Part shown: positions 1-64,000 of the stretch, piece after piece | How the letters are laid out: the number at the start of each line of letters is the position of its first letter | Numbering within the stretch: position 1 is the stretch's first letter | Source of the DNA: Alphaproteobacteria bacterium | GTDB lineage: Bacteria > Pseudomonadota > Alphaproteobacteria > Rs-D84 | NCBI GenBank assembly: GCA_017534945.1 | Contig: JAFXVB010000024.1 | Coordinates: 19,546 to 83,545, forward strand | DNA length: 64,000 nucleotides | Reading direction: 5' to 3' | The notes under the pieces: generated by a model | What the model was told of the DNA's origin: nothing | Database searches by the model: none | The model's input: the letters and a program-made list of their open reading frames with translations, nothing else | Translations under genes and position numbers: made by a program

Positions 1-2628
1 TGTAATAATTGATGTTGCGATTGTAAGTGGATGTGTCAAAGAATTCAAAATTGCCGCCAATAACATAAATGTCAAAACAGACGCCAAAATAAATGCCATA
101 CCAATTTCACTGGTTGTATCACTTTGAATTTCCGACATACCACCAAATTTTGCGCTGTATCCCGCCGCCCATTCCATTTGCGCCATTTCAGCCTCTATCT
201 TTTTTTGAACCGGGCCAATTGTTGATTTACCAATATTGATATCAATTTCGGTGACACGCGATTTATCCAAACGACTGATATTTGGTGTTGACGGCACATT
301 TTGTATTTCACCTAATTCTGCCAATGCAACCATACCACGCGGAGAATTTACAAACACACTGTTGAACATAAAGTTTGTTTTGAATGGGCGCGCAAATTCC
401 AAAACGATTGGATATTCTTTTCCATTTTCTTTGTATTTATAAGAATCATTTCCATATAACGCAGTACGCAACACCGAACCAGCATAAGAATTTTTAATTC
501 CCCACGCACTCATTTGTTCTTGGTTTGGCACAAAACGAATTTCATTGTTTGGTTTTTGTTGTGCCAATACCGCACTTTGCACTTCGGGAATATTATTTAT
601 TCGTGCGACCAATTCGTTTGCATATTTTTCACGCATTACATCATCATCGCCATAAACATTCAAAACCATGTCTGATGAAATACCACCACTGATCGCTTCG
701 CCGGCACGAATTTGAATTTCTGCATCTGGGATATTTGATAAATTTTTCAACATTTTTTGTGCTAATTTTTTATCACTTATTCCGCGTTTACTTCTATCAA
801 CCAAATTTGTTGTGATTGTGATATTTTGCAAACCACGTTCACCAATTTTTACTATGGTTGATTCAACTTCGCGATATTGGTGTAAAACATCATCTATGCT
901 TTTTGCGATTTCAGTTGATTTTTCGTATGTTGCCCCCATTGGCGCACGCACAGTCAATGTAATTTGATTCGCATCGGTTGATGGTTGGAATTCATTACCA
1001 ACAAAACTCATCAATTGCGCCGCACCAAATAATACAGCAACAGCAATCAAAACAACACGACCGGCATGCGCAAATTGATAGTCATACCAACGACGCAAAC
1101 GAGTGTGTTTTTCTTCTGTTTTTGTTTGTTTATCATCTATTACCTCACGACGATTGGTTAAACGCAAAAACTGTGCAATCATCATCGGTGTCAAAGTGAA
1201 TGAAAACAACAAAGACAATAAAGTTAAATATACAACAGTCATACCAAATTGAATCATGAACTGCCCCACAATACCACCCATAAATGCCAACGGCAAAAAC
1301 ACCACAACATTGGTTCCAACGCCCGCCAACACAGAAACCGCAACACGTTTTGTTCCGTCAATTGCTGCATTTTCAGGATTTTTACCATTGCGCATTTCTT
1401 GCAATGCGGATTCAATCAAAATAATTGCATTTGACACCAAAGTCCCCAACGCCGATGAATACGCCAATAAAGTCATCGCATTTATGGTAAAACCACTGAA
1501 ACTTACAAAGAACATACCGGCCACCATTGATGTAGGAATCACAACACCCGCAATAACAGTCGAACGCCAATTTTGAGTGAACAATAACAAAATTATAACT
1601 GTGAAAATAATACCCAAAACAATTCCATTGATTGTATCAAATGTATCGCTTTCAACCTTGGTAGAAGAATCGCTTACGATTTCCATTTGTGCATTTGGAT
1701 ACTTTGTTTGCATTTCAGCAATCAAATCTGGCATTGCTTTACGTAATGCATTTGATATTTTAATTGCATTACCGTCCGCCGCCTTTATCACAGATGCGAT
1801 AATAACATCATTTCCATTATATTTTGCACCTTTGTCTATATCACGCGCAGAATCAGTGACGGTTGCAACATCGGTCAATTTGAAATTTTGTCCTTCACTT
1901 GTCACAATTTGCAGATTTTCAATTTCATCAACACTTGCAAATTCGCCAACGAAACGAACATTTGATGAACCGGTACCACTTTCAATTTTTCCCCCAGGCA
2001 CATTTAAATTTTTATTCGCCAATGCCGATACAATATCAACAATCGTGACACCGCGCGCCGCCATTTCATCAGGCGACATTTCAATACGAATTGCACGTTT
2101 TAATCCACCAAATACATTTACATTTGCAACACCTTTTATACCGGTGATTTTGTTGGACAATGTATCGGTTGTATATTCATATAATTCACGTGAATCAGCA
2201 CCATAAATCGCGACATCAATCACAGATTGTTGTAATGGATTCAATTTTTCAACAACCGGTTGTTTCATATCTTCTGGAAATTCTGCAGATAACGCGTCCA
2301 ATTTTGATTTTACTTCTGCTGATTTATCATTTACATTTACACCCAAATTAAATTCAGCCATCACATAACCGCCATTTTCATAACTTTGAGATGTAATTTT
2401 TTTAAGCCCGGAAACTTCGGACATGGCATCTTCGGCCTTTTTCAAAATTTGCGATTCTATCTCTTGGGGGGCGGCACCCGGATATATGAAAGATGCGGTC
2501 ACATACGGAAAATCCAAAGACGGGGTACGTTCTATATTCATACCATTAAAAGAATAAAAACCCAATACGACCCAAAATAAAACAAACATCAATGTTGTAA
2601 TTGGACGACGAACAAAAAATCTTAACAT
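1..2628 (-). CDS. Efflux RND transporter permease subunit (AcrB/AcrD/AcrF-like), 3' end (C-terminus) truncated by window start
   Basis: The minus-strand frame is open from an ATG at 2626-2628 (MLRFFVRRPITTLMFVLFWVV...) through position 1 and is about 875 aa. Its 12-TM/large-periplasmic-loop architecture and composition are RND-like. The listed plus-strand ORFs 1256-2206 are antisense artefacts. It is the last gene of a MarR-TolC-adaptor-RND operon. Confidence 0.8.
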   Translation of the reverse strand, partial: MLRFFVRRPITTLMFVLFWVVLGFYSFNGMNIERTPSLDFPYVTASFIYPGAAPQEIESQILKKAEDAMSEVSGLKKITSQSYENGGYVMAEFNLGVNVNDKSAEVKSKLDALSAEFPEDMKQPVVEKLNPLQQSVIDVAIYGADSRELYEYTTDTLSNKITGIKGVANVNVFGGLKRAIRIEMSPDEMAARGVTIVDIVSALANKNLNVPGGKIESGTGSSNVRFVGEFASVDEIENLQIVTSEGQNFKLTDVATVTDSARDIDKGAKYNGNDVIIASVIKAADGNAIKISNALRKAMPDLIAEMQTKYPNAQMEIVSDSSTKVESDTFDTINGIVLGIIFTVIILLLFTQNWRSTVIAGVVIPTSMVAGMFFVSFSGFTINAMTLLAYSSALGTLVSNAIILIESALQEMRNGKNPENAAIDGTKRVAVSVLAGVGTNVVVFLPLAFMGGIVGQFMIQFGMTVVYLTLLSLLFSFTLTPMMIAQFLRLTNRREVIDDKQTKTEEKHTRLRRWYDYQFAHAGRVVLIAVAVLFGAAQLMSFVGNEFQPSTDANQITLTVRAPMGATYEKSTEIAKSIDDVLHQYREVESTIVKIGERGLQNITITTNLVDRSKRGISDKKLAQKMLKNLSNIPDAEIQIRAGEAISGGISSDMVLNVYGDDDVMREKYANELVARINNIPEVQSAVLAQQKPNNEIRFVPNQEQMSAWGIKNSYAGSVLRTALYGNDSYKYKENGKEYPIVLEFARPFKTNFMFNSVFVNSPRGMVALAELGEIQNVPSTPNISRLDKSRVTEIDINIGKSTIGPVQKKIEAEMAQMEWAAGYSAKFGGMSEIQSDTTSEIGMAFILASVLTFMLLAAILNSLTHPLTIATSIIT

Positions 2629-2633
2629 TTTAA

Positions 2634-3260
2634 TTACTCCCCTTGCTTTTCAATACGAACCCTTTCCCCTGATGATACTTTTGATAAAATCACAATATCA
2701 CCATCATGCAAACCTTGGGTAATAAGTGCAACATCGGCATCGCTGTGTGCAACAATAACCTTGCGCAATGTAGCCACACCATTTTCATACACAAAAACAT
2801 TGTCATCAACAACCGCATAAACCGGCACAAAATAACCATTGCGAGTGTATTCAACATATTGCAAACCGTTTTCTACATTTGATGTTTTAATTACATACAT
2901 ACCTGTATCCAAATTTATATTTTGCGACACAGATGTAATTTTACCGTTTCCAACCTTTTGTCCGGCACGAAACAACCCAACACGATTGCCGGTCACATAC
3001 GCTTTATTTTTTTCAACTGTTATTGGTTCATGCAAAACCCCAGAAGAATTTTGTGCCGTCATTGTTAAAACAGGCGTACCATTAATTGATATATCGCGCG
3101 AAATATTAAACACATCTTGGTTATGTTGTAATATCAACGCAACAATACGAAAACAAACCCAAAAAACAATTGCACACACAGATAAAATGTAAATCCATTT
3201 TTTTAACTGTTGTGGTTTTTTTACTTTAAAAAATTTTATTATACGTTCCATTTTATTCAT
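2634..3260 (-). CDS. Efflux periplasmic adaptor (membrane fusion protein), unusually short (208 aa)
   Basis: It has an N-terminal TM anchor followed by beta-barrel and membrane-proximal-like segments (…VILSKVSSGERVRIEK). It sits between the TolC and RND genes with 8-nt and 6-nt junctions. No alpha-helical hairpin is evident. Confidence 0.55.
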   Translation of the reverse strand: MNKMERIIKFFKVKKPQQLKKWIYILSVCAIVFWVCFRIVALILQHNQDVFNISRDISINGTPVLTMTAQNSSGVLHEPITVEKNKAYVTGNRVGLFRAGQKVGNGKITSVSQNINLDTGMYVIKTSNVENGLQYVEYTRNGYFVPVYAVVDDNVFVYENGVATLRKVIVAHSDADVALITQGLHDGDIVILSKVSSGERVRIEKQGE

Positions 3261-4587
3261 CCAATTTTTTAATTGATTCCATTGACATTAAAATTTTGTA
3301 TTTTGCATTTAACAATGCCATATCTAACTGATACAATCCGGACGCAACTTCGGCCAATTCAACCGCAGATGTTTGACCGGCACCAAATCTATCCTGGGAA
3401 AATTTGTATGCTTTTGCCGCCAAATCGCGTGCATTTTGCATGTTTTCCAAATTATCACGCAAATGATTATATTGACGGATTGCTGTGTTATATTGTTCCG
3501 TTGTCAATTTTTTTGTTTTATCCAAATCTTGACGCGCGGCTTCGGCGTTCATTACGTCAACCGTTGCATTTGCACGATTTAATCCACCGGTAAATACAGG
3601 AACCGATAAAGCCAATCCCCAATATGCCCCCTGGGATCCAGATTTTTCAAACATATGCCCAACATCGTTTCCCATTGTCATAAAATTATACGCACCAACC
3701 GCCGCCAATGTTGGATAGCCATTTGCGCGTTGTGATGAAGCCTTGGCTTCGTACATATTTACCTGTTCTTGTAAAACTTCCCATTGTGGGGTTGATGTTA
3801 ATTTCTTATCTGCGATATTTTCAAATTCACTTGGAAAATTATCAGTCAAATTTAATTCTTCATCTATATCGATTCCCGCAAAAATTTTTAACATACGGTG
3901 CGCCGTATCGCGATTAAATTCTGCATCTGATAAATTGATTTCTTTGCTTGCAATATCTGTTTCGATTTTAACCAAATTACCACGATTGGCACGACCCGTT
4001 GCCGTTAATTTAGATTTAGAAACCTTTGCATTATTCAAATCTTGTTGTGCCAATTTCACAATTTCATCAGTCATTTTCGCGGTCCAATATAAATCTGCCG
4101 CACTGTATGCAACCTCGCGTCGGGTGATTTCTTTACTGGTCTTTGACATTTTAATCGCACTGCGCGTGCTGTCCACAGCATTACCGATTTTTCCAAATGT
4201 GTAAATCGGTTGAGTAATTGACACACCCGCCATTAGTAAATTATCAGGAATTTGTAAATTTGTTAAATCGTTGCCTGTGTTTTGAGCCGCTTGGGCCAAC
4301 AACCCACCAAGTTCAGGCGGTAATTTTATACCTTGGTCACTGGTTGGATTGGTGACATCAACTAAATTCATATACGAAGCGTTTGCCGTCACATTTACCC
4401 AACGATTTGCATTGACCGCATCCAATGAAGCTTCGGCCTTTTTCACATTAGCCTCGGCCTTTTTAATATCATTTGATTCGGCAATAATTTTATTCACCGC
4501 ATCATTTAATGACAAATCCATAGCAACCGCATTATTTGCAATCAAACCACCACACAATACCGCACAAATAAATTTTAATTTACGCAT
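3253..4587 (-). CDS. TolC-family outer membrane efflux protein
   Basis: 444 aa with a signal peptide (MRKLKFICAVLCGGLIANNAVA), coiled-coil-rich, and a characteristic outer-membrane-factor composition. It lies in an operon with the adaptor and RND genes. Confidence 0.7.
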   Translation of the reverse strand: MRKLKFICAVLCGGLIANNAVAMDLSLNDAVNKIIAESNDIKKAEANVKKAEASLDAVNANRWVNVTANASYMNLVDVTNPTSDQGIKLPPELGGLLAQAAQNTGNDLTNLQIPDNLLMAGVSITQPIYTFGKIGNAVDSTRSAIKMSKTSKEITRREVAYSAADLYWTAKMTDEIVKLAQQDLNNAKVSKSKLTATGRANRGNLVKIETDIASKEINLSDAEFNRDTAHRMLKIFAGIDIDEELNLTDNFPSEFENIADKKLTSTPQWEVLQEQVNMYEAKASSQRANGYPTLAAVGAYNFMTMGNDVGHMFEKSGSQGAYWGLALSVPVFTGGLNRANATVDVMNAEAARQDLDKTKKLTTEQYNTAIRQYNHLRDNLENMQNARDLAAKAYKFSQDRFGAGQTSAVELAEVASGLYQLDMALLNAKYKILMSMESIKKLDE

Positions 4588-5029
4588 TTTGTTCCTCCAC
4601 CCGCTTTAAAATTCCATTGATATATTCAAAGCATTCCGCCAATTTGTTTTCTTCGGCCCCAGATAAATTACGGCAAAATTGTTCAATTGTATCCATGACC
4701 GCATCTTTGAATTTATTTGCAACCTTTTGCCCTTTGGACGTGACAGCATACCAAGTATTACGACGATCGTTTTCATCAACGGTGCGTACGACCAAACCTT
4801 CGGCCTCTAACTTTCTAAACATAATACACAGGTTTGGTGTTGGCATACATTGACGACGCGCAATTTCTTTTAATTTAGAACGACCCGACACATACAAATC
4901 AACCAATACCATCAATTGTTGGCGATTATAACCAACCTTTTGCGAAGGAAATTGTTGAATACGGGTCAACAAACGTTCCAAAACAACGCCATGTTCTTCT
5001 ATTAATTCTATGAATCTTTTTCTGGCCAC
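4580..5029 (-). CDS. MarR family transcriptional regulator
   Basis: 149 aa with a winged-HTH MarR pattern (…LMVLVDLYVSGRSKLKEIARRQCMPTPNLCIMFRKLEAEGLVVRTVDENDRRNTWYAVTSKG). It heads the efflux operon. Confidence 0.8.
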   Translation of the reverse strand: MARKRFIELIEEHGVVLERLLTRIQQFPSQKVGYNRQQLMVLVDLYVSGRSKLKEIARRQCMPTPNLCIMFRKLEAEGLVVRTVDENDRRNTWYAVTSKGQKVANKFKDAVMDTIEQFCRNLSGAEENKLAECFEYINGILKRVEEQNA

Positions 5030-5248
5030 AGAAAACCCCTTTGTTTAACATAAAAATCATTAAAAACTTTAACGATTATATATATTTAATTTTATTTTTC
5101 AAGTGTTATTATGCAAATTTTTTTATTTTATTACTTGCTTATAAAAAATAATATGGCACGCGATAAAACAGAATCGGTTTTTATTAAAAACATACTTGAT
5201 TGTTGCCTATATTTTTGTATGATATAACCAAATAAAAACAGGTTTGAT

Positions 5249-5995
5249 ATGAATCTTAGAACTTTTTTTGCAAATATGGTATGTGCAACAATCCCCGGAA
5301 AAAAACGGCGCGATATTGTGCGTATAAAAATTAAATATCGCGAATATCTGCGCGATTGTAAAAAATTTGCGTTGTCACATGTTGATGGGAAAAAGCATCG
5401 TGTTCGTATTGATGTCGGCACGCGGTCGCATAATTTGATTTTGTTGGTTGGTAATATTGCTGCTTTTAAATTTCCTTTGCATGAAAATGGATATGAAAAG
5501 ACAACCCGCGAAAAACGCATTGTTGATACTTTTTCAAAAATCAGCCCTATAAAAATTCCAAAGTTAGATGTTTTGCAATGGGGTGATATAACTGTGCGCA
5601 AATATGAATTTGCAGATGGTGTATTGTTAAAAAAAATAAAGCCACAAATTGTAATGCAATACCGCAATAAAATTTCAACACAATTGGCTGAATTTATTTT
5701 TGCAATCGGGAATGCAGACCCGGTTGAATTACGCGATTTAAAATTAGACCCATACGACAAACCTGGATATATGCATGGTTGGTTTCATAATGATATTGCC
5801 GAAAATTTTACTGTGAATCCAAAAACTTTGGACATAAAATATTTTATCGATTGGGAAGATACGATTTTTTATGATTTCACACTTGGGTTTATGCATACAC
5901 GCAACAGTTGGGAAAAATCTGGGTTCATCGGTTTGACAGATGATGTGATTGATAAATATACCGCATTATATAAAAAATCCCGCAAACACGATTGA
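5249..5995 (+). CDS. Kinase-like phosphotransferase (choline/ethanolamine kinase / APH fold)
   Basis: It has a catalytic-loop-like HNDIAENF (HxDxxxxN) followed by IDWED (Brenner/IDxE metal-binding motif). The overlapping minus ORF 5131-5760 is a low-complexity antisense artefact. Confidence 0.4.
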   Translation: MNLRTFFANMVCATIPGKKRRDIVRIKIKYREYLRDCKKFALSHVDGKKHRVRIDVGTRSHNLILLVGNIAAFKFPLHENGYEKTTREKRIVDTFSKISPIKIPKLDVLQWGDITVRKYEFADGVLLKKIKPQIVMQYRNKISTQLAEFIFAIGNADPVELRDLKLDPYDKPGYMHGWFHNDIAENFTVNPKTLDIKYFIDWEDTIFYDFTLGFMHTRNSWEKSGFIGLTDDVIDKYTALYKKSRKHD

Positions 5996-6041
5996 CATTT
6001 GTCCAATCATCGGGTATCTTTTTATTCGCATTGATAGTTTT

Positions 6042-6117
6042 GCTCCCATCGTCTAGCGGTCCAGGACATCGGATTCTCATTCCGGCAACATGGGTTCGAT
6101 TCCCATTGGGAGTGCCA
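6042..6117 (+). tRNA. tRNA-Glu (anticodon CUC), CCA encoded
   Basis: A 76-nt cloverleaf. The acceptor stem is GCTCCCA/TGGGAGT, and the anticodon stem TCGGA/TCCGG carries the loop TTCTCAT (U-CUC-A). The T-arm is ATGGG-TTCGATT-CCCAT and there is a 3' GCCA. It is close to the E. coli tRNA-Glu scaffold. Confidence 0.8.
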
Positions 6118-6123
6118 GTAATT

Positions 6124-6150
6124 AAAAACGCCCCTTTTGGGGTGTTTTTA
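6124..6150 (+). terminator. Intrinsic terminator after tRNA-Glu
   Basis: aaacgcccc-tttt-ggggtgttttt: a GC stem followed by a T-run. Confidence 0.6.
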
Positions 6151-6216
6151 ATTAGTGACAGTTTCAATCACAACCGAATGCCCACAGGCGAAACGGTATA
6201 ATTTTCATGAAACACA

Positions 6217-6245
6217 TTGCTTTTTGGGCTGATTTATGATATAAT
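6217..6245 (+). promoter_or_regulatory. Sigma70-like promoter (TTGCTT-17-TGaTATAAT, extended -10)
   Basis: The -35 is at 6217-6222 and a perfect TATAAT at 6240-6245, preceded by TG. It lies about 50 nt upstream of the MuF-like gene RBS. Confidence 0.45.
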
Positions 6246-6260
6246 ACGGTCAAGTTCACA

Positions 6261-6287
6261 GACGGCATTCGTGCCGTCTTTTTTTAT
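6261..6287 (+). terminator. Terminator/attenuator-like hairpin between promoter and MuF-like gene
   Basis: gacggca-ttc-gtgccgtc followed by tttttttat. It is located between the predicted transcription start site and the RBS AAGGAG at 6297. Confidence 0.4.
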
Positions 6288-6310
6288 ACAAACAATAAAA
6301 GGAGCGATAA

Positions 6311-6916
6311 ATGGAACCAACTTATATATCGGCATTTCCAGGAATTGGTACAACAAGAATGTTCGTTGGAAATGACGGAAATATTTATGAAGCCAGCGGA
6401 GGTAGCAGAGCATGGCGTAATAACAACCCTGGAAATTTAGAATATGGAAAATTTACTCGTGATAATGGCGCAATTGGTACAGACGGCAGATTTGCCATAT
6501 TTCCAGATATAACAACAGGTTTTAATGCTATGACCGAATTATTATCAACAAATTCGTATCAAACCTTAACTGTTGAAGGGGCAATAAACAGATATGCACC
6601 ATCAACCGAAAATAATGTTGAAAATTATTTAAAATCAATAGAACGACAAACAGGTTTTACGCGTTCAACACCAATGAACCAACTTTCAAAAGACAATTTA
6701 CTAAAACTAGCACAAGCAATGGCTAAACATGAAGGAAATATGATCGGGAAAAAACGTTTTGTTTCTAAACATGAAAAATATGTTTGGGTGACGGTTGGTG
6801 ATGATAAAGTTAGACCAGAACACGAAATACTGGACGGCGAAATTAGAACATGGTATGATACACCACATCCAGGGGAAGAATACGGATGTCGATGCCATGC
6901 AGAAAGTGTTGATTAA
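6311..6916 (+). CDS. Phage head-morphogenesis (SPP1 gp7 / Mu F)-like domain protein with uncharacterised N-terminal domain
   Basis: The C-terminus WVTVGDDKVRPEHEILDGEIRTWYDTPHPGEEYGCRCHAE matches the Phage_Mu_F signature (DxRVRxxH…LDG…P…NCRC). There is a strong RBS, aaaggag-N5-ATG. The N-terminal about 110 aa (…RAWRNNNPGNLEYG…FAIFPD…) is unassigned. Confidence 0.6.
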   Translation: MEPTYISAFPGIGTTRMFVGNDGNIYEASGGSRAWRNNNPGNLEYGKFTRDNGAIGTDGRFAIFPDITTGFNAMTELLSTNSYQTLTVEGAINRYAPSTENNVENYLKSIERQTGFTRSTPMNQLSKDNLLKLAQAMAKHEGNMIGKKRFVSKHEKYVWVTVGDDKVRPEHEILDGEIRTWYDTPHPGEEYGCRCHAESVD

Positions 6917-7394
6917 ATTTTTTATTTTATTGTTATGTATGGCCTGTTCAAGCCGGGTTGAATATACTGAAGATTTTTTTGATGGATTACCTCAGCCAGA
7001 TAAAACCGAAATTTTTGATTTGCCCGATGATTACGGAATAAAAAAGATAGATACTTTTTTCATAGATATAAATAACAACGGTAAAAATGACACTATCAAA
7101 CGTGGTCGATTTGTAACAGGCACAGCGCATTCATACACTTTTTACGATATATATTTGGACAATGGCGAATTGCTTACGCATTTAACAACCCACGAAGGTG
7201 CCGATTGCGTTTTACGCACTTATAAATTTCAAATACAACCGTTTGTAATAACAAGTGCATCAAGACCAATCGGCAAAGATTATATGGAACCAACAAAAGC
7301 AAAAATAGAAACATTTGAAATTAAAAATAATAAAATAGAATCTGTATTTAGCGAAGAATACAATCCAATTTGTGATGTTAGATATCTATTATAA
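6897..7394 (+). CDS. Small secreted/lipoprotein (possible cognate partner of the MuF-like protein)
   Basis: It starts at M35 of the listed ORF (MQKVLIKFFILLLCMACSS…), a signal peptide with a Cys lipobox-like end. It overlaps the upstream gene by 20 nt. No recognisable family. Confidence 0.45.
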   Translation: MQKVLIKFFILLLCMACSSRVEYTEDFFDGLPQPDKTEIFDLPDDYGIKKIDTFFIDINNNGKNDTIKRGRFVTGTAHSYTFYDIYLDNGELLTHLTTHEGADCVLRTYKFQIQPFVITSASRPIGKDYMEPTKAKIETFEIKNNKIESVFSEEYNPICDVRYLL

Positions 7395-7440
7395 CTGTTT
7401 CTAAACACGTTTCATTTCATCGAAATCATGAACAGATTTT

Positions 7441-8487
7441 TTATTTTGTGACTGTGTCGGCTATTTTTTGTGCTGCACGATTTTCAACCAGTGATTTCTT
7501 TGCCATTTTTTCGAGTCTGGTTGGATTATCAAATAAATCCGTCAATGTGGACGCCAACCAACGCGGTGTGAATTTTGATTGCTCAATCGAAAAACCACCA
7601 CCCAATTTTGCAAATGCATCTGCATTGGCGGCTTGGTCTGGATTGATATTTAATGGCACCAAAATCGCCGCACGACCAATTGTTTCAAGTTCTATGACGG
7701 TACTGGCCCCACTGCGCCCAATGACCAAATCAGCATCTTTGATTGCAGACGCCATATCGCGAATAAAAGACAATACATTTGCATGGATTTTATGTTCTGC
7801 ATAAAACCTTTGCAATTTTTCAACATTTTCTGGGCGTGTTTGGTGTGTCACAAAAATCTTTTTATTTTTCATAGCCGCAATCGCCAAAGGCACAACTTCA
7901 TCTAAAATTTGTGCGCCCAATGATCCACCGGTCACCAACAAATGAGATTTGTTTGGAATTTTTGAACCTGCCACCATCAAAAAATCCGCACGCACAGGTA
8001 ATCCTGTATAAACAATTTTTGTGTTCGTTTTCGCCGGCATACCGTTGACCGTTGGAAAACTGGTCATCAAAGTTTTTACCCAACGCATAGAAAATCTGTT
8101 TGCGCGACCAATCGCCGCATTTTGTTCATGCAAATATGTTGGTATGCGCCACACATGCGCGGCAAACACAACCGGCACAGATGCATATCCACCAAATGCA
8201 ACAACGCGTGCCGGGCGTGAAATTATAAACCGTAAAATCAATGCTGTGGCAGATACCGCAATTTTGAACAATGCGTATATTTGTTTTACACGACTTTTTG
8301 CACCAACGCCCGATGCCCAAATATGAACAATACGCGAACCCGCGGGTGCAGAATCACGCACCATTTTATCAGTTCGCCCATCACAAGAAATTGTAATTTT
8401 ATGACCACGCGATGCTAATTCTGTTGCCGCCGCCATTGCTGGGAACACATGTCCACCGGTTCCACCTGTTGCAATCCATATTTTCAT
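7441..8487 (-). CDS. murG: Undecaprenyldiphospho-muramoylpentapeptide beta-N-acetylglucosaminyltransferase
   Basis: MKIWIATGGTGGHVFPAMAAA… is the GT28 N-terminal signature. 348 aa, with an RBS aaggaaa. Confidence 0.9.
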   Translation of the reverse strand: MKIWIATGGTGGHVFPAMAAATELASRGHKITISCDGRTDKMVRDSAPAGSRIVHIWASGVGAKSRVKQIYALFKIAVSATALILRFIISRPARVVAFGGYASVPVVFAAHVWRIPTYLHEQNAAIGRANRFSMRWVKTLMTSFPTVNGMPAKTNTKIVYTGLPVRADFLMVAGSKIPNKSHLLVTGGSLGAQILDEVVPLAIAAMKNKKIFVTHQTRPENVEKLQRFYAEHKIHANVLSFIRDMASAIKDADLVIGRSGASTVIELETIGRAAILVPLNINPDQAANADAFAKLGGGFSIEQSKFTPRWLASTLTDLFDNPTRLEKMAKKSLVENRAAQKIADTVTK

Positions 8488-8561
8488 TTTGTTTTCCTTT
8501 GTTTTATGATATAATTATAGCATTAGGTATATAAACTTGCAAATAATAAGGAGAATAAAAA

Positions 8562-9089
8562 ATGAACACTATTGAAAGGAGAAACAAGATAAAGTTATTG
8601 TTGCCACGCGCAGTTAGTTATGGTGTTTATCCTGAAAAAACCATAGAAAATTGCAACGAGATTATTAAATTGATTTCCAATGAACCAAATAAAAAATTGC
8701 AACATACATATTTCAAAGCGTTGGCTGATGCATTATTTATGAAAAGTCCCAGTTTCTTTTTGGGAACAAGGGTGGAACATCATGAAAAAATGTTAAAACA
8801 GCAAACACCAGAAATTCGTTCTATGTTGCGTAAATTAAAAAGATTACATTTTGATATAGATTACAAGCCTGGGTGTATGTTAAAAATCAATGCGTTAATA
8901 CGGGCATATGGTGGCACAATTATGACCAAAGAGCAAATGCGTGAACAAAAAAAGGAAAAGTTTGCAAGGGCCGCAGAAAAAGTTTTGAACAATGAAAAAA
9001 TGCCGCGTAAACAGAAAAAAGAATTAAAAAAAGGTATTAAAAAACTGGGGCCTGCTCTTATTATGGGAAAGTTTGTAAACGGCAAATAA
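8562..9089 (+). CDS. Hypothetical protein, lysine-rich C-terminus, inserted in dcw cluster
   Basis: 175 aa with no recognisable family. The C-terminal 50 aa are very basic (…KQKKELKKGIKKLGPALIMGKFVNGK). It runs opposite to the flanking murG/ftsW. Confidence 0.4.
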   Translation: MNTIERRNKIKLLLPRAVSYGVYPEKTIENCNEIIKLISNEPNKKLQHTYFKALADALFMKSPSFFLGTRVEHHEKMLKQQTPEIRSMLRKLKRLHFDIDYKPGCMLKINALIRAYGGTIMTKEQMREQKKEKFARAAEKVLNNEKMPRKQKKELKKGIKKLGPALIMGKFVNGK

Positions 9090-9091
9090 GA

Positions 9092-9120
9092 AAAAACGAC
9101 CATTATGGTCGTTTTTTTTA
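9092..9120. terminator. Bidirectional intrinsic terminator (ORF 8562-9089 / ftsW)
   Basis: aaaacgaccat-t-atggtcgttttttttatt. Confidence 0.6.
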
Positions 9121-9135
9121 TTTCTTTTTTTTATG

Positions 9136-10299
9136 TTATTTCCACTTATCTTCGCGGATTAAAGCCAATGTCAATCCAAAGAGCAAACAAAAGCCCAAGA
9201 AAGAACTGCCCCCAAATGAAATAAACGGTAATGTCATGCCTTTTGGTGGCATTATATGTAATGTTGTTGCCAAATTTAAACAAATCTGCATCGCAAACAA
9301 TGCCGTCGTTCCAGTTATAACATACAAAACAAATTTATCGCGTGCGTTGGATGCCGCTTTCATTAAACGCTTTATAACCAATACGAATAAAAACAATAAT
9401 GCACAACCCGCCAAAGCACCAAAATCTTCAACCAACGCAGCATACACAAAATCGTTTTCAGCCATTGGTAAATTTTCCGCCGCAAATGCTTCGTCACCCA
9501 TACCAAACAATCCACCTTGGCGGATTGCATTAACGGCATAACCAACCTGACTTAATGGATCCAACGGTTTCAAAAAGTCCATAATACGTTCATGAACGTG
9601 ATGAAATAAAAAGAACGCGCCGATACCACCACACGCAAATATTCCAAATAATATCGCCATTATTTTTTTTGGTAAACCCGCCACAAAAAGCATTATTCCC
9701 AACACCAAGAAATACAAAATAGATGTCCCAACATCGGGTTGACGAAACATTATTCCCAAACACATGCAAAACACAAATATATATGGCCACCAAGATATCC
9801 AATTTAATTGCCATGCTTCGCGATTCAAGAAAATATTATCGCCGTATTTTTCCTTCATCTTGGTTAAAAACCATGCTGTTAAAATAATAAATCCGGGCTT
9901 CATAATATCCGATGGCATCAAACGCAATCCGTCCAACACCACCCAACGCGCAGAACCATTAACAACATGCGGATGAACAAATGTCAATAATAACAATGGC
10001 AAACATACTAAAACATTTAACCATGCCAATCGCAATACCCATTTTTGATTAAACATACTGGTTATAAACAAAGTTCCAATTCCAACGATATAAAAAGGAA
10101 ACATTTTCACAAAAAAATAATACCAAGGAAGCGAACCATGAACACGAATAGAATTCGCACTGCCGGTTGATATTGCCGCAATCATACCAACAAAAATCAT
10201 AATACCAATATACAACAACAACCAACGGTCAATACCGAAATACCAATCGGTTAATTGACTGTCATCTGTGCGACGCGCGACTTCTTGAATAACCGCCAT
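9136..10299 (-). CDS. ftsW: Peptidoglycan glycosyltransferase FtsW (SEDS family)
   Basis: 387 aa, polytopic, with FtsW/RodA family motifs. It sits in dcw context next to mraY and murG. Confidence 0.85.
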   Translation of the reverse strand: MAVIQEVARRTDDSQLTDWYFGIDRWLLLYIGIMIFVGMIAAISTGSANSIRVHGSLPWYYFFVKMFPFYIVGIGTLFITSMFNQKWVLRLAWLNVLVCLPLLLLTFVHPHVVNGSARWVVLDGLRLMPSDIMKPGFIILTAWFLTKMKEKYGDNIFLNREAWQLNWISWWPYIFVFCMCLGIMFRQPDVGTSILYFLVLGIMLFVAGLPKKIMAILFGIFACGGIGAFFLFHHVHERIMDFLKPLDPLSQVGYAVNAIRQGGLFGMGDEAFAAENLPMAENDFVYAALVEDFGALAGCALLFLFVLVIKRLMKAASNARDKFVLYVITGTTALFAMQICLNLATTLHIMPPKGMTLPFISFGGSSFLGFCLLFGLTLALIREDKWK

Positions 10300-10322
10300 A
10301 TTCTCCCTCTATCCGTTTTTAC

Positions 10323-11456
10323 CTATGCAAATTTTAACAAAATCAATGCAACCCCAGAAAACAAAATAGACATGATGAAAAATCTATCAACAATTTTTGT
10401 TTCTGCCCAACCCAATTCTTCAAAGTGATGATGCAATGGTGCGCGCAAAAATATGCGTTTTCCGGTGCCTGTGATTTTGCGTGTGATTTTAAAACACATT
10501 GTTTGCAAAAACGAAGACAATAAAATCAAAACCATCATGCCGGCGGCAATACCCATAATAATTTCTGATTTTAATAACATCGCCACAGTTCCCATAAATC
10601 CGCCCAATGCCAATGACCCGACATCGCCCATAAAGATTGATGCAGGTTTCGCGTTATACCACAAAAATCCAAGCGTGGCACCCGCCATTGCGCCCAATGG
10701 TGCATACAGACTGCTGGTTTCTGGTAAAAACACCACACTGTCCATAAAACCAATTCTGGTTGCGCCATATAATGCAACCACCAAAACAATCAAGACCGGC
10801 AAATATAATTTTGATAACATGCCATCTAAACCGTCTGTGATATTTGTTGCATTTGCACTGCCACAAATAACGAAATAGCCGAATATATAATATAAAAAAC
10901 CAAGTGTTATTGACATGCCAAATACATCACCCAAAACCCAAGAATTTAATGGTAAAAACACAGACGACCCAATAATTATCGATAAATCTGGCACATATGG
11001 TGGCATTGTTTTATTTATCAAATATACCAATACAATGACGAATAAAGCCTCCATCCCCAGACGAAATGCCGGCGATAATCCATTTGATGCTTTTTTAGAT
11101 TGTGATGTCACCTTTTTATAATCATCAACAAAACCCAACGCACCAAACATAACCAAAGATAATAACGCAATCCAACCCGCGCTGTTTGATAATGGCATGA
11201 ACAATACAGATGCCAATATCACAGCAATCAAAATCAAAATACCACCCATTGTTGGTGTTCCTGCCTTGGCACGATGTGATTCTGGGACATTTTCACTTAT
11301 TGGCTGACCTTTTTTTTGCCATGCATGCATCCAGCGCACAAATCCACGACCAAAGACCAGCATTATTAAAAATGCAACACCAAACGCCGCCGCAAATTGC
11401 GCCCAACCACTGGCAAATGCATAAAAACCATGAGAAATAAAGTAATCTGCCAACAT
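10323..11456 (-). CDS. mraY: Phospho-N-acetylmuramoyl-pentapeptide transferase
   Basis: MLADYFISHGFYAFASGW… The start was moved to the ATG at 11456, which has an AAGGAG RBS. The listed TTG start at 11480 includes the RBS. Confidence 0.9.
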   Translation of the reverse strand: MLADYFISHGFYAFASGWAQFAAAFGVAFLIMLVFGRGFVRWMHAWQKKGQPISENVPESHRAKAGTPTMGGILILIAVILASVLFMPLSNSAGWIALLSLVMFGALGFVDDYKKVTSQSKKASNGLSPAFRLGMEALFVIVLVYLINKTMPPYVPDLSIIIGSSVFLPLNSWVLGDVFGMSITLGFLYYIFGYFVICGSANATNITDGLDGMLSKLYLPVLIVLVVALYGATRIGFMDSVVFLPETSSLYAPLGAMAGATLGFLWYNAKPASIFMGDVGSLALGGFMGTVAMLLKSEIIMGIAAGMMVLILLSSFLQTMCFKITRKITGTGKRIFLRAPLHHHFEELGWAETKIVDRFFIMSILFSGVALILLKFA

Positions 11457-11532
11457 AGAATTTTCTCCTTTGATACACAATCATTTTATCATAAATTCTA
11501 TGCTTTACCAATATATTTACAGAAAAAATTTA

Positions 11533-13608
11533 TTAGAACACTCCGCCAACTTGGGGCACAGATTGTTTAACCGTTTCGCCGGTCGCATTTATGATAACAG
11601 GCGCAACAATCATCGGTTCGTTTGGCCCCTGGGTTGCTTTGAAAGCCTCGGTTATTATCACACCGTTTGGATCGCGTGTGGCGGCAACGCCATTACTGCG
11701 ATTTACACGCACAAAATGCAATCCATCAGGCACAGAAAATGGTTGGTTTTTCTGGTCGCGCAATGCAACCGTCATAAAATCTGAAAACACATGCGCCGCA
11801 GTATATGACCCGGTTCCCTTACCCAATGGACGCGGCGTATCATATCCCAAATACACACCGGCAATTAAATTTTTAGTAAATCCAATAAACCATGCGTCCT
11901 TTACATCGTTTGTTGTTCCGGTTTTACCAGCGATTGTATGACCCGGCACCATTGCTTGGCGACCGGTTCCGCGTTCAACCGCACCCTGTAATATAGAAAT
12001 CAATTGGTATAAACTTTGTGGGTCTGATAAAGCCGGTCCCAAATCATCATCATCCGGTGGCAACGCAGAATCCGTCCATTGCTCAACCGTCGGTTCATTA
12101 CCGCCGATTGTATGACCATATCTGTCTTGGACATAATCAACAAGGCGAGGTTTCACAACATGCCCACCATTTACAAATGCAGAATATCCCGATACCAAAT
12201 TTTGCAATGTTGTTTCACCCGAACCCAACGCCATAGATAAATTCACATCTTTTAATGATTCAGGATACACGCCAAACCGTTTTGCCACATCAATCGCATC
12301 CTTGACCCCGATTTGTTCAACAAGACGCACAGTCGGTACATTGCGCGATGTTTCCAACGCCAAACGCAACGGAACATCCCCAAGGAATTTTTTATCACTG
12401 TTTTCCGGTTTCCATTCTGTATCAGCATCTTTCCACCCAACAATTGGTGCATCAAGTAAAATAGCCTCTGGCGACATGCCTTTTTCCAACGCAGACAGAT
12501 AAACAAATGGTTTTATCGTACTGCCAATTTGGCGCATTGCTTGGGTTGCACGATTAAACGAACTTTGCGCAAAAGAACGACCACCCGACATTGCCAAAAC
12601 GCGCCCTGTATATGGATTCATAACAATAATTGCACCTTGGAGTTTTTCATCCCCATGACGATTTGCATTGTAATTATCCAATGTTTTATTCAATGCATCA
12701 CTTGCCGCGCGTTGTAATTCAGGAACGATTGTTGTTTTGATATATAAACCTTGGTTATATAAATCTTCGCGCCCGATTGTTTCCAGTAATTGACGGCGAA
12801 CCTCTTCTGCAAAGTATTGGAATTTATCTTCCATTTGGGCGGTAAAACCACTGTTGATATTTAATTCTTCGGCGGCGGCGGCGGTTGCCTCTTCCTTGGT
12901 AATAAAACCTTCATCTTGCATGCGGCGCAACACATAATTGCGACGTTCAACAGCCTTGTCCCGATTATTTGGTGCCTTTGGCAATGATGCCAAAAATGCA
13001 CATTGTGCCAAAGTTAAATCTTTGACCGGTTTATTGAAATACATCAATGCAGCCGAACCCACACCATATGCACGCGCACCCAAAAAGATTTGATTCAAAT
13101 ACAATGTCATAATGTGTTGTTTTGAAAATGAACGTTCCAAACGAAGTGCCAATATTGCCTCTTTCACTTTGCGTGAAATTGTGCGATCAGATGTCAAAAA
13201 GAAATTCTTGGCCACCTGTTGCGTTATGGTTGATGCCCCAGAAAACTTTGTATCAAAACCAAAAACGCGCATAAAATTATTCAAAGATGCCCGTATTATA
13301 CCCTGGATATCAATACCAGGATGTGTCCAGAAATTTTGGTCTTCGGCGGCAATAAATGCATTTACCAATTGGGGTGGCATATCCGCAAAATCAATAAACA
13401 CACGACGTTCTTCGGCATATTCAATCAAAAGCGAACCGTCCGCCGCATAAAGTCGTGTTGCCACCGGTGGCGCATATGTCGCCAATTTTTTATAATCTGG
13501 CAAATCATTTCCATATATAAAAACCAACGCCGCCAATGCAGCAATCATACCGGTAAAACACCAAAATATTAGATTCAAAAAGATGCGCAGAATTTTTTTA
13601 AATGTCAT
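11533..13608 (-). CDS. mrcA: Penicillin-binding protein 1A (bifunctional transglycosylase/transpeptidase)
   Basis: It has a GT51 domain (…RLERSFSKQHIMTLYLNQIFLGARAYGVGSAA…) and the transpeptidase motifs STIKPF (SxxK), SRN and KTGTT. Confidence 0.9.
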   Translation of the reverse strand: MTFKKILRIFLNLIFWCFTGMIAALAALVFIYGNDLPDYKKLATYAPPVATRLYAADGSLLIEYAEERRVFIDFADMPPQLVNAFIAAEDQNFWTHPGIDIQGIIRASLNNFMRVFGFDTKFSGASTITQQVAKNFFLTSDRTISRKVKEAILALRLERSFSKQHIMTLYLNQIFLGARAYGVGSAALMYFNKPVKDLTLAQCAFLASLPKAPNNRDKAVERRNYVLRRMQDEGFITKEEATAAAAEELNINSGFTAQMEDKFQYFAEEVRRQLLETIGREDLYNQGLYIKTTIVPELQRAASDALNKTLDNYNANRHGDEKLQGAIIVMNPYTGRVLAMSGGRSFAQSSFNRATQAMRQIGSTIKPFVYLSALEKGMSPEAILLDAPIVGWKDADTEWKPENSDKKFLGDVPLRLALETSRNVPTVRLVEQIGVKDAIDVAKRFGVYPESLKDVNLSMALGSGETTLQNLVSGYSAFVNGGHVVKPRLVDYVQDRYGHTIGGNEPTVEQWTDSALPPDDDDLGPALSDPQSLYQLISILQGAVERGTGRQAMVPGHTIAGKTGTTNDVKDAWFIGFTKNLIAGVYLGYDTPRPLGKGTGSYTAAHVFSDFMTVALRDQKNQPFSVPDGLHFVRVNRSNGVAATRDPNGVIITEAFKATQGPNEPMIVAPVIINATGETVKQSVPQVGGVF

Positions 13609-13671
13609 AGATTAATTATACGATACGATTTTACAATTTGCAATTTTTTAATTCCGCCTTACGTCGAAATT

Positions 13672-13795
13672 CCAAAGTACAGAATTCAAAGTTCAATTAA
13701 TGTGTGCGACCAATCAGGTCCCACGAAATTAAAAATTTCGTGGGCAATGTCGCACGGCATTTATTGTACTTTGTTATTTGCACTTTGAACTTTGA
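13672..13795. repeat. MITE-like imperfect inverted-repeat element built from TTCAAAG/TGCAAAG heptamer units, with central hairpin
   Basis: The left arm caaagtacagaattcaaagttcaattaatgtgtgcgac and the right arm gtcgcacggcatttattgtactttgttatttgcactttgaactttg are reverse complements. The central hairpin is cccacgaaatt-aaaa-aatttcgtggg. Related copies lie at 46447-46540, 28215-28256, 51341-51378 and 34186-34199. Confidence 0.65.
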
Positions 13796-13820
13796 AAAAA
13801 CCGCCAAGGCGGTTTTTTCA
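13796..13820. terminator. Intrinsic terminator (mrcA / suhB-like boundary)
   Basis: aaaaccgccaaggcggttttttc. Confidence 0.6.
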
Positions 13821-14522
13821 TAATTCTATGTGACCGTTGGTTGCGACCAATTCTGCGCCAGATGATATTTTTCCCCCGGCCTCACGCAATATTAATTCAC
13901 CGGCGGCAATTTCGGCATAATCCAATGGGGTTGACACAAATGCATCTAATTTTCCGCATGCGACACCCACCAAATCCAACGCCGGACATCCAGACACACG
14001 AACATCACCAATTTTTTTAGAATTATCATTTGTGTTGTATGCAACCATCAAATCGTCAGTGTCCACAATCGATGAAGTGCGAATTTTTGTAGAATGAAAC
14101 GCAGAAAACATATACGCACCCGAATCGCGTTCGGCATAATACAATCTTTCCAATATTGGGGCATAAACAAGTGCAATTTTGGTTTCACCGTTTGACCGCA
14201 ATGCCAAAGATATCGCAAAATTTGGGTTTGCACGCACGAAATTTGCGGCCCCAGATATTGCCAAAACAAATTCGTCGCGACCATCACCATCGCGCGTCAT
14301 ATTTGGTGTCAACAATCCCGCAGATGGGCGAACCAATAACAAATCGTTTAAAATACTTTCTTCGATGCGGGCGGATGCCTTGGCCACAAAATCACGCGCC
14401 CCACGCAATGATTGTTGCAAGTTTTCAACTTCGCCAAAATCACGACGCAACCCAGACGCAGTTTTGTCCAATGCGACAAACATTTTGTTTAATTCTGTGG
14501 AGCCTTTGATAAGCAAATCCAT
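13818..14522 (-). CDS. Inositol monophosphatase (SuhB/IMPase) family protein, divergent
   Basis: The C-terminus LDYAEIAAGELILREAGG matches the IMPase WDxAAGxLIxxEAGG motif. The N-terminal metal-binding motifs are degenerate. Confidence 0.55.
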   Translation of the reverse strand: MDLLIKGSTELNKMFVALDKTASGLRRDFGEVENLQQSLRGARDFVAKASARIEESILNDLLLVRPSAGLLTPNMTRDGDGRDEFVLAISGAANFVRANPNFAISLALRSNGETKIALVYAPILERLYYAERDSGAYMFSAFHSTKIRTSSIVDTDDLMVAYNTNDNSKKIGDVRVSGCPALDLVGVACGKLDAFVSTPLDYAEIAAGELILREAGGKISSGAELVATNGHIEL

Positions 14523-14554
14523 TTTTTGTCCCCCCGGTAAAAAAACGATTAAAC

Positions 14555-14767
14555 TTAAAATTTAAATCCGGCAAATTTGCTTTTGAAATCAGCGGCGCGT
14601 TGACCCTTGGTCTCTTGATTATTGCGTTGACCTGTCCAAGCCGGATGATTCAAATTATCAGTAGATAAAACCAAGTCTTTTTTGACAGATGAAAACATTT
14701 TCACAGTTTTGCCATCGGTCATAGTGACATTAATTTCATGGTATTCAGGATGAATTCCTTGTTTCAT
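14555..14767 (-). CDS. rpmE: 50S ribosomal protein L31
   Basis: MKQGIHPEYHEINVTMTDGKTV… is the canonical L31 N-terminus. 70 aa. Confidence 0.9.
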   Translation of the reverse strand: MKQGIHPEYHEINVTMTDGKTVKMFSSVKKDLVLSTDNLNHPAWTGQRNNQETKGQRAADFKSKFAGFKF

Positions 14768-14865
14768 TGTATAATCCTTTGTTTTATATATAAAGCCCCA
14801 AAATTATACATTGTATTTTTCGAATTGCAAGTTTTATTTAGGGACAAGATTGACGTTATGCTATC

Positions 14866-15035
14866 GTCATCCCGCCTTTTCTTATGGTCGTCATCCCGCC
14901 GAAGGGCGGGATCCAGTTGGCACAATGGTGCCAAATTGTGTAATAAAGCCAAATGACGCAAGTTGACCCGTCGGGTCAACTGGATACCGGCCTGCGCCGG
15001 TATGACGAGTTTGAGGGATGCGGTATGACGAGTTG
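14866..15035. repeat. GC-rich composite palindromic element (REP/RPE-like) in rpmE upstream region
   Basis: The direct repeats tcgtcatcccgcc x2 (left) and ggtatgacgag x2 (right) are in inverted orientation. The nested hairpins are cccgcc-gaag-ggcggg, ttggcac-aatg-gtgccaa, gttgacccg-t-cgggtcaac and ataccggc-ctgc-gccggtat. It contrasts with the AT-rich surroundings. Confidence 0.55.
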
Positions 15036-15083
15036 AGTGGCCAGTATAACAGGTCGACTAGTGGTGCCGTTGTGAATAAAAGA

Positions 15084-15117
15084 AAGGGAGGCTTTTCGAA
15101 GACCTCCCTTTTTTTTA
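15084..15117. terminator. Intrinsic terminator downstream of giant ORF
   Basis: aagggaggc-ttttcgaa-gacctcccttttttttt. Confidence 0.6.
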
Positions 15118-15132
15118 ACGGTTAGTGAATTT

Positions 15133-18100
15133 TTATTCTTCGCTGATGTCGACACTGATGATGTCACCATAGTCACCAACAGGTTCACCGCCGACATAAC
15201 AATGGATTTTCGAACCGATGTTTTCCATCCATTCTTTGATAGCCTCATTTTCAGCGTTTTCGTATTTTGCCTTTTGTGCGGTTGATACGATGTCATGCGC
15301 CAACAATGAAGTCAAACCACCGCCAACAACAGCCGCCCCGGCATCCAACGCAAGACGTTTGCCCGCCCCAGATTCTTTGTTATCTGTCGCCACATTTTCA
15401 CAAGTTGTTTCCAATTCAGACAATGTATTCGACAAATTTGCCAATTCTGTGCTGTCCCATTCATATGTATCGGGGTCACGCAATTCGCTAACCGCCGCAA
15501 CATACGCCTGACCTTTTTCTGTTTCAATAACATTCAATCGCAATGCGCTTATTGCCGCAGGCAACCCAGCAACTTCACTGCGGAAATTATTGTATTCTGG
15601 ACCATTATAGGCATAACCGCCGCCCTTTGTAGTTGTTACACTGATTGTATCCGGCAACCCGTTACAATATCCGTCTACGACAGATTGTGCAGGATTATAT
15701 ATAAATGATGGTGTTGTATAACCGCCAAAATTCGAACAATTTTTCTTGGTATACACACCGTTTCCATAATTATAGTATGTATCAACCGTCGATTTTGTAT
15801 AGGTTTTACCATCACTTCCTGTATATGTTGTTGTTCCGGATTTTGTTCTGCCCGCCTTCCAGAATTTATCCAAATGTGATTTTGCAGCATTCAAATAATT
15901 TTGGATTGTTGCCAATTCTGCAACAGAACCTGTGGCATTATATGTTCTTTCACTGATACTTTTCCACAGATTAGATGCCGCAGTCGCATTGTTCACGCAA
16001 CCTGGATAATCTGTTGGGTCGGTTGACGCATCACTGAAATCACACAATGTGCTTACTTTTGTGATAAGTTGCGATACACCGTTTGCTTCATCAACTTGCA
16101 GACCATATTTTGCATCGACGGCGGCAACCGCATCACGTCCTTCGCGTGTCACAGCACCTTTTATTGTATTTAATGTGACACTTGTTGGGATTGTCATTGA
16201 TGCCTTGTTACTGTCAACGGATGATAATTTTGCTTTTGCAGTCCGCGCATAACGTAATGCTTCATCCATTTTTGTTTGGCTTTTGCTGCGAACCGCGGCA
16301 TCAAAGGCTTCACGCGCTTTTTTGGCCTGGTCTGTACATTCTTCGGCAGAATTCGCCTTGGCCATATTCTTGTTCAACAATCCGCCCAATCCAGAACTGG
16401 ACGCGTTGCTTTGCAATGAATCCATGCCCCATGCAGACAACCCAGCACCAAATACACCAGACCCCAAAGTCACCCACAAATCGGTATTTTTATCTTTTTG
16501 TGAACCTTCGCCGGCTTCCTTACGCGCTCTTTCACCAACTTTATCGGTCACAGTTTTGATTGTGTTGTCACTTATCCATGAACCGCATGTGAACGGGTCA
16601 CCGGTTGAAAAGTATGCATTTGTTTCGCCGCCCAAAGCATTTTGAATATCTTTGTCTTCGGACATAACTGTGATTTTCACGCGGCAAAATGAATTATACA
16701 AATCATTACTTTGAACAGACCCGTTTTCGCCCAAACCTTTGGCACCGTAATCACTTTTCATTTTGCTTTTCAATTTTGCCCAAACAAATGTTGCGTTTGG
16801 ATTTGCGCCAGAATTTTGTGCCAAGCAAATGTTTTGTTCTTTGGTCAATTTGGCCTTGTACTGGGCCTGGGCCTCCATTTCGACATCAACCAAAACATCT
16901 TTGAACACAGTATTAATTGCCGAATTTTCTTGGGCAATTGATTTTGAAATCATGTGTGGTGTTGAACAACCGGACACACCGCCTTCTTCGTAATCACAAA
17001 TGTTTGTTCCGGAATTTCCACATTCGCAAATGTGTTTACCGTCTTGGTTAACCTCTTGAACATCTTGCATATATTGATCATTTGCAGATGTGCGCCATGC
17101 AGAACCGACATTTGTTTCATTTCCCCAACCGGTACGGACATCGGCTTCGCCGTCGGCAATACCCATTTTGGCAATCGCCAAACTTTCCGCACAAACATCA
17201 CTGTTTTTAACCGTTAATGCGCATAACCCTTGGACAATTGTGTAATCCAACACACCGCCAACTTTGTTCATAGATTTATTAAAGCCATCACTGGTGGTGT
17301 TGTATGTCGCCAAACTTATATCATTACGGTTACGATAGCAATTTTGATAATTTGAACCGCACATAGATTTTACACAATTTGATACAACATTACCGCACTG
17401 TTTTTTCAATTGAGCAATCGCCGCATCATTATATGCCGTTGATAAATCTGCGTTCAAAGCCGCGACAACCGGCACTTTGTCATCACCAGTATTTGTGTAT
17501 TCTGGGAACAACGCATCAAATGCACCGTCATCACTGTATGTATAATTGTACACATTGCCTTCGGCACTTAAAGTTGCCGCCATATATTTACAATTTGCAT
17601 CGGTATTGACCGCCGCAGTACATCCACGAACAATATCTTTGTATGTATTACCTTTATTAATAGAACCGGTCATGTCTTTGCCGCCAAACACGCGGGAATA
17701 ACATGCCGCCCCCGAACCACCGCCGCATGAACGAATTGCACATGTTTTAAATGTTTCGATGCATTTATCTTTGGCAGTTTTATCGAATTTTTCAACCATA
17801 TCGGTGACCTTGACCCCGATGATGTCTTTTTTATTACGGGTTGAATATGCTTCGTCAAAGATTTCTTCGCGGGTATCAGGATCGGTCAAATCTTTCTTGC
17901 TTGGGGTTTTCGCCTTGAAAGTCATATAGCAATATTGATTTGAACCAATTGTATCTTGGCATGCCGCACGATAGAATTTACGAACAGAACTGGCCGTTTG
18001 GGTTTCTGTCACATTTGCTTCATCAATTGTGGACGATTTTGATTGGTCTGCAACAAAATCAGCCGTTCCCAAAACGCCAAATGTCACACCTTCGACACAA

Positions 18101-18957
18101 CGATATGGGTTTTTCGCGCATGCATTGACAAAGCAACTGTCGATTACTTTATAACAAGTATTGACCGCATTTGCCGCCGCCAATGTTGCACCGTCGGTCA
18201 TCCATTTATATGTATCACCATCGGTTGGTTTTAATTTGTTATTTGCAGGCTTTGTCATAACCTTTTCGCCAAACAATTGTTGAAAACCTTCTTTTTGGCA
18301 ACGCGACAAAGTTGAATCACACATAACCGCCTGTTTTTTGAATTCATCTTCACTGGTGCATAATTCGAAATCTTCGCCACAGACATTATCTTTGGTTAAA
18401 CAATTTTTATATTTTTTAACACAATCCGCGGTGGATAATTTATTACGTGTCGCCGCACCAATAATGTCAATCCCCATAACCGAACCATCGGTTGGATATG
18501 TATAACGCGCAATTTCTGTTTGATTGGTGCCATCAACATAGGAAGATACAGAGGATAAAGCGGAGATATTAGATACACCAAACAAACTGTTTATCGCGGT
18601 TGATGAACATTGATACAAAGTACTGAAACATTCACCCATGTGACCATGGAACAAAACATTTGTTGTGCATTCTTCAAAATCAGAACCACACGCATTGTCA
18701 GCCTTCATACAACTGCGATATTCTTCGATGCATTCAGCATCACTGAGCAGTGGGTTCGCCGTTGTGGACGATGATGATGTGCCGGATGTATTCGCAACAG
18801 TATTATTCGACTTTACCACATTTGACAATGATGCCAATCGACGCGATGCCGCCGTACCAATATTTGGTGTTGTCATTGCAACACGCGCCGCAGAATATGC
18901 CGCACCACACACGCACATTACCGCCAGAAAACTAACCGATTTTTTGAAAAAATGCAT
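15133..18957 (-). CDS. Giant secreted cysteine-rich modular protein (1274 aa), no recognisable family
   Basis: The start was chosen at MHFFKKSVSFLAVMCVCGAAYSAA (RBS aggaga-N6-ATG; signal peptide). There are at least two clear roughly 55-aa six-Cys module repeats: ECIEEYRSCMKADNACGSDFEECT…CFSTLYQC…LFG and DCVKKYKNCLTKDNVCGEDFELCT…CDSTLSRC…LFG. Further Cys-pair motifs follow. The composition is S/T/N/G/K-rich and there is no C-terminal beta-barrel. Confidence 0.7.
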   Translation of the reverse strand: MHFFKKSVSFLAVMCVCGAAYSAARVAMTTPNIGTAASRRLASLSNVVKSNNTVANTSGTSSSSTTANPLLSDAECIEEYRSCMKADNACGSDFEECTTNVLFHGHMGECFSTLYQCSSTAINSLFGVSNISALSSVSSYVDGTNQTEIARYTYPTDGSVMGIDIIGAATRNKLSTADCVKKYKNCLTKDNVCGEDFELCTSEDEFKKQAVMCDSTLSRCQKEGFQQLFGEKVMTKPANNKLKPTDGDTYKWMTDGATLAAANAVNTCYKVIDSCFVNACAKNPYRCVEGVTFGVLGTADFVADQSKSSTIDEANVTETQTASSVRKFYRAACQDTIGSNQYCYMTFKAKTPSKKDLTDPDTREEIFDEAYSTRNKKDIIGVKVTDMVEKFDKTAKDKCIETFKTCAIRSCGGGSGAACYSRVFGGKDMTGSINKGNTYKDIVRGCTAAVNTDANCKYMAATLSAEGNVYNYTYSDDGAFDALFPEYTNTGDDKVPVVAALNADLSTAYNDAAIAQLKKQCGNVVSNCVKSMCGSNYQNCYRNRNDISLATYNTTSDGFNKSMNKVGGVLDYTIVQGLCALTVKNSDVCAESLAIAKMGIADGEADVRTGWGNETNVGSAWRTSANDQYMQDVQEVNQDGKHICECGNSGTNICDYEEGGVSGCSTPHMISKSIAQENSAINTVFKDVLVDVEMEAQAQYKAKLTKEQNICLAQNSGANPNATFVWAKLKSKMKSDYGAKGLGENGSVQSNDLYNSFCRVKITVMSEDKDIQNALGGETNAYFSTGDPFTCGSWISDNTIKTVTDKVGERARKEAGEGSQKDKNTDLWVTLGSGVFGAGLSAWGMDSLQSNASSSGLGGLLNKNMAKANSAEECTDQAKKAREAFDAAVRSKSQTKMDEALRYARTAKAKLSSVDSNKASMTIPTSVTLNTIKGAVTREGRDAVAAVDAKYGLQVDEANGVSQLITKVSTLCDFSDASTDPTDYPGCVNNATAASNLWKSISERTYNATGSVAELATIQNYLNAAKSHLDKFWKAGRTKSGTTTYTGSDGKTYTKSTVDTYYNYGNGVYTKKNCSNFGGYTTPSFIYNPAQSVVDGYCNGLPDTISVTTTKGGGYAYNGPEYNNFRSEVAGLPAAISALRLNVIETEKGQAYVAAVSELRDPDTYEWDSTELANLSNTLSELETTCENVATDNKESGAGKRLALDAGAAVVGGGLTSLLAHDIVSTAQKAKYENAENEAIKEWMENIGSKIHCYVGGEPVGDYGDIISVDISEE

Positions 18958-19058
18958 CTCCATTCTCCTATATTTACGATTTATTTTATCATATTTATGA
19001 AGAAAAGGAAAGAGATTTTTCAAAGTTCAAATATGGAAATAATATTTCTGTATCGTCA

Positions 19059-20042
19059 TTAATTGTCAAGTATGGCTTTCAATTCCAACATATCATCGGG
19101 CAATGGGGCTTTAAAAGTCATCTGTTTACCTGTTATTGGGTGTTTTAACGACAAATATGACGCGTGCAACATTTGACCGTTGTGCGTTTTCAAAAATTCA
19201 AGCAGTTCTGGATTTTTAACACTGCCAAACCGATTGGTGCCACGTCCGTATGTCGGGTCGCATAAAACTGGAAATCCATGCGCAGATAAATGAACACGAA
19301 TTTGATGCGTTCGACCCGTCAATAAATTACAACGAAATTGGGAAATCCCAAAACGCGACCAAACATCGATGACGGTCACCTCTGTGGTGGCGGGTTTGCC
19401 CCCGGACTTTACCATTGTCATTTTTTGTCGATTACGCGATGAACGCGCAATATTGCCGGTAATTGTTGCACTTTCCCAATTCGGCACCCCCCAAACAAAC
19501 GCATCGTATTTACGGGTTAAATCATGATTCGAAAAGGTTTTTACCAATTCGCGATATGCCGCATCACTTTTGGCAAAAATCATAACGCCGGATGTATCTT
19601 TGTCCAAACGATGAACAACCCCGGGACGCACATCGCCACCAATCGCAGACAACGATGTATAACACAATAAATTTTGAACAAGTGTCCCTGTTTTATTTCC
19701 AGCCGATGGATACATCACAACACCGCGTGGTTTGTTTATCACAATAATATCTTCGTCTTGGTATAAAATATCTAAATCAAAATCGCATGATACATTATCC
19801 GCCGCCGCCGCGTTTTTTGGGGAATCAGGTACCAACACAATATACATTTCGCCACCACGCACTTTATCGGCAAATTTAACCGGCGCACCGCCACGCGACA
19901 CAGTGAATTTTTGGATTTCACTGCGCGAAAATTCAGGCATCTTTGTGGCTAAAAATTTATCAAGTCGCATTCCTGCATCTGCATCAACAACAATAAATTC
20001 GCGTTGCATAAATATTCCTATTTCTTTCCAAAATCCGCCCAA
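19059..20042 (-). CDS. rluD: 23S rRNA pseudouridine synthase, RluA/RluD family (S4 domain + catalytic domain)
   Basis: It has the HRLDKDTSGVMIFAK catalytic motif and an N-terminal S4-like region. The likely true start is MQREFIVV at 20008. Confidence 0.85.
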   Translation of the reverse strand: MGGFWKEIGIFMQREFIVVDADAGMRLDKFLATKMPEFSRSEIQKFTVSRGGAPVKFADKVRGGEMYIVLVPDSPKNAAAADNVSCDFDLDILYQDEDIIVINKPRGVVMYPSAGNKTGTLVQNLLCYTSLSAIGGDVRPGVVHRLDKDTSGVMIFAKSDAAYRELVKTFSNHDLTRKYDAFVWGVPNWESATITGNIARSSRNRQKMTMVKSGGKPATTEVTVIDVWSRFGISQFRCNLLTGRTHQIRVHLSAHGFPVLCDPTYGRGTNRFGSVKNPELLEFLKTHNGQMLHASYLSLKHPITGKQMTFKAPLPDDMLELKAILDN

Positions 20043-20506
20043 TCGGGGCCACGTTTACATTTCGATATATCAATTTCAAATTCATAATCGCCGGTCGCAG
20101 GACATGTAAGCAGACCGGTTGTTTCGGCTTGCTCTGCATCTTGGGGAGCATTGCGATATGCAAACTTTATTTCCTTTGGCGCCGCAATACAAACAAGACG
20201 CAAATGTCCAACCATTTCACCCATCGGTGATATCCAAACACGAACACTGTCGGCTTCGCCATAGCAAGGAAATGCGTCCAGGTAATATAAAATTAAACCA
20301 TTTTTCAATAATGTGCGGTCTGTGCCACGAAAATGTCCGGTGTATTGCGATAATGGTAATCCTGTCACGCCATGCCAATCAACAGTCGTGGAAAACAAAC
20401 TGACCCGCGGCCCAGGTAATGGTGCCGGTGGTGTCGGTGTGGTGGTTGTATCTGCGAACGCAGAACAACAAAACAATACAGATAATAACGCGATTAATTT
20501 TCTCAT
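20018..20506 (-). CDS. Secreted hypothetical protein (signal peptide, Thr/Pro-rich linker, Cys-containing domain)
   Basis: MRKLIALLSVLFCCSAFA|DTTTTPTPPAPLPGP… It is the last gene of the pilin-like array, before rluD. Confidence 0.5.
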   Translation of the reverse strand: MRKLIALLSVLFCCSAFADTTTTPTPPAPLPGPRVSLFSTTVDWHGVTGLPLSQYTGHFRGTDRTLLKNGLILYYLDAFPCYGEADSVRVWISPMGEMVGHLRLVCIAAPKEIKFAYRNAPQDAEQAETTGLLTCPATGDYEFEIDISKCKRGPDWADFGKK

Positions 20507-21036
20507 TTTGCGAAATCCCCCAATTTAACCACAATCTTTTTAACGCCAGCCGATGGGGCACGTAAAGTATAAACAAACCCGGCACGCGCACCCGCATCCA
20601 ATAATGTGACCGGTGGCGCAAACTGTTCCGGTGCATTTATTTGTTTGCCATCGCCATCGTATGTCATGATAAACAGGTTCGGCGCACCGTAAATTTCAGG
20701 ACTGCGATTTTCAATTATACCCGATACGATAAAGTGATTTACACCATTTCCGTCCGGCGCCAATGTCGTTTTAACAATCGATGCAGTAAGTGGCGCGTTC
20801 GTCACAGAATTTTTACGATAATGTGTTATTGCAACAACAGAAAAAATTATCGCAGACAGCAAAGCACACAACGCCGCTAAAAATACAAAAAATTTATTTT
20901 TACGATTTGGTGTTTTTACCATAAATGTATGACCGCAAATCGCGCACTTTACGGGCATCGCCGGAATTTTATTCAACGTATATTCTGTTCTACAAAAATC
21001 GCATTTTATTTTCATATCACATCCTTTATAGCACAA
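20503..21036 (-). CDS. Zinc-ribbon (MJ0042-type CxxC…CxxC) + TM + DUF3426-like domain protein
   Basis: The N-terminus MKIKCDFCRTEYTLNKIPAMPVKCAICGHTF carries two CxxC pairs. It is followed by a TM helix (FFVFLAALCALLSAIIFSVVAI) and a roughly 100-aa beta-rich C-domain. This architecture is typical of DUF3426 proteins. Confidence 0.55.
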   Translation of the reverse strand: MCYKGCDMKIKCDFCRTEYTLNKIPAMPVKCAICGHTFMVKTPNRKNKFFVFLAALCALLSAIIFSVVAITHYRKNSVTNAPLTASIVKTTLAPDGNGVNHFIVSGIIENRSPEIYGAPNLFIMTYDGDGKQINAPEQFAPPVTLLDAGARAGFVYTLRAPSAGVKKIVVKLGDFAK

Positions 21037-21037
21037 A

Positions 21038-22354
21038 TTATTGCAATTTCAACAAACGATATTTTGCACGAACATCGTTTGCGATATCGTTTAAAGCATT
21101 TTGAAAATCTGCAACCGTCGCATTTGCATTGGCCGCGATTGCACCAAAGCGCCGTCCGGCAAACGTTGTTGAATCAAATTCTTTTTTCGGCAAGAAACTT
21201 ATCATACGATTAAGGTCGCCTAAATACAGGTCTGAAAACACAGCCGACGAAGTGGACGCGTCCCAATAATATCCCGGATTTGTTGGGTCTGTAATTTTAC
21301 TGGAAACAATTAAACGCGGTGTGATTGACCCGGCATATCCAACCGTCACATGTGTTGCATTAACACTGCCGTATGTCATTTTAACAGAACCGTTCACAGT
21401 TAAAATTACAGGTTTCCTTTCCGGATTATCTATACTTAAATTTGGTAATGTCAGGTTTGTCACCAATAAATCGTTCGTTGTAAACGATGAAAATTTTCCT
21501 GTATCCGTCAAAGATAAACGACCCGTAATTTCAAGATTTCTGGAATCAGATGTAAGCGACCCAGACACAGTTGCACTTTTTGTATAAAATTCACTGTCAA
21601 CTGTTGTGCGATTATTAAAAATTAAATTACGCGTATTCAGTTTTCCTATTGTTAAAAATTCATCAAAAGAACCCGAAACAAACGCCATTTTACGAACATT
21701 TAAAACATCATGCGACCCAAGGTTTAATGATGAACGCATTGTTGCATCATCTGGGTTTTGGGACGGCACGCGCCACAAATATAACGCATTATCACGATTT
21801 ATTGTCGTGGTTGTGACAATTCCATTTTTTGCATCTATACCAATATCAGCAACAGATGCACGCCATGTTCCGTTTGCACCATACGCTTTATTACCATCAA
21901 CAAAACCAACATGACCATTTGCCAAGTTCAATATTTGATGTGTACGAAACGGTGATATTTTTTCAGATTCATAAACCACCACACCTTGCAAAGTTGATTG
22001 TCCATTAAAATCTTTGGATTTCAAAACGCGTAATTGATATTTGGTATCTGGGGCATTTATGATTCCGTCGCCCAACCCATATTTTGCCAATTCACCAATT
22101 TCAACACGCACAATATTGCGACCCAATGGTTTTAATAATGTTTCACGATTATCAATTATATACCTTTCCAAAGCCCCTTGGATTTCGGTCATTTGTTTTG
22201 TGATTTCGATATTTTCACGACGTTCAATTGCACCGCGTTGATATTTGAAAACAAACGGAATAATAAGCATTGCCAAAGATACACTAAGCAGTAATTCAAC
22301 CAACATATTACCACTTTGATTTTTTTTCGATAAAGATTTATTTAATATTTTCAT
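21038..22354 (-). CDS. Large type IV pilin-like protein (prepilin-type N-terminus, ~420-aa C-terminal domain), paralog 3
   Basis: The N-terminus is …KKNQSG|NMLVELLLSVSLAMLIIPFV (G-1, E+5, hydrophobic alpha1). The start ATG overlaps the upstream stop (ATGA) at 22351-22354. The LNLGSHDVLNV motif is shared with paralog 2. Confidence 0.6.
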   Translation of the reverse strand: MKILNKSLSKKNQSGNMLVELLLSVSLAMLIIPFVFKYQRGAIERRENIEITKQMTEIQGALERYIIDNRETLLKPLGRNIVRVEIGELAKYGLGDGIINAPDTKYQLRVLKSKDFNGQSTLQGVVVYESEKISPFRTHQILNLANGHVGFVDGNKAYGANGTWRASVADIGIDAKNGIVTTTTINRDNALYLWRVPSQNPDDATMRSSLNLGSHDVLNVRKMAFVSGSFDEFLTIGKLNTRNLIFNNRTTVDSEFYTKSATVSGSLTSDSRNLEITGRLSLTDTGKFSSFTTNDLLVTNLTLPNLSIDNPERKPVILTVNGSVKMTYGSVNATHVTVGYAGSITPRLIVSSKITDPTNPGYYWDASTSSAVFSDLYLGDLNRMISFLPKKEFDSTTFAGRRFGAIAANANATVADFQNALNDIANDVRAKYRLLKLQ

Positions 22355-23607
22355 TGTTCGTCTATGCTTTTTTTTGTTTGCCAATCAGCCGCCATAATCG
22401 CACTGAATTCTTGTTTATCCGGTGTTGCGGATATTGTTGTCCGTCCCAATTTTAATGATGAAAAATTCGGTAATTGATTTGATGGAAATGACCAATTTCC
22501 AATTTTTAATGGCGCAGTTCGCGACATCAATAATTCACCCGATACGGTCAAACCAAAATCACCATAAAACACCATATCCCCGGCCGTCACATATGGCGTA
22601 TACACAGAATTAGAATTTAAAACTGTAAACGCACTGATTGTTCTATTGCTGGACGATTTTAATTTGAACATATTTCCAATTCTTACGGAATTTTTAACGG
22701 TTGCACGATCTGTGATTACCGTTCCAGAATTACTGAAACTGTTTCCGTTCAGGTTGTTTGCGGTAATATTACGAAAACCGCTGATATCGCCCAGCGCACG
22801 AATTGTATCAATGTGCGCATCGGCACCTTGGACATTTGCCCCAGATGAAAAATAAATTGCATCTGCGTTTACATCATCAGCCACCAGAAATGTTGTATTG
22901 ATATTTTTAACATCCACAGAATTAACATCCAAAGTTCCAACATTTAATAAATCTTTGCCGCCCATATTCAAATTACGCAACATAGCGTTCAAGTTGTTTT
23001 TATTTTCTTGCATGTCATCAACATTGGTATTGTCTTTGGATTTATTAATTATTGTATCTGTGGCGCCACGATGCAGAAAATTCATCCTGTCCATTGTTGC
23101 AAAATTATGCGACACACGATATATCAAATTTCCCGGTTTGAATTCTGGCCCCGATACAGCCCATGTATTTCCATACGCAACACCGTCATCACCAACAATC
23201 GCGGCATTACCGCCGATTTGACGCGCAATTTGATTCGTCCTTAGCAAAGAAGACGATATATCAAACCCCAGATAAACATCGGTAATTGTTGTTCCACGAA
23301 ATTGTCTTTTATCAATAAAACCACTGGATATAATTGGCGAAATTTCTTTTAAGTCGTCCGCCGTCAATTGTATTTCTGTGTCACCATCCCAATTTTCTTG
23401 GTGTGTACGAACAAAGTTTAATACACTGTCTTGTAAATCAACAATTTTTTGTGCCACAGAAATATTTTCAATATCATTGTATGTGCGTGTAATTTGTTTA
23501 TACATAAATGGTGCCGCAACCGCAATAATAGATATTGCCAACACAACCTCTATCAATGATGCGCCACGCGACATGTCGTTAAAAATTTTCGTTTTATATA
23601 CAGTCAC
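22351..23607 (-). CDS. Large type IV pilin-like protein, paralog 2
   Basis: MSRG|ASLIEVVLAISIIAVAAPF is a canonical class-III signal (G-1, E+5). 418 aa, with an N/S/T/G-rich beta-type C-domain containing LNMGGKDLLNV. Confidence 0.65.
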   Translation of the reverse strand: MTVYKTKIFNDMSRGASLIEVVLAISIIAVAAPFMYKQITRTYNDIENISVAQKIVDLQDSVLNFVRTHQENWDGDTEIQLTADDLKEISPIISSGFIDKRQFRGTTITDVYLGFDISSSLLRTNQIARQIGGNAAIVGDDGVAYGNTWAVSGPEFKPGNLIYRVSHNFATMDRMNFLHRGATDTIINKSKDNTNVDDMQENKNNLNAMLRNLNMGGKDLLNVGTLDVNSVDVKNINTTFLVADDVNADAIYFSSGANVQGADAHIDTIRALGDISGFRNITANNLNGNSFSNSGTVITDRATVKNSVRIGNMFKLKSSSNRTISAFTVLNSNSVYTPYVTAGDMVFYGDFGLTVSGELLMSRTAPLKIGNWSFPSNQLPNFSSLKLGRTTISATPDKQEFSAIMAADWQTKKSIDEQ

Positions 23608-24949
23608 TTTTTCCCGCCATTAAACATTGTTTTGCATTTATTCTTTGTTCAAGACGCGCCCAAAACATATACTCGCACAATATATGTTGCGCCAATGATG
23701 AAGAATTATATGTTTCACCCAAACTTGCAATCATATCACGACAATTCATTACTGCATCGTCATCTTTCTTTGGATTTTTTAAAATTGCGAAACTATCGTT
23801 GCTGATGCCTGATACAGACACATCTGGTAATACTGTTGTACTGGCCGGGCGAATATCAATAATCACAGAACCATTATCACCCGCATCCAATGCTTTGGAT
23901 GTTTGGTCGCGCAATGTAATATGCGATGCAATGATTGAACCGGTGGAAATACCACTGGATGTATTATAAGAAACACTGGTACCATCGATATACACATCTT
24001 GACCACTGCTGACATTAAGGTACGAACCAACCTCTAATGTTTCTACACTTAACGCGATATGTTCTGTTTCCAAATTACCACGCACATCCCATGTAACCGG
24101 CCCAGTAAACCCAGTATGTCCCGCCGTCAAATCAAACGAATAAACCGATGCGGAATTCGATTCAAAATTTCCTGTGGAACCGTATTCTGCAACCGTTTTT
24201 CCAAACACATTGTTTGCCTTTAACGAACCACGCGTTAATGCCAATGCCGACCCACCAGATTTAGATTGAAAAATACTTTTGTTCGAATTTAATATTCCTA
24301 TTTTATTTTTAGAACCACGATCTGCTTCATTACCAAATATATCCAAAGTATCAAATGCCGCCGTTTCTGCAACCAAGTTATGTCCAACAACTGTATTCGT
24401 ATTTTCTATTACAAAATTATTCATTTCCAAATCGGTTAAAAATGCAGAATTATTTATATCCGGTTCATTACGACGAACAACATCTTGGTATAATGTATTT
24501 AACGGTACACCAACCATTAAACCGGTTGTGGTGCGTTCCGCATAAAAACCGATTCTGCGAACCATTTCTGCAATTTGAATACCGGTTAAATTACCACCAT
24601 CAATCATCAAAGAACCACCAACACCATTTTCATCTTTATCAACAACCAAGAAAATATTTTGTCCAAATGCCGTTTGTGGAATATATCCCAACGGCAATCC
24701 ATACGGTTCCAAAATATCTGTAAAATCTTTGCCACGAATCGTTGTTTTTCCGTATGGCAATGCATCTACATTTTCACGAATAAATATGCGCGCCGCAGTT
24801 TGTGCAACATCAACCTGGTGCACAGAAGAATACATTTTCGCATCCATGTCATTTGTAACCAAACGATTTGTTAATGTTGGCATAAACACAAACAGCAACG
24901 ATACCGCCAATAATGCCTGTAATAAAAAATTTCCGCGTTGTTGATGCAA
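23594..24949 (-). CDS. Large type IV pilin-like protein, paralog 1 (E5 replaced by Q)
   Basis: MHQQRG|NFLLQALLAVSLLFVF… 451 aa with a G/S/T/N-rich C-domain and a C-terminal Cys cluster (…NCRDM…LCEYMF…CLMAGKSDCI). Confidence 0.55.
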   Translation of the reverse strand: MHQQRGNFLLQALLAVSLLFVFMPTLTNRLVTNDMDAKMYSSVHQVDVAQTAARIFIRENVDALPYGKTTIRGKDFTDILEPYGLPLGYIPQTAFGQNIFLVVDKDENGVGGSLMIDGGNLTGIQIAEMVRRIGFYAERTTTGLMVGVPLNTLYQDVVRRNEPDINNSAFLTDLEMNNFVIENTNTVVGHNLVAETAAFDTLDIFGNEADRGSKNKIGILNSNKSIFQSKSGGSALALTRGSLKANNVFGKTVAEYGSTGNFESNSASVYSFDLTAGHTGFTGPVTWDVRGNLETEHIALSVETLEVGSYLNVSSGQDVYIDGTSVSYNTSSGISTGSIIASHITLRDQTSKALDAGDNGSVIIDIRPASTTVLPDVSVSGISNDSFAILKNPKKDDDAVMNCRDMIASLGETYNSSSLAQHILCEYMFWARLEQRINAKQCLMAGKSDCI

Positions 24950-25118
24950 TACGCGCCCCCCTATGCAAAAATAAATTTCTCTTTATAAGTATTAGGTTAG
25001 CAATTGAAAAAATATATTGCAATCAGTTTTAAGATGATTTATATTATGTTCGTTGTTGGTTGATTTTTAACAATTATTTCAACCATGTATTCCAAATAAA
25101 AATTATAAAAGAAAAGAT

Positions 25119-25460
25119 ATGCAAAATAAAAAAAATCAGTCTTCTGTTGGGTTGATGATTCAACGTTGTCATAAATGGCGTATGCGCCGGAAACAATTAA
25201 TGGACCAAGTGCGTACAACAACCGATGAAATTGAACGCGAACGCTTGCTTCAGGCGGCCGAACATTGCATCCGTATGACAAATGCAGAACAAGAAAAAAT
25301 CGATTCTATGCGCGATAGCAAGGAAAAAGCCGCGGCGGTCGCCGCAGCCGAAGCCGAAGTTGCCGCGGCGGAAAAAAATGCCGATGAAAACGGTGGCGAA
25401 GCACGCAACGAAGACGAAGAAGAGATGAGTTTTCCTGATTTCATCACAAATCTAAATTAA
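25119..25460 (+). CDS. Hypothetical acidic protein
   Basis: 113 aa with a helical Ala/Glu-rich C-terminus and no family assignment. It lies divergent from the pilin-like array. Confidence 0.35.
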   Translation: MQNKKNQSSVGLMIQRCHKWRMRRKQLMDQVRTTTDEIERERLLQAAEHCIRMTNAEQEKIDSMRDSKEKAAAVAAAEAEVAAAEKNADENGGEARNEDEEEMSFPDFITNLN

Positions 25461-25525
25461 AACTATTTTATTTGTTGAAATTTTACTTTTGTTTGGTATT
25501 CTGGCTGCCATAAGGAAAGTATGAA

Positions 25526-27058
25526 ATGGACAACAATTACACAGTTCTTGCACGAAAATATCGCAGTCAAGATTTTGATTCACTGATTGGTCAGGATGTT
25601 TTGGTTAAAACATTAACAACCGCAATCAATACGGGACGTATCGCACACGCATATATTTTTACAGGTATTCGTGGAACCGGAAAAACCAGTACTGCACGTA
25701 TTTTGGCCAAGGCATTAAATTGCCTATCGACCGATGGCCCAACGGCAACGCCATGTGGCGTTTGTGAAAATTGTCGTGCCATTGCGGCGGGTCAACATAT
25801 TGATGTTATGGAAATCGACGCGGCATCACATACCGGTGTCGATAATATTCGTGATATTTTGGATGCGGCACAATATCGTCCAACAAATGGCCGGTACAAA
25901 GTTTACATCATTGACGAAGTTCACATGTTATCAACGGCGGCATTTAATGCTTTGCTTAAAACACTCGAAGAACCACCTGCACATGTCATCTTTATTTTGG
26001 CGACAACCGAGATTCGTAAAGTTCCGGTGACAATATTATCGCGGTGCCAAAGATTTGATTTGGTTCGGGTGCCGGTTGCAACACTTAAAAAACATTTCGA
26101 ATGGATTGCAAATCAAGAAAAGATTGATTTAAGTGATGCGGCCAACGAATTGCTGGCGCGGGCGGCGGACGGTTCTGTGCGCGATGGATTATCTTTATTG
26201 GACCAGGCAATTGCGCAAACCGGGGGACATGTCGATGAACAGGCCGTAATGGACATGTTGAAACGCGCCGATCGCAATATGGTTGTTGATTTTATGGATA
26301 CTATATTGTCGGGCGATACGGCCAAAGCCTTGGAAATGGCGGATACTATTTACACAAATGGCGCAGATTTGGTTATGTTATTAACCGACATGATGGAATG
26401 GACACACTGGGCAACACGCATGCACCCGGCAATCAATGCAGGGGACGGTGCAAATTCACCATATACCGCGGACCAACGCGAAAAAACACGCAATATAAAT
26501 GCACGCGTATCATTAAATACTTTATCCCGAATTTGGCAGGTCATGGTCGCCGCAGTCAGTGAAATGCAGGTTGCCGGCAATCAAAAACAATGCTTTGATA
26601 TGTTGATTGTGCGTATGATGCATATCGCAGAAATGCCTTCGGTTCAAGAAATTTTGAAAAATAATACGGCAACGCAAAGTACGACACCGGCGCCAAAGGC
26701 CGAACCCGCACCGGTGAAAAAAAATATTATTACAACCGCCGAAGAATTAGGACGTGCGATGCAAAACGATCGCGAAATTTTGTTGTACACTTATTTTTCT
26801 GAAAATGTAGAAGTTTGTGAAATTGCGGATGGAAAACTGAATTATTTTGACCGCGGAAACGATAAAGATTTTTCACATAAATTATCCGCTTGGTTGGAAA
26901 AACACACTGGGAAACCATGGATTTTGGTTCATTCGACTGAATCAAAACATATACCAACCGCGGTTGAACATCAACAACAAGAATTGGCCGCCGATCCAAT
27001 GATGGCAAATGCAATGAATTTGTTTGAAGGCGCTGAAATTATTGATGTTTCAAAATAA
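25526..27058 (+). CDS. dnaX: DNA polymerase III subunit gamma/tau
   Basis: It has the AAA+ Walker A GIRGTGKTS and the zinc module CGVCENC, and the canonical N-terminus ARKYRSQDFDSLIGQD. Confidence 0.9.
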   Translation: MDNNYTVLARKYRSQDFDSLIGQDVLVKTLTTAINTGRIAHAYIFTGIRGTGKTSTARILAKALNCLSTDGPTATPCGVCENCRAIAAGQHIDVMEIDAASHTGVDNIRDILDAAQYRPTNGRYKVYIIDEVHMLSTAAFNALLKTLEEPPAHVIFILATTEIRKVPVTILSRCQRFDLVRVPVATLKKHFEWIANQEKIDLSDAANELLARAADGSVRDGLSLLDQAIAQTGGHVDEQAVMDMLKRADRNMVVDFMDTILSGDTAKALEMADTIYTNGADLVMLLTDMMEWTHWATRMHPAINAGDGANSPYTADQREKTRNINARVSLNTLSRIWQVMVAAVSEMQVAGNQKQCFDMLIVRMMHIAEMPSVQEILKNNTATQSTTPAPKAEPAPVKKNIITTAEELGRAMQNDREILLYTYFSENVEVCEIADGKLNYFDRGNDKDFSHKLSAWLEKHTGKPWILVHSTESKHIPTAVEHQQQELAADPMMANAMNLFEGAEIIDVSK

Positions 27059-27084
27059 CAACAACGTTGCAAAGGGGGGAATTT

Positions 27085-27543
27085 ATGCAAAGTGAATATG
27101 GACGTTCTTTGATTGAAATGTTGGGTGTATTGACCATTGGTGCGGTTATGACTGCGGCGGCATATGGAACATATAATATGTTGCGCACGCGTCAGGTTCG
27201 CAATATGGCGGTAAGTGAAATGGAACAAATCGTTCGCAACACAAAAATATTATTGGAAATGCGTGGCGATTACAGTGCTGTATCCATTGATTATTTGATT
27301 AAATCGGGGGCTATTACAAATTCAAATGCGCCAATGGGTGGCGATGATTGGTCAATCACATCATCGGTTGATGGAAAAACATTTTCTATCAATTTAACTA
27401 ATTTAACCCAAGGCGATTGTGCTTTTTTAGCAACCAAAAAATTAGATTGGGCAAAATCAAAAACCATAAATAAAATTGAAAACAGCGGGGCCGAGGCTTG
27501 TATTGCACCGGCACGTAATTATGTTTCAATAAACATTGAATAA
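27085..27543 (+). CDS. Type IV (type IVa-like) major pilin
   Basis: The RBS aagggggg-N6-ATG is followed by MQSEYG|RSLIEMLGVLTIGAVMTAAAYG (short leader, G-1, E+5). 152 aa, with a C-terminal Cys pair (DCAFLA…EACIAP), the D-region disulfide. Confidence 0.7.
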   Translation: MQSEYGRSLIEMLGVLTIGAVMTAAAYGTYNMLRTRQVRNMAVSEMEQIVRNTKILLEMRGDYSAVSIDYLIKSGAITNSNAPMGGDDWSITSSVDGKTFSINLTNLTQGDCAFLATKKLDWAKSKTINKIENSGAEACIAPARNYVSINIE

Positions 27544-27545
27544 AC

Positions 27546-28214
27546 ATGAAATTGAAATTATTTCTTTTATGTATGTGTTTAGTGGGCTGTGTGCAATATA
27601 CCAGTCCAGACCACGCAACATGGGATTATTATTTGAACGGCGCAAGTTTTATGGATATGACAGAAACCGCAAAAATCGCAAAGCGGCCGGTGTATCTGGG
27701 CAGTGGGGGCAAATTATTAACAACCCCGGATAATCAAAAAAAATTAGAATATGGTGATAAAATCGCAAATGACAATGCGGTTGGCGTTGCATATATGTCG
27801 AATATGGAACGCGATTTATATGACGCTTTACGCACATCTGGGGTATCTGTGGAACGCGCCGGCACAGATGTTGTTGTGATTTTGGTACGCGGTGCAATTA
27901 TGAAACCAGATATTGCAGAAATATCCAGCAATGGCGATGATATTTTATCAACTGTTGCCAGAATTTTAAGAAAATATGATTCTACATATTTGGAAATTGC
28001 GGGGTATACCGATTCAATGCGTGATGCGGCGGCGGCAAAACGCATGTCTTTGGATATGGCGCAACGCGTTGGTGTGTTTTTATCACGTAAAGAAATTAAA
28101 CCCGCACGCATGTTTATTGTTGGACGCGGGTCTGCACGACCAATTGCCGCCCAGGACAGTATTGGGCGACTTACCAATCGCAGAATCGAAATTCGTATCG
28201 CACCGGCAAGATAA
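27546..28214 (+). CDS. OmpA/MotB-domain lipoprotein
   Basis: It has the lipobox LLCMCLVGC and a C-terminal OmpA-like peptidoglycan-binding domain (…LEIAGYTDS…NRRIEIRIAP). It starts 2 nt after the pilin stop. Confidence 0.7.
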   Translation: MKLKLFLLCMCLVGCVQYTSPDHATWDYYLNGASFMDMTETAKIAKRPVYLGSGGKLLTTPDNQKKLEYGDKIANDNAVGVAYMSNMERDLYDALRTSGVSVERAGTDVVVILVRGAIMKPDIAEISSNGDDILSTVARILRKYDSTYLEIAGYTDSMRDAAAAKRMSLDMAQRVGVFLSRKEIKPARMFIVGRGSARPIAAQDSIGRLTNRRIEIRIAPAR

Positions 28215-28256
28215 CAGAGTTCAAAGTGCAAAGTGCAAAGTTCAAAGTGCAATTAA
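28215..28256. repeat. Half-copy of the heptamer repeat element (gttcaaagtgcaaagtgcaaagttcaaagtgcaattaa)
   Basis: Six tandem T(T/G)CAAAG units lie immediately after the OmpA-lipoprotein stop. Confidence 0.55.
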
Positions 28257-28339
28257 AGAAAAATATTCCCTTTTATTTTCAAATTTTTGTTGTTATAGTT
28301 CAATTAACCAACGGAACAATTAACAAAAAGGAAGGTATT

Positions 28340-28999
28340 ATGGTAAAAACAAACACACAAAATATAACAATTAAAAATTACAAAAAAACCGGTATTATTG
28401 CGGCAATCGTTTTGGTTGTTGCTTGCCTGGGCATTTGGGCGGTTGCATCAATGCGGCACGAGGTCACAGTGAACGAAGCAATTGCAGAAGTTTCAAACGA
28501 TGCGGCATCGGGTGCTGATATGCGTATGGCGGTTATTCGTATGGACGCCGTTCAAATGGAAGCAAATGCTTTGAAAGATTTGCGCACACAAAAAGAAAAT
28601 TATGAAAAAAAATTGCGTGATGAATTGACAGCAGAACAAAAATCTTTGGAAAAAGAAAAAACAGAGATTGAAAAATCCCAAGATGTTTTGTCCCAAGAAG
28701 CGTTGCAACGTCGTGTCGTTGATTATCAACAACGGGTTGCAAAATTGCAACGGAATTTGACAGAACGCGCACAAAGCGTCGAAGAATCTTATCAACGCGC
28801 GTTGGCGGATATCCAAGATAAACACCTGGATCCGGTTATCGAAGGTATAATTGCGAAAAAGAATTTGTCTTTGGTTATTGATGGTCGTTTTGCTCGTACC
28901 GGAAAAGATGTTGCAAATTTGGATATCACAGACGAAGTAATAAAGGCTTTGAATAAAAAAGTGTCGTCTGTAAAAATGGCAACACCAAAAGGTTTTTAA
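28340..28999 (+). CDS. OmpH/Skp-family periplasmic chaperone-like protein
   Basis: The RBS aaggaagg precedes an ATG at 28340. It has an N-terminal anchor, a long coiled-coil and a C-terminal …DITDEVIKALNKK, typical of OmpH. Confidence 0.55.
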   Translation: MVKTNTQNITIKNYKKTGIIAAIVLVVACLGIWAVASMRHEVTVNEAIAEVSNDAASGADMRMAVIRMDAVQMEANALKDLRTQKENYEKKLRDELTAEQKSLEKEKTEIEKSQDVLSQEALQRRVVDYQQRVAKLQRNLTERAQSVEESYQRALADIQDKHLDPVIEGIIAKKNLSLVIDGRFARTGKDVANLDITDEVIKALNKKVSSVKMATPKGF

Positions 29000-29047
29000 G
29001 GTTTGCCCACAAAATTTGACAATTTTGCTGGACCCGAAAACCATAAG

Positions 29048-29075
29048 AAAAACCGCCATTTTGGCGGTTTTTTTA
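29048..29075. terminator. Bidirectional intrinsic terminator
   Basis: aaaaaccgcc-atttt-ggcggttttttta. Confidence 0.6.
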
Positions 29076-29558
29076 TATTGTATTAATAACGTTTTCTAAT
29101 AACATATAGGCATTTTTTTCTTTTTGATGTTCTGCATCAATTATTGCTTTTTGGCGTTTGGCTTTGTCACATTCTTGTTTTTCTTGCTTTGCTTTATCCA
29201 TTACACGAAAATAACTTGCAAGTTCATTGTGCAAACGCGCGCCTTCGTTGGATGATAACAACATATTGCTACGTTCAAAATCACCGACTTTTAACACATC
29301 CATCAAAAGTCCTCTTCGCGTAGAACGTTCATATTTTACTTCGAAAATTGTGACAAAATGTTTTTCATTAGGATATATTATGTCCAGATATTCGTCTTTT
29401 TGTTTTGCAACAAAAAATTCGTGCCCACATCCCCAGTCTTGTTTCTCAAAAATCACATTCACAGATTTTCCTTGGGATATTTTATAATTAACATTATGTA
29501 CAATATCTTTACATTTGGATATCATATCCATTACTGTTTGATCTGTTTCGGTCGACAT
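29073..29558 (-). CDS. Hypothetical protein (161 aa), lysine/glutamate-rich C-terminus
   Basis: A coding-like ORF with no family assignment. Confidence 0.4.
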   Translation of the reverse strand: MSTETDQTVMDMISKCKDIVHNVNYKISQGKSVNVIFEKQDWGCGHEFFVAKQKDEYLDIIYPNEKHFVTIFEVKYERSTRRGLLMDVLKVGDFERSNMLLSSNEGARLHNELASYFRVMDKAKQEKQECDKAKRQKAIIDAEHQKEKNAYMLLENVINTI

Positions 29559-29771
29559 AAAAACTCCTTGAAGTATTGTTTTATGCTTATTTTATGCTGA
29601 TAAGTACCACAAAAACTCAAAAAAGCAATAAAAAATACCGGCATCCGTCTACGCAACTTTGGTTGCTCCGTCGCGACAGGTTTGCCGGTGTTTTTTTATG
29701 TATATGATATCACTTGATTTTACGCTAATTTGTGCTACTAATCAATTTATGATTAGGAAAAAGGTTTGATA

Positions 29772-30113
29772 ATGAAAAAAAATACCAAAGGCGACAAATT
29801 ATTTTCAACGACAGATAACATCATACTGATAACAACCATAGTTTTATGTTTAGGTTTAGAGGTCGCATCTGTTTTACCCGTTGTCCAAGATAAAATCTAT
29901 GAAACTAAATATAATAAACTGATAGAACAAGGACATACAGAATGGTACGCAACAATTAATGCCAAATCACAAACACAAAGTGCCAGAACCGCATTGTATT
30001 TTGGTGGTTTGGGTGCTGGTTTAATTGGAATTGGTGCTTTACGCATTAAAAAATCTAGAGAATCAGAACGTGCATTCAAAAAAATTATGGACGAATATAA
30101 CCATACAAGATAA
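29772..30113 (+). CDS. Small membrane protein, hypothetical
   Basis: It has one TM helix (IILITTIVLCLGLEVASVL) and a glycine-rich second hydrophobic segment. The ATG at 29772 is preferred over the TTG at 29766. Confidence 0.4.
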   Translation: MKKNTKGDKLFSTTDNIILITTIVLCLGLEVASVLPVVQDKIYETKYNKLIEQGHTEWYATINAKSQTQSARTALYFGGLGAGLIGIGALRIKKSRESERAFKKIMDEYNHTR

Positions 30114-30114
30114 T

Positions 30115-30146
30115 AAAAAAACACCGGCGATTGCCGGTATTTTATT
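30115..30146. terminator. Intrinsic terminator
   Basis: aaaaaacaccggc-gatt-gccggtatttta. Confidence 0.55.
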
Positions 30147-30459
30147 TCTGTCTTTTCTGTTTTTCTATTTCAGAAATAGCATTCCATAAATCATTTAAAC
30201 TTTGCATATTACATTCAAGCGCAATACTGGAAGTTTTAATCAAAAGCCTTGCCGGTTTTCCATAATTTATTCTTAAAGAATAAAAAACTTTCATCGGGTT
30301 TGATGTTGCCCTGATAAAACACAATCCTGAAAAATCCGCGGCAGGAAATGGTGATGAATTAGGATCTCTTATTAAAGCAGTATTCATTGTACCAGCGTGT
30401 ATGTTTTGTATGCTATTTTCAACATGTGGATTATTCATAAAAAGCCTCTTCTTATACAA
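30142..30459 (-). CDS. Hypothetical protein (105 aa)
   Basis: An ORF with weak coding character. Confidence 0.25.
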   Translation of the reverse strand: MYKKRLFMNNPHVENSIQNIHAGTMNTALIRDPNSSPFPAADFSGLCFIRATSNPMKVFYSLRINYGKPARLLIKTSSIALECNMQSLNDLWNAISEIEKQKRQK

Positions 30460-30525
30460 GATATTTATATATCACACAATAAAAATTATCAAGAAAAAAA
30501 CCACCAAATCGGCGGTTTTTATATT

Positions 30526-31923
30526 TTATTCTTCTTCACTTTTTTCTTGTTCAGGGACAATTTCGTCATCTGGATTTGGCGCAGATGACAAATAATGTTC
30601 CAACCAATGATTATCAAAATTCAACTGACGAAAATCACGATTGTTTAACAATTTTTTGTGAAGTGGAATTGTTGTTTTTACACCCTCTATCACGAATTCG
30701 TCCAGCGCACGTGTTGCACGCATTATGCATGTTGCGCGTGATGTATTATGCACAATCAATTTTGCAATCATAGAATCGTATGTTGGTGGAATTGTATATC
30801 CGGTATAAACCGCCGAATCCACACGCACACCCAATCCACCCGATGGCGCATATAATGATATTGTGCCAGGATTTGGTGTAAAGTTTTCGGGGTCTTCGGC
30901 ATTGATACGAAATTCAATTGCGTGGCCATGTGGCACGATATTTGCCTGGGAATACCCCAATCTTTCACCCGCCGCAATACGAATTTGTTCGCGCACCAAA
31001 TCGATTCCATAAACCATTTCAGTGACCGGATGTTCAACCTGGAGCCGGGTATTTGTTTCCAAGAAATAAAATTTGCCGTCTTCATACATAAATTCAAATG
31101 TGCCGGTACTGAAATATCCCATTTTTTTAGCGGCAGTTTTGCAGATTTCAATCATATCATCGCGTTGCTTTTGCGAAAGAATAGCCGCCGGGCATTCTTC
31201 GATAACCTTTTGATTTTTGCGTTGCAGAGAACAATCGCGTTCGCCCAACACAACAACATTACCATGTTTATCGCCCAAAATCTGGAATTCAATATGACGC
31301 GGATGCAACAACAGTTTTTCCATATACAATGTGTCATCACCAAAACTGGATTTGGCCTCGGCACGTGTAGTCGTGAAAGCCTCGGCTAATTCATCGGGGG
31401 TCATCACCGCACGAATACCACGACCGCCACCACCGGATGCCGCCTTTAACATAACAGGATACCCAATTTTTTCCGCGCAAATTTTCGCTTCGTCCAAAGA
31501 TTTCACCGCACCGTCCGAACCCGGAACCACCGGCAAACCACATGATATGGCTGTTTTTTTCGCGTTAACCTTGTCCCCCATACGAACAATCATATCGGGA
31601 CTTGGCCCAATCCAAATCATACCATGGGATTCAACCTTGCGCGCAAAGCCAGCATTTTCCGATAAAAATCCATATCCAGGATGAATCGCATCGGCGTTGG
31701 TCAATAATGCCGCTGTTAAAATTGCAGATTCATTAAGATAAGAATCGCGTGAGGCGGCCGGCCCAATACACACACTTTCGTCAGCCAATTGCGTATGCAT
31801 CGCATTTTTATCGGCGGTTGAATACACCGCGACAGTACGAATACCCATATCGCGACACGCACGAATTATACGCAATGCTATTTCGCCACGATTGGCAATC
31901 AAAACTTTTTTAATTTGAGACAT
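30526..31923 (-). CDS. accC: Acetyl-CoA carboxylase biotin carboxylase subunit
   Basis: MSQIKKVLIANRGEIALRIIRACRDMGI… plus an ATP-grasp domain. The C-terminal acidic tail is PDDEIVPEQEKSEEE. Confidence 0.9.
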   Translation of the reverse strand: MSQIKKVLIANRGEIALRIIRACRDMGIRTVAVYSTADKNAMHTQLADESVCIGPAASRDSYLNESAILTAALLTNADAIHPGYGFLSENAGFARKVESHGMIWIGPSPDMIVRMGDKVNAKKTAISCGLPVVPGSDGAVKSLDEAKICAEKIGYPVMLKAASGGGGRGIRAVMTPDELAEAFTTTRAEAKSSFGDDTLYMEKLLLHPRHIEFQILGDKHGNVVVLGERDCSLQRKNQKVIEECPAAILSQKQRDDMIEICKTAAKKMGYFSTGTFEFMYEDGKFYFLETNTRLQVEHPVTEMVYGIDLVREQIRIAAGERLGYSQANIVPHGHAIEFRINAEDPENFTPNPGTISLYAPSGGLGVRVDSAVYTGYTIPPTYDSMIAKLIVHNTSRATCIMRATRALDEFVIEGVKTTIPLHKKLLNNRDFRQLNFDNHWLEHYLSSAPNPDDEIVPEQEKSEEE

Positions 31924-31928
31924 GTTAA

Positions 31929-32372
31929 TTACTCAATAACAATTAAAGGTTGGTCAAATTCAACCGCCTGGGCATCGGTGACCAAAATTTCTTTGACAAC
32001 ACCATCGGCGGTCGCCTTTATCGGGTTAAAGGTTTTCATCGCTTCAACCAATGCCACTGTATCGCCGGCATGCACCGTATCGCCAACCTTTACAAAAGGT
32101 TTTGCACCCGGTTCAGTTGCCAAATACACCACACCAACCATTGGCGATTTTAATGCGTTCGCATATTCACGCGTCACGCCATTTGTTGCCGTTGTTGAAT
32201 TTTTAATAGTTTTATCCGCAGGAAAAGATGGCATCGCCACCGTTGTTCCCTTTGATAAATGAATATGTTTACGATAAACACCAAATAAAAATTGACGTTC
32301 TAAATCCAGTTCAGTAATTCCCATTTCATCCATGATTTGCGACATAGATTCAACGGTTGCACGAAATGACAT
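31929..32372 (-). CDS. accB: Acetyl-CoA carboxylase biotin carboxyl carrier protein
   Basis: The C-terminal biotinyl domain is …EAMKTFNPIKATADGVVKEILVTDAQAVEFDQPLIVIE. Confidence 0.85.
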   Translation of the reverse strand: MSFRATVESMSQIMDEMGITELDLERQFLFGVYRKHIHLSKGTTVAMPSFPADKTIKNSTTATNGVTREYANALKSPMVGVVYLATEPGAKPFVKVGDTVHAGDTVALVEAMKTFNPIKATADGVVKEILVTDAQAVEFDQPLIVIE

Positions 32373-32438
32373 TTTTAATCCTTTATGTACATTATTTGCG
32401 TATTATCACCTTAGATTTTACCATAAATACACAGAAAG

Positions 32439-32675
32439 TCAAGGCACCGGGTCATACCCATATCCGCCCCCAGGACGACATCGCGAAATGCGTTTTATTC
32501 CCATCCAAACCCCACAAAAAAAGCCGTATTTTTCAATTGATTGACGGGTATATTCACTGCAACTGGGGATAAAACGACACGCCGCACGTCCACCAATAAA
32601 TGGTGATATACACGATTGATAAAACCGCACCAATCCTAATCCAAATTTACAGATTATTGATTTTTCTTTTATCAT
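32439..32675 (-). CDS. yidD: Membrane protein insertion efficiency factor YidD
   Basis: …YQSCISPFIGGRAACRFIPSCSEYTRQSIEKYG…RCRPGGGYGYDPVP. Confidence 0.8.
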   Translation of the reverse strand: MIKEKSIICKFGLGLVRFYQSCISPFIGGRAACRFIPSCSEYTRQSIEKYGFFCGVWMGIKRISRCRPGGGYGYDPVP

Positions 32676-33021
32676 TTTGATTTTTTATGTATTTGAACGC
32701 ATGAACCATTGCACGACGACCAATTTCACGCGTGACATCTTTGTTTAAAATTGGTGCGCGCGCAAAGATAATATAATCCAAATCAGGACACATGTATTCA
32801 TCAGCATAACGAATCCAATCACGCAGTAATCGCTTTGCACGATTTCTTTGCACCGCATAACGAAAATTGCGTTTGGTCACCATTAATCCATAACGTGGGT
32901 CGTTTGGGAACTTTGCAACCTTGGTATGCACAGAAAACCAATCGGTCGCCGCAAATGGAAAAGACCGTTCTGTATGAAAGTCACGATTGTTCTTTATTGT
33001 GTTTCGCATGGGATATATCAT
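32647..33021 (-). CDS. rnpA: Ribonuclease P protein component
   Basis: 124 aa, basic, with an RnpA pattern (…RNRAKRLLRDWIR…). It overlaps yidD. There is no rpmH upstream because the gap is too short. Confidence 0.8.
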   Translation of the reverse strand: MIYPMRNTIKNNRDFHTERSFPFAATDWFSVHTKVAKFPNDPRYGLMVTKRNFRYAVQRNRAKRLLRDWIRYADEYMCPDLDYIIFARAPILNKDVTREIGRRAMVHAFKYIKNQNDKRKINNL

Positions 33022-33082
33022 ATCAAAATATTCAGGAAATCAAATAAAAACATTTTTTATATGCATACACTTGATTTTTTGA

Positions 33083-34177
<1,095 letters not shown>

Positions 34178-34200
34178 TCCATTTGTGCAAAGTTCAAAAA

Positions 34201-34232
34201 AATACCGGTATTTGCCGGTATTTTTTTATGTT
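34201..34232 (+). terminator. Intrinsic terminator after mreB (preceded by one gtgcaaagttcaaa heptamer unit)
   Basis: ataccgg-tatttg-ccggtat followed by ttttttt. Confidence 0.6.
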
Positions 34233-34316
34233 TTTTTGAATAAAAAAATTTGTATAAAAAGGTTGAAAGTTTGCTTTTTATTGTGTATTTTTAACCCATA
34301 AACCAAGGAAGTTATT

Positions 34317-35750
34317 ATGGCATTGAAAGTTTATAATGTTTTATCCAGAACAAAGCAAGATTTTAACCCAATTACACCCGGCGTTGTTAAAATGTACGCA
34401 TGTGGAATTACTGTATCGGGTGATGCACATATTGGGCACGCATATCAATCAGTCGTATTTGATGTTATTACACGATATTTGCGGTATTTGGGTTATGATG
34501 TAAAATATGTTCGCAACTATACCGATGTTGACGATAAAATTATTGCAAATGCGGCACGCGCGCACGAAGACCCAATTAAATTCGCAGAAAAATATATGGC
34601 GCAAACCGATATTGAAATGGACGCACTTGGGAATGAACATCCAACAATTATGGCACGCGCAACGATGTGCATCGATGATATTATAAACTTTGTGCAAAAA
34701 TTGATTGATGCCGGGCATGCATATGTATCGCCATTTGGTGATGTATATTTTAAACTGGACAGTTTCCCAGAATATGGAAAATTATCACACATCCAGGTTG
34801 ATAAAAATGATACCGGGGTTCGCAAAGATACAGAACCCGGCAAACAAAATGATTTGGATTTTGCTTTGTGGAAATCTGCAAAGCCGGGTGAAATTGCGTG
34901 GAAGTCACCATGGGGCATGGGACGCCCGGGTTGGCATATTGAATGCAGTGCGATGAACATGAAATATCTGGGCGAACAAATTGATATTCATGGTGGTGGT
35001 CGCGATTTGGTATTTCCGCATCATGAAAATGAAATTGCGCAAACTGAATCTTTGACCGGTAAACAATTTGCAAAATATTGGATTCATTGTGGATTGGTTA
35101 AAATCAACGGTCAAAAAATGAGTAAATCTTTGGGCAATGGAATTTTATTAAAAGACATTTTAGCACGATATGATGCGGATACAATTCGATTCACATTATT
35201 GCGAAATACTTATTCTGCGGATATTGATATTACAGATACTTTGTTCCCAGAATCGCGCAAACATGTTTATAAGATGTATTCAACCCTTGCCGGTTTGTCT
35301 GGGCGCGATTTTAGTGACGCAGATAATGCAAAGACCGATGCAAAAATTGCCGATATTATTGCTGAATTTGAACGCGCGATGAACGATAACTTTAATACTT
35401 TAGAGGTTATTGCGGCATCATTTGGTTGGTTTAATTTTATCAATGCGGAATCTGCAAAGAAATCTACTGAATACGATTTGCAACGCATTGCGAATAAAAT
35501 CAAAGAATTGTTTGGTGTGTTAAATATATTGCAAAAAAATCCGGTTGAATATGTGAACGATGTGAAAAAATCTGTGTTGCAAAATGCGAATTTAACTATG
35601 GACGACATACAAAAATATATCGATGAACGCGCAATTGCAAAACAAAATAAAGATTGGGCAACGGCGGATAAGGTGCGCAATGAATTATTGGAACATGGCA
35701 TTGTATTAAAAGATACGCCAAATGGCACAGATTGGGATGTAAATTTATAA
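34317..35750 (+). CDS. cysS: Cysteine--tRNA ligase
   Basis: It has the HIGH-like GHAYQS and KMSKSLGN motifs. The N-terminus MALKVYNVLSRTKQDF is canonical. Confidence 0.9.
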   Translation: MALKVYNVLSRTKQDFNPITPGVVKMYACGITVSGDAHIGHAYQSVVFDVITRYLRYLGYDVKYVRNYTDVDDKIIANAARAHEDPIKFAEKYMAQTDIEMDALGNEHPTIMARATMCIDDIINFVQKLIDAGHAYVSPFGDVYFKLDSFPEYGKLSHIQVDKNDTGVRKDTEPGKQNDLDFALWKSAKPGEIAWKSPWGMGRPGWHIECSAMNMKYLGEQIDIHGGGRDLVFPHHENEIAQTESLTGKQFAKYWIHCGLVKINGQKMSKSLGNGILLKDILARYDADTIRFTLLRNTYSADIDITDTLFPESRKHVYKMYSTLAGLSGRDFSDADNAKTDAKIADIIAEFERAMNDNFNTLEVIAASFGWFNFINAESAKKSTEYDLQRIANKIKELFGVLNILQKNPVEYVNDVKKSVLQNANLTMDDIQKYIDERAIAKQNKDWATADKVRNELLEHGIVLKDTPNGTDWDVNL

Positions 35751-35768
35751 AACTTTAAGGAACAAATT

Positions 35769-35966
35769 ATGACAGAAGAAAAACAATTGACCTTTGAAGA
35801 AGCATATAAACAATTGACCGAATTGGTTAAAAAAATGGAATCAGGCGAATTGCCGTTGGCGGATTCGGTCGCGGCATATGAACAAGGCATTAAATTAAAA
35901 GCATATTGTGAACAATTGTTAAAAGAAGCAGAATTAAAAATTGAAACATTAAAGGTTTCTGCGTAA
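35769..35966 (+). CDS. xseB: Exodeoxyribonuclease VII small subunit
   Basis: …FEEAYKQLTELVKKMESGELPLADSVAAYEQGIKL… matches the XseB consensus. Confidence 0.8.
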   Translation: MTEEKQLTFEEAYKQLTELVKKMESGELPLADSVAAYEQGIKLKAYCEQLLKEAELKIETLKVSA

Positions 35967-35977
35967 AGGTTATTATC

Positions 35978-38491
35978 GTGGCGGTAAAAAACAAACTTTC
36001 ACCGGTTATGCAACAATATATGGATATGAAGGCTGAAAATCCAGATGCGTTGCTGTTGTTTCGTTTGGGCGATTTTTACGAGGCTTTTTTTGATGATGCA
36101 AAAACCATTAGTGAATCATTAAGTTTGGTTTTAACAAAACGCGGAACAGATGCGGACGGCGCGAATATTCCTATGTGCGGAATTCCATGGCATGCGGCGG
36201 ACAATTATTTTGGGCGCTTGGTTAAAAATGGTTTCAAAGTCGCTTTGGTTGAACAAATGGAAACACCAGCCCAGGCATCGGCACGCGGTCATAAATTCAT
36301 TGAACGCAAAATCGTTCGTGTGTTAACACCGGGGACACTTACCGATGAAAATTTATTAAATCCCAAAACTGCGAATTTCTTGGTCGCGATTGTTCCAATT
36401 CAAAATAATAAATTTGATATTGCGGGTTGTGATATTTCAACTGGCGAATTCTTTATTGGTCAAACCGCCGACATAATTGATGATTTGGTTCGATTAAATC
36501 CCGCCAAAGTTATTTATCCTGCATCATATGCCGAACATGATACTGTATTCCATTTGCGCACGATTTTCAAAACAACACCGGTATATGAAAAATTGTATAT
36601 CAGGGCGGATATTACACAAATTGTTTCGCGTATATTCGGTGGAACGGTTGACGATACACAATCTCAAAATATGGATAATGCGACATATTTATTGGCGGGT
36701 TATTTATTTAATACTGGGCGTGGGGCAACAACAACATTTCGCGCACCGCGTCAATTTAAAACAGATTCGCAATTGCTTATTGATTCTGCAACTTGGAAAA
36801 GTTTGGAAATTGATGCACCGATAAATAATGGTGGCGCATGTTTGGTTGATGTATTGGATAAAACAAAAACCGCCGCGGGCGCGCGTAAGTTGCGTGCTTA
36901 TTTACGGGCATTATCTGGTGATATAAACGATATTAAATTACGGCAAACACATATTGCACACTTTGTTTCAAATCGTAATACTTTGATAAATATTTCACAT
37001 GAATTATCCAGTATGCCGGATGCCGGGCGCAGTATTGCACGATTATCTGCCGGACGCGGAACACCACGCGATTTGTCGCACATCAAAGATTTTATATTAA
37101 ATTTGCCAAACCTTAAAATGATGGCGATGGCATTGGATGCGGATTTTTCTGGGCGCATGTCCAATATCAACACTCATGATGAATTAGCATTGAAATTAAA
37201 ACGCGCGTTAAATGATGAATTACCAACATTTTTCCGCGATGGCAATGTAATTCGTGATGGGTTTGATGCCGGGTTGGATAAAATGCGCGAATTATCACAT
37301 GGTGCAAGAAATACTATTGCCGGGCTTCAGGCGCAATATATTGAACAAACCGGTATTAATACACTTAAAATCAAATTCAATAATATATTGGGATATTTTA
37401 TAGAGGTTCCATCGGCACGCGCAGATATCATGATGAAACCAGATTCTGGGTTTATACATCGTCAAACTTTGGCCGGGAACATGCGTTTTACAACCGCACA
37501 ATTGATTGATTTAGACAATGATATTCGCAGTGCTGTGGATAAAGCCGCCGCAATCGAAGAAGAAATTATAAATGGGTTTATCAATGACATTCGCAGAATT
37601 GCCGATGACTTGTTATCAACCGCAGATTTGTTGGCGGATATTGATGTTTGGGCGGCACTTGCCATGTGTGCAATTGAATATGATTGGACATGTCCACAAA
37701 TTACACCTGATTTTGAATTTAATGTAATTGATGGTCGACACCCGGTTATAGAGGCAGTGTTGCGTCGCCATGGTAATAACTTTGTTAAAAACGATTGTGA
37801 TTTATCGTCTAAAAAAATTGCATTACTTACCGGGCCAAACATGGCGGGTAAATCGACATACCTGCGTCAAAACGCATTGATTATTGTGTTGGCGCATTTG
37901 GGATCTTTTGTACCGGCTAAATCCGCCACAATCGGTGTATGCGACCAATTATTCAGTCGCGTTGGTGCGTCCGATAATTTAGCAGCGGGACAATCTACAT
38001 TTATGGTAGAAATGAGTGAGACCGCAAATATTTTGCGTCGTGCCACAGGGCGTTCTTTTATTATTTTTGATGAAATTGGACGCGGGACGGCGACATATGA
38101 CGGCATGGCCATTGCCCAGGCTGTATTGGAATTTTTAAATGATTTAACACCACGCACACTGTTTGCGACACATTATCATGAATTGACGGCATTGGCGGGT
38201 GATAATTCGGGGGCGCTGTCCAATGTATCATGTTTAACAATTGATGTGCGTGAATATAACAATGAAATTATATTTATGCATAAAATTATACCGGGTGTCG
38301 CAAATCGTTCGTATGGAATTCATGTTGCCAAAATGGCAGGCATGCCGGAATCTGTGGTTGCGCGGGCGGAATCTGTGTTGGCAGGTTTGGAAAACGAAAA
38401 TGTTATGACGGTTGAAATTAAAAAGGCACCCGCAAAACCCAAATTGCAGGTGAAAGACGACACATCGCAATTATCACTGTTTGGAAAATAA
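35978..38491 (+). CDS. mutS: DNA mismatch repair protein MutS
   Basis: It has the N-terminal TPVMQQYMDMKAENPDALLLFRLGDFYEAFFDDA and the Walker A GPNMAGKST. 837 aa. Confidence 0.9.
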   Translation: MAVKNKLSPVMQQYMDMKAENPDALLLFRLGDFYEAFFDDAKTISESLSLVLTKRGTDADGANIPMCGIPWHAADNYFGRLVKNGFKVALVEQMETPAQASARGHKFIERKIVRVLTPGTLTDENLLNPKTANFLVAIVPIQNNKFDIAGCDISTGEFFIGQTADIIDDLVRLNPAKVIYPASYAEHDTVFHLRTIFKTTPVYEKLYIRADITQIVSRIFGGTVDDTQSQNMDNATYLLAGYLFNTGRGATTTFRAPRQFKTDSQLLIDSATWKSLEIDAPINNGGACLVDVLDKTKTAAGARKLRAYLRALSGDINDIKLRQTHIAHFVSNRNTLINISHELSSMPDAGRSIARLSAGRGTPRDLSHIKDFILNLPNLKMMAMALDADFSGRMSNINTHDELALKLKRALNDELPTFFRDGNVIRDGFDAGLDKMRELSHGARNTIAGLQAQYIEQTGINTLKIKFNNILGYFIEVPSARADIMMKPDSGFIHRQTLAGNMRFTTAQLIDLDNDIRSAVDKAAAIEEEIINGFINDIRRIADDLLSTADLLADIDVWAALAMCAIEYDWTCPQITPDFEFNVIDGRHPVIEAVLRRHGNNFVKNDCDLSSKKIALLTGPNMAGKSTYLRQNALIIVLAHLGSFVPAKSATIGVCDQLFSRVGASDNLAAGQSTFMVEMSETANILRRATGRSFIIFDEIGRGTATYDGMAIAQAVLEFLNDLTPRTLFATHYHELTALAGDNSGALSNVSCLTIDVREYNNEIIFMHKIIPGVANRSYGIHVAKMAGMPESVVARAESVLAGLENENVMTVEIKKAPAKPKLQVKDDTSQLSLFGK

Positions 38492-38493
38492 TT

Positions 38494-39363
38494 ATGTATG
38501 GTTGGATTATTTTAGATAAAGCATCAGGTTTATTCAGCAGAAGTGCCAGCACACGCATCGCACGATTGTTTGGCGAAAAAAAGTCTGGACATATTGGGAC
38601 ATTGGACCCGATGGCAACCGGTGTTTTACCAATCGCAATTGGTGATGCAACCAAAATGATTCCCTTTGTCGAAGGGGCAAATGGTGGTATAAAAGAATAT
38701 TTATTTTCTGTGCAATTTGGTATTGATACAGACACTTTGGACATTACCGGACATGAAATAGCGCGAAACGATATTATTCCAACAGACGCGCAGATTTTTG
38801 ACGCAATAAAACACTTTGTTGGTGATATTCAGCAAGTACCACCGACATACAGTGCAATTCATATTGATGGCAAACGCGCATATAAAATAGCACGCGACGG
38901 AAACCATATCGAATTACCCGCGCGCACAGTACACATATATGATATTCATTATAATGGTTTTAATGGTACATCATGGGCGTTTTCTGTGCGATGTGGGACT
39001 GGGACATATGTTCGAAGTTTGGCGCGTGATATCGCAAATTATTGCGGTGCAATCGCGACCGTTGATATGATTCGCCGGGTGCAAACAAATGGGTTTGATA
39101 TAAAAAATGCCGTATCACTTGATTTTTTGGAAAATCTGTATAATAATGGTGCGGACATTGGGGGATACCTGATGCCGATTGATTCTGGACTGGGGGACAT
39201 TCCGGTTTTGAATCTGGACGATAAAGACACCGAACTATACAGGCATGGTGGATTTATCAAAACAGCAATGCCAAACGGACTATTTCGTGTTTATAATGGC
39301 ACAAAATTTGTTGGAATTGGTGTTGTTCACGACAAACAATTGCGTCCAAAACGCACAATATAA
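38494..39363 (+). CDS. truB: tRNA pseudouridine(55) synthase
   Basis: It has the …GHIGTLDPMATGVLPIAIGDATK catalytic Asp motif. Confidence 0.85.
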   Translation: MYGWIILDKASGLFSRSASTRIARLFGEKKSGHIGTLDPMATGVLPIAIGDATKMIPFVEGANGGIKEYLFSVQFGIDTDTLDITGHEIARNDIIPTDAQIFDAIKHFVGDIQQVPPTYSAIHIDGKRAYKIARDGNHIELPARTVHIYDIHYNGFNGTSWAFSVRCGTGTYVRSLARDIANYCGAIATVDMIRRVQTNGFDIKNAVSLDFLENLYNNGADIGGYLMPIDSGLGDIPVLNLDDKDTELYRHGGFIKTAMPNGLFRVYNGTKFVGIGVVHDKQLRPKRTI

Positions 39364-39375
39364 AAGGAAAATACA

Positions 39376-39648
39376 ATGTCCATTACAAAGGCAAAAAAAA
39401 CTGAATTAATTAAAGAATACAGCGTTTCTGAAAAAGATAACGGGGGCAGTGCCGCTTCTCAGGTTGCGGTTTTGACCGAACGTATTCGTAATTTAACAGA
39501 ACATATGAAGAATAACCACAAAGACGAACACAGTAAACGCGGTTTGTTATTGATGGTAAATCGTCGTAAGAAATTATTGGCCTATATCAAACGCCGTAAT
39601 GCAAAAGATTACGAAGAATTGATTAAAAAATTAGGTTTAAGAAAATAA
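39376..39648 (+). CDS. rpsO: 30S ribosomal protein S15
   Basis: 90 aa, with …HKDEHSKRGLLLMVNRRKKLLAYIKRRNAKDYEELIKKLGLRK. Confidence 0.9.
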   Translation: MSITKAKKTELIKEYSVSEKDNGGSAASQVAVLTERIRNLTEHMKNNHKDEHSKRGLLLMVNRRKKLLAYIKRRNAKDYEELIKKLGLRK

Positions 39649-39667
39649 TAATTTCAAAAAATCTATT

Positions 39668-39695
39668 TGCCGCCAAATTTGGCGGTTTTTTTTTT
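39668..39695 (+). terminator. Intrinsic terminator after rpsO
   Basis: gccgccaaatttggcggtttttttttt. Confidence 0.65.
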
Positions 39696-39746
39696 ACAAA
39701 AAAACACCAACCAAATTGGTTGGTGATTCGTTCTGCAAGATTATCT

Positions 39747-40805
39747 TTATTGGTTCACTGTGGATTCAGCCGGTGTTGGTTCACCTTTTGCCATTTCCAA
39801 TTGGTCCAATGTGTACACTTTACCCTTTTTGGCCTCTTCGGCGGCTTTATCCGCGGCAATTGATTCTTGTAAATCTGTAATCAATGTGTTCAAACGTTCC
39901 ACTGTATCCGTATCGTTCAAAGCAATTGCAATTTGCTGTGCCGCCGCCAAATTTGTCAGTGCCGCTTCCTTATTATCTAACTTCAAATATAATGCCGCAC
40001 TTTTTTCAGTATACAACATTACATCGTGGGATAATCTTTCACCTTCGGCCGCATCGGTCACACCGTTTAATTGTTCTTTGATAACCTGCATCGCAGATGC
40101 GTAATCGGTTATTGCATCGGTGTAATCACCCTTTGCGGTGTATGCTTCGGCGCGTTCGGCATAAACATCTGGCGATACGGTGCCGTCTGGGCGTGCCAAC
40201 GAATTTGTATAATCAGCAATCGCACCATCCCAATTTTTCTGCCACAAATTCAATTGACCGCGTTTTGCATACAAATCACGCATTGCAATTGATGGGTTTG
40301 GATTTGTTGCCGCAACAACCAAAGCATTGTTAATGTCAATCATCGCCGCATCATAATCCTCTAAACGCATTTCTAATAATGCACGATCATAATACGCAGA
40401 AACATTTGTAGAATCATGTTCAATTGCAGAATTAAAGTCAGCCATCGCTTTTTTATAATCACCCAACAACATATACGCTTCGCCACGAGCAATGTATGCC
40501 GTTCCAGATACAACACCAGAATTCACAACCGCGGTTAAATCTGCGATTGCACCTTCGATATCGCCCTGCTCTAACTTTGATTTACCAGCATTGAAATAAT
40601 CATTTGCCTGCATCAAAATTTCTTCGTTCAATGTTGCAGGATTATGAATCATACCATGACTGCGTCCCAAAATATAAAATGTCGCAGCAATGAAAAATAA
40701 AATTATAAACCAATAAACATAAATTGGTGTCGTCCACCCAGAAGTCATAGTTTTCACAGTATTTGACTTTGGTTTGTCGTTTGTTTTTTTGATAACCTTG
40801 CGCAT
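39747..40805 (-). CDS. Membrane-anchored tetratricopeptide-repeat protein
   Basis: It has an N-terminal TM helix followed by multiple TPR-like A/Y/D repeats (…GDYKKAMADFNSAIEHD…). Confidence 0.6.
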   Translation of the reverse strand: MRKVIKKTNDKPKSNTVKTMTSGWTTPIYVYWFIILFFIAATFYILGRSHGMIHNPATLNEEILMQANDYFNAGKSKLEQGDIEGAIADLTAVVNSGVVSGTAYIARGEAYMLLGDYKKAMADFNSAIEHDSTNVSAYYDRALLEMRLEDYDAAMIDINNALVVAATNPNPSIAMRDLYAKRGQLNLWQKNWDGAIADYTNSLARPDGTVSPDVYAERAEAYTAKGDYTDAITDYASAMQVIKEQLNGVTDAAEGERLSHDVMLYTEKSAALYLKLDNKEAALTNLAAAQQIAIALNDTDTVERLNTLITDLQESIAADKAAEEAKKGKVYTLDQLEMAKGEPTPAESTVNQ

Positions 40806-40841
40806 AAAAAGTCCCCCTTTTTTCTCTTTCCACTTTAAATA

Positions 40842-41537
40842 TTAAAGAGTTTTAAGGAGCAGGTCAACATCTTTCTGTGATACTTTTATTATTTTCCCCA
40901 ACGGCAATTTTCCCAATTGTAAATTGCCAAAAGATTCACGATGTAATTTTTGAACCGGTGCGCCACATGCACGCAAAACAATTCGCACTTCGTTCTTTTT
41001 CCCTTCGGTTATTGTTATGCGAAGTTTACCCGGTGCAATTTCATCAATGACCATTGGGCGATAATGAATACCGTCCACAGTCGCCCCACGACGCGCAATA
41101 TCCAGGTTTGGATTTTTACCACCAACACGCGCAATATATGTACGCGGAATTTGATTTGTCGGTAATGTTAAACGCCGCACAACATCACCATCATTTGTCA
41201 TCAATAATAACCCCGTTGTTTTATAATCCAAACGCCCAACATATCGCAAATGTTTATATTCTGGGGGTAATATGTCATAAATAGTTTTACGCGAAAGTGG
41301 GTCGCGTACAGTTGTCATTACATTTAATGGTTTATTGAAAATATATAATTCTATGTTTTTTTGTTGTTCTATTTTTTTGCCGTTTATTTTAACAACATCA
41401 TTTTCATCAATATTTGTCGCCGGTGTTTTTATTACTTCATCATTCACAGATACCGCACCAGATTCAATCAATTTTTCCGCATCCCTGCGTGATGCGATAC
41501 CGGCATGTGCAATAAATTTTGCAATTCTTTGTTTCAT
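40842..41537 (-). CDS. rRNA pseudouridine synthase, RsuA/RluB family
   Basis: It has an S4 domain and the GRLDYKTTGLLLMTNDG motif. Confidence 0.8.
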   Translation of the reverse strand: MKQRIAKFIAHAGIASRRDAEKLIESGAVSVNDEVIKTPATNIDENDVVKINGKKIEQQKNIELYIFNKPLNVMTTVRDPLSRKTIYDILPPEYKHLRYVGRLDYKTTGLLLMTNDGDVVRRLTLPTNQIPRTYIARVGGKNPNLDIARRGATVDGIHYRPMVIDEIAPGKLRITITEGKKNEVRIVLRACGAPVQKLHRESFGNLQLGKLPLGKIIKVSQKDVDLLLKTL

Positions 41538-42190
41538 AACATCACCCGCGATATGGCGATTGGTGCCGCCAATTCTGCGCGCAGAATTGTTTTGCCCAAC
41601 GACATGCCACGCGCACCATTTTTATCCAATATTTCAAATTCTGGGTTTGAAAATCCACCCTCGGGTCCAACCAAAATATTTTTTACATTTTTATATTCGT
41701 GTGGCATATCGACACCGTATGCAGCACGTTCATCTGCGAACACTAAATCTGCGAAAGGCAAATCATTAAACTTTATTGGTGATGTGATATCCGGCACAGA
41801 ATTACGATTTGATTGTTCGGCGGCCTCTATCACTATTTTTTTCATACGCCCCCAGTTTATGTGATTAGCAACCGTTCGTTCTGTTATCACAGGAACAAAT
41901 TTCGCAACACCCATTTGTGTCGCCATATTTAACATGTCGTCCAATCGTTTTATCGGTGCAAAATACAAAACAATATCACCAGTTGGGTCGGTATGCGATG
42001 TTTTATCACCAATTGTCATCGTTTTACCATCATCGTTTAATACCGCCGTATATTCATTGCCATCACCAAAAACCAAACAATCTTTGCGCCGCATAACATG
42101 CGATAAATAGTGTGCCACAGATTTATCAACCGGTATTATATTACCAGATTCTATATTGGCGCCGATAAAAATTCTTGGTATATTTTTCAT
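41534..42190 (-). CDS. rsmE: 16S rRNA (uracil1498-N3)-methyltransferase
   Basis: The C-terminus is …ILVGPEGGFSNPEFEILDKNGARGMSLGKTILRAELAAPIAISRVML. Confidence 0.8.
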   Translation of the reverse strand: MKNIPRIFIGANIESGNIIPVDKSVAHYLSHVMRRKDCLVFGDGNEYTAVLNDDGKTMTIGDKTSHTDPTGDIVLYFAPIKRLDDMLNMATQMGVAKFVPVITERTVANHINWGRMKKIVIEAAEQSNRNSVPDITSPIKFNDLPFADLVFADERAAYGVDMPHEYKNVKNILVGPEGGFSNPEFEILDKNGARGMSLGKTILRAELAAPIAISRVML

Positions 42191-42247
42191 AAATATTTTT
42201 ATTTCGTGATTTATCTCTGGACAGTTTTATGGTATAATAATAACACC

Positions 42248-44530
42248 ATGGCTGAGAAATTCAAGATTTTATCTGCAGGTGGGTCGTCCAAGGGGCTGAA
42301 TATTTTCAAATCCAGCGCCTATAAAGAACACGAAGTCGCCCCAATGTCGCAAATGTTTTGGGTGTTCCGTTGGAACGCCATTGTATGGCTGTCTTGCGCG
42401 GTGGCATTTACTTTTGCATTTGTGTTGGAACATATATTCCGTTATGGTTGGTCGCCGGCAACCGCACATTGGTCGGCTATATTTTTACGCGATGCGATAA
42501 CTTCGGTTGGTATGTCGGTTGTGGCGGCGGTTCCTGGTTGGATTGCGCGTTGTGTTATGCGACCTGATTTTTATTGTATTATGCCGCTGTTGCCGTTTAT
42601 TGCGTTTTACTTTATGGTGGACGACACATTGACCAAAGAATTCAATCCGCATGGTAAAGATATTTATGACGAAAAATCTTCGCGTAAGGCAACCGCCGCC
42701 GACATTAAAAAAATGGGGTTGTTTAACAATAAAGAAGGTTTGTTTAATGGTTTTATGATGGTGTTGGGTTATTTCAAAGATAAAGGAAAAACAAAACCAT
42801 TGATGATGGATGAAACTTTATCGGCATTGTGCGTGGCGCCTCCGGGAACCGGTAAAACGGCTGGCGTTGTGATACCGACAATTGTGGAATGCGATAATGT
42901 TTCGATGATTATTAATGACCCAAAGCCTGAATTGGATTATAAAACATCTGCGTATCGCGCGACGATTGGCCCGGTGTTTATTATGAATTGGGCGGGTCAA
43001 GACGACCCAGAACGCGGAATTTATTATCCATCATGGAATCCATTATCCCCAGAACATGTTCCATTTGAAATTGAACAACGCGATTTGTATGTTGATACAA
43101 TTTGCAAAGTCTTGGTCCCCGATGCCCAGGGCAGTGCCGACCCACACTGGTCAATATCGGGTCGTGCGGGGCTATCTGGGTTCGTTCATTATATTGTGTC
43201 CAAGATAGAACGTGCCAAGGCCGATGATTATTTCTATGCGCGGTTGGAATCCGGGGAATTTAATGAAGAAGATGCAAATGTTTTATTGGAATATTATTTG
43301 CAAATGTCCAGTAATCCAAACGCATATGCGGCGATGGGATTGTTGCAACGCGGCGAATTAAATAAAATGAATTATGTCCATGTTGGTTCGTGGCGACATA
43401 TCCCAGATGCATGGGTCGGCAAGGAAGCATCGCTGTCTATGATTTTGGATTGGTTAAACGCATCACAATTGGCAAATGCCGCCGAAATGGAAGAACGTCG
43501 TAAACAAGGCGACCAAATGGTGGCTTTGGCAGACCCAATGAAAGATGTATTAGAAGACGCAGTGAACGAAGCGGTCGAATACGCATATTCGCATCGTGCA
43601 GTTTTGGAATTGACCCAGTTGGCAAATACCCCTGATAAAGAACGCGGGTCTATCATTTCAACAATTATGGCGGGATTGGGTATATTCCGTAATGCCGCGG
43701 TTCGCAATAGAACAAGTCATTCCGATTTCCATTTTGAAGATTTACGCGGTATGGTTGACCCACGCGATGGCAAAATGAAACCTATATCGGTTTATTTATC
43801 TATCAATATGGTTGATGCCCAGGCATTGAATCCTATTACCGGTATTTTCATTGAATTAATGTCTAATTATTTGTTGGTGAATACCCCAGACGCAATAAGC
43901 ACAAATGGTAAAAAGTTAGGGCCATGTCCAGTATTATTCGTGTTGGACGAAATGCCAAAAATGCAAAAGTTAGATGCAGTTATCCAAGGACCAGATTTAG
44001 GACGCGGACAAAAGATTTCATACCTGATTATCGGCCAGGACATTCACCAGATTCAGGAAAAATATGGTGCGGATGCGGCGGCAACAATTATTTCAACAAC
44101 GGCGGCAAAAATTGTTATGCGTCAAAATGATTTAGAGACCGCCAAGAAATTTTCTGATATGATTGGTAATGAAATAAAGAAGGAAGTAAAGAAAAAGAAA
44201 GACAAAAACGGCAAAGAAACCGGAGAAACCGAAGAAACAACCAAAGACCCAAAATTATTGATTTCACCAATGGATATTATGACATTGGGCGAAGGCAAAC
44301 AATTGATTATTTATCAAGGATTTTATCACAGACCGATTGAGGCAACCCAAGAAAGATATTTTGTAAATAAGTCTGATATTGAAAAACAAATAAACGCCAA
44401 AGTTCAAATGGGCAAATCTGCGCCTATGCCGGAATTTTTAGTACCGAATCATTGTCGTGCAATGGGGTATACCGGTCAAATCCGCTTTATGGACCCAACC
44501 ACAAAAACAATAAAAGTTTTGTCTGAATAA
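42248..44530 (+). CDS. Type IV secretion coupling protein (VirD4/TraG/TraD superfamily), orphan
   Basis: It has N-terminal TM helices and the Walker A region …ALCVAPPGTGKTAGVVIPTIVECDNVSMIINDPKPELDYKTSAYRATIGPVFIMNW (TraG/VirD4-like). The Walker B is VLFVLDEMPKMQK. The C-terminal tail is K/E-rich. The start is set at 42248 to avoid the overlap with rsmE. Confidence 0.7.
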   Translation: MAEKFKILSAGGSSKGLNIFKSSAYKEHEVAPMSQMFWVFRWNAIVWLSCAVAFTFAFVLEHIFRYGWSPATAHWSAIFLRDAITSVGMSVVAAVPGWIARCVMRPDFYCIMPLLPFIAFYFMVDDTLTKEFNPHGKDIYDEKSSRKATAADIKKMGLFNNKEGLFNGFMMVLGYFKDKGKTKPLMMDETLSALCVAPPGTGKTAGVVIPTIVECDNVSMIINDPKPELDYKTSAYRATIGPVFIMNWAGQDDPERGIYYPSWNPLSPEHVPFEIEQRDLYVDTICKVLVPDAQGSADPHWSISGRAGLSGFVHYIVSKIERAKADDYFYARLESGEFNEEDANVLLEYYLQMSSNPNAYAAMGLLQRGELNKMNYVHVGSWRHIPDAWVGKEASLSMILDWLNASQLANAAEMEERRKQGDQMVALADPMKDVLEDAVNEAVEYAYSHRAVLELTQLANTPDKERGSIISTIMAGLGIFRNAAVRNRTSHSDFHFEDLRGMVDPRDGKMKPISVYLSINMVDAQALNPITGIFIELMSNYLLVNTPDAISTNGKKLGPCPVLFVLDEMPKMQKLDAVIQGPDLGRGQKISYLIIGQDIHQIQEKYGADAAATIISTTAAKIVMRQNDLETAKKFSDMIGNEIKKEVKKKKDKNGKETGETEETTKDPKLLISPMDIMTLGEGKQLIIYQGFYHRPIEATQERYFVNKSDIEKQINAKVQMGKSAPMPEFLVPNHCRAMGYTGQIRFMDPTTKTIKVLSE

Positions 44531-44534
44531 TTTT

Positions 44535-45797
44535 ATGAAAAAATCTGTTTCGTTTTTATTTGGTGTGTTTTTATTATCAGGTTGCGCAAGTGTGGCGACA
44601 TCAAATTTAATGCAAGTTCGACAATCTTTTGCGCATGATGATTTCATAAAATCCGCCGATAAATTCGCAAATAGCGCAGATATTCAATCCCAAGATTCTT
44701 TGGAGTTATTGATTAGTGGTCTGTCGCAATTCCAAGCAAAAGATTACATACAAAGCGATAACACATTTGAAGAGTTTAACAAACGAAATTACGATACAGA
44801 TGGCGGCAGTATTATTCGCGAAACAAAAAGTTTAATCGGTGGTCAATTGGTAAATGAATATAAACCATATATGATGGATTCTTTGTTTGTGTCTTACTAT
44901 CAAATTTGGGATGCGTTGGGACGGAATAAGCCAGATGATGTTCGTGTTATTATCAATCAATCTTATGCACGACAACAAAATATGTCGCGCGCATATGCCG
45001 ATATGGTTGAAAAAACAAATGAAAAAATGTCAAACGAAAGTGCCAGTGAATTAATGACTGAATTGCAAAAGCGAAATGCACAATGGGCAGCATATACCGA
45101 TATTATGAATCCAGCTTTGATGTATTTGTCGGGCATTTGGTTTTTGAACAATGGCGATTTTAATGATGCAGAAACTTACCTGAAACGCGCAACAGGTATG
45201 GTGCCAAATAATTCTTGGATAAAAACAGATTTAAAATTAGCGGAAAACAATCAAAAACCAACAAATACGACATGGGTATTTATTGAATCTGGGTTTGCAC
45301 CAATATTGCGCGAAGAATCAATTTCTTTACCTGTGCCACTGGGGAACAGTATTGGATGGGTATCAATCGCAATTGCAGAACCAGAATTTAATAATAATCA
45401 TTTATCAATATATGGCGCACAAAGTTTGGCCGATGTAAATGCAATGTTTATGACGGAATTTAATCAATACAGAACAAACGATGCATTGCGGGCCTTTGTT
45501 TCGGCATCGGCACGTGCTGTGGCCCAGGCAACCGCATATAATTCTGGCAGTAAATATTCTGGACTTTTGGGGTTGGGGGCAACTTTATTTTCACTTTCCA
45601 CCACAAATGCAGAGGTTCGTTCATGGGTGACATTGCCCGAAAGCATAAGTGTTATGCGTTTGAATACAGCAAACTTGATTGATTCAAATTTAAGTGCTAC
45701 ACTTGGCACAGATGTAAAATTACCGAAATCTGGAAATTATTTAATCTATGTACGATTGACAGAAAGTGCGCCAATTGTACATATGTTCAAAATATAA
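44535..45797 (+). CDS. Large lipoprotein (420 aa), hypothetical
   Basis: MKKSVSFLFGVFLLSGCASV has a lipobox. It is mixed alpha/beta with no confident family. Confidence 0.5.
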   Translation: MKKSVSFLFGVFLLSGCASVATSNLMQVRQSFAHDDFIKSADKFANSADIQSQDSLELLISGLSQFQAKDYIQSDNTFEEFNKRNYDTDGGSIIRETKSLIGGQLVNEYKPYMMDSLFVSYYQIWDALGRNKPDDVRVIINQSYARQQNMSRAYADMVEKTNEKMSNESASELMTELQKRNAQWAAYTDIMNPALMYLSGIWFLNNGDFNDAETYLKRATGMVPNNSWIKTDLKLAENNQKPTNTTWVFIESGFAPILREESISLPVPLGNSIGWVSIAIAEPEFNNNHLSIYGAQSLADVNAMFMTEFNQYRTNDALRAFVSASARAVAQATAYNSGSKYSGLLGLGATLFSLSTTNAEVRSWVTLPESISVMRLNTANLIDSNLSATLGTDVKLPKSGNYLIYVRLTESAPIVHMFKI

Positions 45798-45810
45798 AAA
45801 AGGAGAAAAT

Positions 45811-46416
45811 ATGAAAAAATTATTACCAATTGCTTTATGCGCGGTATTGGCGGGCTGTGGCGGAACACGCGTCGTCGATTTAGAAAATGAACGCGATGTC
45901 GCAACCATGCAAGATGTTATGGAATTAGAATATCGTGATTGGACAAAAACCGCCGAAAACATGACGGATTCTATGTTAAAAAGCAACGCGTTAACACGCG
46001 TAAAAAATCCTGTGATTGCGGTCGCGAATATTAAAAACGATACAATGCAACGATTTGATACAGATATTTTAATAAAAAAGATTCGCACAACTGTTTTAAA
46101 GTCTGGGCGCGCACAAATTGCAACAAACTTTACCGGCGAAGATACGACAAGCAATACTGTGCGTTCAACCCGCGGAAACGATGAATATGACCAATCAACC
46201 TTTGCAAGCAAAGGCACGTTGGTTGCACCAAACCTTTCGTTGTCGGGCAAAATGTTGCAACGCAATTTGAAAATTGAATCTGGGTGGTTTTCATCGGTTG
46301 ATACACGCGTAGAATATTATCTGCAATTGACATTGACTGATTTGAAAACTGGGTTGTCTGTATGGGAAGACGAACAACCGATTGTCAAAGAAGGCGACCA
46401 TGCACCAACATGGTAA
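45811..46416 (+). CDS. Lipoprotein, LpoB-like (tentative)
   Basis: The RBS aaggag precedes MKKLLPIALCAVLAGCGG. The C-terminal …VEYYLQLTLTDLKTGLSVWEDEQ pattern is reminiscent of LpoB-type lipoproteins. The similarity is weak. Confidence 0.45.
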   Translation: MKKLLPIALCAVLAGCGGTRVVDLENERDVATMQDVMELEYRDWTKTAENMTDSMLKSNALTRVKNPVIAVANIKNDTMQRFDTDILIKKIRTTVLKSGRAQIATNFTGEDTTSNTVRSTRGNDEYDQSTFASKGTLVAPNLSLSGKMLQRNLKIESGWFSSVDTRVEYYLQLTLTDLKTGLSVWEDEQPIVKEGDHAPTW

Positions 46417-46443
46417 AAAAAACGGCGAAAGCCGTTTTTTTAT
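46414..46443 (+). terminator. Intrinsic terminator
   Basis: aaaaaaaacggc-gaaa-gccgttttttttat. Confidence 0.6.
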
Positions 46444-46446
46444 AGG

Positions 46447-46540
46447 GTTCAAAGTTCAAAGTGCAAAGTTCAGTTAATGCTGTGTGGCAAAGCCACACAC
46501 AATAATTGAACTCTGTACTCTGTAAACCAAACTCTGTAAA
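46447..46540. repeat. Second full copy of heptamer-based inverted-repeat (MITE-like) element
   Basis: The left arm gttcaaagttcaaagtgcaaagttcagttaatgctgtgtggc and the right arm gccacacacaataattgaactctgtactctgtaaaccaaactctgta are imperfect reverse complements. It is flanked by terminators on both sides. Confidence 0.6.
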
Positions 46541-46596
46541 AAGGTCGGCGATTGCCGACCTTTGTTTGTGACGGATAGATTTTGATTGATTTGTTA

Positions 46597-47934
46597 TCAA
46601 TCAAAAGGATTTTCCGCTTTTTCGTATTCAATTACAATTGGTAAGTGTTCCCAATGCAATGCTGTCGCAATTCCACGCCGCAAATAACGCGTGTATGATT
46701 CAGGTATATCCGATGCACCACCAACATTTATGCGCACACGCATTGGGTGGGTTCCAACCTGGCGCGCAAATTTAATTTTCATTGCGCGTTTCAATCGCGA
46801 CATTGGTGGTTGGCGTTGTTCAACCAATTTTTCAACAATTCTATTTAACAAACTGGTCGGGACGGTTGCGGTTGAAATATCCCACAATCCATAAATCCGT
46901 TTGAACATATTTTGAATGCCGGTACCCTTTTCCGCAGATATTGCCAAAATCATTGGCTTTATAATTTGATGAAAAGAATTTGTAAATTGATGTTTTAACT
47001 TTAACAATTTTTCATCACGAATTTCAGGTTCAACCAAATCCCATTTATTCAATGCAACACATAAAATCTTGCCCGCATCATATACACGCGCCGCAATCCC
47101 TAATGCCTGATTTTCTATATTCTTGGTTGCGTCAACAACCAAGATTACCACATCAGCCTTTTCAATCGAATCCAATGCCTTTAACGCAGACAATGTTTCA
47201 ACATCGTCGGTCACGCCCGCTTTGCGTCGCAAACCCGCCGTATCCATAATCACAATATCACGACCGTAAAAATGTGTTGGAATTTTGACAGTATCACGCG
47301 TAATTCCCGGTGCATCCATAACAATTTGACGGTTCACCCCCAAAACACGATTCACAAATGTAGATTTGCCAACATTGGGTTGTCCCAATACCGCAATTTT
47401 CAAACGCGTATCAGTGGTGTCTTCATTGGTTTCTACGGTTATATTTTTATCGTTGGCAACCCTATCGATAAATTCATATATTTCATCAAATCCGCGTTTG
47501 TGTTCCGCAGATATCATAACCGGCGCACCACACCCCAATTTGAAAAATTCGTGTGTATCGCCAATACGTTTTACAGATTCTGTTTTATTAGCCAATAACA
47601 ATACGGGTGCTTTACTTTTTCGATGAATCAATTTTGCCCATTCAATATCCATTGCCGTCAATCCAGCACGACCATCCACAACAAATAATATCGCATCCGC
47701 AGATTCAATCGCGGATATCGCCATATTCGTTGAATCCAGCGCAATTCCATTTTTTGCGTTTTCCAAACCGGCTGTATCATAAACATTAACCGCGCGGTCG
47801 CGCATGGTGCCAACCATTACATCACGTGTGACCCCGGGGCGATCGTGCACCAACGCATCACGCGTGCCAGTCAGCGCATTAAACAAAGTCGATTTCCCTG
47901 TATTGGGACGGCCAGCAATTATTAGTTTCATCAT
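46597..47934 (-). CDS. der: Ribosome-biogenesis GTPase Der (EngA)
   Basis: It has tandem GTPase domains (GRPNTGKSTLFNAL; GQPNVGKSTFVNRVLG) plus a KH-like C-terminus. Confidence 0.9.
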   Translation of the reverse strand: MMKLIIAGRPNTGKSTLFNALTGTRDALVHDRPGVTRDVMVGTMRDRAVNVYDTAGLENAKNGIALDSTNMAISAIESADAILFVVDGRAGLTAMDIEWAKLIHRKSKAPVLLLANKTESVKRIGDTHEFFKLGCGAPVMISAEHKRGFDEIYEFIDRVANDKNITVETNEDTTDTRLKIAVLGQPNVGKSTFVNRVLGVNRQIVMDAPGITRDTVKIPTHFYGRDIVIMDTAGLRRKAGVTDDVETLSALKALDSIEKADVVILVVDATKNIENQALGIAARVYDAGKILCVALNKWDLVEPEIRDEKLLKLKHQFTNSFHQIIKPMILAISAEKGTGIQNMFKRIYGLWDISTATVPTSLLNRIVEKLVEQRQPPMSRLKRAMKIKFARQVGTHPMRVRINVGGASDIPESYTRYLRRGIATALHWEHLPIVIEYEKAENPFD

Positions 47935-48004
47935 TTATTTTTCTCGTTGATTTTTTATAATTATAAAGCAAAAATATAAATAATCAAACAACAGAGGCAA
48001 AAAA

Positions 48005-48601
48005 ATGCATTACAAAACCAGAAAGATACTTACCAATATTCGCGACGCGATTATAAACCCAAAAAGTTTTTTCAAAAAAATCGTTGCCGATGGCAATATG
48101 GAAGAATCTATGTTGCGTGCATTTATCTATGGTTTGATTGGTGGCGTATTGGTGTTATTTTTCCGCCTGGTTGGTGGGGCAACGATTACAATCGGTTCTG
48201 TATTTGGTGCATTGGTTATTGTTCCTGTTTTGGCGGTTGCATTGTTGTTTATCATGGGCGGATTATTAATGTTGATAAGTGAAATTACCGGTGGCGAACG
48301 CGATTGGGAAATTGCAATAAAGGGATTGGCATCTGTATTTTTCATGTATCCTGTTATTTTGGTATTAAATGCGTTGGCGTTTAATTGCACTTCACTTTGG
48401 ATTATCAGTATTTTTGTTGATGTGTGGATGTTGTATATTTTGTATTGCTTGGGCGTGTATTGCATGCGTGGCAATCGGTTAAATGTTTTGATTGTTGTTG
48501 GCATATTGGCTGTATTTATGCTGACTGTGTATGTCAGTGATTACAGAATTGGCTGGTTTATGTTGAAAAATGCCGGCGCGACATTGGCTTGTTTGCTGTA
48601 A
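48005..48601 (+). CDS. Yip1-domain-like integral membrane protein
   Basis: 198 aa with 5 predicted TM helices and an N-terminal cytosolic segment. Confidence 0.45.
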   Translation: MHYKTRKILTNIRDAIINPKSFFKKIVADGNMEESMLRAFIYGLIGGVLVLFFRLVGGATITIGSVFGALVIVPVLAVALLFIMGGLLMLISEITGGERDWEIAIKGLASVFFMYPVILVLNALAFNCTSLWIISIFVDVWMLYILYCLGVYCMRGNRLNVLIVVGILAVFMLTVYVSDYRIGWFMLKNAGATLACLL

Positions 48602-48628
48602 TTCACAAAATTTTATTTGCAATCGTAT

Positions 48629-48656
48629 GTTTCGGGATTATAATAGTTCAAGGTTT
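48629..48656 (+). promoter_or_regulatory. Sigma70-like promoter for pnp (TTGCAA-16-TATAAT)
   Basis: It is near-consensus, about 120 nt upstream of the pnp start. pnp is not linked to rpsO here. Confidence 0.4.
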
Positions 48657-48779
48657 GCGGGGGGCAATTATTCATTTTTACGCTTTTTATTTTGGATAAT
48701 TAAACGCCCAAGAGTGTAAAAACGAATGATTTTCTCCGCAAAAGTTGAAAAATAATAACTTTAAAATATGGAGAAAACT

Positions 48780-50960
48780 ATGTTATTTGGTTTTAAAAGT
48801 AAAAAAAATGATGCGGCGACGCATCCTTTGAACAACCCTGTTGCGGTTGAAATTAAATATGGCGATGAAACATTGCGCTTGGAAACAGGTCGTATGGCAA
48901 AACAGGCAAACGGTGCCGTTTTGGCGACAATGGGTGGAACCATGGTTTTAGCCACCGTTTGTGCTGAAAAATCTGCGGTCGAAGGTCAAGATTTCTTTCC
49001 GTTAACCGTTGATTACCAAGAAAAATTTGCGTCCGCCGGTCGTATTCCTGGCACACGTGACAGACGCGAAGGCAAACCATCAACCGCGGAAACATTGACC
49101 GCGCGTTTGATTGACCGTCCTATTCGTCCTTTGTTCCCAGAAACATTTAAAAACAAAGTGCAAATTATTGCCCAGGTGTTTTCATATGACCACAAAAATC
49201 AACCTGATATTTTGGCAATGATTGCGTCAAGCGCGGCATTGGCTTTGTCCGGCGTTCCATTTGCCGGCCCAATTGGCGCGGCACGCGTTGGTTATGTTGA
49301 TGGCGAATATGTTTTAAACCCATCCAGACGCGATGTTGATAAAAAATCTGAAATGGATTTGGTTGTTGCCGCAACATGCGATGGTGTGTTGATGGTGGAA
49401 TCTGAAATCGGTGAATTGGACGAAGAAACCACCTTGGGCGCGGTTAAATTCGGTTTTGATGCACAACAAACTGTGATTAAAGCAATCAATGAATTGGTGA
49501 AACAGGCCGGTAAAGAACGTTGGGAAACACCTGAAAACACCGAAGAATACAAGGTTATGGAAAAAGATTTTGCTTCATTTAATGAACAAATCGAAAACGC
49601 TTTGTTGATAAAAGAAAAGTTGCACAGATTGGAAACTTTGGCGGATATTCATGCCCAGGCAAAGGCAAGAATCCCTGAATTATTCCCAGAAACAATTACC
49701 GCAACATCCACTTTGGAATCTTGGGCGGATGAAATTGTTGAAAATTTGACTGCACACATCATGCGCAGCAATATCTTGGCCGGCAAACCACGTATTGATG
49801 GTCGTGATACAAAAACTGTGCGTCCAATTGAAATTGAATTGGGTGTATTACCACGCGCACATGGGTCTGCATTGTTTACACGCGGTGAAACCCAGGCTTT
49901 GGTGTCATTGACATTGGGTGGTGGCAAAGATGCGTTGCCAATCGAAAGTTTGGATGGCGATGATGAACGCGATTTCATTTTGAACTATAATTTCCCGGGT
50001 TATTCTGTGGGCGAAGCCAAGGGTTTAAAGTCCCCAGGTCGTCGCGAATTAGGACATGGAAATTTGGCATGGCGCGCATTGCACCCAATGATGCCAAGTC
50101 GTGAAAAGTTCGATTATGTTGTTCGTGTTTGCAGTGATATTTTGGAATCAAACGGTTCTTCATCAATGGCAACAACATGCGGTGCAACATTGGCAATGAT
50201 GGACGGTGGTGTGCCAATTACACGCCCTGTTGCCGGTATTGCCATGGGGTTAATCAAAGAAGGTGATGATTACGCCATTTTAACCGATATTTTGGGCGAC
50301 GAAGACCATTTGGGCGATATGGACTTTAAAGTGACCGGAACCAAAGATGGTATTACTGCGTTGCAAATGGATATCAAAATCACTTCTATTACTTTCGAAA
50401 TTATGAAGCATGCTTTGGAACAAGCAAAGGCCGGTCGTATGCATATTTTGGGTAAAATCGAAAATGCAATCGCGGCACCACGCGAAAATGTTTCAAAATA
50501 TGCACCACAAATCTATACAATCAATATCAATCCTGAAAAGATTCGCGAAGTCATCGGCAAAGGTGGCGTTGTCATCCAGGCTTTGGTTCGCGAAACAAAT
50601 ACTACGATTGATTTGGAAGATGACGGAACGGTCAAAATCTTGGCAACAACACGCGAAGATGCAGATGCCGCCATTGCACGTATCAAAGAAATTTGTGCAG
50701 AACCCGAAGTTGGTGAAATTTACAAAGGTGTCGTCACTGGAATCAAAGATTTTGGTATCTTTGTAAAAATTATGAACAACTTTGAATCTATGGTTCATAT
50801 TTCCGAAATTACCGGTAAGCATTTGAAAAAAATCGAAGATGCCGGTATCCACGAAGGCGATACAGTGTATGTCAAATATACCGGTATAGATTCACGTGGA
50901 AAAACCCGTTTCAGTATGATTGGTATCAATCAAGAAACAGGTAAAGAAATTGAAAAATAA
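48780..50960 (+). CDS. pnp: Polyribonucleotide nucleotidyltransferase (PNPase)
   Basis: The RBS GGAG-N7-ATG precedes two RNase PH domains, a KH domain and an S1 domain (…GKGGVVIQALVRETN…; …EVGEIYKGVVTGIKDFG…). There is an extra roughly 20-aa N-terminal extension. Confidence 0.9.
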   Translation: MLFGFKSKKNDAATHPLNNPVAVEIKYGDETLRLETGRMAKQANGAVLATMGGTMVLATVCAEKSAVEGQDFFPLTVDYQEKFASAGRIPGTRDRREGKPSTAETLTARLIDRPIRPLFPETFKNKVQIIAQVFSYDHKNQPDILAMIASSAALALSGVPFAGPIGAARVGYVDGEYVLNPSRRDVDKKSEMDLVVAATCDGVLMVESEIGELDEETTLGAVKFGFDAQQTVIKAINELVKQAGKERWETPENTEEYKVMEKDFASFNEQIENALLIKEKLHRLETLADIHAQAKARIPELFPETITATSTLESWADEIVENLTAHIMRSNILAGKPRIDGRDTKTVRPIEIELGVLPRAHGSALFTRGETQALVSLTLGGGKDALPIESLDGDDERDFILNYNFPGYSVGEAKGLKSPGRRELGHGNLAWRALHPMMPSREKFDYVVRVCSDILESNGSSSMATTCGATLAMMDGGVPITRPVAGIAMGLIKEGDDYAILTDILGDEDHLGDMDFKVTGTKDGITALQMDIKITSITFEIMKHALEQAKAGRMHILGKIENAIAAPRENVSKYAPQIYTININPEKIREVIGKGGVVIQALVRETNTTIDLEDDGTVKILATTREDADAAIARIKEICAEPEVGEIYKGVVTGIKDFGIFVKIMNNFESMVHISEITGKHLKKIEDAGIHEGDTVYVKYTGIDSRGKTRFSMIGINQETGKEIEK

Positions 50961-51011
50961 TAAACATACGGCCCCCGTTTTGGGGGCTTGGTTTTGTCAA
51001 AAGGAATTATA

Positions 51012-51311
51012 ATGAACATTGATGAAATGATGGCCCAGGCCAAAGATTTGCAAGCACGCGTGGCGGCGGCCCAGGATGATTTGGCAAAAATTACCGTCAA
51101 AGGTTTGGCGGCAAACGGTGCGTGCATTGTCGAAATGACAGGTAAATATGATATTGTGAAAGTCATTATTACCGATGACGCAATGAAAAACACCGCCACA
51201 GACCTATCAAAAATCGTCGCACAAGCGTTTTGTGATGCAAAAGATAAAGCAGATGCCCTTATTGATAAAGCGATGTCAGCGGCGACCGCAGGCGTTAATT
51301 TACCGTTCTAA
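51012..51311 (+). CDS. ybaB: Nucleoid-associated protein YbaB/EbfC
   Basis: …DLQARVAAAQDDLAKITVKGLAANGACIVEMTGKYDIVKVIITDD…GVNLPF matches the YbaB family, including the terminal LPF. Confidence 0.8.
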   Translation: MNIDEMMAQAKDLQARVAAAQDDLAKITVKGLAANGACIVEMTGKYDIVKVIITDDAMKNTATDLSKIVAQAFCDAKDKADALIDKAMSAATAGVNLPF

Positions 51312-51340
51312 CAAAATATCGGCAAACGCCGATATTTTGT

Positions 51341-51378
51341 TAAAGTTCAAAGTTCAAAGTACAAAGTTCAGTTAATGA
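51341..51378. repeat. Half-copy of heptamer repeat element between two terminators
   Basis: ttaaagttcaaagttcaaagtacaaagttcagttaatg. It is flanked by the terminators 51315-51340 (atatcggcaaacgccgatat) and 51379-51413 (aaccgcctagatttaggcggtgtttttttt). Confidence 0.55.
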
Positions 51379-51412
51379 TAAAAAACCGCCTAGATTTAGG
51401 CGGTGTTTTTTT

Positions 51413-51958
51413 TTATTTTGCTTTCACTGGGGCGACAATAATTGATTTTGTTCGTTCATCTGGTTTAGATTTCGATTCCAGTGTGCCACGTTCACCGATT
51501 ATTTCCATAATGTGTGCAAATAATTCTGGAACCGCGTCCCTACCCTGACCCAAGACACGTTTGTTTCCCTTGGTCATGACGGAAATTTTAACTTTGTCGC
51601 CATCATCCAAAAATTCAAAAACCTTTTTCATTTTGATTTTCAAATCGTTTTCTTCGATAAATGGCTTTACCCATACATCACGCATACCAACATTTTTTTG
51701 ATTCTTTTTCGCTTCGGCGGCACGTTTTTTTTGATCATATTTGAATTTGCCATAATCCATAATTTTCGTAATTGGCACATCACCCGAAGAATTAATCTCA
51801 ACCAAATCCATTCCGGCATTTAATGCCAATTCCAGCGCAGCCGCTGTGGACATAACACCCATATTTTGACCATCATGGTTAATTACCTGAACAGATTTTG
51901 CAAAAATCCGGTTGTTCATGCGTGGACCGTTATCACGCTTGTTATCACGGTTATTCAT
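51413..51958 (-). CDS. infC: Translation initiation factor IF-3
   Basis: …LELALNAGMDLVEINSSGDVPITKIMDYGKFKYDQKKRAAEAKKNQK… matches the IF3 family. Confidence 0.85.
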   Translation of the reverse strand: MNNRDNKRDNGPRMNNRIFAKSVQVINHDGQNMGVMSTAAALELALNAGMDLVEINSSGDVPITKIMDYGKFKYDQKKRAAEAKKNQKNVGMRDVWVKPFIEENDLKIKMKKVFEFLDDGDKVKISVMTKGNKRVLGQGRDAVPELFAHIMEIIGERGTLESKSKPDERTKSIIVAPVKAK

Positions 51959-52013
51959 ATTTGGTTTAATTGTAGGCTCCTTTGTAATTACCTGGGGTAA
52001 TTATTGAATATAT

Positions 52014-52781
52014 TTATTGGTTTTTCAACAATTTTTGCAATTCTTGTAATGCCGACCAAACTTCGCGTTTCGCAGACGGTTTTAACAGCAAATAATTTGG
52101 ATGATAAATCGGCATAACCGGCGTACCATTGGCGTTTTGTACAACTTTGCCATGACTTGATGATATTTTTATATCCGCCACTTCGATTGCCGGGGTCGCC
52201 CCAAGTGTCAATATCATCGTTGGGTGTAAAAATTCCATTAACCGTCGCACAAACGGACGCGACAAAGACAATTCTTCGTTCGTCGGTGTACGACCACCTG
52301 GGGTGCGCCAAAATATAATTGGCACAATTGATACTATGTCGCGATTCATACCAATTGCCGCCAACATTTTATCCAATAAATCGCCCGCATTGCCCGATAA
52401 AATTTTACCGGTTGCATCATCGTCCGCGCCAGGAACATCGGTCACAATGACCAATCCGTTTGGATTTTTTGCGATGTTTGGCAAAACCACATTTGTTCCC
52501 ACAGTACGCAAAGGATGATTAAATTCTGCAATCATACGAATCAAGTTTTCTATATCGATTGGACGCGATGCCATAGATTCCGCCATATCAACAGACATTG
52601 TTGTGGTTGGCGCAATTGGTGGTACAACGGTCACATTTGCACGAACATCATTTATATTTTGTTCTTTGGGTGATGTTTGTTGCATATTTGCCGCCCATTT
52701 TGCACGTACAACCATTGGAACATCTGTGATTTCCCACTGAACACCGGCCAAACTTAGGTCTTTTATACTATAATCGTTCAT
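52014..52781 (-). CDS. Uracil-DNA glycosylase, family 4 type with N-terminal extension
   Basis: …TDVPGADDDATGKILSGNAGDLLDKML…IYHPNYLLLKP… matches the family-4 UDG motifs (GE/DxPG…G…AG; HPS-like). Confidence 0.65.
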   Translation of the reverse strand: MNDYSIKDLSLAGVQWEITDVPMVVRAKWAANMQQTSPKEQNINDVRANVTVVPPIAPTTTMSVDMAESMASRPIDIENLIRMIAEFNHPLRTVGTNVVLPNIAKNPNGLVIVTDVPGADDDATGKILSGNAGDLLDKMLAAIGMNRDIVSIVPIIFWRTPGGRTPTNEELSLSRPFVRRLMEFLHPTMILTLGATPAIEVADIKISSSHGKVVQNANGTPVMPIYHPNYLLLKPSAKREVWSALQELQKLLKNQ

Positions 52782-52862
52782 TTTTTTATGTTTCCCCTTG
52801 CTTTTGGACTTATTTTAGTATAAAATATACCACGAGTAACAAAAACTCAAGGGAGTATTTTC

Positions 52863-53279
52863 ATGAAAGTAAAAAACTTTGCATTGTTGGCAGGTGTTGC
52901 AGGCATGTTGGCCGCTTGTGGCGGTTCCAGTGTCGTTGAACCAGCTGACTTGAATAATCAACGCGTATTCTTCGCATTTAATTCTTCTGAAATTTCCAAA
53001 GAAGCAAACGACAATTTGTTGGCTCAATCTTTGTATATGAAAAATCATGAAGATGTAAAAGTCCAAATTGCTGGTAATTGCGACGAACGCGGTTCCACAG
53101 AATACAACTTGGCATTGGGTGCACGTCGTGCAAACGCCGCAAAAGCAGTGTTGGTAAATGACGGTATCGATGCAAAACGTATTTCTACTATTTCATACGG
53201 TAAAGAACGTCCTTTGGTCAAAGGAACCGGCGAAAACGTTTGGAAATGGAATCGTAACGCAACAACAACTGTTAAATAA
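52863..53279 (+). CDS. pal: Peptidoglycan-associated lipoprotein Pal
   Basis: The lipobox is LAACGG. The OmpA-like domain is …VQIAGNCDERGSTEYNLALGARRANAAKAVLV…ISYGKERP. Confidence 0.85.
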   Translation: MKVKNFALLAGVAGMLAACGGSSVVEPADLNNQRVFFAFNSSEISKEANDNLLAQSLYMKNHEDVKVQIAGNCDERGSTEYNLALGARRANAAKAVLVNDGIDAKRISTISYGKERPLVKGTGENVWKWNRNATTTVK

Positions 53280-53302
53280 TAGTTGGTTGAAAAATTCTAT
53301 AA

Positions 53303-53333
53303 AAAACACCGGCGTTTGCCGGTGTTTTTTATA
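53303..53333 (+). terminator. Intrinsic terminator after pal (CACCGGC-N4-GCCGGTG family)
   Basis: aaaaaacaccggc-gttt-gccggtgtttttta. A second hairpin at 53363-53391 (agccggt-gttt-gccggctttttt) terminates the convergent parB. Confidence 0.65.
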
Positions 53334-53389
53334 GAGTTCAAATAATGATACATTATACATATAAAAAAGCCGGTGTTTGCCGGCTTTTT

Positions 53390-54271
53390 TTAACATTTTT
53401 TTAATTTTTCAATCAATTCGTTCATTTCCAAACGATTGTTGAATTTCAGTGTAATTTGCCCTGCTCCGCCGCGGCGTTCGGTTATTTTTGCCGGCACTTT
53501 TAATGATTTTTGAATATCGTTTTCCATTTTTTTAATGTCGGCGACGGCAATTGTTTTGCTTGTAAATTGCCGAGATTTGCCGGCCCTTTTCGAGTTTTTT
53601 ACCAATGTGCCGGCATCCGCCACAGATAATTTATTTTCAACGATTTCACGCGCCAGTTTTATTGGGTTATCCGCCACCGCAATTGTACGCGCATGGGACG
53701 CGGAAATTTCGCCATCGGCCACCATTTTACGCACAGATTCTGGTAAATCCAATATACGCATTGAATTGCGAATATAACTTGTTGATTTTCCAATTAAACG
53801 CGATACATCCGCCATATCATAATTACATTTTTCAATTAAATTTTTATACGCAGCGCCCTCTTCCACCGGATCCAGATTTTCACGTTGAACGTTTTCAATC
53901 AATGCAATTTCCATTGCGTTATGGTCATCTAATTTCTTTACAACCGCCGGAATTTCAGTAAGTCCAGCCATTTTAGACGCACGAAAACGCCGTTCGCCGG
54001 CAACAATTTCATAATTATAAGGTTGATTTTGAACCGCACGCAATAAAATCGGTTGCAACACGCCCTTTTCTTTGATTGATGCCGCCAAATCATTTAATTC
54101 AGCATCACGAAAAGTCTTGCGCGGTTGGTCGGGATTTGCACCAATTTGTGCAAGCGGTATTTGTTTAATAACAACACGTTCACCACCGGTTAAAATGGAA
54201 ATATCAGGCAATTCACCCATCCCAGCCTGAATATCCGCCAAACCACGTCCCAATCCAAATTTAGATGCCAT
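53390..54271 (-). CDS. parB: Chromosome partitioning protein ParB
   Basis: …LGRGLADIQAG…, GERRFRASKMAGLTEIPAVV and an HTH region. Confidence 0.9.
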   Translation of the reverse strand: MASKFGLGRGLADIQAGMGELPDISILTGGERVVIKQIPLAQIGANPDQPRKTFRDAELNDLAASIKEKGVLQPILLRAVQNQPYNYEIVAGERRFRASKMAGLTEIPAVVKKLDDHNAMEIALIENVQRENLDPVEEGAAYKNLIEKCNYDMADVSRLIGKSTSYIRNSMRILDLPESVRKMVADGEISASHARTIAVADNPIKLAREIVENKLSVADAGTLVKNSKRAGKSRQFTSKTIAVADIKKMENDIQKSLKVPAKITERRGGAGQITLKFNNRLEMNELIEKLKKC

Positions 54272-55046
54272 TTTTATCCTCCAAATCTAATTTATTTACA
54301 ATTTCGGTTGCGACACGCAAATAACTTTGCGCCCCGGTTGAATTAAAATCATAAAATAATGCCGGTTTTCCATGACTTGGTGCCTCTGCCACACGAACAT
54401 TGCGCGGAATAACAGTTTTAAACACCATATCGCCAAATGTTTTTCGCACATCATTTTCAGCATCACGTGTCATGGAATAACGTTTATCATACATCGTCAA
54501 TAACACACCCAATATATGCAATTTCGGATTCCATTTTTCCCGTACCACATTGATAGTATTTACCAATTGGCGAATTCCTTCCAATGCAAAAAATTCACAT
54601 TGCAGCGGGATTATCACACTGTCGGCGGCATTTAATGCATTTAATGTTAAATGACCCAAAGCCGGTGGACAATCCAATAAAATAAAATCATAATAATCCA
54701 ATATCGGTTTCAAAGCATCACGCAAACGATATTCACGATTTTCAACATCCAAAAGGTCAACTTCTGCGCCTGCTAATTCAAGTCCAGACGGCAAAAGATG
54801 AAGATTTGGAACCGCCGTTGTTAAAATATTATTCGATATGCTATCCGTTCCCATAATAACGCCGTAAACACTTTGTTTATGTTGAGCCCGCACAAAACCC
54901 AAGCCAGTTCCGGCATTACCTTGTTGATCTAAATCAATCAACAAAACGCGTTTTTTTATCGCCGCCAAAGACGCACCGATATTAATTGCCGTTGTGGTTT
55001 TACCCACCCCGCCCTTTTGATTTGCAAATGCGATTATTTTCGTCAT
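54261..55046 (-). CDS. parA: Chromosome partitioning ATPase ParA/Soj
   Basis: MTKIIAFANQKGGVGKTTTAINIGASLA… is the deviant Walker A. Confidence 0.9.
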   Translation of the reverse strand: MTKIIAFANQKGGVGKTTTAINIGASLAAIKKRVLLIDLDQQGNAGTGLGFVRAQHKQSVYGVIMGTDSISNNILTTAVPNLHLLPSGLELAGAEVDLLDVENREYRLRDALKPILDYYDFILLDCPPALGHLTLNALNAADSVIIPLQCEFFALEGIRQLVNTINVVREKWNPKLHILGVLLTMYDKRYSMTRDAENDVRKTFGDMVFKTVIPRNVRVAEAPSHGKPALFYDFNSTGAQSYLRVATEIVNKLDLEDKNGI

Positions 55047-55373
55047 GTAAATTCACTTCCTTTTTTCAATTCAAATAATAGGCAATTTTTTTCGATTCGG
55101 TCAAGCAATATAAAAAACATATATAAAAATACAGTATTTTCAAATAAATATTTCTTATTTCACATGAAACAACACTATTTATTCACATTGTTATTTTTTA
55201 CCGGCATTTTTATAAAAAACACCGGTAAATGCCGGTGATTTTTTTAACAATAATATTTATAAATTATTTTAACAGTAAAAAACATATAAAAACACCGGCA
55301 AAAGCCGGCAATTTTTGTTTCAAATTTTGTGTTTTACGTATTTTCAATTGGTTGTGCATTATTTCACATGAAA

Positions 55374-55931
55374 TTATTTTGCCTTTTTAACAATCATAAT
55401 AAAACCGTCCCCAGTTGTTGATGGAAACAATTCAAAATCAAAGTGATATTGTTGTTTTGCGGCATCAACTTCGAACATAACATCCCGGCCTTTTAATAAA
55501 AAAAGTTCATATTCCGTTGAACCAACATAGTTCAAAATCTTTGTTAACGACGCAAATGCACGCGCAGTAAATATGTATTTGTTATTACGCGGTAATTGTG
55601 CAATATAATTTTCAACACGACCATGATATATGCACAAATTATCCAAATTTAATTCTTGTTTCACCGCAGTTAAAAATTTTACTTTTTTGGCAATCGATTC
55701 TATACAGGTCACATTCCAACCGAGTATCGCCAAAACGACCCCAGGAAAACCGGCACCACTGCCCAAATCGATTATATCAACATCCGCAGGCAAATATTTT
55801 GCCAATTGTGCCGAATCAGCAATATGACGGTTATCAATATCGTTCAAAGTGCTGGACGCGACTAAATTCATGCGCTTTGACCATTCGCACAACAAATTTT
55901 TATATTTTTCAAATTTATATTTGTTTTCCAT
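55374..55931 (-). CDS. rsmG: 16S rRNA (guanine527-N7)-methyltransferase
   Basis: …DIIDLGSGAGFPGVVLAILGWNVTCIES… SAM-binding motif. 185 aa. Confidence 0.85.
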   Translation of the reverse strand: MENKYKFEKYKNLLCEWSKRMNLVASSTLNDIDNRHIADSAQLAKYLPADVDIIDLGSGAGFPGVVLAILGWNVTCIESIAKKVKFLTAVKQELNLDNLCIYHGRVENYIAQLPRNNKYIFTARAFASLTKILNYVGSTEYELFLLKGRDVMFEVDAAKQQYHFDFELFPSTTGDGFIMIVKKAK

Positions 55932-55957
55932 AAAAAATATTTTAACATATAAAAGTC

Positions 55958-57577
55958 ATGAAACCAATAAAAACATTATTTTTTGTGTCAGGGGGATTGA
56001 TTGCCGTATTGGCAGCAATTCACTTTATGCACACACCGAACACCACGATTACACCACGTGGAAAAATTCCAACAACCAGTTATGGCGCATTTTTGGCGGC
56101 TCAGCATGCGTTGTATACCAATAATTTCGATAAAACAGCGGAATTTTTGGAATATGTCGATGATGGCGCACGCGAATATAAATCTGTTGAAGAAATGCGT
56201 GTTTTAACCGACTTTTTGAACGGAAAAATTCCAGACGATATAAAAAATTTAGAAAAGCAAAAAACGATTATTTCCCGGATTATTGCGGATTCTTATTTGG
56301 TGCAAAACGACCGGTGGGCCGATGTGTATTCAAAACATAAAAACGACCGTATTCGTTTAATGGCGCCGTTTCGTGTTTGGTCTGGGGTGGCATTAAATCG
56401 CATTACAGAAACATTAAAATTTATTGATAAAACCGACACAAACCCATCGTGGCAGGCTTTTCTGCGTGGTCAAGTATATGCAGAACGGGGCAATATAAAA
56501 AAGGCGGTTGCGGCATTTGCAGATGTAAAACCCGAATTCATGAATATGAACGATTACCTGTATTTAATGTCCTTTTATAAACATAATAATTTAACCGCCG
56601 AAGCAAATATGTTGCGTACAAAATTCACAACAAAACCTGGCAGCATGTTTATGATTAACTTCACAGATACACCGGATTGGTCTGTGTATTCGGGATACAA
56701 GAATCAATTGGCGTTCAATTTGGTACAAACTGTGGCACATACGCAATCAATGAATCATTCCGATTTGTCTTTGTTGTTATTGCATTTTGCACAAAATGTT
56801 GCTGTCAAAAACCAAGTTCAAGAAGATGCGGTAAATTATCATGCGGGCTTGTACATGTTAAGTAATATGGGAAACTATAAAAAATATTTTTCTAAGATAA
56901 ATGAACAAAGTCCTTATTATCCGTTTGTGAATCTGCGATTGGCTGAAACAAATCGTAATATGAACGCGGTACGCAGGGCAATTGATGCACAACCTTTGTT
57001 TATGCCGGCGGTGAATCAATTGGTTGGATGGCAAACACAAGATAATGATAAAAAGGGCGCATTGCGAACAATTGATAAATCTTTGCAAAACACTGATATT
57101 TCGACCGGTGCAAAGGCTTATTTACACAAAATGCGCGCCGAAGTAAACTTTATCTTTGGCGATATAGATGGTGCCCAGAAAGATATTGATTCTGCGACAA
57201 TATTATTGCAAAAACCCGACCCAGATGTTTTCAGTATCCAGGCGCGTATTTGGGCGGCACGTGGTGAAAACCTGGATAAGGCATATGCATATAGTTTAAG
57301 TTTGGTTCGTTTCGCACCGGCGGATTCTTGCACTTGGGATACATTGGGATATGTCATGCGGGCACGCGAAGGATTGGATGCCGCATTGGATGTCATGCGC
57401 AGGGTAGGCGAGGTTGCAAATTCTTGCTCTGCTTTGTTTGAGCATTTAGGCGATATGTATATAGAGGCCAACGATGAAAAATTGGCACGAGATGCGTATT
57501 TGCGCGCAATTGAATTGTCCGATGATGGATTGTCTGTAAAACAAGTATTAGAAAAGAAGTTGAAAAGGATACAATAA
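55958..57577 (+). CDS. TPR-repeat protein with N-terminal membrane anchor
   Basis: 539 aa with the N-terminal TM helix LFFVSGGLIAVLAAIHF. The remainder is helical-repeat rich. Confidence 0.5.
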   Translation: MKPIKTLFFVSGGLIAVLAAIHFMHTPNTTITPRGKIPTTSYGAFLAAQHALYTNNFDKTAEFLEYVDDGAREYKSVEEMRVLTDFLNGKIPDDIKNLEKQKTIISRIIADSYLVQNDRWADVYSKHKNDRIRLMAPFRVWSGVALNRITETLKFIDKTDTNPSWQAFLRGQVYAERGNIKKAVAAFADVKPEFMNMNDYLYLMSFYKHNNLTAEANMLRTKFTTKPGSMFMINFTDTPDWSVYSGYKNQLAFNLVQTVAHTQSMNHSDLSLLLLHFAQNVAVKNQVQEDAVNYHAGLYMLSNMGNYKKYFSKINEQSPYYPFVNLRLAETNRNMNAVRRAIDAQPLFMPAVNQLVGWQTQDNDKKGALRTIDKSLQNTDISTGAKAYLHKMRAEVNFIFGDIDGAQKDIDSATILLQKPDPDVFSIQARIWAARGENLDKAYAYSLSLVRFAPADSCTWDTLGYVMRAREGLDAALDVMRRVGEVANSCSALFEHLGDMYIEANDEKLARDAYLRAIELSDDGLSVKQVLEKKLKRIQ

Positions 57578-57584
57578 GGATACA

Positions 57585-58676
57585 ATGATGTCATATGAAA
57601 CCGTTGGGATTATCGGAGCGGGAGCATGGGGGACAGCATTGGCTATAAATATCGCACGTGGCGGAAAACCAGTCGTTTTATGGTCTTTTGATGGAGAATA
57701 TAAGCATTTCGATGGTGTTGATACACCAAAAAATTTAACCGTCGTTACAGAGCCGGGAAAACTGGTTAATGCGGATGTTTGGTTAGATGTGACGCCGGCG
57801 GCTTTTTTTGGCGAAACATTACAAAAATTTACACAATATTATCATAATCAACCGATTATTATTTGCACCAAAGGCGCAGATGCAAAAACACACCACTTTA
57901 TGTCCGAAATTTTGCAACAAAAACTGCCTGAATGCATTGATTTCGGGGTTTTATCGGGTCCGCAATTCGCAGCCGAGGTTGCATGTGGCATACCAACCGG
58001 TTCAACATTGGCCGGAACACCAAACACTTTGTGCGCGGGCAGGGCGGTTTTAAATCTTGCGTATTTGGACGAAACAGAAGATATTATCGGCACCCAGATA
58101 TCCGGGGTTGGAAAAAATGTTGTTGCTTTGATTTCTGGGTTTATTAGCGTAAAAGTCCCCGGCGAAAATGAACGCGCTTTGATTTTTACGCGGTGTTGCA
58201 ATGAAATTATCAAAATTGGTCTGGCGATGGGTGCAAAATTAGAAACTTTTGTTGGTCTTTGCGGATTGGGTGATTTATTCTTGTCGGCAACATCCACAAC
58301 CAGTCGTAATTATGCCGGCGGTGTTGCGATTGCCAATAATCAACCGCTAAGCGGGACTGTCGAAGGTATTTTTGCTTTTGATACAGTATTAACACGCGCC
58401 ACAGAATTAGGCATAGAAACACCTGTATTAAAATATATTAATGCGCAAATACAAATAGACAAGATATTAGGCAAACAAAATGATGTCCAACATGCGAAAA
58501 CACAGAAAAATGTGCCGTTTGTACCAAAATTGTTCGCAAAACCAACACAACACAAATCACGCCCAGAACAAATGTTATTACGGGCACAACATGATGGCAA
58601 TATTTCTAAATTTGAACAACATATATCGGGAATACGATCTTTTGTTTTTCAACGCAAAAAACCATATGGTAAATAG
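57585..58676 (+). CDS. gpsA: Glycerol-3-phosphate dehydrogenase [NAD(P)+]
   Basis: VGIIGAGAWGTALAINIA is the Rossmann motif. It has a C-terminal extension of about 30 aa. Confidence 0.85.
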   Translation: MMSYETVGIIGAGAWGTALAINIARGGKPVVLWSFDGEYKHFDGVDTPKNLTVVTEPGKLVNADVWLDVTPAAFFGETLQKFTQYYHNQPIIICTKGADAKTHHFMSEILQQKLPECIDFGVLSGPQFAAEVACGIPTGSTLAGTPNTLCAGRAVLNLAYLDETEDIIGTQISGVGKNVVALISGFISVKVPGENERALIFTRCCNEIIKIGLAMGAKLETFVGLCGLGDLFLSATSTTSRNYAGGVAIANNQPLSGTVEGIFAFDTVLTRATELGIETPVLKYINAQIQIDKILGKQNDVQHAKTQKNVPFVPKLFAKPTQHKSRPEQMLLRAQHDGNISKFEQHISGIRSFVFQRKKPYGK

Positions 58677-58684
58677 TTGATTGC

Positions 58685-59602
58685 TTAAAACAGAAAATAC
58701 ACATACGCACAATAACTAATTAAAAACAACCCACCCATCCAACGCGGGATTTTGCCGTATATTCCGCATATAAGCAAACATAATGTGGCGGTTGCCATAA
58801 TCCAAAAACTGTGCCACAGGTTTGGAATTGCTGTATTCCGCGCAACCCCCATGGCCCCAACAATAAGAAATATGTTGGCGATATTACTGCCTACTATATT
58901 ACCAAATGCGATTGAACTTTGTTTATGAATTGCCGCAACGGTGGATACGGTGAGTTCTGGTAATGATGTTCCAAACGCAATCAATGTTAATCCCACCACA
59001 GATTTAGATATTCCAAACGCATCTGCAATTTTAGATGCTGTATCAATCAATAAATCCGCACCGTATATAATTAAAATAATTCCAAATATAGATAATAAAA
59101 CCAAAGACCATGTGGGTTTATTCAATTTAATATGATTATTTTTTGATGATTCTAAATCTTGTTCTTTGTTATAACAAATTATAAAATACCCGCTTATCAT
59201 CAATAACATGAATATCCCAATTATTGAATCCAGATAACCAGATTTCATAATTATTCCCAACATTATCACAGATAATAATATAAATAATCCGTCCCGCCGG
59301 AAATTTTCTTTGTTTATATGGATTGGATGTATTAATGCCGCCAACCCCAGAATAAATAAAATATTTGAAATATTACTGCCAATCACATTACCAAATGCAA
59401 TACCCGGGGCAGGGTGCGATGACAAAATTGCGTTCAATGATGCCGCCAATTCTGGCATTGATGTTCCAACACCCATTAAAACAATGCCAATTATCAATGG
59501 CGACAAATGTAATTTATGCGCCAATGCAATACCACTTTGGACCAATAATTCCCCACCACAGAGCAGCAATACAAGTCCCAAGATAAACAAAAAATAACTC
59601 AT
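58685..59602 (-). CDS. Ca2+/Na+ antiporter (CaCA family, YrbG-like)
   Basis: It carries two alpha-repeats, GNVIGSNISNILFILG and GNIVGSNIANIFLIVG. Confidence 0.75.
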   Translation of the reverse strand: MSYFLFILGLVLLLCGGELLVQSGIALAHKLHLSPLIIGIVLMGVGTSMPELAASLNAILSSHPAPGIAFGNVIGSNISNILFILGLAALIHPIHINKENFRRDGLFILLSVIMLGIIMKSGYLDSIIGIFMLLMISGYFIICYNKEQDLESSKNNHIKLNKPTWSLVLLSIFGIILIIYGADLLIDTASKIADAFGISKSVVGLTLIAFGTSLPELTVSTVAAIHKQSSIAFGNIVGSNIANIFLIVGAMGVARNTAIPNLWHSFWIMATATLCLLICGIYGKIPRWMGGLFLISYCAYVYFLF

Positions 59603-59639
59603 ACTTTGAATTCGCTTTATTTAATTAATAACGATTTTA

Positions 59640-60857
59640 TTATTCATAACGCAAACTGTCAATTGGGTTTAATTTCGCAGCCTTTATCGCCGGAAATACA
59701 CCAGATGCCAAACCAACAACAATTGCAACCGACACCGATACGACAACCGGCCAAATACTTAAAGGTACATTATATCCCAACGCAAAACGACCAATTCCTT
59801 GGGCTAAACCTTCGCCAAGAATCAATCCAGTCATGGAACCAATAAAAGAAATCAAAACAGATTCCGATAAAAATTGAATAATAATATTTATTTCGCGCGC
59901 ACCAATTGCTTTGCGCACACCGATTTCACGCGTTCTTTCGGCAACAGATACCAACATCATGTTCATAATACCAATTGAACCAACCAACAATGATACCGCC
60001 GCAATCGCAACCAATAATAATTTGATATAACCTGTGACAGTATTCATTGTTTCCATAACTTGCTTCATATCTGTTATTTGAAAATCGTCTTCATCGTTGT
60101 CTTTCAACCGATGACGCGAACGGAGCAGGGCGGTCATTTGTTCAGTCGCGATATTATTATCGGCATCTTGGTATAATTTTAATATTATTGATTGAACTGC
60201 GTTTGGAAAGCGACTGCCGGATAATCGTTTTTTTAATGTTGTGATTGGAATCATTACCATATCATCGGCACTGCCCATTGCAGAATCCCCCTTGGCACGC
60301 GTGACACCGATTACAACGAACGGAGTGTTTTGAATCCGGATAATTTGACCGATTGGATTATTTGGCATCCCAAGTTCGTTTGCTGTATCCGGTCCAATTA
60401 CCGCGTATGTTGATGCATTTTTTACCGCATCCATATCAAAGAACGAACCATATTCAACATCTACATTTTGCACAGTTTGATAATCTGGATACACACCAAG
60501 CATTGATGTTGACCAGTTTTTATTTCCAAACACAACCTGGGCCGCACCATTTTGCATCGGGCTTACCGCCGCGACATCAGGTAATTTCGCCAGATATTCT
60601 GCATCATCAATTGTTAATGTTTGGCGATTTCCCATACGCACACCACCGATACGCGCCGCACCCGCACGAATAACAATCGTATTTGTCCCCAATGACGAAA
60701 ATTGATCTGTGATTTCTTGTTGCACAGTTTCACCGACCGCAACCATTATCACAACCGCCATAACACCAATAATAATACCCAATACGGTCAAAAATGAACG
60801 CAATTTATTGCCACTGATTGACAACCAAGATTCCTTCATAATATCGTTAAAGGTCAT
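59640..60857 (-). CDS. ABC transporter permease, MacB/FtsX family
   Basis: There is an N-terminal TM helix, a large periplasmic domain and a C-terminal FtsX-like 3-TM bundle (…LLVGSIGIMNMMLVSVAERTREIGVRKAIGA…). Confidence 0.8.
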   Translation of the reverse strand: MTFNDIMKESWLSISGNKLRSFLTVLGIIIGVMAVVIMVAVGETVQQEITDQFSSLGTNTIVIRAGAARIGGVRMGNRQTLTIDDAEYLAKLPDVAAVSPMQNGAAQVVFGNKNWSTSMLGVYPDYQTVQNVDVEYGSFFDMDAVKNASTYAVIGPDTANELGMPNNPIGQIIRIQNTPFVVIGVTRAKGDSAMGSADDMVMIPITTLKKRLSGSRFPNAVQSIILKLYQDADNNIATEQMTALLRSRHRLKDNDEDDFQITDMKQVMETMNTVTGYIKLLLVAIAAVSLLVGSIGIMNMMLVSVAERTREIGVRKAIGAREINIIIQFLSESVLISFIGSMTGLILGEGLAQGIGRFALGYNVPLSIWPVVVSVSVAIVVGLASGVFPAIKAAKLNPIDSLRYE

Positions 60858-61594
60858 TTTTTATCCCTTTTTGGCATTAAATCGGCTTCGCTGCGTGGTA
60901 TTTTGCCGTCGTATGTTATGCGGCCGTCGTAAATATGAATCAATCGATTAGAATATTTTGCAATGTCAAATTCGTGCGTAATCATAACAATTGTTATACC
61001 CATGTCTTTGTTTAATTTTTTGAAAAACTGCAAAATTTCATTACCCATTTTTGAATCCAATGCGCCGGTCGGTTCGTCCGCCAAAATGATTTTTGGGTCA
61101 CCCGCCAATGCACGCGCAATTGCAACGCGCTGTTTCATACCACCAGATAATTGCGTAGGCAGGTAAGTTTCAAAATTTTCAAGTCCAACCAATTTTAACA
61201 TTTCGCGCGATTTTTTTATGCGTTCGTCCATGGGTAATCCACGATACATCAATGGCAACATAACATTGTCTAAAATATTTCTTTTTGGTAATAAATTAAA
61301 ATTTTGAAAAACAAAGCCAATATATTCATTACGAATTGTCGCCAATTCATCGGGTGTCATCGTTGAAATATCACGACCGTATAATTCGTATACCCCCGTT
61401 GTCGCATTGTCCAGCGCACCAATTATATTCATACAAGTTGATTTTCCAGACCCCGATGGCCCCATGATTGATACAAATTCACCGGGTGCAACATTAAATG
61501 TTATATCAAACAAAACCTGCTGAGTTCCGCCGATTTCCAACGGAAAACTTTTACAGACTTTTTGCATAGAAATTACATTTTGTTGCGATGGCAT
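60854..61594 (-). CDS. ABC transporter ATP-binding protein (MacB-type ATPase)
   Basis: The Walker A is GPSGSGKST, the signature is LSGGMKQRVAIARAL and the Walker B is ILADEPTGALD. The start is chosen at MPSQQNVISMQKV, after the adaptor stop. Confidence 0.8.
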   Translation of the reverse strand: MPSQQNVISMQKVCKSFPLEIGGTQQVLFDITFNVAPGEFVSIMGPSGSGKSTCMNIIGALDNATTGVYELYGRDISTMTPDELATIRNEYIGFVFQNFNLLPKRNILDNVMLPLMYRGLPMDERIKKSREMLKLVGLENFETYLPTQLSGGMKQRVAIARALAGDPKIILADEPTGALDSKMGNEILQFFKKLNKDMGITIVMITHEFDIAKYSNRLIHIYDGRITYDGKIPRSEADLMPKRDKK

Positions 61595-61607
61595 TTTTTT
61601 ACCGTTA

Positions 61608-62792
61608 TTACATTGGGCCGCCCATTGGACCACCACGACGATTTGTGGATTTTTTAATCGAAGATGCCTGGCCCATACGACCAACGATTATTTTATCACC
61701 ATGTTGTATCTTGTTTGAAATTATTTCTGTTTCTGTTGCAGTGACCAAACCTTTTTCAAATGGAATTATAATGACCTTTTTATCGCGCAAAATTGCCAAA
61801 TGATTTGCGGTTGGAATATCTTTGGCGGCAACATCTATGTTTTCAAAAGAACGCAATAAAAACGCAGAATTTTGTGCATACCAAACATCTTCGGCACGAT
61901 TTACGATAATTGTCACAAATGCAGTCATACCCGGCATCAATCGTAAATCTGCATTATCTACATCAATTACAACGGTATAGACAACCACATTAGATGTTGT
62001 TGTCGGCGAAAGACGGATTTGACGCACAACACCATTAAATACATCCCCAGAATACGCATCAACAGTAAATGTCACCGATTGACCTTGTTGAATCATACCG
62101 ATATCAGCCTCGCTAACTGCGGTTTCAATTTGCATTTTTGTTAAATCTTCGGCGATTTCAAACAAATCTGGGGTTTGGAAAGATGCCGCAACAGTTTGAC
62201 CTTTATCAACCTTACGCGATATGACCGTCCCGTCGACTGGTGATGAAATTGTTGCATAACCTAAATTTGTCACCGCTTTATCATATTGAGATTTTGCACG
62301 AACAACAGATGATTCTGCCTGTTCATATTGAGCCAATGATTTTTCCATTTCTGCGCGTGCAATAAAACCATCTTCGTATAAAGTTTTATCACGCATATAA
62401 TCGCTTTTTGCTAAATTACGTTGCGACACCGCAGAATCCAGCGCAGCCTTGGCCTCGGTCACAGACGCTTGCAAAACAGAAGGTTCTATTTTTAATAGAG
62501 TTTGACCTTGTTTGACCTGTGAATTAAAATCAACAAATATATCTTCGATTGTACCAGACACTTGGGAACCAACACTGACCGTATTTAACGGTCTTATTTC
62601 TCCGGTGGCACTGACCACTTGTTCTAAATCGCCGCGTTTGATATCAACCGTCACAAAATTTCCCTTGGTATTTGCCTTTTTTGTTGATCCACCAAAAAAC
62701 ACAAATCCACATATCGCAATAATGATAATCACCAAAGACCACCATTTATGGCGAAACGGCCACCCGAGTATATTTTTTATTTTATTTAACAT
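61608..62792 (-). CDS. Efflux periplasmic adaptor (MacA/HlyD family membrane fusion protein)
   Basis: It has an N-terminal TM helix plus lipoyl, beta-barrel and coiled-coil segments. It lies in an operon with the MacB-type genes. Confidence 0.8.
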   Translation of the reverse strand: MLNKIKNILGWPFRHKWWSLVIIIIAICGFVFFGGSTKKANTKGNFVTVDIKRGDLEQVVSATGEIRPLNTVSVGSQVSGTIEDIFVDFNSQVKQGQTLLKIEPSVLQASVTEAKAALDSAVSQRNLAKSDYMRDKTLYEDGFIARAEMEKSLAQYEQAESSVVRAKSQYDKAVTNLGYATISSPVDGTVISRKVDKGQTVAASFQTPDLFEIAEDLTKMQIETAVSEADIGMIQQGQSVTFTVDAYSGDVFNGVVRQIRLSPTTTSNVVVYTVVIDVDNADLRLMPGMTAFVTIIVNRAEDVWYAQNSAFLLRSFENIDVAAKDIPTANHLAILRDKKVIIIPFEKGLVTATETEIISNKIQHGDKIIVGRMGQASSIKKSTNRRGGPMGGPM

Positions 62793-64000
62793 TTATCTCT
62801 CCGTCCAATCCGCTTTCTATATCGCCAATCGCCAAAGCGACCGCCGCACGTTTAATATACAAATCGTATTTTGCCGCATTGTTTTGATTGCGTGCATCAA
62901 TTAAATCACTTTGCGCCTGTTGCCAATCAAGCATTGTACTGCGACCAACTTTATACATGCCGGATGTCACGCGTTCGTTTTCCGTTGCGGATTTCAGCAA
63001 AGTATCCGTTTGTTCCAAAACTGTTTTTGCAGTTTTATAATTTTGATATGCCGTAAATACATCCATCATCGCATTGTTTTTTACCGCACGTTCTGTTTCG
63101 GTCGCACTGTCATAATTCGCCGCCGCCGCACGCACATTATACATATTTGCAAACCCCGCAAATATCGGCATAGATACAGACACACCAATACGACCACCGG
63201 CACGTTCATGCATATGTTCAAACAAACCACCCATAGATTTGGCATCCATATTAACATTGGCCGTCACAGATACCGACGGTAAATTTTTCAAAAACGCCGT
63301 ATTACGACGATGCCATGCCGCATCTTTGTTTGCGGTTGCTTTTAATAAATCAGGCCGTTTTTTGCGTGCAACATCCAATAACTTTTCAATATCTTCGCTT
63401 TCAGCATCACTGCCAAATGTAGATGGCATATCGGCTATTGTGATTTCTTGGTTTGCCGGAAATGATAATTTCGTAAGCAGTGTTCCCTTTGTGATTTCAC
63501 GATTATTTTTTGCGCGTTCCAATTTTAATTGCGCCGATGCCAGTGTTGTTTCCGCCTTGTACACATCAGCCTTGGCCACAGCACCCGCTTTGAATTTTTT
63601 ATCCGCGGTATCTTTGGCGGTTTGTGCAACCTTTAACGCAGATTCCGCCGCCGTCACATCGGCATTTGCATTTAACAATTCATAATATGCACCAATCACA
63701 GAATAAATATAATTTTGAATTGTTTCATCATAATCAAACCCCGCCGCACGATATGTCGCCAACTGTGTTGCAAAATCACTGGACCGGCGACCAAAATCAA
63801 AAATCAAATAAGATGCAGACAACGAACCACTGTAATCCCAATCATCATGAACACGATGAGCGCGTGCGGAACCCCCAGAAAAATCAACCTTTGGCAAATA
63901 TGAAGAATACGCAGAATTTTTTGTAAAATGCGCAGAACGATATGACGCGTATGCCGCCGCCGTTTGTGGATTACGACACAGACCAAAATTTACAACCTGG
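62782..64000 (-). CDS. Outer membrane efflux protein (TolC/OprM family), 5' end beyond window
   Basis: The frame stays open through 64000 upstream of the listed TTG. It has TolC-like repeats of coiled coil and beta-strands. Confidence 0.7.
   Translation of the reverse strand, partial: QVVNFGLCRNPQTAAAYASYRSAHFTKNSAYSSYLPKVDFSGGSARAHRVHDDWDYSGSLSASYLIFDFGRRSSDFATQLATYRAAGFDYDETIQNYIYSVIGAYYELLNANADVTAAESALKVAQTAKDTADKKFKAGAVAKADVYKAETTLASAQLKLERAKNNREITKGTLLTKLSFPANQEITIADMPSTFGSDAESEDIEKLLDVARKKRPDLLKATANKDAAWHRRNTAFLKNLPSVSVTANVNMDAKSMGGLFEHMHERAGGRIGVSVSMPIFAGFANMYNVRAAAANYDSATETERAVKNNAMMDVFTAYQNYKTAKTVLEQTDTLLKSATENERVTSGMYKVGRSTMLDWQQAQSDLIDARNQNNAAKYDLYIKRAAVALAIGDIESGLDGEINVK

Follow-up and report, generated by a model that had tools for sequence, protein, structure and literature searches.

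Positions 6216-7394 of the 64-kb window (the whole stretch of DNA that was analysed) are best explained as a self-contained effector/immunity-like cassette of phage origin that has been domesticated and that relocates, rather than as a decaying prophage. We give this reading, in which we infer both delivery and immunity, about an even chance. The cassette comprises two genes and adjoins a tRNA gene in a gut alphaproteobacterium of the Candidatus Enterousia group. Its first gene, ORF1, encodes a protein in which a predicted peptidoglycan hydrolase domain is joined to a MuF core of the kind found in phage-head proteins, while the product of the second, ORF2, is a lipoprotein-type partner that probably neutralises ORF1 in the style of weapon and antidote.

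Both genes are under strong purifying selection and are thus functional genes and not relics. Across about 30 species, dN/dS was 0.07 for ORF1 (435 species pairs) and 0.16 for ORF2, and with dS at about 0.9 a recent horizontal spread of one sequence is unlikely as the source of this conservation. Within ORF1, selection constrains the MuF core as much as the enzyme domain (pN 0.045 vs pS 0.43 in the MuF core), and about 90 clusters of homologues are exactly 201 aa long. ORF1 and ORF2 diverge together (Mantel r = 0.77, 0 of 2000 permutations), and ORF2, which overlaps ORF1, is kept with it in all loci, in agreement with the initial annotation, which had treated the pair as a unit. The block common to relatives runs from about 6216 to 7394 (to 7411) and includes a promoter, a leader hairpin, ORF1 and ORF2, with the homology shared with other genomes beginning at about 6214-6216. 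The cassette is present in about 35 Candidatus Enterousia species, and the promoter and the covarying hairpin are kept in every genomic context.

ORF1 (201 aa; 6311-6916, plus strand; ribosome-binding site AAGGAG at 6300-6305) has neither a signal peptide nor a TM segment, and was modelled by AlphaFold2 with a pLDDT of 95 and a pTM of 0.87. Judged by sequence and model, its N-terminal part consists of a peptidoglycan glycosidase domain of the Enc34 type (PHA02564) that retains the catalytic Glu, and lytic activity is predicted for it. This Enc34 ORF39-type muralytic domain spans about aa 29-143 (6395-6739, plus strand), with RNNNPGN at aa 36-42 and the residues Y95, Y106 and E141. The Enc34 endolysin domain (PDB 7q47) was matched by the ORF1 profile (E = 3.7e-10), by the single sequence (E = 1.5e-4) and, in Foldseek, by the model (E = 1.8e-5, probability 1.0, rmsd 2.8 Å, 127 columns). 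Gp29 of PDB 9vvp also matches the ORF1 profile (E = 4.8e-18), and phrog_873 matches the enzyme domain (E = 4e-25). E141, Y106 and Y95 align with Glu131, Tyr95 and Trp79 of Enc34, for which the catalytic residues were taken from PMC8943055. Among homologues E141 is invariant, Y106 is invariant in A4, and position 95 is aromatic and nearly invariant. The "distinct" N-terminal domain that had been noticed from the letters is therefore of a known kind, a PHA02564/Enc34-type peptidoglycan hydrolase. Although ORF1 shares this domain, an endolysin role is unsupported because ORF1 has no TM segment and there are no lysis genes (holin or spanin) nearby.

The C-terminus of ORF1 carries the conserved MuF/SPP1-gp7 core at aa 155-200 (YVWVTVGDDKVRPEHEILDG...PGEEYGCRCHAE; 6773-6910, plus strand), as identified by Pfam PF04233 and PHROGs. 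The MuF signature proposed for this end of the protein passed the Pfam Phage_Mu_F search (39.1 bits vs a gathering score of 29.6, E = 1.4e-9), TIGR01641 (SPP1 gp7) scored slightly under its cutoff (38.1 vs 39.65 bits), and the head-morphogenesis PHROGs 324, 4529 and 595 match aa 155-200. The two motifs on which the initial annotation had relied, WRNNNPGNL (aa 35-43) and DDKVRPEHEILDG...GCRC (aa 164-195), are present as described. The Pfam alignment extends over aa 103-197, but aa 103-143 are helices of the PHA02564 domain, and a complete MuF domain has about 110 aa. On profile matches and the model, the independently MuF-like part of ORF1 is the C-terminal core alone, some 45 aa (about 155-200). 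A search for a solved structure of the MuF core returned none. In four homologues (P0097, P0098, P0101 and P0104) the same core sits N-terminal to the PHA02564 domain.

ORF2 (6897-7394, plus strand) encodes a lipoprotein-like protein of 165 aa that begins with MQKVLIKFFILLLCMAC followed by S. It had been listed from a TTG at 6795, but the conserved start is the ATG at 6897, and from this start it overlaps ORF1 by 20 nt (6897-6916), the same overlap that was first reported for a lipoprotein-like ORF at this place. The ATG and the signal/lipobox-like N-terminus are kept in 30 related loci. As read from the overlap, ORF2 is translationally coupled to ORF1. The signal peptide ends in a lipobox-like L-C-M-A ahead of C17 and is followed by an all-beta domain, predicted to be periplasmic, that contains a DxNxxGxxD loop and two cysteines that are conserved. 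The ORF2 model (pLDDT 89) has nine strands, and its closest PDB fold is CarG (4o7j; Foldseek TM 0.54-0.59, E = 6e-3). Weak matches to Pfam CarG-like were obtained for 30 of 47 family members (best E = 3.2e-4) and matches to FG-GAP_3 for 11 of the 47; the ORF2 of the window itself has no Pfam match, and the ORF2 profile reached CarG in the PDB at E = 0.45. By sequence and predicted fold, ORF2 belongs to a small family of unannotated, probably periplasmic proteins whose beta fold may be distantly CarG-like. CarG (PDB 4O7J; PF21955), a carbapenem resistance protein by its PDB and Pfam name, is thus the nearest, though remote, fold match, and differs in that its partner is a beta-lactam pathway whereas the partner of ORF2 is a lysin. 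A BFVD search for a viral structural analogue of ORF2 gave nothing meaningful. CarG is periplasmic and shields the producer from its own carbapenem, a cell-wall-directed agent. It also resembles the lysozyme inhibitor PliI, a likeness that is not used as evidence here.

About 60 loci pair a PHA02564 gene with an ORF2-like gene. In many Alphaproteobacteria the ORF2-like gene comes after the PHA02564 gene (30-50% identity), while in a Bdellovibrio-like MAG it comes before. Within this bacterial group, genes for PHA02564 enzymes regularly come with a member of the ORF2 family. The similarity to CarG is weak and none to known lysozyme inhibitors was detectable, which counts against a role of ORF2 as an inhibitor.

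The left edge of the conserved cassette is an extended -10 promoter-like element (6217-6245, plus strand, read from the sequence) that consists of TTGCTT at 6217-6222, a 17-nt spacer and TGaTATAAT, with TATAAT at 6240-6245. Every cassette locus, including those with as little as 60% protein identity, keeps the pattern TTG(A/C)TTTTTT...TG(T/A)GATATAAT ahead of ORF1. A consensus promoter scan missed the element because its -35 agrees with the consensus at just 3 of 6 positions. A leader hairpin that resembles an intrinsic terminator (6260-6286, plus strand; terminator-scan match 6260-6279) separates the promoter from the ribosome-binding site; it has 8 bp, five of them GC pairs, a 4-nt loop and then T7. 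The leader fold has a z-score of -2.3, and RNAalifold on 22 distinct leaders gave a 7-bp consensus stem with compensatory changes in six of the seven pairs. Several context classes of the cassette have a second hairpin with a T-run. Membership in a known leader RNA family was rejected, as an Rfam search at relaxed threshold returned only the tRNA and no family match for the leader.

The tRNA gene next to the cassette is tRNA-Glu(CTC) (6042-6117, plus strand), the one tRNA that ARAGORN found in the whole window, with an Rfam tRNA score of 58.1 bits. It lies directly 5' of the cassette, as first noted, with ORF1 starting 193 nt downstream, and serves as a landmark outside the conserved block. 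Among congeners the position of the cassette varies, usually directly 3' of a tRNA gene; related cassettes stand 3' of tRNA-Glu(CTC), tRNA-Glu(TTC), tRNA-His or tRNA-Pro(GGG) in at least 20 loci, among variable accessory genes and other accessory cassettes. In some congeners the cassette lies in islets that have direct repeats of the tRNA 3' end as their bounds, with att-like copies of 53 nt (96%) in L013 and 23 nt (91%) in L018, and that contain a 71-nt repeat as punctuation. At 5900-9200 of the window, a search for such a repeat of the tRNA-Glu 3' end found none, the 71-nt repeat is absent from the window, and no integrase or recombinase was found in the window or in L169-L171. The cassette is therefore like att-flanked, integrase-less tRNA-linked islets in its position just 3' of a tRNA, in its repeat-bounded congener islets and in having no integrase near, and unlike them in that the window copy has neither the att repeat nor the 71-nt repeat. 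Of the earlier idea of a tRNA islet, the recurrent tRNA link and the att-like repeats of L013 and L018 stand, whereas a repeat or an integrase in the window itself does not.

On the 3' side of the cassette lies murG (7441-8487, minus strand; TIGR01133, 255.6 bits), and beyond murG are ftsW, mraY and a class A PBP. The adjacency to murG is specific to the species, as it was seen only in the same-species contigs L001-L004, while none of murG, ftsW and MarR adjoins the pair in about 35 congeners. An "interruption" of the dcw cluster, as proposed at the outset, is thus incidental, and a relevance of this cluster to the cassette was ruled out. An anomalous composition was rejected, since the GC content across the cassette (0.35-0.41) overlaps that of the flanks (0.31-0.45) and is not distinctive. 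The ORF at 5249-5995, once suspected to be kinase-like and part of the same islet, has no match in Pfam, NCBIfam, PHROGs, PADLOC or the PDB and falls outside the block common to related cassettes; the kinase label came from a resemblance by eye to HxDxxxxN and IDWE and found no database support. On identical contigs, none of the genes within about 10 kb is assigned to an integrase or phage family, in line with the initial annotation, and the 64-kb window has no portal, terminase, capsid or other phage gene.

Relatives of ORF1 are nevertheless found in phage settings. In the distant relative L009/L010 the gene lies between a T7-type terminase (TerL) and a portal gene; the L009 homologue is 61% identical to ORF1 and is overlapped by a downstream lipoprotein gene whose match to the ORF2 family is weak (hhalign probability 13%). 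A PHA02564 gene directly follows the portal in L052 and L054, and in the congener L022 the same TerL-portal-Bbp19 cluster lies 7-9 kb from the cassette. No capsid or tail genes adjoin these phage clusters. In congeners the cassette has as neighbours fusions of a MuF core with a GH108 lysozyme (L012, L022) or with Tlde1 (L029), and close to each fusion are small ORFs for secreted proteins or lipoproteins. Within these fusions MuF comes first, as it does in the homologues P0097-P0104. In IMG/VR, 178 PHA02564 matches were obtained, none with the full-length ORF1 architecture, and none of 80 viral loci with the enzyme domain had an ORF2-like neighbour. PHA02564 domains are also common in virion proteins, including a tape measure, an injection transglycosylase and Gp29 of PDB 9vvp.

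The toxin/immunity-like reading, one of two offered by the initial annotation, fits best, given the non-exported enzyme, the lipoprotein partner expected in the periplasm and the MuF-GH108 and MuF-Tlde1 neighbours, with immunity presumed. ORF1 and ORF2 would act like an effector/immunity pair. The MuF core would let the lysin dock to a BPP-1-like podophage, or to a particle derived from a phage, at its portal or procapsid, and the lysin would leave the cell as capsid cargo and cut the wall of the recipient from the periplasmic side during ejection. In the producer, the ORF2 lipoprotein would bind and block the enzyme in the periplasm and so guard against incoming or leaked enzyme, while the leader terminator may hold expression low unless read-through is induced. 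The logic of effector and immunity is plausible in view of the precedent of X-Tfe(XAC2609)/X-Tfi(XAC2610), of MuF-tagged effectors delivered by capsids and of CarG, the closest fold and profile match of ORF2, in self-protection. A bolder version, which we regard as a long shot, is a "capsid-loaded bacteriocin" cassette kept by the host. Its lysin would board capsids or portals of a resident element (the TerL-portal-Bbp19 cluster is a candidate) or of infecting podophages and hit competitors, with a new family of CarG-like lipoproteins as immunity and with antitermination gating the promoter-proximal terminator. Such a cassette would travel in previously undescribed tRNA-anchored cassette arrays marked by 71-nt repeats and without a local recombinase.

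MuF has been described as a tag for capsid-delivered effectors (PMC5512222, PMC5576092), in polymorphic toxins of temperate phages (Jamet et al. 2017, PMC5576092) and in MuF-fused effectors among the "polyvalent proteins" (Iyer et al. 2017, PMC5512222). The cassette resembles these systems in its MuF/gp7 signature on an enzymatic effector domain, in the small ORF directly downstream, in the genes with an N-terminal MuF and GH108 or Tlde1 near congener cassettes, and in the position of the L009 homologue within a packaging module. It differs from the MuF toxins of Jamet et al. (2017), which have an N-terminal MuF and a C-terminal toxin, in that the order is reversed in ORF1 and only a core of about 45 aa is present. 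MuF toxins are encoded by phages or prophages, whereas ORF1 stands alone with no portal or terminase near and has its own promoter and terminator-like element. Their immunity protein is small and cytoplasmic, while the partner here is a 165-aa lipoprotein. The predicted target here is peptidoglycan, a word with 0 occurrences in the MuF-toxin survey (PMC5576092). Counting against capsid delivery are the reversed order of enzyme and MuF, the presence of the MuF core alone, a 64-kb window free of phage genes, phage clusters in relatives that have no capsid or tail genes next to them and so do not demonstrate a working particle, and the lack of an IMG/VR contig with the whole ORF1 architecture or an ORF2-like gene.

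The Enc34 ORF39 endolysin (PDB 7Q47; Cernooka et al. 2022, PMC8943055) has the same catalytic domain as ORF1, judged by sequence, by profile and by predicted fold, and ORF1 keeps its RNNNPGN motif and equivalents of its Glu131, Tyr95 and Trp79. ORF1 differs from it by having neither the C-terminal TM domain nor a holin/spanin cassette, and by being MuF-fused, chromosomal and paired with a lipoprotein. A functional parallel could be the Xanthomonas X-T4SS effector X-Tfe(XAC2609), which is cytoplasmic and lysozyme-like, with X-Tfi(XAC2610), its periplasmic lipoprotein inhibitor (bioRxiv 10.1101/2023.08.28.555164). Together with the T6SS pairs Tse1/Tsi1 and Tlde1/Tldi1, this pair has in common with the cassette a peptidoglycan hydrolase free of a Sec signal and a bicistronic periplasmic beta-fold (lipo)protein inhibitor, the role that ORF2 would fill here. 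These pairs have no sequence or Foldseek relation to ORF1 and ORF2, however, and the cassette has no secretion-signal domain, its predicted vehicle being a phage-type capsid.

Alternatively, the pair could remodel the wall in the service of the cell, with ORF1 as an autolysin (glucosaminidase) for growth and division, ORF2 as a membrane-anchored regulator or activator, a position at murG, ftsW and mraY that reflects this role, and a repurposed MuF core. The strong selection on both genes and the abutment to murG in this species would suit such a function, as would the paralogous pairs of PHA02564 and ORF2-like genes in the conserved housekeeping locus parC...radC, map (L062, L080, L169). In these pairs the enzyme has a signal or TM anchor and the partner a TM anchor, and since such export-signal paralogues occupy a housekeeping locus, ORF2-like proteins could be regulators and not inhibitors. 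Against this stand the lack of a signal peptide or TM segment in ORF1, whose partner is exported, a phage-head MuF core as constrained as the enzyme, and a changing location among accessory cassettes, with no murG adjacency in about 35 congeners. Tight termination in the leader, as predicted, would also be unusual for a housekeeping enzyme, and we consider this explanation unlikely. The same low weight is given to export of the effector by a type IV or another contact-dependent secretion system, in which the MuF-like C-terminus would be the secretion signal. Like the MuF core of ORF1, most T4SS secretion signals are found at the C-terminus. The window has a gene for a VirD4/TraG-type coupling protein at 42110-44530, and the combination of a cytoplasmic lysozyme-like effector with a lipoprotein inhibitor follows the logic of X-Tfe/X-Tfi. 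Yet ORF1 has no XVIPCD-like domain, its C-terminal segment is a bona fide MuF/gp7 core that is N-terminal in the permuted homologues, the L009 pair lies between terminase and portal, and no other T4SS genes were identified beside the cassette in any locus.

Perhaps somewhat less likely again is a superinfection-exclusion or anti-phage module, in which periplasmic ORF2 would block the ejection lysin of related incoming phages and ORF1 would be kept as a co-evolving template or decoy. The L009 homologue with its downstream lipoprotein gene inside a phage head module, the frequency of PHA02564 domains in virion proteins and the variable accessory surroundings are all consistent with this. ORF1 is more constrained than ORF2, however, which would be unexpected if it served just as a decoy. 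None of the 80 viral loci with the enzyme domain has an ORF2-like gene, and PADLOC, a search for defence systems, gave no match for ORF1, ORF2, orf248 or orf175. The reading as an inert last remnant of a prophage at tRNA-Glu that drifts to loss, the other one proposed initially, is highly improbable. It would account for the contact with the tRNA 3' end, the phage-type domains and the in-frame stop within the MuF core of the congener copy L032, but it is contradicted by the dN/dS values over about 30 species with unchanged length, by the conservation of promoter, leader and gene overlap, and by a window with no att repeat and no integrase.

If the preferred reading, a domesticated effector/immunity-like cassette, is true, MuF-tagged effectors would extend from the cytoplasm-targeting toxins of Firmicutes prophages to peptidoglycan enzymes of uncultured gut Alphaproteobacteria, and a MuF tag could persist on a stand-alone chromosomal gene that is detached from any prophage. 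ORF2 and its relatives would then be a new small family of periplasmic partners for the recently described Enc34-type lysozyme fold, and as candidate proteinaceous inhibitors they would be relevant to the engineering of such endolysins. Finally, the genomes of Ca. Enterousia would hold arrays of small tRNA-anchored cassettes with no integrase nearby.

ORF1 (6311-6916, 201 aa) starts 193 nt 3' of tRNA-Glu(CTC) (6042-6117, + strand), the single tRNA in the window and one also recognized by Rfam, and has an AAGGAG ribosome-binding site ahead of it. ORF2 (165 aa) lies in a different frame and runs from a conserved ATG at 6897, 20 nt ahead of the ORF1 stop, to 7394; the convergent murG (7441-8487, - strand) lies just beyond. 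Coordinates, motifs and overlap in the initial annotation were correct on re-reading of the sequence. Its claim that phage genes and an integrase are missing is borne out by precomputed Pfam annotation of identical contigs, in which no integrase or phage family occurs within ~10 kb on each side of the pair; one flank contains an RND pump with OEP and MarR, the other cell-wall genes. Beyond murG, an orphan ORF is followed by ftsW, mraY and a class A PBP (Transgly and Transpeptidase), adjacent to each other and with no murD between mraY and ftsW, in a reduced and rearranged dcw-type cluster (9136-13608, - strand). The reported absence of murC, murB, ddl and ftsQAZ was confirmed for the larger ORFs covered, roughly two thirds of those with at least 150 aa.

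Several other ORFs in the window deserve mention. The orphan, orf175 (8562-9089, + strand, 175 aa), is lysine-rich and has no family match; its promoter region (8485-8515) is similar to that of ORF1, and it is only 48% identical in L003, a strain that is otherwise 96-99% identical. Searches of Pfam, NCBIfam, PHROGs, PADLOC and PDB gave no match for the previously "kinase-like" orf248 (5249-5995, + strand, 248 aa). This ORF falls outside the conserved cassette, and its identity to the L003 copy is 91%, versus 96-100% for flanking genes. An 806-aa VirD4/TraG-type type IV secretion coupling protein (42110-44530, + strand; Pfam T4SS-DNA_transf, 9e-54) is encoded among housekeeping genes for a pseudouridine synthase, an RsmE-like methyltransferase, the Der GTPase and PNPase; the ORF directly after it (44535-45797) belongs to no family. 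A 1,296-aa ORF without a Pfam domain (15133-19023, - strand) and the five-ORF run after it (20018-24949, - strand), one member of which has a weak Shufflon_N (pilin-like) match, may be pilus or secretion-related.

PHROG matches divide ORF1 into two parts. Residues ~29-143 match modules located inside very large virion proteins (phrog_873, 4e-25; tape-measure family; injection transglycosylase), while residues 155-200 match MuF/gp7 head-morphogenesis families. Judged by profile and predicted structure, the N-terminal module is the PHA02564 domain of the Enc34 ORF39 endolysin (PDB 7Q47; profile E=3.7e-10; Foldseek E=1.8e-5 and rmsd 2.8 A for a predicted model of pLDDT 95), and a stronger profile match (4.8e-18) was obtained to the N-terminus of the 1,295-aa 'Gp29' (PDB 9vvp). 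Muralytic activity has been demonstrated for the Enc34 domain, for which a GH73-like glucosaminidase was argued, with Glu131 as catalytic residue and Tyr95 and Trp79 also important (PMC8943055). These residues align with E141 (which is invariant), Y106 and Y95 of ORF1, respectively. The MuF assignment passed its profile check (Pfam Phage_Mu_F, 39.1 bits; gathering score 29.6), and this part is limited to the conserved core (YVWVTVGDDKVRPEHEILDG...PGEEYGCRCHAE). As the MuF core lies N-terminal to the PHA02564 domain in a more distant homolog set, the two modules are linked in either order. ORF1 carries no export signal. One congener copy (L032, 1753-2355) has an in-frame stop in the MuF core (EEY*CRC) and is a pseudogene, unless the assembly is wrong there.

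The N-terminus of ORF2 (MQKVLIKFFILLLCMAC followed by S) forms a signal peptide that carries a lipobox-like motif, at whose position one congener has a canonical LIGC. ORF2 itself matched nothing in any family library searched. Its predicted model (pLDDT 89) shows a nine-strand beta domain beyond the signal peptide, with CarG as the best solved-structure match (TM 0.54-0.59), and within its family weak Pfam CarG-like matches occur in 30 of 47 members and FG-GAP_3 matches, via a DxNxDGxxD loop, in 11 of 47. The family is small: out of 1.84 billion, 185 representatives match at E<=1e-3, 62 of them at E<=1e-30. ORF2-like genes (30-50% identity, a TM anchor replacing the lipobox) lie 3' of PHA02564 genes in dozens of alphaproteobacterial loci, and 5' of one in a Bdellovibrio-like MAG. 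Three genomes (L062 6938-11056; L080 9845-15328; L169 12447-14606) carry such a pair, a chromosomal paralog of the cassette, in a conserved housekeeping locus flanked by parC and radC/map. The enzyme there has a signal or TM anchor of its own, and the products of the locus are a secreted PHA02564 protein, an acidic protein of low complexity, a PHA02564 protein anchored by 2 TM segments and an ORF2-like protein with a TM anchor. Because the partnership recurs in dozens of bacterial loci and in 0 of 80 viral loci carrying the PHA02564 enzyme domain, it is robust and cellular. The partner may inhibit or regulate the enzyme.

The homologs belong to uncultured gut Alphaproteobacteria, assigned to Candidatus Enterousia in GTDB-derived records. 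Across ~35 species representatives, ORF1 is 83-89% and ORF2 56-80% identical, with the gene overlap unchanged. DNA homology to the window is restricted to ~6214/6216 through 7394-7411, and the annotated context differed in every case examined, with no integrase or phage genes. The reported interruption of the dcw genes after murG is real as an adjacency and is seen solely in contigs of the window's own species; murG, ftsW, MarR and orf248 adjoin the pair in none of the ~35 representatives. The tRNA linkage does recur: in at least 20 loci the cassette lies 3' of a tRNA on the same strand, namely tRNA-Glu(CTC) (window, L033, L036, L039), tRNA-Glu(TTC) (many loci), tRNA-His (L021, L022, L025) or tRNA-Pro(GGG) (L042, L047).

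In congeners, a ~71-nt repeat (TTCAAAAACACCTTAACATCTTTCCCGAACAACAACAAATCACGAATAAAATCAACTCGTGAATTGCACAG) flanks the cassette on both sides and also separates nearby cassettes of 0.4-1.5 kb that code for small membrane proteins, GNAT and a nucleotidyltransferase (L013 9823-9893 and 11092-11162; also L017, L027, L038, L041, L169 and others). In many Ca. Enterousia genomes tRNA-Glu(TTC) is the anchor of these arrays, which have no integrase nearby and end in a second tRNA 3' end together with its terminator (L013: 53 nt, 96%; L018: 23 nt, 91%). An att-like repeat of the kind suspected was found in those two arrays; in the window neither a tRNA 3'-end repeat beyond ORF2 nor the ~71-nt repeat is present, and the cassette is a bare two-gene unit in this species. 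Given the repeats and tRNA 3'-end copies around congener cassettes, the cassette counts as part of the flexible genome and changes its location, apparently by means of a recombinase whose gene lies elsewhere.

Ahead of ORF1, all cassette loci share one leader layout, even where protein identity falls to 60%: a promoter-like TTG(A/C)TTTTTT, a spacer and TG(T/A)GATATAAT, then after ~13-17 nt a GC-rich hairpin and T7-9, in some classes a second hairpin and T-run, and finally AAAGGAG before the ATG. The hairpin (6260-6279) is terminator-like by scan, shows compensatory changes in 6 of 7 stem pairs (22 distinct leaders) and matches no Rfam family. From this pattern, the leader would be a promoter-proximal terminator holding expression low or conditional.

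Phage head genes occur in relatives. In L009/L010, an ORF1 homolog (61% identity) without the conserved leader in L009 and an overlapping downstream lipoprotein gene are flanked by the nuclease half of a T7-type terminase and by a Head-tail_con portal, after which comes Bbp19; the L009 lipoprotein resembles the ORF2 family weakly (hhalign probability 13%). This TerL-portal-Bbp19-p86 cluster recurs in L052 and L054, with a PHA02564-only gene directly 3' of the portal, and in the congener L022, 7-9 kb from the cassette and alongside a 159-aa ORF whose N-terminus looks by eye like the phage BPP-1 tail-fibre (Mtd) N-terminal domain. The clusters (L009 7080-10891; L054 7016-10933; L052 3519-8259; L022 18173-20589) combine a T7-type portal with a terminase nuclease half (~275-297 aa), Bbp19, a TM/coiled-coil protein and, optionally, a PHA02564 gene; no capsid or tail genes adjoin them. 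They are conserved across genera at 50-70% identity, lie near bamA in L009 and L054, and may be domesticated. Canonical MuF-N effectors aimed at peptidoglycan also adjoin the cassette within a few kb in congeners, as MuF with GH108 lysozyme and PG_binding_3 (L022 7559-8812; L012 12714-13916, - strand) or with a Tlde1/YkuD L,D-transpeptidase domain (L029 6837-8033). With their variable C-termini, the small secreted, lipoprotein or (multi-)TM ORFs beside them and an additional orphan N-terminal fragment of the same family in L029, they form the pattern of a polymorphic effector locus.

The MuF core is an accepted tag of capsid-borne, ejected effectors (PMC5512222, PMC5576092). An enzyme lacking an export signal, a periplasmic partner and this tag together favour, at roughly even confidence, a reading by analogy in which ORF1 would be a capsid-delivered lysin carried via its MuF core, ORF2 would act as its lipoprotein immunity partner in the periplasm, and the leader terminator would gate expression. 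The domain identities, cassette boundaries and selection result carry much higher confidence than this mechanism. An unexported enzyme with a periplasmic partner is also found in the X-Tfe/X-Tfi peptidoglycan-hydrolase effector/immunity pairs (bioRxiv 10.1101/2023.08.28.555164). Delivery of ORF1 by a T4SS, to which the VirD4 gene at 42110-44530 could point, appears unlikely, and a housekeeping autolysin/regulator pair is equally doubtful. A superinfection-exclusion module seems less probable still.

The initial annotation had also offered the last remnant of a prophage. In a Nei-Gojobori analysis of 30 loci (435 pairs), ORF1 had dN 0.06, dS 0.89 and dN/dS 0.07, with equal constraint on the MuF core and the enzyme domain, and ORF2 had dN/dS 0.16; distances of the two genes co-vary (Mantel r=0.77, 0/2000 permutations). 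The low ratios contradict that option and, with the co-variation, rule out a decaying relic; an inert relic is highly improbable.

The cassette pair would work like MuF polymorphic toxin/immunity pairs, but it differs from these toxins in two defining features, domain order and prophage context. With Enc34-type endolysins it shares the catalytic domain but not the lysis-cassette role. New here are the joining of PHA02564 to a MuF core, a partner family that is CarG-like, a stand-alone cassette headed by a putative leader terminator, and the relocation of that cassette among tRNA-linked sites. An effector/immunity function would be a coherent and testable reading of this cassette.

Follow-up and report, generated by a model that had tools for sequence, protein, structure and literature searches.

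The largest gene of the window, by which the whole 64-kb stretch of alphaproteobacterial DNA analysed here is meant, encodes a cysteine-rich protein without known relatives or known fold. We give about even credence to the reading that it belongs to the envelope or surface of Ca. Enterousia / order Rs-D84, is exported by the Sec route and specific to this lineage, and has a conserved body and a strain-variable contact head. As a rigid stalk or scaffold, the body would combine five helical six-Cys modules, stapled by disulfides, with an alpha/beta domain and a C-terminal tail. Two glycine-zipper-like segments would flank the head, a helical bundle. Table 1 gives the positions.

Table 1. Positions of the gene, its predicted signals and the protein segments in the window
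Feature	Position	Strand	Basis or remark
Extended -10 element TGATAAAAT	18983..18991	(-)	TG 18991-18990, hexamer TAAAAT 18988-18983; ends 25 nt before ATG
Shine-Dalgarno AGGAG	18965..18969	(-)	GGAG 7-8 nt 5' of ATG in nearly all loci
Coding sequence, cysteine-rich modular protein, 1274 aa + stop	15133..18957	(-)	matches NCBI protein IKP24_02710 (P0001) exactly
Sec-type signal peptide, aa 1 to ~24, without lipobox	18886..18957	(-)	hydropathy; family consensus MxFFKNSVSFIAVMxVxxAAxAA
Ser/Thr/Asn-rich linker, aa 25-70, conserved motif SRRL(P/A)SLS	18748..18885	(-)	R25 and R40 invariant, P42 near-invariant
Six-Cys module A1, aa 76-127	18577..18732	(-)	spacing C-x6-C-x6-C-x6-C-x12-C-x6-C
Six-Cys module A2, aa 179-230	18268..18423	(-)	A1 spacing, 42% identity to A1, Cys 99% conserved
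Six-Cys module B1, aa 268-343	17929..18156	(-)	C-x6-C-x4-C-x6-C ... C-x9-C
Six-Cys module B2, aa 399-456	17590..17763	(-)	second-type Cys spacing
Six-Cys module B3, aa 521-589	17191..17397	(-)	second-type Cys spacing, Cys 100% conserved
Conserved alpha/beta domain, aa 636-820	16498..17052	(-)	AF2: 42-residue helix + beta-sheet
Glycine-zipper-like segment 1, aa 828-860, WVTLGSGVFGAGLSAWGMDSL...GLGGLL	16378..16476	(-)	alignment; median KD 1.24
Hypervariable head, aa 861-1196	15370..16377	(-)	AF2-predicted helical bundle + beta inserts
Glycine-zipper-like segment 2, aa 1201-1225, LALDAGAAVVGGGLTSLLAHDIV	15283..15357	(-)	median KD 1.52
Conserved C-terminal tail, aa 1226-1274	15136..15282	(-)	helix + three short strands (AF2)
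Intrinsic terminator: hairpin GGGAGGUCUUCGAAAAGCCUCCC (15086-15108), then UUUCUUUUAUU	15075..15108	(-)	dG -17.9 kcal/mol

Gene, transcription unit and family

The open frame spans 15133..19023 (-), and the ATG at 18957 yields the 1274-aa product; in a comparison with NCBI the same length and the same sequence were found for P0001. An additional in-frame ATG at 18963 occurs in the window only, and other loci have ...CAGGAGATG at that point. The N-terminus MHFFKKSVSFLAVMCVCGAAYSAA combines KK, a hydrophobic stretch (KD <=1.67) and an AxA-like end, as in Sec-type signal peptides, and the lipobox [LVI][ASTVI][GAS]C is absent from it. C15 is kept in 37% and C17 in 27% of relatives. The ORF and the signal peptide given in the initial annotation were thus borne out, as was its description of the gene as by far the largest in the window; MutS, with 837 aa, comes second. 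Decay to a pseudogene, which had been named as a possible objection, was not borne out by the relatives: the ORF is intact in more than 80 of 85 loci, a frameshift occurs in one genome (L001/L006), and the C-terminal tail is missing at two loci (L014 and L022).

Upstream of the predicted extended -10 element a T-rich tract is found. In 81 of 87 homologous loci the motif TGnTAnnnT ends 25-27 nt 5' of the start codon, and 86 of the 87 carry it within the 60 nt that precede the start, compared with a background of 8% of 60-nt windows. It is also kept at loci without rluD upstream. The Shine-Dalgarno sequence between this element and the ATG is strong. The predicted terminator follows directly 3' of the stop codon; its hairpin has a z of -4.2, and none of 200 shuffles was equally stable. 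Judged by these predicted signals, the gene is a transcription unit of its own. The possible co-transcription with rluD that had been suggested is favoured by the common strand, by the gap of 101 nt and by the absence of a terminator between the two genes, so that some read-through from rluD may occur, but the gene's own conserved promoter and terminator speak against it.

Members of the family occur only in Ca. Enterousia / order Rs-D84, Alphaproteobacteria of the gut whose genomes measure 0.75-1 Mb, with no more than 281 representatives among 1.84 billion proteins. The gene was found in 247 GTDB species and in nearly every locus examined. No family was detected in Pfam (best E 0.035) or NCBIfam (best E 0.21), nothing matched in a sequence search of the PDB, and Foldseek gave no match in PDB or viral structures, in agreement with the earlier statement that the protein has no recognisable bacterial family. 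The host bacterium is an anaerobe without respiratory chain. The organism has been described as partner-dependent, without standard transporters and with many unknown membrane-bound proteins (PMC12306168).

Six-cysteine modules and disulfide bonds

Two six-Cys modules of about 55 aa had been recognised initially. Both copies are real (A1 and A2, 42% identity, E 6e-17), but the total is five, in two types; B1-B3 represent the second type with the spacing C-x6-C-x4-C-x6/7-C ... C-x9-C. A1 is missing in about 25 distant relatives. Across 180 full-length relatives the module cysteines are 99-100% conserved, far above chance, and aa 75-820 hold about 35 near-invariant Cys. The total of mature Cys is even in 166 of these relatives, and the Cys count of the variable region in 171. 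Furthermore, C646 and C664 form a facultative pair that comes and goes as a unit, with both present in 61, neither in 112 and a mixed state in 7. Because the cysteines are near-invariant and their counts are even in most relatives, the protein is presumably disulfide-bonded and extracytoplasmic. Together with the signal peptide and the co-occurrence of C646 and C664, this supports the disulfide-stabilised, extracytoplasmic domain array that had been proposed.

Outside the modules, the alpha/beta domain contains C644/C654, C711, C758 and C791; a fold search with this domain (aa 636-820) gave no match. The conserved body has an odd number of cysteines (35), and the tail contributes one near-invariant residue, C1253, within the motif ...GSKIHCYVGG..YGD.... 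These counts are consistent with a disulfide between tail and body. The C-terminal tail would then probably fold back, linked in this way to the alpha/beta domain.

In disulfide-stapled helical repeats, among them Helicobacter cysteine-rich / Sel1-like proteins and twin-CxnC helical hairpins of the CHCH type, Cys pairs on neighbouring helices lock helix-turn-helix units. The C-x6-C spacing, about two helical turns, may resemble such stapling. No profile match to Sel1 or CHCH was obtained, and module size and Cys spacing differ, with six Cys per module here.

Variable head and glycine-zipper-like segments

The conservation profile falls into three parts: aa 75-800 are conserved, aa 875-1175 are hypervariable with indels, some of them large, and aa 1200-1274 are conserved again. 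In the segmentation adopted here the conserved part extends to aa 820 and the hypervariable part covers about aa 860-1196. Across the family the head has 0-374 aa (median 180). AF2 models it as a confident helical bundle (pLDDT ~90-96), both ends of which meet at the Gly-rich segments. This variability was seen in a comparison with strain L086. Its flanking DNA is 94.7% identical to the window over 12.7 kb; from about aa 850 to 1206 identity drops to random level, and it is restored only upstream of rpmE. For this pair dS is 1.88 in the head vs 0.21 in the modules, a ninefold excess of synonymous divergence. By a crude pairwise measure dN/dS amounts to 0.04-0.12 in the body and 0.19-0.33 in the head, and by this measure no signal of positive selection on the head was seen (dN/dS <1). 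The body is, according to these ratios, under strong purifying selection.

Where two proteins share at least 95% identity in the body, the identity of their heads ranges from undetectable to 94%, and in the reverse case of P0028/P0043 the body is 89% and the head 97% identical. Because the similarities of body and head are uncoupled across the family, head alleles must be swapped by recombination. On the level of sequence, a recombinational origin of the conserved/variable mosaic is shown. The head would comprise many old allelic classes traded by homologous recombination, with the body held constant by selection. Partial silent copies of the variable region were not found within the 64-kb window (tblastn, blastn). 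A diversity-generating retroelement was rejected as the source, as nowhere else in the window is the variable region repeated and large indels occur; no reverse transcriptase was present among those window ORFs that were scanned. For the host or surface interaction proposed earlier, the recombining hypervariable region gives indirect support.

A sharp boundary between conserved and variable parts, with recombinational replacement that reaches into the 3' flank, would also be expected of a polymorphic toxin of the CdiA/Rhs type, in which a conserved body delivers a variable toxic module. In some strains endonuclease-type genes (GIY-YIG, DUF559) follow just downstream; they are sporadic and resemble selfish elements and not immunity genes. 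In the window no downstream ORF fits an immunity gene, and the stop codon is followed instead by the terminator, MITE-like repeats and rpmE. The variable part lies inside the protein, with a conserved tail after it, and gave no match to a toxin family. We regard a toxin of this type as highly improbable.

Hop adhesins of Helicobacter (BabA, SabA, HopQ) are secreted and have a helical-bundle ectodomain, disulfide-clasped elements, a variable head and recombination-driven alleles. The helical bundle, the conserved disulfides, the strain-variable head and the recombining alleles are common to both families. In contrast, the anchor of Hop proteins is a C-terminal beta-barrel, which the window protein lacks, and no sequence match to them exists; the sole structural trace is HopQ with a Foldseek E of ~5.

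The two segments that flank the head resemble those of glycine zipper 2TM lipoproteins (SlyB, YfgH, PCP, Rickettsia 17-kDa antigen; PF05433, PF13488), which have Gly/Ala-rich GxxxG-type outer-membrane helices. In SlyB/YfgH-type lipoproteins glycine zippers are outer-membrane-embedded helical hairpins (bioRxiv 10.64898/2025.12.22.696046). The window protein itself does not match the profiles PF05433 / PF13488. In some homologues both segments match glycine zipper 2TM profiles below the gathering threshold; these Gly-richer proteins show sub-threshold matches to Gly-zipper_Omp and to the glycine zipper 2TM domain (E 3e-4 to 1e-2), with best scores of 16-21 bits vs cut-offs of 24-25. The lipoproteins differ from the window protein, which has no lipobox and is 5-10 times larger. 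Their helices are connected by a tight turn, whereas a folded domain of 180-370 aa (family range 0-374) lies between them here. Both segments are only moderately hydrophobic; the median KD of segment 1, 1.24, hardly exceeds the maximum of 1.17 in the rest of the protein. Both segments are disordered in AF2, segment 1 with pLDDT <50, and according to this model they may be mere flexible linkers. In the reading that we prefer, that of a conserved body with a strain-variable contact head, the pair at the base of the head would be a membrane-interacting anchor or hinge.

If the zipper helices entered the membrane of a partner or host, as alpha-pore-forming or glycine-zipper toxins do, the protein could be an effector or conduit by which a transporter-poor bacterium gains metabolites. 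The organism has no standard uptake systems and has been proposed to be partner-dependent (PMC12306168), and glycine-zipper motifs have been reported in membrane-damaging effectors (PMC12955049). With the zipper-like segments flanking a long helical bundle, the protein can be likened to ClyA, XaxA and YaxA, long antiparallel helical bundles, one end of which carries a hydrophobic element for membrane insertion. The scores are weak and non-significant, all of them at noise level (YaxA/XaxA profile E 0.19-0.42; ClyA Foldseek E ~4, TM <0.15). These toxins lack a large disulfide-rich domain, and it is not obvious why a pore former should need a body of 750 aa in which the disulfides are strictly conserved. 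Segment 1 is marginal in hydrophobicity, and neither a partner subunit gene nor an immunity gene is present at the window locus, where the terminator, repeats and rpmE lie downstream. Such an effector seems distinctly improbable to us.

Export, neighbouring genes and possible role

The protein gave no Pfam match and its C-terminus has a helix and three short strands, which is in line with the absence of autotransporter and two-partner-secretion signatures noted initially. Both systems were rejected, as no C-terminal beta-barrel and no Omp85-type neighbour were found. T2SS or T4P machinery was not found in the window either, and neither the C-terminus nor the window revealed a route across the outer membrane.

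The lack of an export route would suit an envelope scaffold, periplasmic or tethered to the outer membrane, in which the modules are a rigid spacer and the variable region either offers phages or bacteriocins a landing site or is weakly constrained. The strong purifying selection on the body, the presence of the gene in nearly every locus and the action of glycine-zipper lipoproteins from the periplasmic side of the outer membrane (bioRxiv 10.64898/2025.12.22.696046) point in the same direction. The cell-wall genes PBP1A, MraY, FtsW and MurG lie nearby, but they form a separate conserved cluster beyond the terminator. Relaxed constraint does not agree well with the ninefold synonymous excess and the shuffled, discrete head alleles, which suggest maintained allelic classes, nor with a confidently folded head (AF2) in which paired Cys are kept. 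We consider a scaffold rather improbable. Counted against a position on the surface were the missing outer-membrane route, the moderate hydrophobicity of the zippers and the head dN/dS <1; a periplasmic protein, one targeted by phages or bacteriocins for instance, could be polymorphic too.

The block upstream of the gene encodes three large proteins with prepilin-like N-termini, a ZitP-like Zn-ribbon/TM protein, a 162-aa secreted protein and rluD. The gene adjoins it in about 72 of 83 loci. At the distant locus L085 it lies on the opposite side of the block, with changed order and kept adjacency. The ZitP-like neighbour (20503-21036) reaches 23.7 bits for MJ0042_CXXC (cut-off 20.9) and has a TM segment visible in the sequence; for DUF3426 only a 'faint' precomputed match in a homologue is available. 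In Caulobacter, the periplasmic DUF3426 domain of ZitP is required for pilus biogenesis (PMC5182063). Furthermore, a 158-aa type IV pilin-like gene is located nearby (27067-27543). These data would fit a pilus-associated tip adhesin like PilY1/PilC, also large secreted proteins encoded beside minor-pilin-like genes; it would be presented by, or prime, a fibre of the three pilin-like proteins, with the head as receptor-binding end.

We nevertheless regard a tip adhesin as unlikely. PilY1/PilC have a C-terminal beta-propeller/vWA, whereas the window protein is all-alpha or mostly helical, Cys-rich and expressed from its own predicted promoter. The Neisseria_PilC / PilY1 seven-bladed beta-propeller gave no Pfam/NCBIfam match, and the AF2 model is mostly helical and ends in a C-terminal tail of 75 aa. 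The window lacks a pilus assembly ATPase, platform, secretin and prepilin peptidase, and type IV pilus genes have been reported for a different lineage only (PMC12306168). The pilin-like genes are not polymorphic between strains (L086 comparison). The reduced genomes are collinear in general, which accounts for much of the synteny; dnaX is likewise syntenic in 62 loci. The role suggested in the initial annotation, that of a candidate adhesin or effector for the pilin-like system upstream, is thus not established: gene order alone backs the link, about 10 loci have the gene and no block within 10 kb upstream, and the promoter and terminator are the gene's own and are conserved.

For the lineage-specific envelope or surface protein, the polymorphic head would contact an outside target in a strain-specific manner; partner cells, host surfaces and selective agents (antibody or phage, for example) are the candidates. 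A more speculative extension, to which we assign a rather small probability, is that the zippers form an alpha-helical hairpin in the outer membrane, with the recombining head outside and the body in the periplasm. The protein would then mediate strain-specific docking to partner or host cells, possibly tapping them and possibly together with the pilin-like/ZitP-like apparatus. If this hairpin exists, it would be a new mode of surface display, by neither beta-barrel nor lipid anchor, in a partner-dependent gut alphaproteobacterium with a genome of ~0.9 Mb.

Architecture and cysteine content of the protein

The secreted, cysteine-rich modular protein proposed in the initial annotation is real and richer than first described. 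Its reading frame spans 15133..19023 (-), and the ATG at 18957 leads to a product of 1274 aa, identical to the NCBI MAG protein IKP24_02710 (P0001 of the homologue set). As claimed, no gene in the window is bigger and a signal peptide is present. It is of the Sec type, and no lipobox was detected in it. A Ser/Thr/Asn-rich linker carrying a conserved SRRL(P/A)SLS motif lies between the signal peptide and the modules. Both six-cysteine copies quoted before were confirmed (aa 76-127 and aa 179-230; 42% identical, E 6e-17) and have the common spacing C-x6-C-x6-C-x6-C-x12-C-x6-C. The number of repeats had been set too low, as three more six-cysteine modules of a second type are present (aa 268-343, 399-456 and 521-589; pattern C-x6-C-x4-C-x6/7-C ... 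C-x9-C).

The anatomy was examined with 119-180 relatives. Conservation is high at aa 75-800, collapses at aa 875-1175, where many indels occur, and is regained at aa 1200-1274. Every module cysteine as well as C711, C758, C791 and C1253 is 99-100% conserved, and C646 and C664 are gained or lost jointly (both in 61, neither in 112, mixed in 7 relatives). An even number of cysteines was found for the variable stretch, the head (aa ~860-1196), in 171 of 180 proteins and for the mature protein in 166 of 180. This parity is read from the sequences as a signature of disulfides, and hence the entire protein, the variable part included, is predicted to be located outside the cytoplasm. An inner-membrane hairpin with a cytoplasmic head was rejected because of the even count in the head. 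The conserved body contains 35 cysteines, an odd number, and the tail (aa 1226-1274) exactly one. Thus, we infer that the tail folds back onto the alpha/beta domain (aa 636-820) and is joined to it by a disulfide. An S-layer protein was judged unlikely owing to the very high cysteine content; S-layer proteins are typically poor in cysteine. A cysteine-rich envelope cross-linker of the Chlamydia type was also judged unlikely, since a full peptidoglycan gene set adjoins.

The AF2 model of aa 75-1274, based on an alignment of 119 sequences, reached a mean pLDDT of 76 and a pTM of 0.39. The cysteine modules are predicted to be helical (pLDDT ~85-92), the alpha/beta domain consists of a 42-residue helix and a sheet, and no order is predicted for the glycine-rich segments. 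For the head the model gives a confident helical fold with beta inserts (pLDDT 90-96), for the tail a helix and three strands. Neither the full model nor the alpha/beta domain modelled alone gave a Foldseek match below E 0.1 in PDB and BFVD.

Two Gly/Ala-rich, moderately hydrophobic segments (zipper 1, aa 828-860; zipper 2, aa 1201-1225) bracket the variable stretch. In Gly-richer homologues each of them is a sub-threshold match (E 3e-4 to 1e-2) to one helix of the Gly-zipper_Omp or glycine zipper 2TM domain. Among the alternative readings, a scaffold in the periplasm or tethered to the outer membrane, whose polymorphism is confined to a patch, is rather unlikely, and a membrane-inserting effector is improbable. 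The protein did not pass the membership tests for glycine zipper 2TM lipoproteins and ClyA-type toxins, nor those for the beta-propeller of PilY1, for autotransporter/TPS proteins, polymorphic toxins and DGR targets.

Exchange of the head between strains

The homologous locus L086 of another genome was compared with the window. The DNA is 94.7% identical over 12.7 kb upstream and 90-94% downstream, and blastn found no match at all for 15367-16258. At codon level, identity amounts to 95-100% up to ~aa 730, falls through zipper 1, is at random level for aa 851-1206 and returns to ~80% in the tail. Beyond the tail the alignment is lost again and resumes only just upstream of rpmE. For this gene pair dS is 1.88 in the head versus 0.21 in the modules, and dN/dS amounts to 0.04-0.12 for the body and 0.19-0.33 for the head. 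These values indicate that the head alleles are old and were brought in by recombination rather than evolving fast in place. Family-wide, 67 pairs with bodies at least 95% identical have heads whose similarity ranges from undetectable to 94%, and in some pairs the heads are more alike than the bodies.

Within the window, neither silent cassettes of the head nor DGR-type repeats were found. Downstream of the gene no immunity-like ORF was detected; a strong terminator (dG -17.9 kcal/mol, z -4.2) comes after the stop codon, with MITE-like palindromes behind it. A polymorphic toxin is highly improbable. Close strains could not be aligned in the slot between terminator and rpmE. GC-rich palindromic, MITE-like repeats occupy this slot in the window, and GIY-YIG or DUF559 (Vsr-like) endonuclease genes are found there in other strains. 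Repeats and genes alike may be selfish elements at a recombination hot spot.

Decay of the gene in related strains, named in the initial annotation as a counter-argument, is not the pattern seen, and the ORF is intact in more than 80 of 85 loci. In one genome, L001/L006 (RUG14746), the homologue is broken towards the end of the variable stretch, and zipper 2 and the tail are encoded by an overlapping ORF; this is either a frameshift or an assembly error. The tail was not detectable in the loci L014 and L022.

Coordinates of features at the studied locus and at homologous loci (L numbers)
Feature	Locus	Position	Strand	Size	Remarks
Shine-Dalgarno sequence AGGAG	window	18965-18969			upstream of ATG 18957
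Extended -10 element TGATAAAAT	window	18991-18983			
Slot between terminator and rpmE	window	~14800-15070	-		
16-nt inverted repeat TTTGAACTTTGAAAAA	window	13784-13799 and 19016-19031			exact
Secreted Cys-containing protein	window	20018-20506	-	162 aa	rluD packed behind, overlapping or within ~10 nt
ZitP-like protein	window	20503-21036	-	177 aa	MJ0042-type zinc ribbon (above NCBIfam cut-off), one TM helix
Three overlapping genes	window	21038-24949	-	451, 418, 448 aa	prepilin-like N-termini
Type IV pilin-like ORF	window	27067-27543	+	158 aa	classic N-terminus GRSLIEMLGVLTIGAV...
VirD4/TraG-type type IV secretion coupling protein, lipoprotein-like ORF, LpoB-like lipoprotein	window	42110-46416	+	806 aa (coupling protein), 420 aa (lipoprotein-like ORF)	
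ORF with phage Mu F-like domain	window	6311-6916	+	201 aa	E 1.4e-9
Separate tail ORF	L001	13311-13625		104 aa	zipper 2 and C-terminal tail
Endonuclease-type slot occupant	L001	13896-14213			
Endonuclease-type slot occupant	L087	14075-14461			
Endonuclease-type slot occupant	L085	5632-6093			

Transcription unit and link to the pilin-like genes

The initial annotation placed the gene 100 nt after rluD and considered co-transcription. Proximity and order hold true, with a gap of 101 nt. The extended -10 motif TGnTAnnnT occurs at most 60 nt 5' of the ATG in 86 of 87 loci (background: 8% of 60-nt windows) and ends 25-27 nt before the ATG in 81 of 87. It is also kept where the upstream gene is not rluD. 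A sigma-70-like TTGACA-17-AATATT at 19069-19041 was considered first and dropped for this conserved element at fixed distance. With its own predicted promoter, Shine-Dalgarno sequence and terminator the gene is a transcription unit of its own. Transcription may still continue from rluD into it, as the gap showed no terminator. The inverted repeat TTTGAACTTTGAAAAA has one copy in a T-rich region upstream of the promoter and the other beside a bidirectional terminator between an inositol-monophosphatase-family gene and the PBP1A gene. Its chance expectation is ~0.01 matches in 7 kb; the sequence is AT-rich.

Upstream, the genes for three pilin-like proteins (418-451 aa), a Zn-ribbon/TM protein, a secreted protein and rluD form a pilin block. 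The pilin-like proteins are unusually large, their N-termini read G|NFLLQ, G|ASLIE and G|NMLVE, and only weak matches to Shufflon_N and N-terminal regions of GspI, ComGE and HpsC were obtained. The Zn-ribbon/TM protein resembles in architecture ZitP of Caulobacter, a polar organiser required for pilus biogenesis; a homologue revealed a faint DUF3426 match in the predicted periplasmic part. The block lies upstream of the gene in ~72 of 83 loci and is still adjacent, on the opposite side, in the distant locus L085. In ~10 loci no such block exists within 10 kb; in L020, L063 and L083, ThrRS and a SPOR protein are found upstream and LpxD downstream. As dnaX is syntenic too, this order is in good part due to the collinearity that reduced genomes show in general. 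In the window no pilus or T2SS assembly genes were found, and type IV pili are not reported in the published Rs-D84 description (PMC12306168). The suggested function as adhesin or effector of the pilin-like system is a plausible hypothesis, and the independent promoter weakens the link. A pilus tip adhesin acting with the block is an unlikely alternative.

Further ORFs of the window were noted. The type IV pilin-like ORF, which gave no Pfam, NCBIfam or PDB match, adjoins dnaX, and OmpA-family and OmpH-like genes come after it. No function was assigned to the lipoprotein-like ORF next to the VirD4/TraG-type gene; in L002 and L020 a few kb separate the coupling-protein gene from the pilin block. 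The Mu F-like ORF amid cell-wall genes may be a prophage remnant.

Distribution of the family and possible role

The absence of a recognisable family was borne out: sequence searches of Pfam, NCBIfam and PDB gave no match, and a profile from 119 relatives yielded only noise-level coiled-coil matches in PDB. A word-indexed protein search detected more than 766 relatives; they all come from gut MAGs of Alphaproteobacteria and are either unnamed or 'hypothetical'. With the family profile, HMMER identified only 281 matches at E <1e-3 among 1.84 billion representatives, and no Pfam domains were found in their distant members. In GTDB, with one genome per species, 247 stretches encode a relative; their titles name Candidatus Enterousia, uncultured Alphaproteobacteria or 'Rickettsiales' from rumen, faeces and caeca, and one is a closed chromosome of 958,618 bp. 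No phage or plasmid relatives were found by tblastn. The distant lineage L084 has two divergently oriented paralogues, 6855-9560 (-) and 10001-13414 (+), of 901 and 1137 aa and ~25% identity to the window protein. These lie beside ftsQA. The family is thus able to duplicate and does not need the pilin block as its neighbour.

In general, there is firm support for an exported, disulfide-rich protein that is restricted to one lineage and combines a body under purifying selection with a recombining head. We regard it with moderate confidence as a polymorphic surface or contact protein. In this reading the body would be a rigid stalk, the zipper pair an anchor or hinge, and the head the part that makes contacts specific to the strain or the part on which external selection acts. 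As a putative variable surface protein it has an architecture and fold without detectable precedent; no relatives of the architecture were detectable in Pfam, PDB and viral structure sets.

Enterousia belongs to the order Rs-D84 and has genomes of 0.75-1 Mb without TCA cycle, respiratory chain and standard transporters, which suggests a partner-dependent lifestyle (PMC12306168). Ca. Enterousia and other Rs-D84 bacteria occur widely in the guts of humans, livestock and poultry (PMC12306168). Strain typing of these uncultured bacteria has a natural marker in this gene, and extensive predicted disulfide bonding is an unusual case in an obligate gut anaerobe. A 3.8-kb gene in so small a genome is a candidate interface for partner contact, because it is intact in hundreds of species and combines a conserved, strong-looking promoter and a swapped head with ~35 invariant body cysteines held under tight purifying selection.

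Follow-up and report, generated by a model that had tools for sequence, protein, structure and literature searches.

The locus considered here, five genes in a 64-kb stretch of DNA (the window) from Candidatus Enterousia (order Rs-D84; gut Alphaproteobacteria), raises the question of what three large proteins with prepilin-type N-termini are doing in such a host, whose genomes are <1 Mb, without respiration or the standard transporters, and whose way of life has been suggested to depend on a partner (PMC12306168). All five ORFs lie where a first-pass annotation, made from the letters of the DNA alone, had placed them (Table 1). The first three, here called A, B and C, probably belong to the PilV family and serve a type IVb pilus that is encoded on the chromosome in scattered parts; most likely they act together. 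The overlap between A and B is 14 nt, that between the last two genes 4 nt, and the stop of B and start of C share the ATGA noted earlier. Downstream are rluD and then an ORF for a 1296-aa Cys-rich protein. Synteny in related genomes was examined, as had been proposed for follow-up: the operon, between dnaX and rluD on the chromosome, and its neighbourhood are kept in every one of the 80 species-level genomes inspected (185 were found; locus-level counts below refer to 85 loci). Identical loci in public MAGs carry no annotation beyond ‘hypothetical protein’. Elsewhere in the window a conserved chromosomal VirD4-like coupling protein is encoded (42110-44530).

Table 1 Pilin-like genes and companion genes in the 64-kb window.
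Feature	Position	Strand	Description
Five-gene operon	20018-24949	minus	overlapping, co-directional genes; first three products have prepilin-type N-termini, 418-451 aa
A	24949-23594	minus	451 aa, TTG start; PilV-like type IVb minor pilin
B	23607-22351	minus	418 aa; PilV-like minor pilin
C	22354-21038	minus	438 aa from ATG at 22354; PilV-like, nearest PilV of the three
Zinc-ribbon membrane protein	21015-20503 (or from 21036)	minus	170 aa
Signal-peptide protein	20506-20018	minus	162 aa; last operon-specific gene
Small PilS-like type IV pilin	27085..27543	plus	152 aa; presumed major subunit

The prepilin-type N-termini reported in the first-pass annotation are not due to chance: the 64 kb contains no more than four ORFs with one (A, B, C and the small pilin), and leader, Gly-1 and hydrophobic N-terminus are kept among the 120 orthologues listed for each of A, B and C. 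B has a conserved 15-aa leader (MTVYKTKIFNDMSRG/ASLIEVVLAISII, i.e. MTVYKTKIFNDMSRG/ASLIE; slash, predicted cleavage site), as does C (MKILNKSLSKKNQSG/NMLVELLLSVSL, i.e. MKILNKSLSKKNQSG/NMLVE), read from the ATG chosen by public annotation and orthologues; the longest ORF for C (22384-21038, 448 aa) has a TTG start at 22384. A has a short leader (MHQQRG/NFLLQALLAVSL), with Gln replacing Glu at +5. The expected Gly-1/Glu+5 register thus holds in orthologues for Gly-1 in all three and for Glu+5 in B and C, while Gln is invariant among the Enterousia A orthologues listed. PilK and GspK are known exceptions without Glu+5, and Gln+5 would suggest an apical position like theirs (PMC13533445); PilV of a Pantoea plasmid (GNMLLQ), with Gln at the same position as A, is another prepilin without Glu+5. 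Gln+5 is not a fixed feature of paralogue A, however, because A orthologues in the distant lineages L173 and L174 carry Glu.

Homology to PilV was clearest for C, which matched Pfam Shufflon_N (E 1.7e-5; 24.9 bits, slightly below the gathering score of 27.5) and, by tblastn against plasmids, 30 records, all on annotated pilV genes (best E 5e-9, residues 11-280). Shufflon_N proteins made up 17 of the 49 sampled matches to a C-family profile, with none from rival families, and every full-length match had a leader followed by Gly and a hydrophobic helix. A and B gave no direct family match in Pfam (N_methyl in B, E 0.013) and no plasmid tblastn match, and B reached no better than E 0.079 against GspI in NCBIfam. 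When hhalign was used with an alignment of 11 sequences, all verified Shufflon_N (PF04917), as reference, all three matched PilV: C with a probability of 99.7% (E 5e-27), B with 99.0% (E 2.5e-18, 206 columns) and A with 95.8% (E 7e-9, 193 columns). A, B and C are also mutually homologous (98% probability for B against C), so the duplication proposed earlier for B and C in fact includes A. From these comparisons, the three are taken to be anciently duplicated PilV family members, all mutually paralogous. One-to-one A-B-C triplets, with order kept, occur in the more distant lineages L171, L173 and L174.

The PilV match spans the N-terminal 200-250 residues of each protein (~25% identity), and the previously noted motif common to B (LNMGGKDLLNV) and C (LNLGSHDVLNV) corresponds, as LNxGxxDxxN, to ‘IDMNGNDINAAG’ in annotated Pantoea PilV. 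The last 160-200 residues matched nothing, and the C-terminal halves cannot be aligned with each other; their N+S+T+G content is 36-38%, vs 23% for nine housekeeping proteins encoded in the same 64 kb, in line with the richness described before. Four Cys near the C-terminus of A (C403, C425, C442, C450) are invariant in the orthologue alignment. Conservation is uniform along A, B and C, the C-terminal halves being as conserved as the N-terminal ones with no hypervariable C-terminus, a pattern unlike that of adhesins under diversifying selection. Structure prediction, also suggested at first pass, was informative for A, where the AF2 model has an N-domain of pLDDT 75-89 with a pilin fold (long N-terminal α-helix on an antiparallel β-sheet), a low-confidence middle part and C. 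difficile minor pilin PilW as top Foldseek match; the model of C was unusable (pLDDT 46).

The closest known system is PilV of IncI1/IncI2 plasmids (R64, R721, TP114; PF04917), a minor pilin/adhesin of type IVb thin pili. Shared features are the prepilin leader with Gly-1, the homologous N-terminal region including an L(N/D)MGxxDIxN motif, size (414-475 aa in PilV vs 418-451 aa here) and partnership with a PilS-like pilin, the presumed major subunit, as well as, in relatives, PilO, PilP, a PilQ-type ATPase and PilR. The size range of 120-330 aa given for minor pilins in the first-pass annotation was wrong: annotated Pantoea plasmid PilV has 462 aa and that of TP114 345 aa plus 69-113 aa (PMC9045228). 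Likewise, the architecture had looked unrecognisable because it was compared with type IVa, T2SS, Tad and Msh loci while type IVb (R64/IncI thin pilus) loci were left out, and the match to PilV/Shufflon_N does away with the new-family claim, which by its own terms was to yield to a match with a known minor-pilin family. The PilV family and the R64/IncI-type type IVb pilus are already known and this is not a new kind of machine; what is new is three fixed, individually conserved PilV paralogues in one chromosomal operon, apart from the assembly genes and lacking a shufflon, in a genome of <1 Mb. PilV systems have one such gene rather than three. Plasmid and ICE pil operons (pilL-pilV) carry it in end position beside the peptidase gene pilU, whereas the genes here lie among chromosomal housekeeping genes, and, unlike in R64 pil operons, A-B-C is joined by the genes of the zinc-ribbon membrane protein and the small exported one.

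Two other groups invite comparison. TcpB (V. cholerae TCP) and CofB (ETEC CFA/III) are large type IVb minor pilins (~420-520 aa) whose homotrimers make up the tip and start pilus assembly; A, B and C resemble them in size and in having a pilin domain followed by β-rich domains, and a tip role would be expected by analogy. No sequence similarity to either was detected, and in those systems a single minor pilin gene lies within the pilus operon (PMC13533445), whereas here three genes lie away from the machinery. GspI/J/K of T2SS and PilI/J/K or FimU-PilVWX of type IVa pili are likewise several minor pilins encoded side by side with translational coupling, with one member lacking Glu+5 (A in Enterousia, but not its distant orthologues) and with the same principle of a heteromeric complex at initiation or at the tip. 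Members of those sets, GspK apart, are small, and they are unrelated in sequence to A, B and C, which are mutually paralogous.

The small pilin, whose gene is flanked by dnaX and a gene for an OmpA-family lipoprotein, has the N-terminus MQSEYG/RSLIEMLGVLTIGAV and two C-terminal Cys. It scored just under the gathering score for Pfam PilS (PF08805; E 2.7e-4, 21.4 bits vs 22), matched N_methyl (E 1.4e-3) and gave weak tblastn matches limited to plasmid ‘type 4 pilus major pilin’ genes; it is present at the equivalent position in 78/85 loci. The earlier proposal that A, B and C are pilin-like minor subunits of a filament built from this separate pilin is supported and is the most likely one. As also noted before, pilB/C/D/Q-type genes are absent from the window, and none were found within 10 kb past either end. 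The proposed search for assembly genes elsewhere succeeded in part. In one Enterousia MAG (L070) the pilin cluster is immediately adjoined by genes for a T2SSE ATPase, PAP_PilO (PF06864) and PilP (TIGR03021), and ~60-80 related metagenome contigs contain a conserved operon, lpxK-lpxC-lipoprotein-PilO-PilP-ATPase-GspF/PilR; in relatives the assembly genes lie next to lpxC and gyrB. A single 128-kb contig of a close relative bears both this assembly operon and the A-B-C operon (loci L110 and L170). The assembly operon is known from relatives of the window's genome, the closest with 78% identity in A. An A24 prepilin peptidase was not found in the window, its 10-kb extensions or the fetched loci (~160 loci), nor a secretin in the fetched loci, where tblastn with Pantoea plasmid proteins also gave no PilN-type secretin, PilL/PilM, transglycosylase PilT or peptidase PilU. 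The system would consist of a PilS-like major pilin by dnaX, a divergent operon of PilV-like proteins and a PilO-PilP-ATPase-PilR operon elsewhere.

In IncI plasmids, PilV C-termini are switched by a shufflon. Only short, chance-level repeats, and no sfx inverted repeats, were found in 19900-25100, and no recombinase (Rci) gene within the 64-kb window; there is therefore no shufflon at the locus and no C-terminal switching. A, B and C are most likely not interchangeable variants like the alternative C-termini made by a shufflon, but a fixed set of subunits, none of them redundant, that form the tip of a cell-contact pilus or initiate it. They are conserved one by one, keep the order A-B-C in distant lineages and are encoded by translationally coupled genes, so joint action is most likely, possibly in a 1:1:1 tip complex. 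The precursors would be inserted in the inner membrane and cleaved by a prepilin peptidase after the conserved Gly; the mature N-terminal helices would then enable A, B and C to initiate the filament or sit on its end, a role that PilV, TcpB and CofB have in other type IVb pili, and the N/S/T/G-rich C-terminal halves would be shown at the tip, contacting another cell or a host surface.

A different reading of the same proteins is that A, B and C are alternative adhesins, each capping its own pili (e.g. as homotrimers like CofB/TcpB) with no heteromeric complex, giving three hard-wired receptor specificities instead of a shufflon. PilV diversity in IncI plasmids does serve to offer alternative C-terminal adhesin domains (PMC9045228), the solved type IVb tips are homotrimers of one minor pilin (PMC13533445), and the lack of alignment among the C-terminal halves would fit. 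For alternative adhesins, gain, loss and variation would be expected, whereas all three genes are retained in fixed order in every species inspected and in distant lineages, with C-terminal halves no less conserved than N-terminal ones. Translational coupling also speaks against this reading, as do the leader length and +5 residue of A, which differ from those of B and C and suggest distinct positions in the filament; on balance we consider it unlikely.

That the system is instead a secretion device, a T2SS-like short pseudopilus or TcpF-style pilus-dependent export with A, B and C as the tip of the pseudopilus, seems very unlikely. Either the 162-aa protein with its signal peptide or the Cys-rich 1296-aa protein nearby would serve as cargo, exported proteins being encoded directly downstream in a conserved arrangement, and there is precedent in type IVb systems, since TcpF of V. 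cholerae and CofJ of ETEC are secreted through binding the minor-pilin tip. GspE (TIGR02533, E 3e-53) also outranks PilB as best curated match for the ATPase, but the ATPase does not discriminate between pilus and T2SS because the GspE, PilB and related scores are all far under the equivalog cut-offs. The specific markers found, PilS, PilV/Shufflon_N, PAP_PilO and PilP (TIGR03021), point to R64-type thin pili and not to a T2SS, and no GspC/D/L/M-type genes were seen. Least credible is that the N-termini are ordinary uncleaved signal anchors of membrane-tethered periplasmic proteins with no link to a filament. The missing peptidase and secretin in the fetched loci would agree with this, but Gly-1 is invariant, leader lengths are conserved with Glu or Gln at +5, homology to PilV runs 200 residues past the helix, A has a pilin fold and the lineage also has a PilS-like pilin and PilO/P/Q/R genes.

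The preferred reading, of PilV-family subunits acting together, may be taken further, although we propose this extension only tentatively: A, B and C could form an obligate 1:1:1 heterotrimeric tip/initiation complex, its paralogues apart since before the Rs-D84 radiation, in a pilus that is the main device for seizing partners. By analogy, such a complex might be the heteromeric descendant of a homotrimeric TcpB/CofB-type cap. If so, the pilus might work with the VirD4-like coupling protein, as IncI thin pili serve type IV secretion; PilV adhesins choose recipient cells for the IncI2 plasmid TP114 (PMC9045228).

The zinc-ribbon membrane protein crosses the membrane with a single helix; its C4 zinc ribbon is cytoplasmic and its β-rich domain of ~100 aa periplasmic. 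Of its first-pass description as DUF3426-like, the zinc ribbon stands, being of MJ0042 type (TIGR02098, 23.7 bits, cut-off 20.9; E 2.8e-5), while DUF3426 itself does not (no Pfam match at E≤1). The 162-aa protein has no family match in Pfam or NCBIfam and, against PDB, gave weak matches to ankyrin-repeat (DARPin) chains, no stretch being significant alone; it has a Sec-type signal peptide (…SAFA/D), a variable Thr/Pro-rich linker and a Cys-containing core conserved in 82 orthologues. In the zinc-ribbon protein, the CxxC...CxxC and periplasmic motifs are conserved in 82 orthologues. Both genes are present in 85/85 loci; in Enterousia the zinc-ribbon gene always comes after C, and it also follows the C orthologue in L171.

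A, B and C, the three large prepilin-type proteins encoded on the minus strand, are, on sequence comparison, type IVb minor pilins that belong distantly to the PilV family, and the locus is a domesticated chromosomal form of PilV with three fixed paralogues, not a new class. On conjugative plasmids and islands, where adhesins of the PilV type have been described, a shufflon diversifies a single gene. Classical PilV is encoded in a plasmid pil operon and has a shufflon-switched C-terminus, whereas A, B and C are chromosomal and lack such a terminus; no shufflon-type repeats or recombinase were found.

The five minus-strand ORFs from A to S162 (a signal-peptide protein) are densely packed over 24949-20018, with a 14-nt overlap of the A and B genes, an ATGA combining the B stop with the C start, and a 4-nt overlap of the zinc-ribbon and S162 genes, junctions that show translational coupling. 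An operon of prepilin-type genes at 20018-24949 had been proposed in the first-pass annotation, correctly, as ORFs, junctions, N-termini and composition were all found as described. Promoter and terminator scans gave nothing beyond shuffled expectation, with a single promoter-like site upstream of A. The small ORF that separates dnaX from the divergently oriented A operon is conserved (also in relative loci L001 and L003) and encodes a protein with a basic N-terminus and an acidic Ala/Glu-rich tail, without family match.

Features of the PilV-like operon and other loci of the window
Feature	Size	Coordinates	Strand	Remarks
tRNA-Glu		6042-6117		
Phage_Mu_F-domain protein		6311-7394	plus	PF04233, E 1.4e-9; adjoins tRNA-Glu
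Giant ORF	1296 aa	15133-19023	minus	secreted, very Cys-rich; directly 3' of rluD
rluD		from 20006	minus	downstream of S162, then giant ORF
S162	162 aa	20506-20018	minus	Sec-type signal peptide
Zinc-ribbon protein	170/177 aa	end 20503	minus	N-terminal CxxC...CxxC zinc ribbon, one transmembrane helix
C	438 aa (448 aa from upstream TTG)	ATG at 22354, end 21038	minus	ORF
B	418 aa	23607-22351	minus	ORF, GTG start
A	451 aa	24949-23594	minus	ORF
Promoter-like site		25070-25043		upstream of A
Small ORF	103-113 aa	25119-25460	plus	between A operon and dnaX
Small pilin	152 aa	27085-27543	plus	prepilin-type N-terminus
OmpA-family (YiaD-like) lipoprotein		27546-28214	plus	peptidoglycan-binding; starts 3 nt past pilin stop
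OmpH/Skp		28226-28999	plus	after OmpA-family lipoprotein gene
VirD4/TraG-type coupling protein	806 aa	42110-44530	plus	PF02534 E 9e-54, TraG-D_C, TrwB

Each of A, B and C starts with a short hydrophilic leader, then Gly and ~20 hydrophobic residues, and the small pilin is the only other ORF in the 64 kb with a prepilin-type N-terminus. These signals are conserved in the 120 orthologues listed for each protein. The C leader is variable (~15 aa) and followed by G|(N/S)MLVELLLSV, while the whole B leader is kept (MTV(Y/F)KTKIF..SRG|AS(L/M)(I/L)EV), which validates the GTG start. In A the leader is 5-6 aa long and is followed by G|NFLLQALLA; its +5 residue is Gln instead of Glu, recalling apical PilK/GspK subunits (PMC13533445) and the annotated PilV of a Pantoea plasmid pil operon. 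A GspK-like ‘apical subunit’ reading of this Gln was downgraded and the residue given little weight, since the A orthologues of two distant lineages (L173 and L174) carry Glu at +5. N+S+T+G make up 36-38% of the C-terminal halves of A, B and C versus 23% of housekeeping proteins in the window; A has four invariant Cys within its last 50 residues, and B and C have none.

Assignment to PilV starts from C, which matches Shufflon_N (PF04917, the PilV constant region) in Pfam at E 1.7e-5 (24.9 bits, just under the gathering score of 27.5). When C was compared with 72,556 plasmids by tblastn, 30 records matched, all of them falling in genes annotated as pilV (‘shufflon system plasmid conjugative transfer pilus tip adhesin PilV’; best E 5e-9, ~25% identity across residues 11-280); the same search with A and with B gave no matches. 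A C-family profile recovered just 297 clusters among 1.84 billion representative proteins, with a prepilin signal at the start of every full-length match, and in a sample of 49 matches 17 were bona fide Shufflon_N proteins (best E 1e-105), with no competing family. Alignment by hhalign to 11 verified Shufflon_N proteins covered ~190-220 columns for each family, giving 99.7% probability for C (E 5e-27), 99.0% for B (E 2.5e-18) and 95.8% for A (E 7e-9). These alignments extend well beyond the hydrophobic helix, up to the motif LNMGGKDLLNV (B) or LNLGSHDVLNV (C), which corresponds to ‘IDMNGNDINAAG’ in the Pantoea PilV, and the three families are also mutually homologous (98, 96.6 and 91%). No globular domain of the PilV family has been solved, and phmmer of C against PDB returned noise only (PenA, E 0.14). 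The AF2 model of A, confident across residues 10-150 (pLDDT 75-89), predicts a type IVb pilin fold; that of C, from 36 orthologues, was too poor for use in a fold search (pLDDT 46).

The earlier reading of A, B and C as giant, unrecognised pilins is corrected by these matches, and their size is within the range of the PilV family: the Pantoea PilV has 462 aa, TP114 PilV combines 345 constant with 69-113 variable residues (PMC9045228), and the C-family profile also recovers prepilins of 900-1236 aa. The latter (P0449, P0450, P0459, P0464 and P0470-P0508 from the representative search; positions 2056-5235 of locus L172) have the form leader…GSMMVEALAMLGLITMVTP…, share PilV-like N-terminal 230-300 residues and, unlike A, B and C, are truly giant pilins of PilV type. 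A phage tail Collar domain (PF07484) is present in two Shufflon_N proteins.

Hundreds of public homologues exist for each of A, B and C, all named ones coming from uncultured gut Alphaproteobacteria and annotated ‘hypothetical protein’. When one genome per species was scanned, relatives of C turned up in at least 185 species-level genomes; the best 80 are without exception gut MAGs that bear the label Alphaproteobacteria or Candidatus Enterousia. Synteny, which the first-pass annotation had singled out for checking, is identical in all 80: OmpA-pilin-dnaX, then the divergent A-B-C-zinc-ribbon-S162-rluD-giant ORF. Within Enterousia, A, B and C are each evenly conserved along their whole length. 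Triplets are also present in three more distant lineages, amid housekeeping genes (EF-P, ksgA, recO): an A fragment, 443 aa and 609 aa (an enlarged C orthologue) followed by the zinc ribbon in L171 (3-4115), and 488-479-431 aa in L173 (374-4587) and 469-455-489 aa in L174 (7220-11470), both without zinc-ribbon and S162 genes. Each member is closest to the one of A, B and C that occupies its position, which makes the triplication old and its order fixed. The zinc-ribbon protein and S162 are confined to the Enterousia-like clade, and L171 has the zinc-ribbon gene. Weak matches of S162 to DARPins were taken as chance or ankyrin-like composition. The giant ORF accompanies the pilin operon in 77/85 loci, at 40-75% identity, and gave noise only against Pfam and NCBIfam.

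The small pilin resembles Pfam PilS (R64-type major pilin; E 2.7e-4, a little under the gathering score) and matches plasmid ‘type 4 pilus major pilin’ genes only weakly. Its pairing with the OmpA-family lipoprotein gene is kept in 78/85 loci, and this lipoprotein could possibly help anchor the putative pilus machinery. The absence of assembly genes from the window, noted earlier, was borne out by family searches, and the 10 kb past either end contain only housekeeping genes. The assembly system was disclosed by a rearrangement in one Enterousia MAG (L070; JAZSAG010000045.1, 1-4133), where genes for PAP_PilO (PF06864, E 8e-8), PilP (TIGR03021, E 4e-7) and a T2SSE ATPase (E 1e-53) come immediately after the dnaX-pilin-OmpA-OmpH cluster rather than after lpxC, as they do in other genomes. 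With this ATPase as query, 80 metagenome loci with ATPases 74-92% identical were recovered, encoding PilO (66/80), PilP (70/80) and PilR (60/80). The two read whole (L169 and L097) have the order lpxK-lpxC-small lipoprotein-PilO-PilP-ATPase-GspF/PilR, then gyrB. One 128-kb contig (Ga0265299_10000089) carries both the assembly operon (L110) and, ~90 kb away, the A-B-C operon (L170; A 78% identical to that of the window). PilO/P/Q/R genes are thus present in relatives, and the lineage therefore has R64-like type IVb machinery with genes dispersed among housekeeping genes. No member of the ATPase's 90% clusters could be assigned to a contig from the species of the window, the assembly operon being known from relatives. 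Searching the fetched loci by tblastn with PilL, M, N, T and U from the Pantoea plasmid revealed neither a secretin nor a prepilin peptidase; the 132-aa lipoprotein encoded upstream of PilO could not be recognised as a PilM, and the 189-aa gene product after PilR is not a membrane peptidase.

By analogy with PilV, TcpB and CofB, the A, B and C precursors would be cut after Gly by an A24 peptidase and would initiate or cap a filament built of the mature pilin (146 aa), with their N/S/T/G-rich C-terminal halves exposed for contact with another cell or surface. In known type IVb systems a single minor pilin forms a homotrimer (PMC13533445), in contrast to the three distinct paralogues here. As each is separately conserved and positionally fixed, A, B and C probably act as a set, possibly as a 1:1:1 tip. 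They could instead be homotrimeric adhesins used as alternatives to one another, replacing a shufflon in hard-wired form, but this is unlikely, fitting poorly with the universal retention, even conservation and gene coupling of all three. A role mainly as a secretion pseudopilus is less probable still, as the specific markers found belong to thin pili, and that the N-termini are plain signal anchors is very improbable, being contradicted by both homology and fold.

Genome size in Candidatus Enterousia (order Rs-D84) is ~0.75-1.0 Mb, and the TCA cycle, respiratory chains and standard transporters are all missing; a Patescibacteria-like dependence on partners has been proposed, via surface structures of unknown kind, with type IV pili mentioned solely for lineage UBA9783 and not for Rs-D84 (PMC12306168). 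No description of pili in Rs-D84 was found in the literature searched. In a gut lineage with reduced genomes, for which a cell-contact device is being sought, the locus exposes a conserved, previously unremarked putative type IVb pilus that has three PilV paralogues, all fixed. Its three large predicted tip subunits make it a concrete candidate contact device for Rs-D84, and it offers a natural experiment for asking whether type IVb tips may be heteromeric.

Elsewhere in the window, the VirD4/TraG-type type IV secretion coupling protein gene lies among housekeeping genes (rsmE, pseudouridine synthase, LpoB), with no other T4SS genes in the window, and is conserved at the same place in relative loci L001 and L002 (13/85 loci reach that position). 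The Phage_Mu_F gene is replaced by a GH108 lysozyme-like gene on a further contig from the window's species (L086), and this tRNA-Glu-adjacent site looks like a small variable phage-derived slot.
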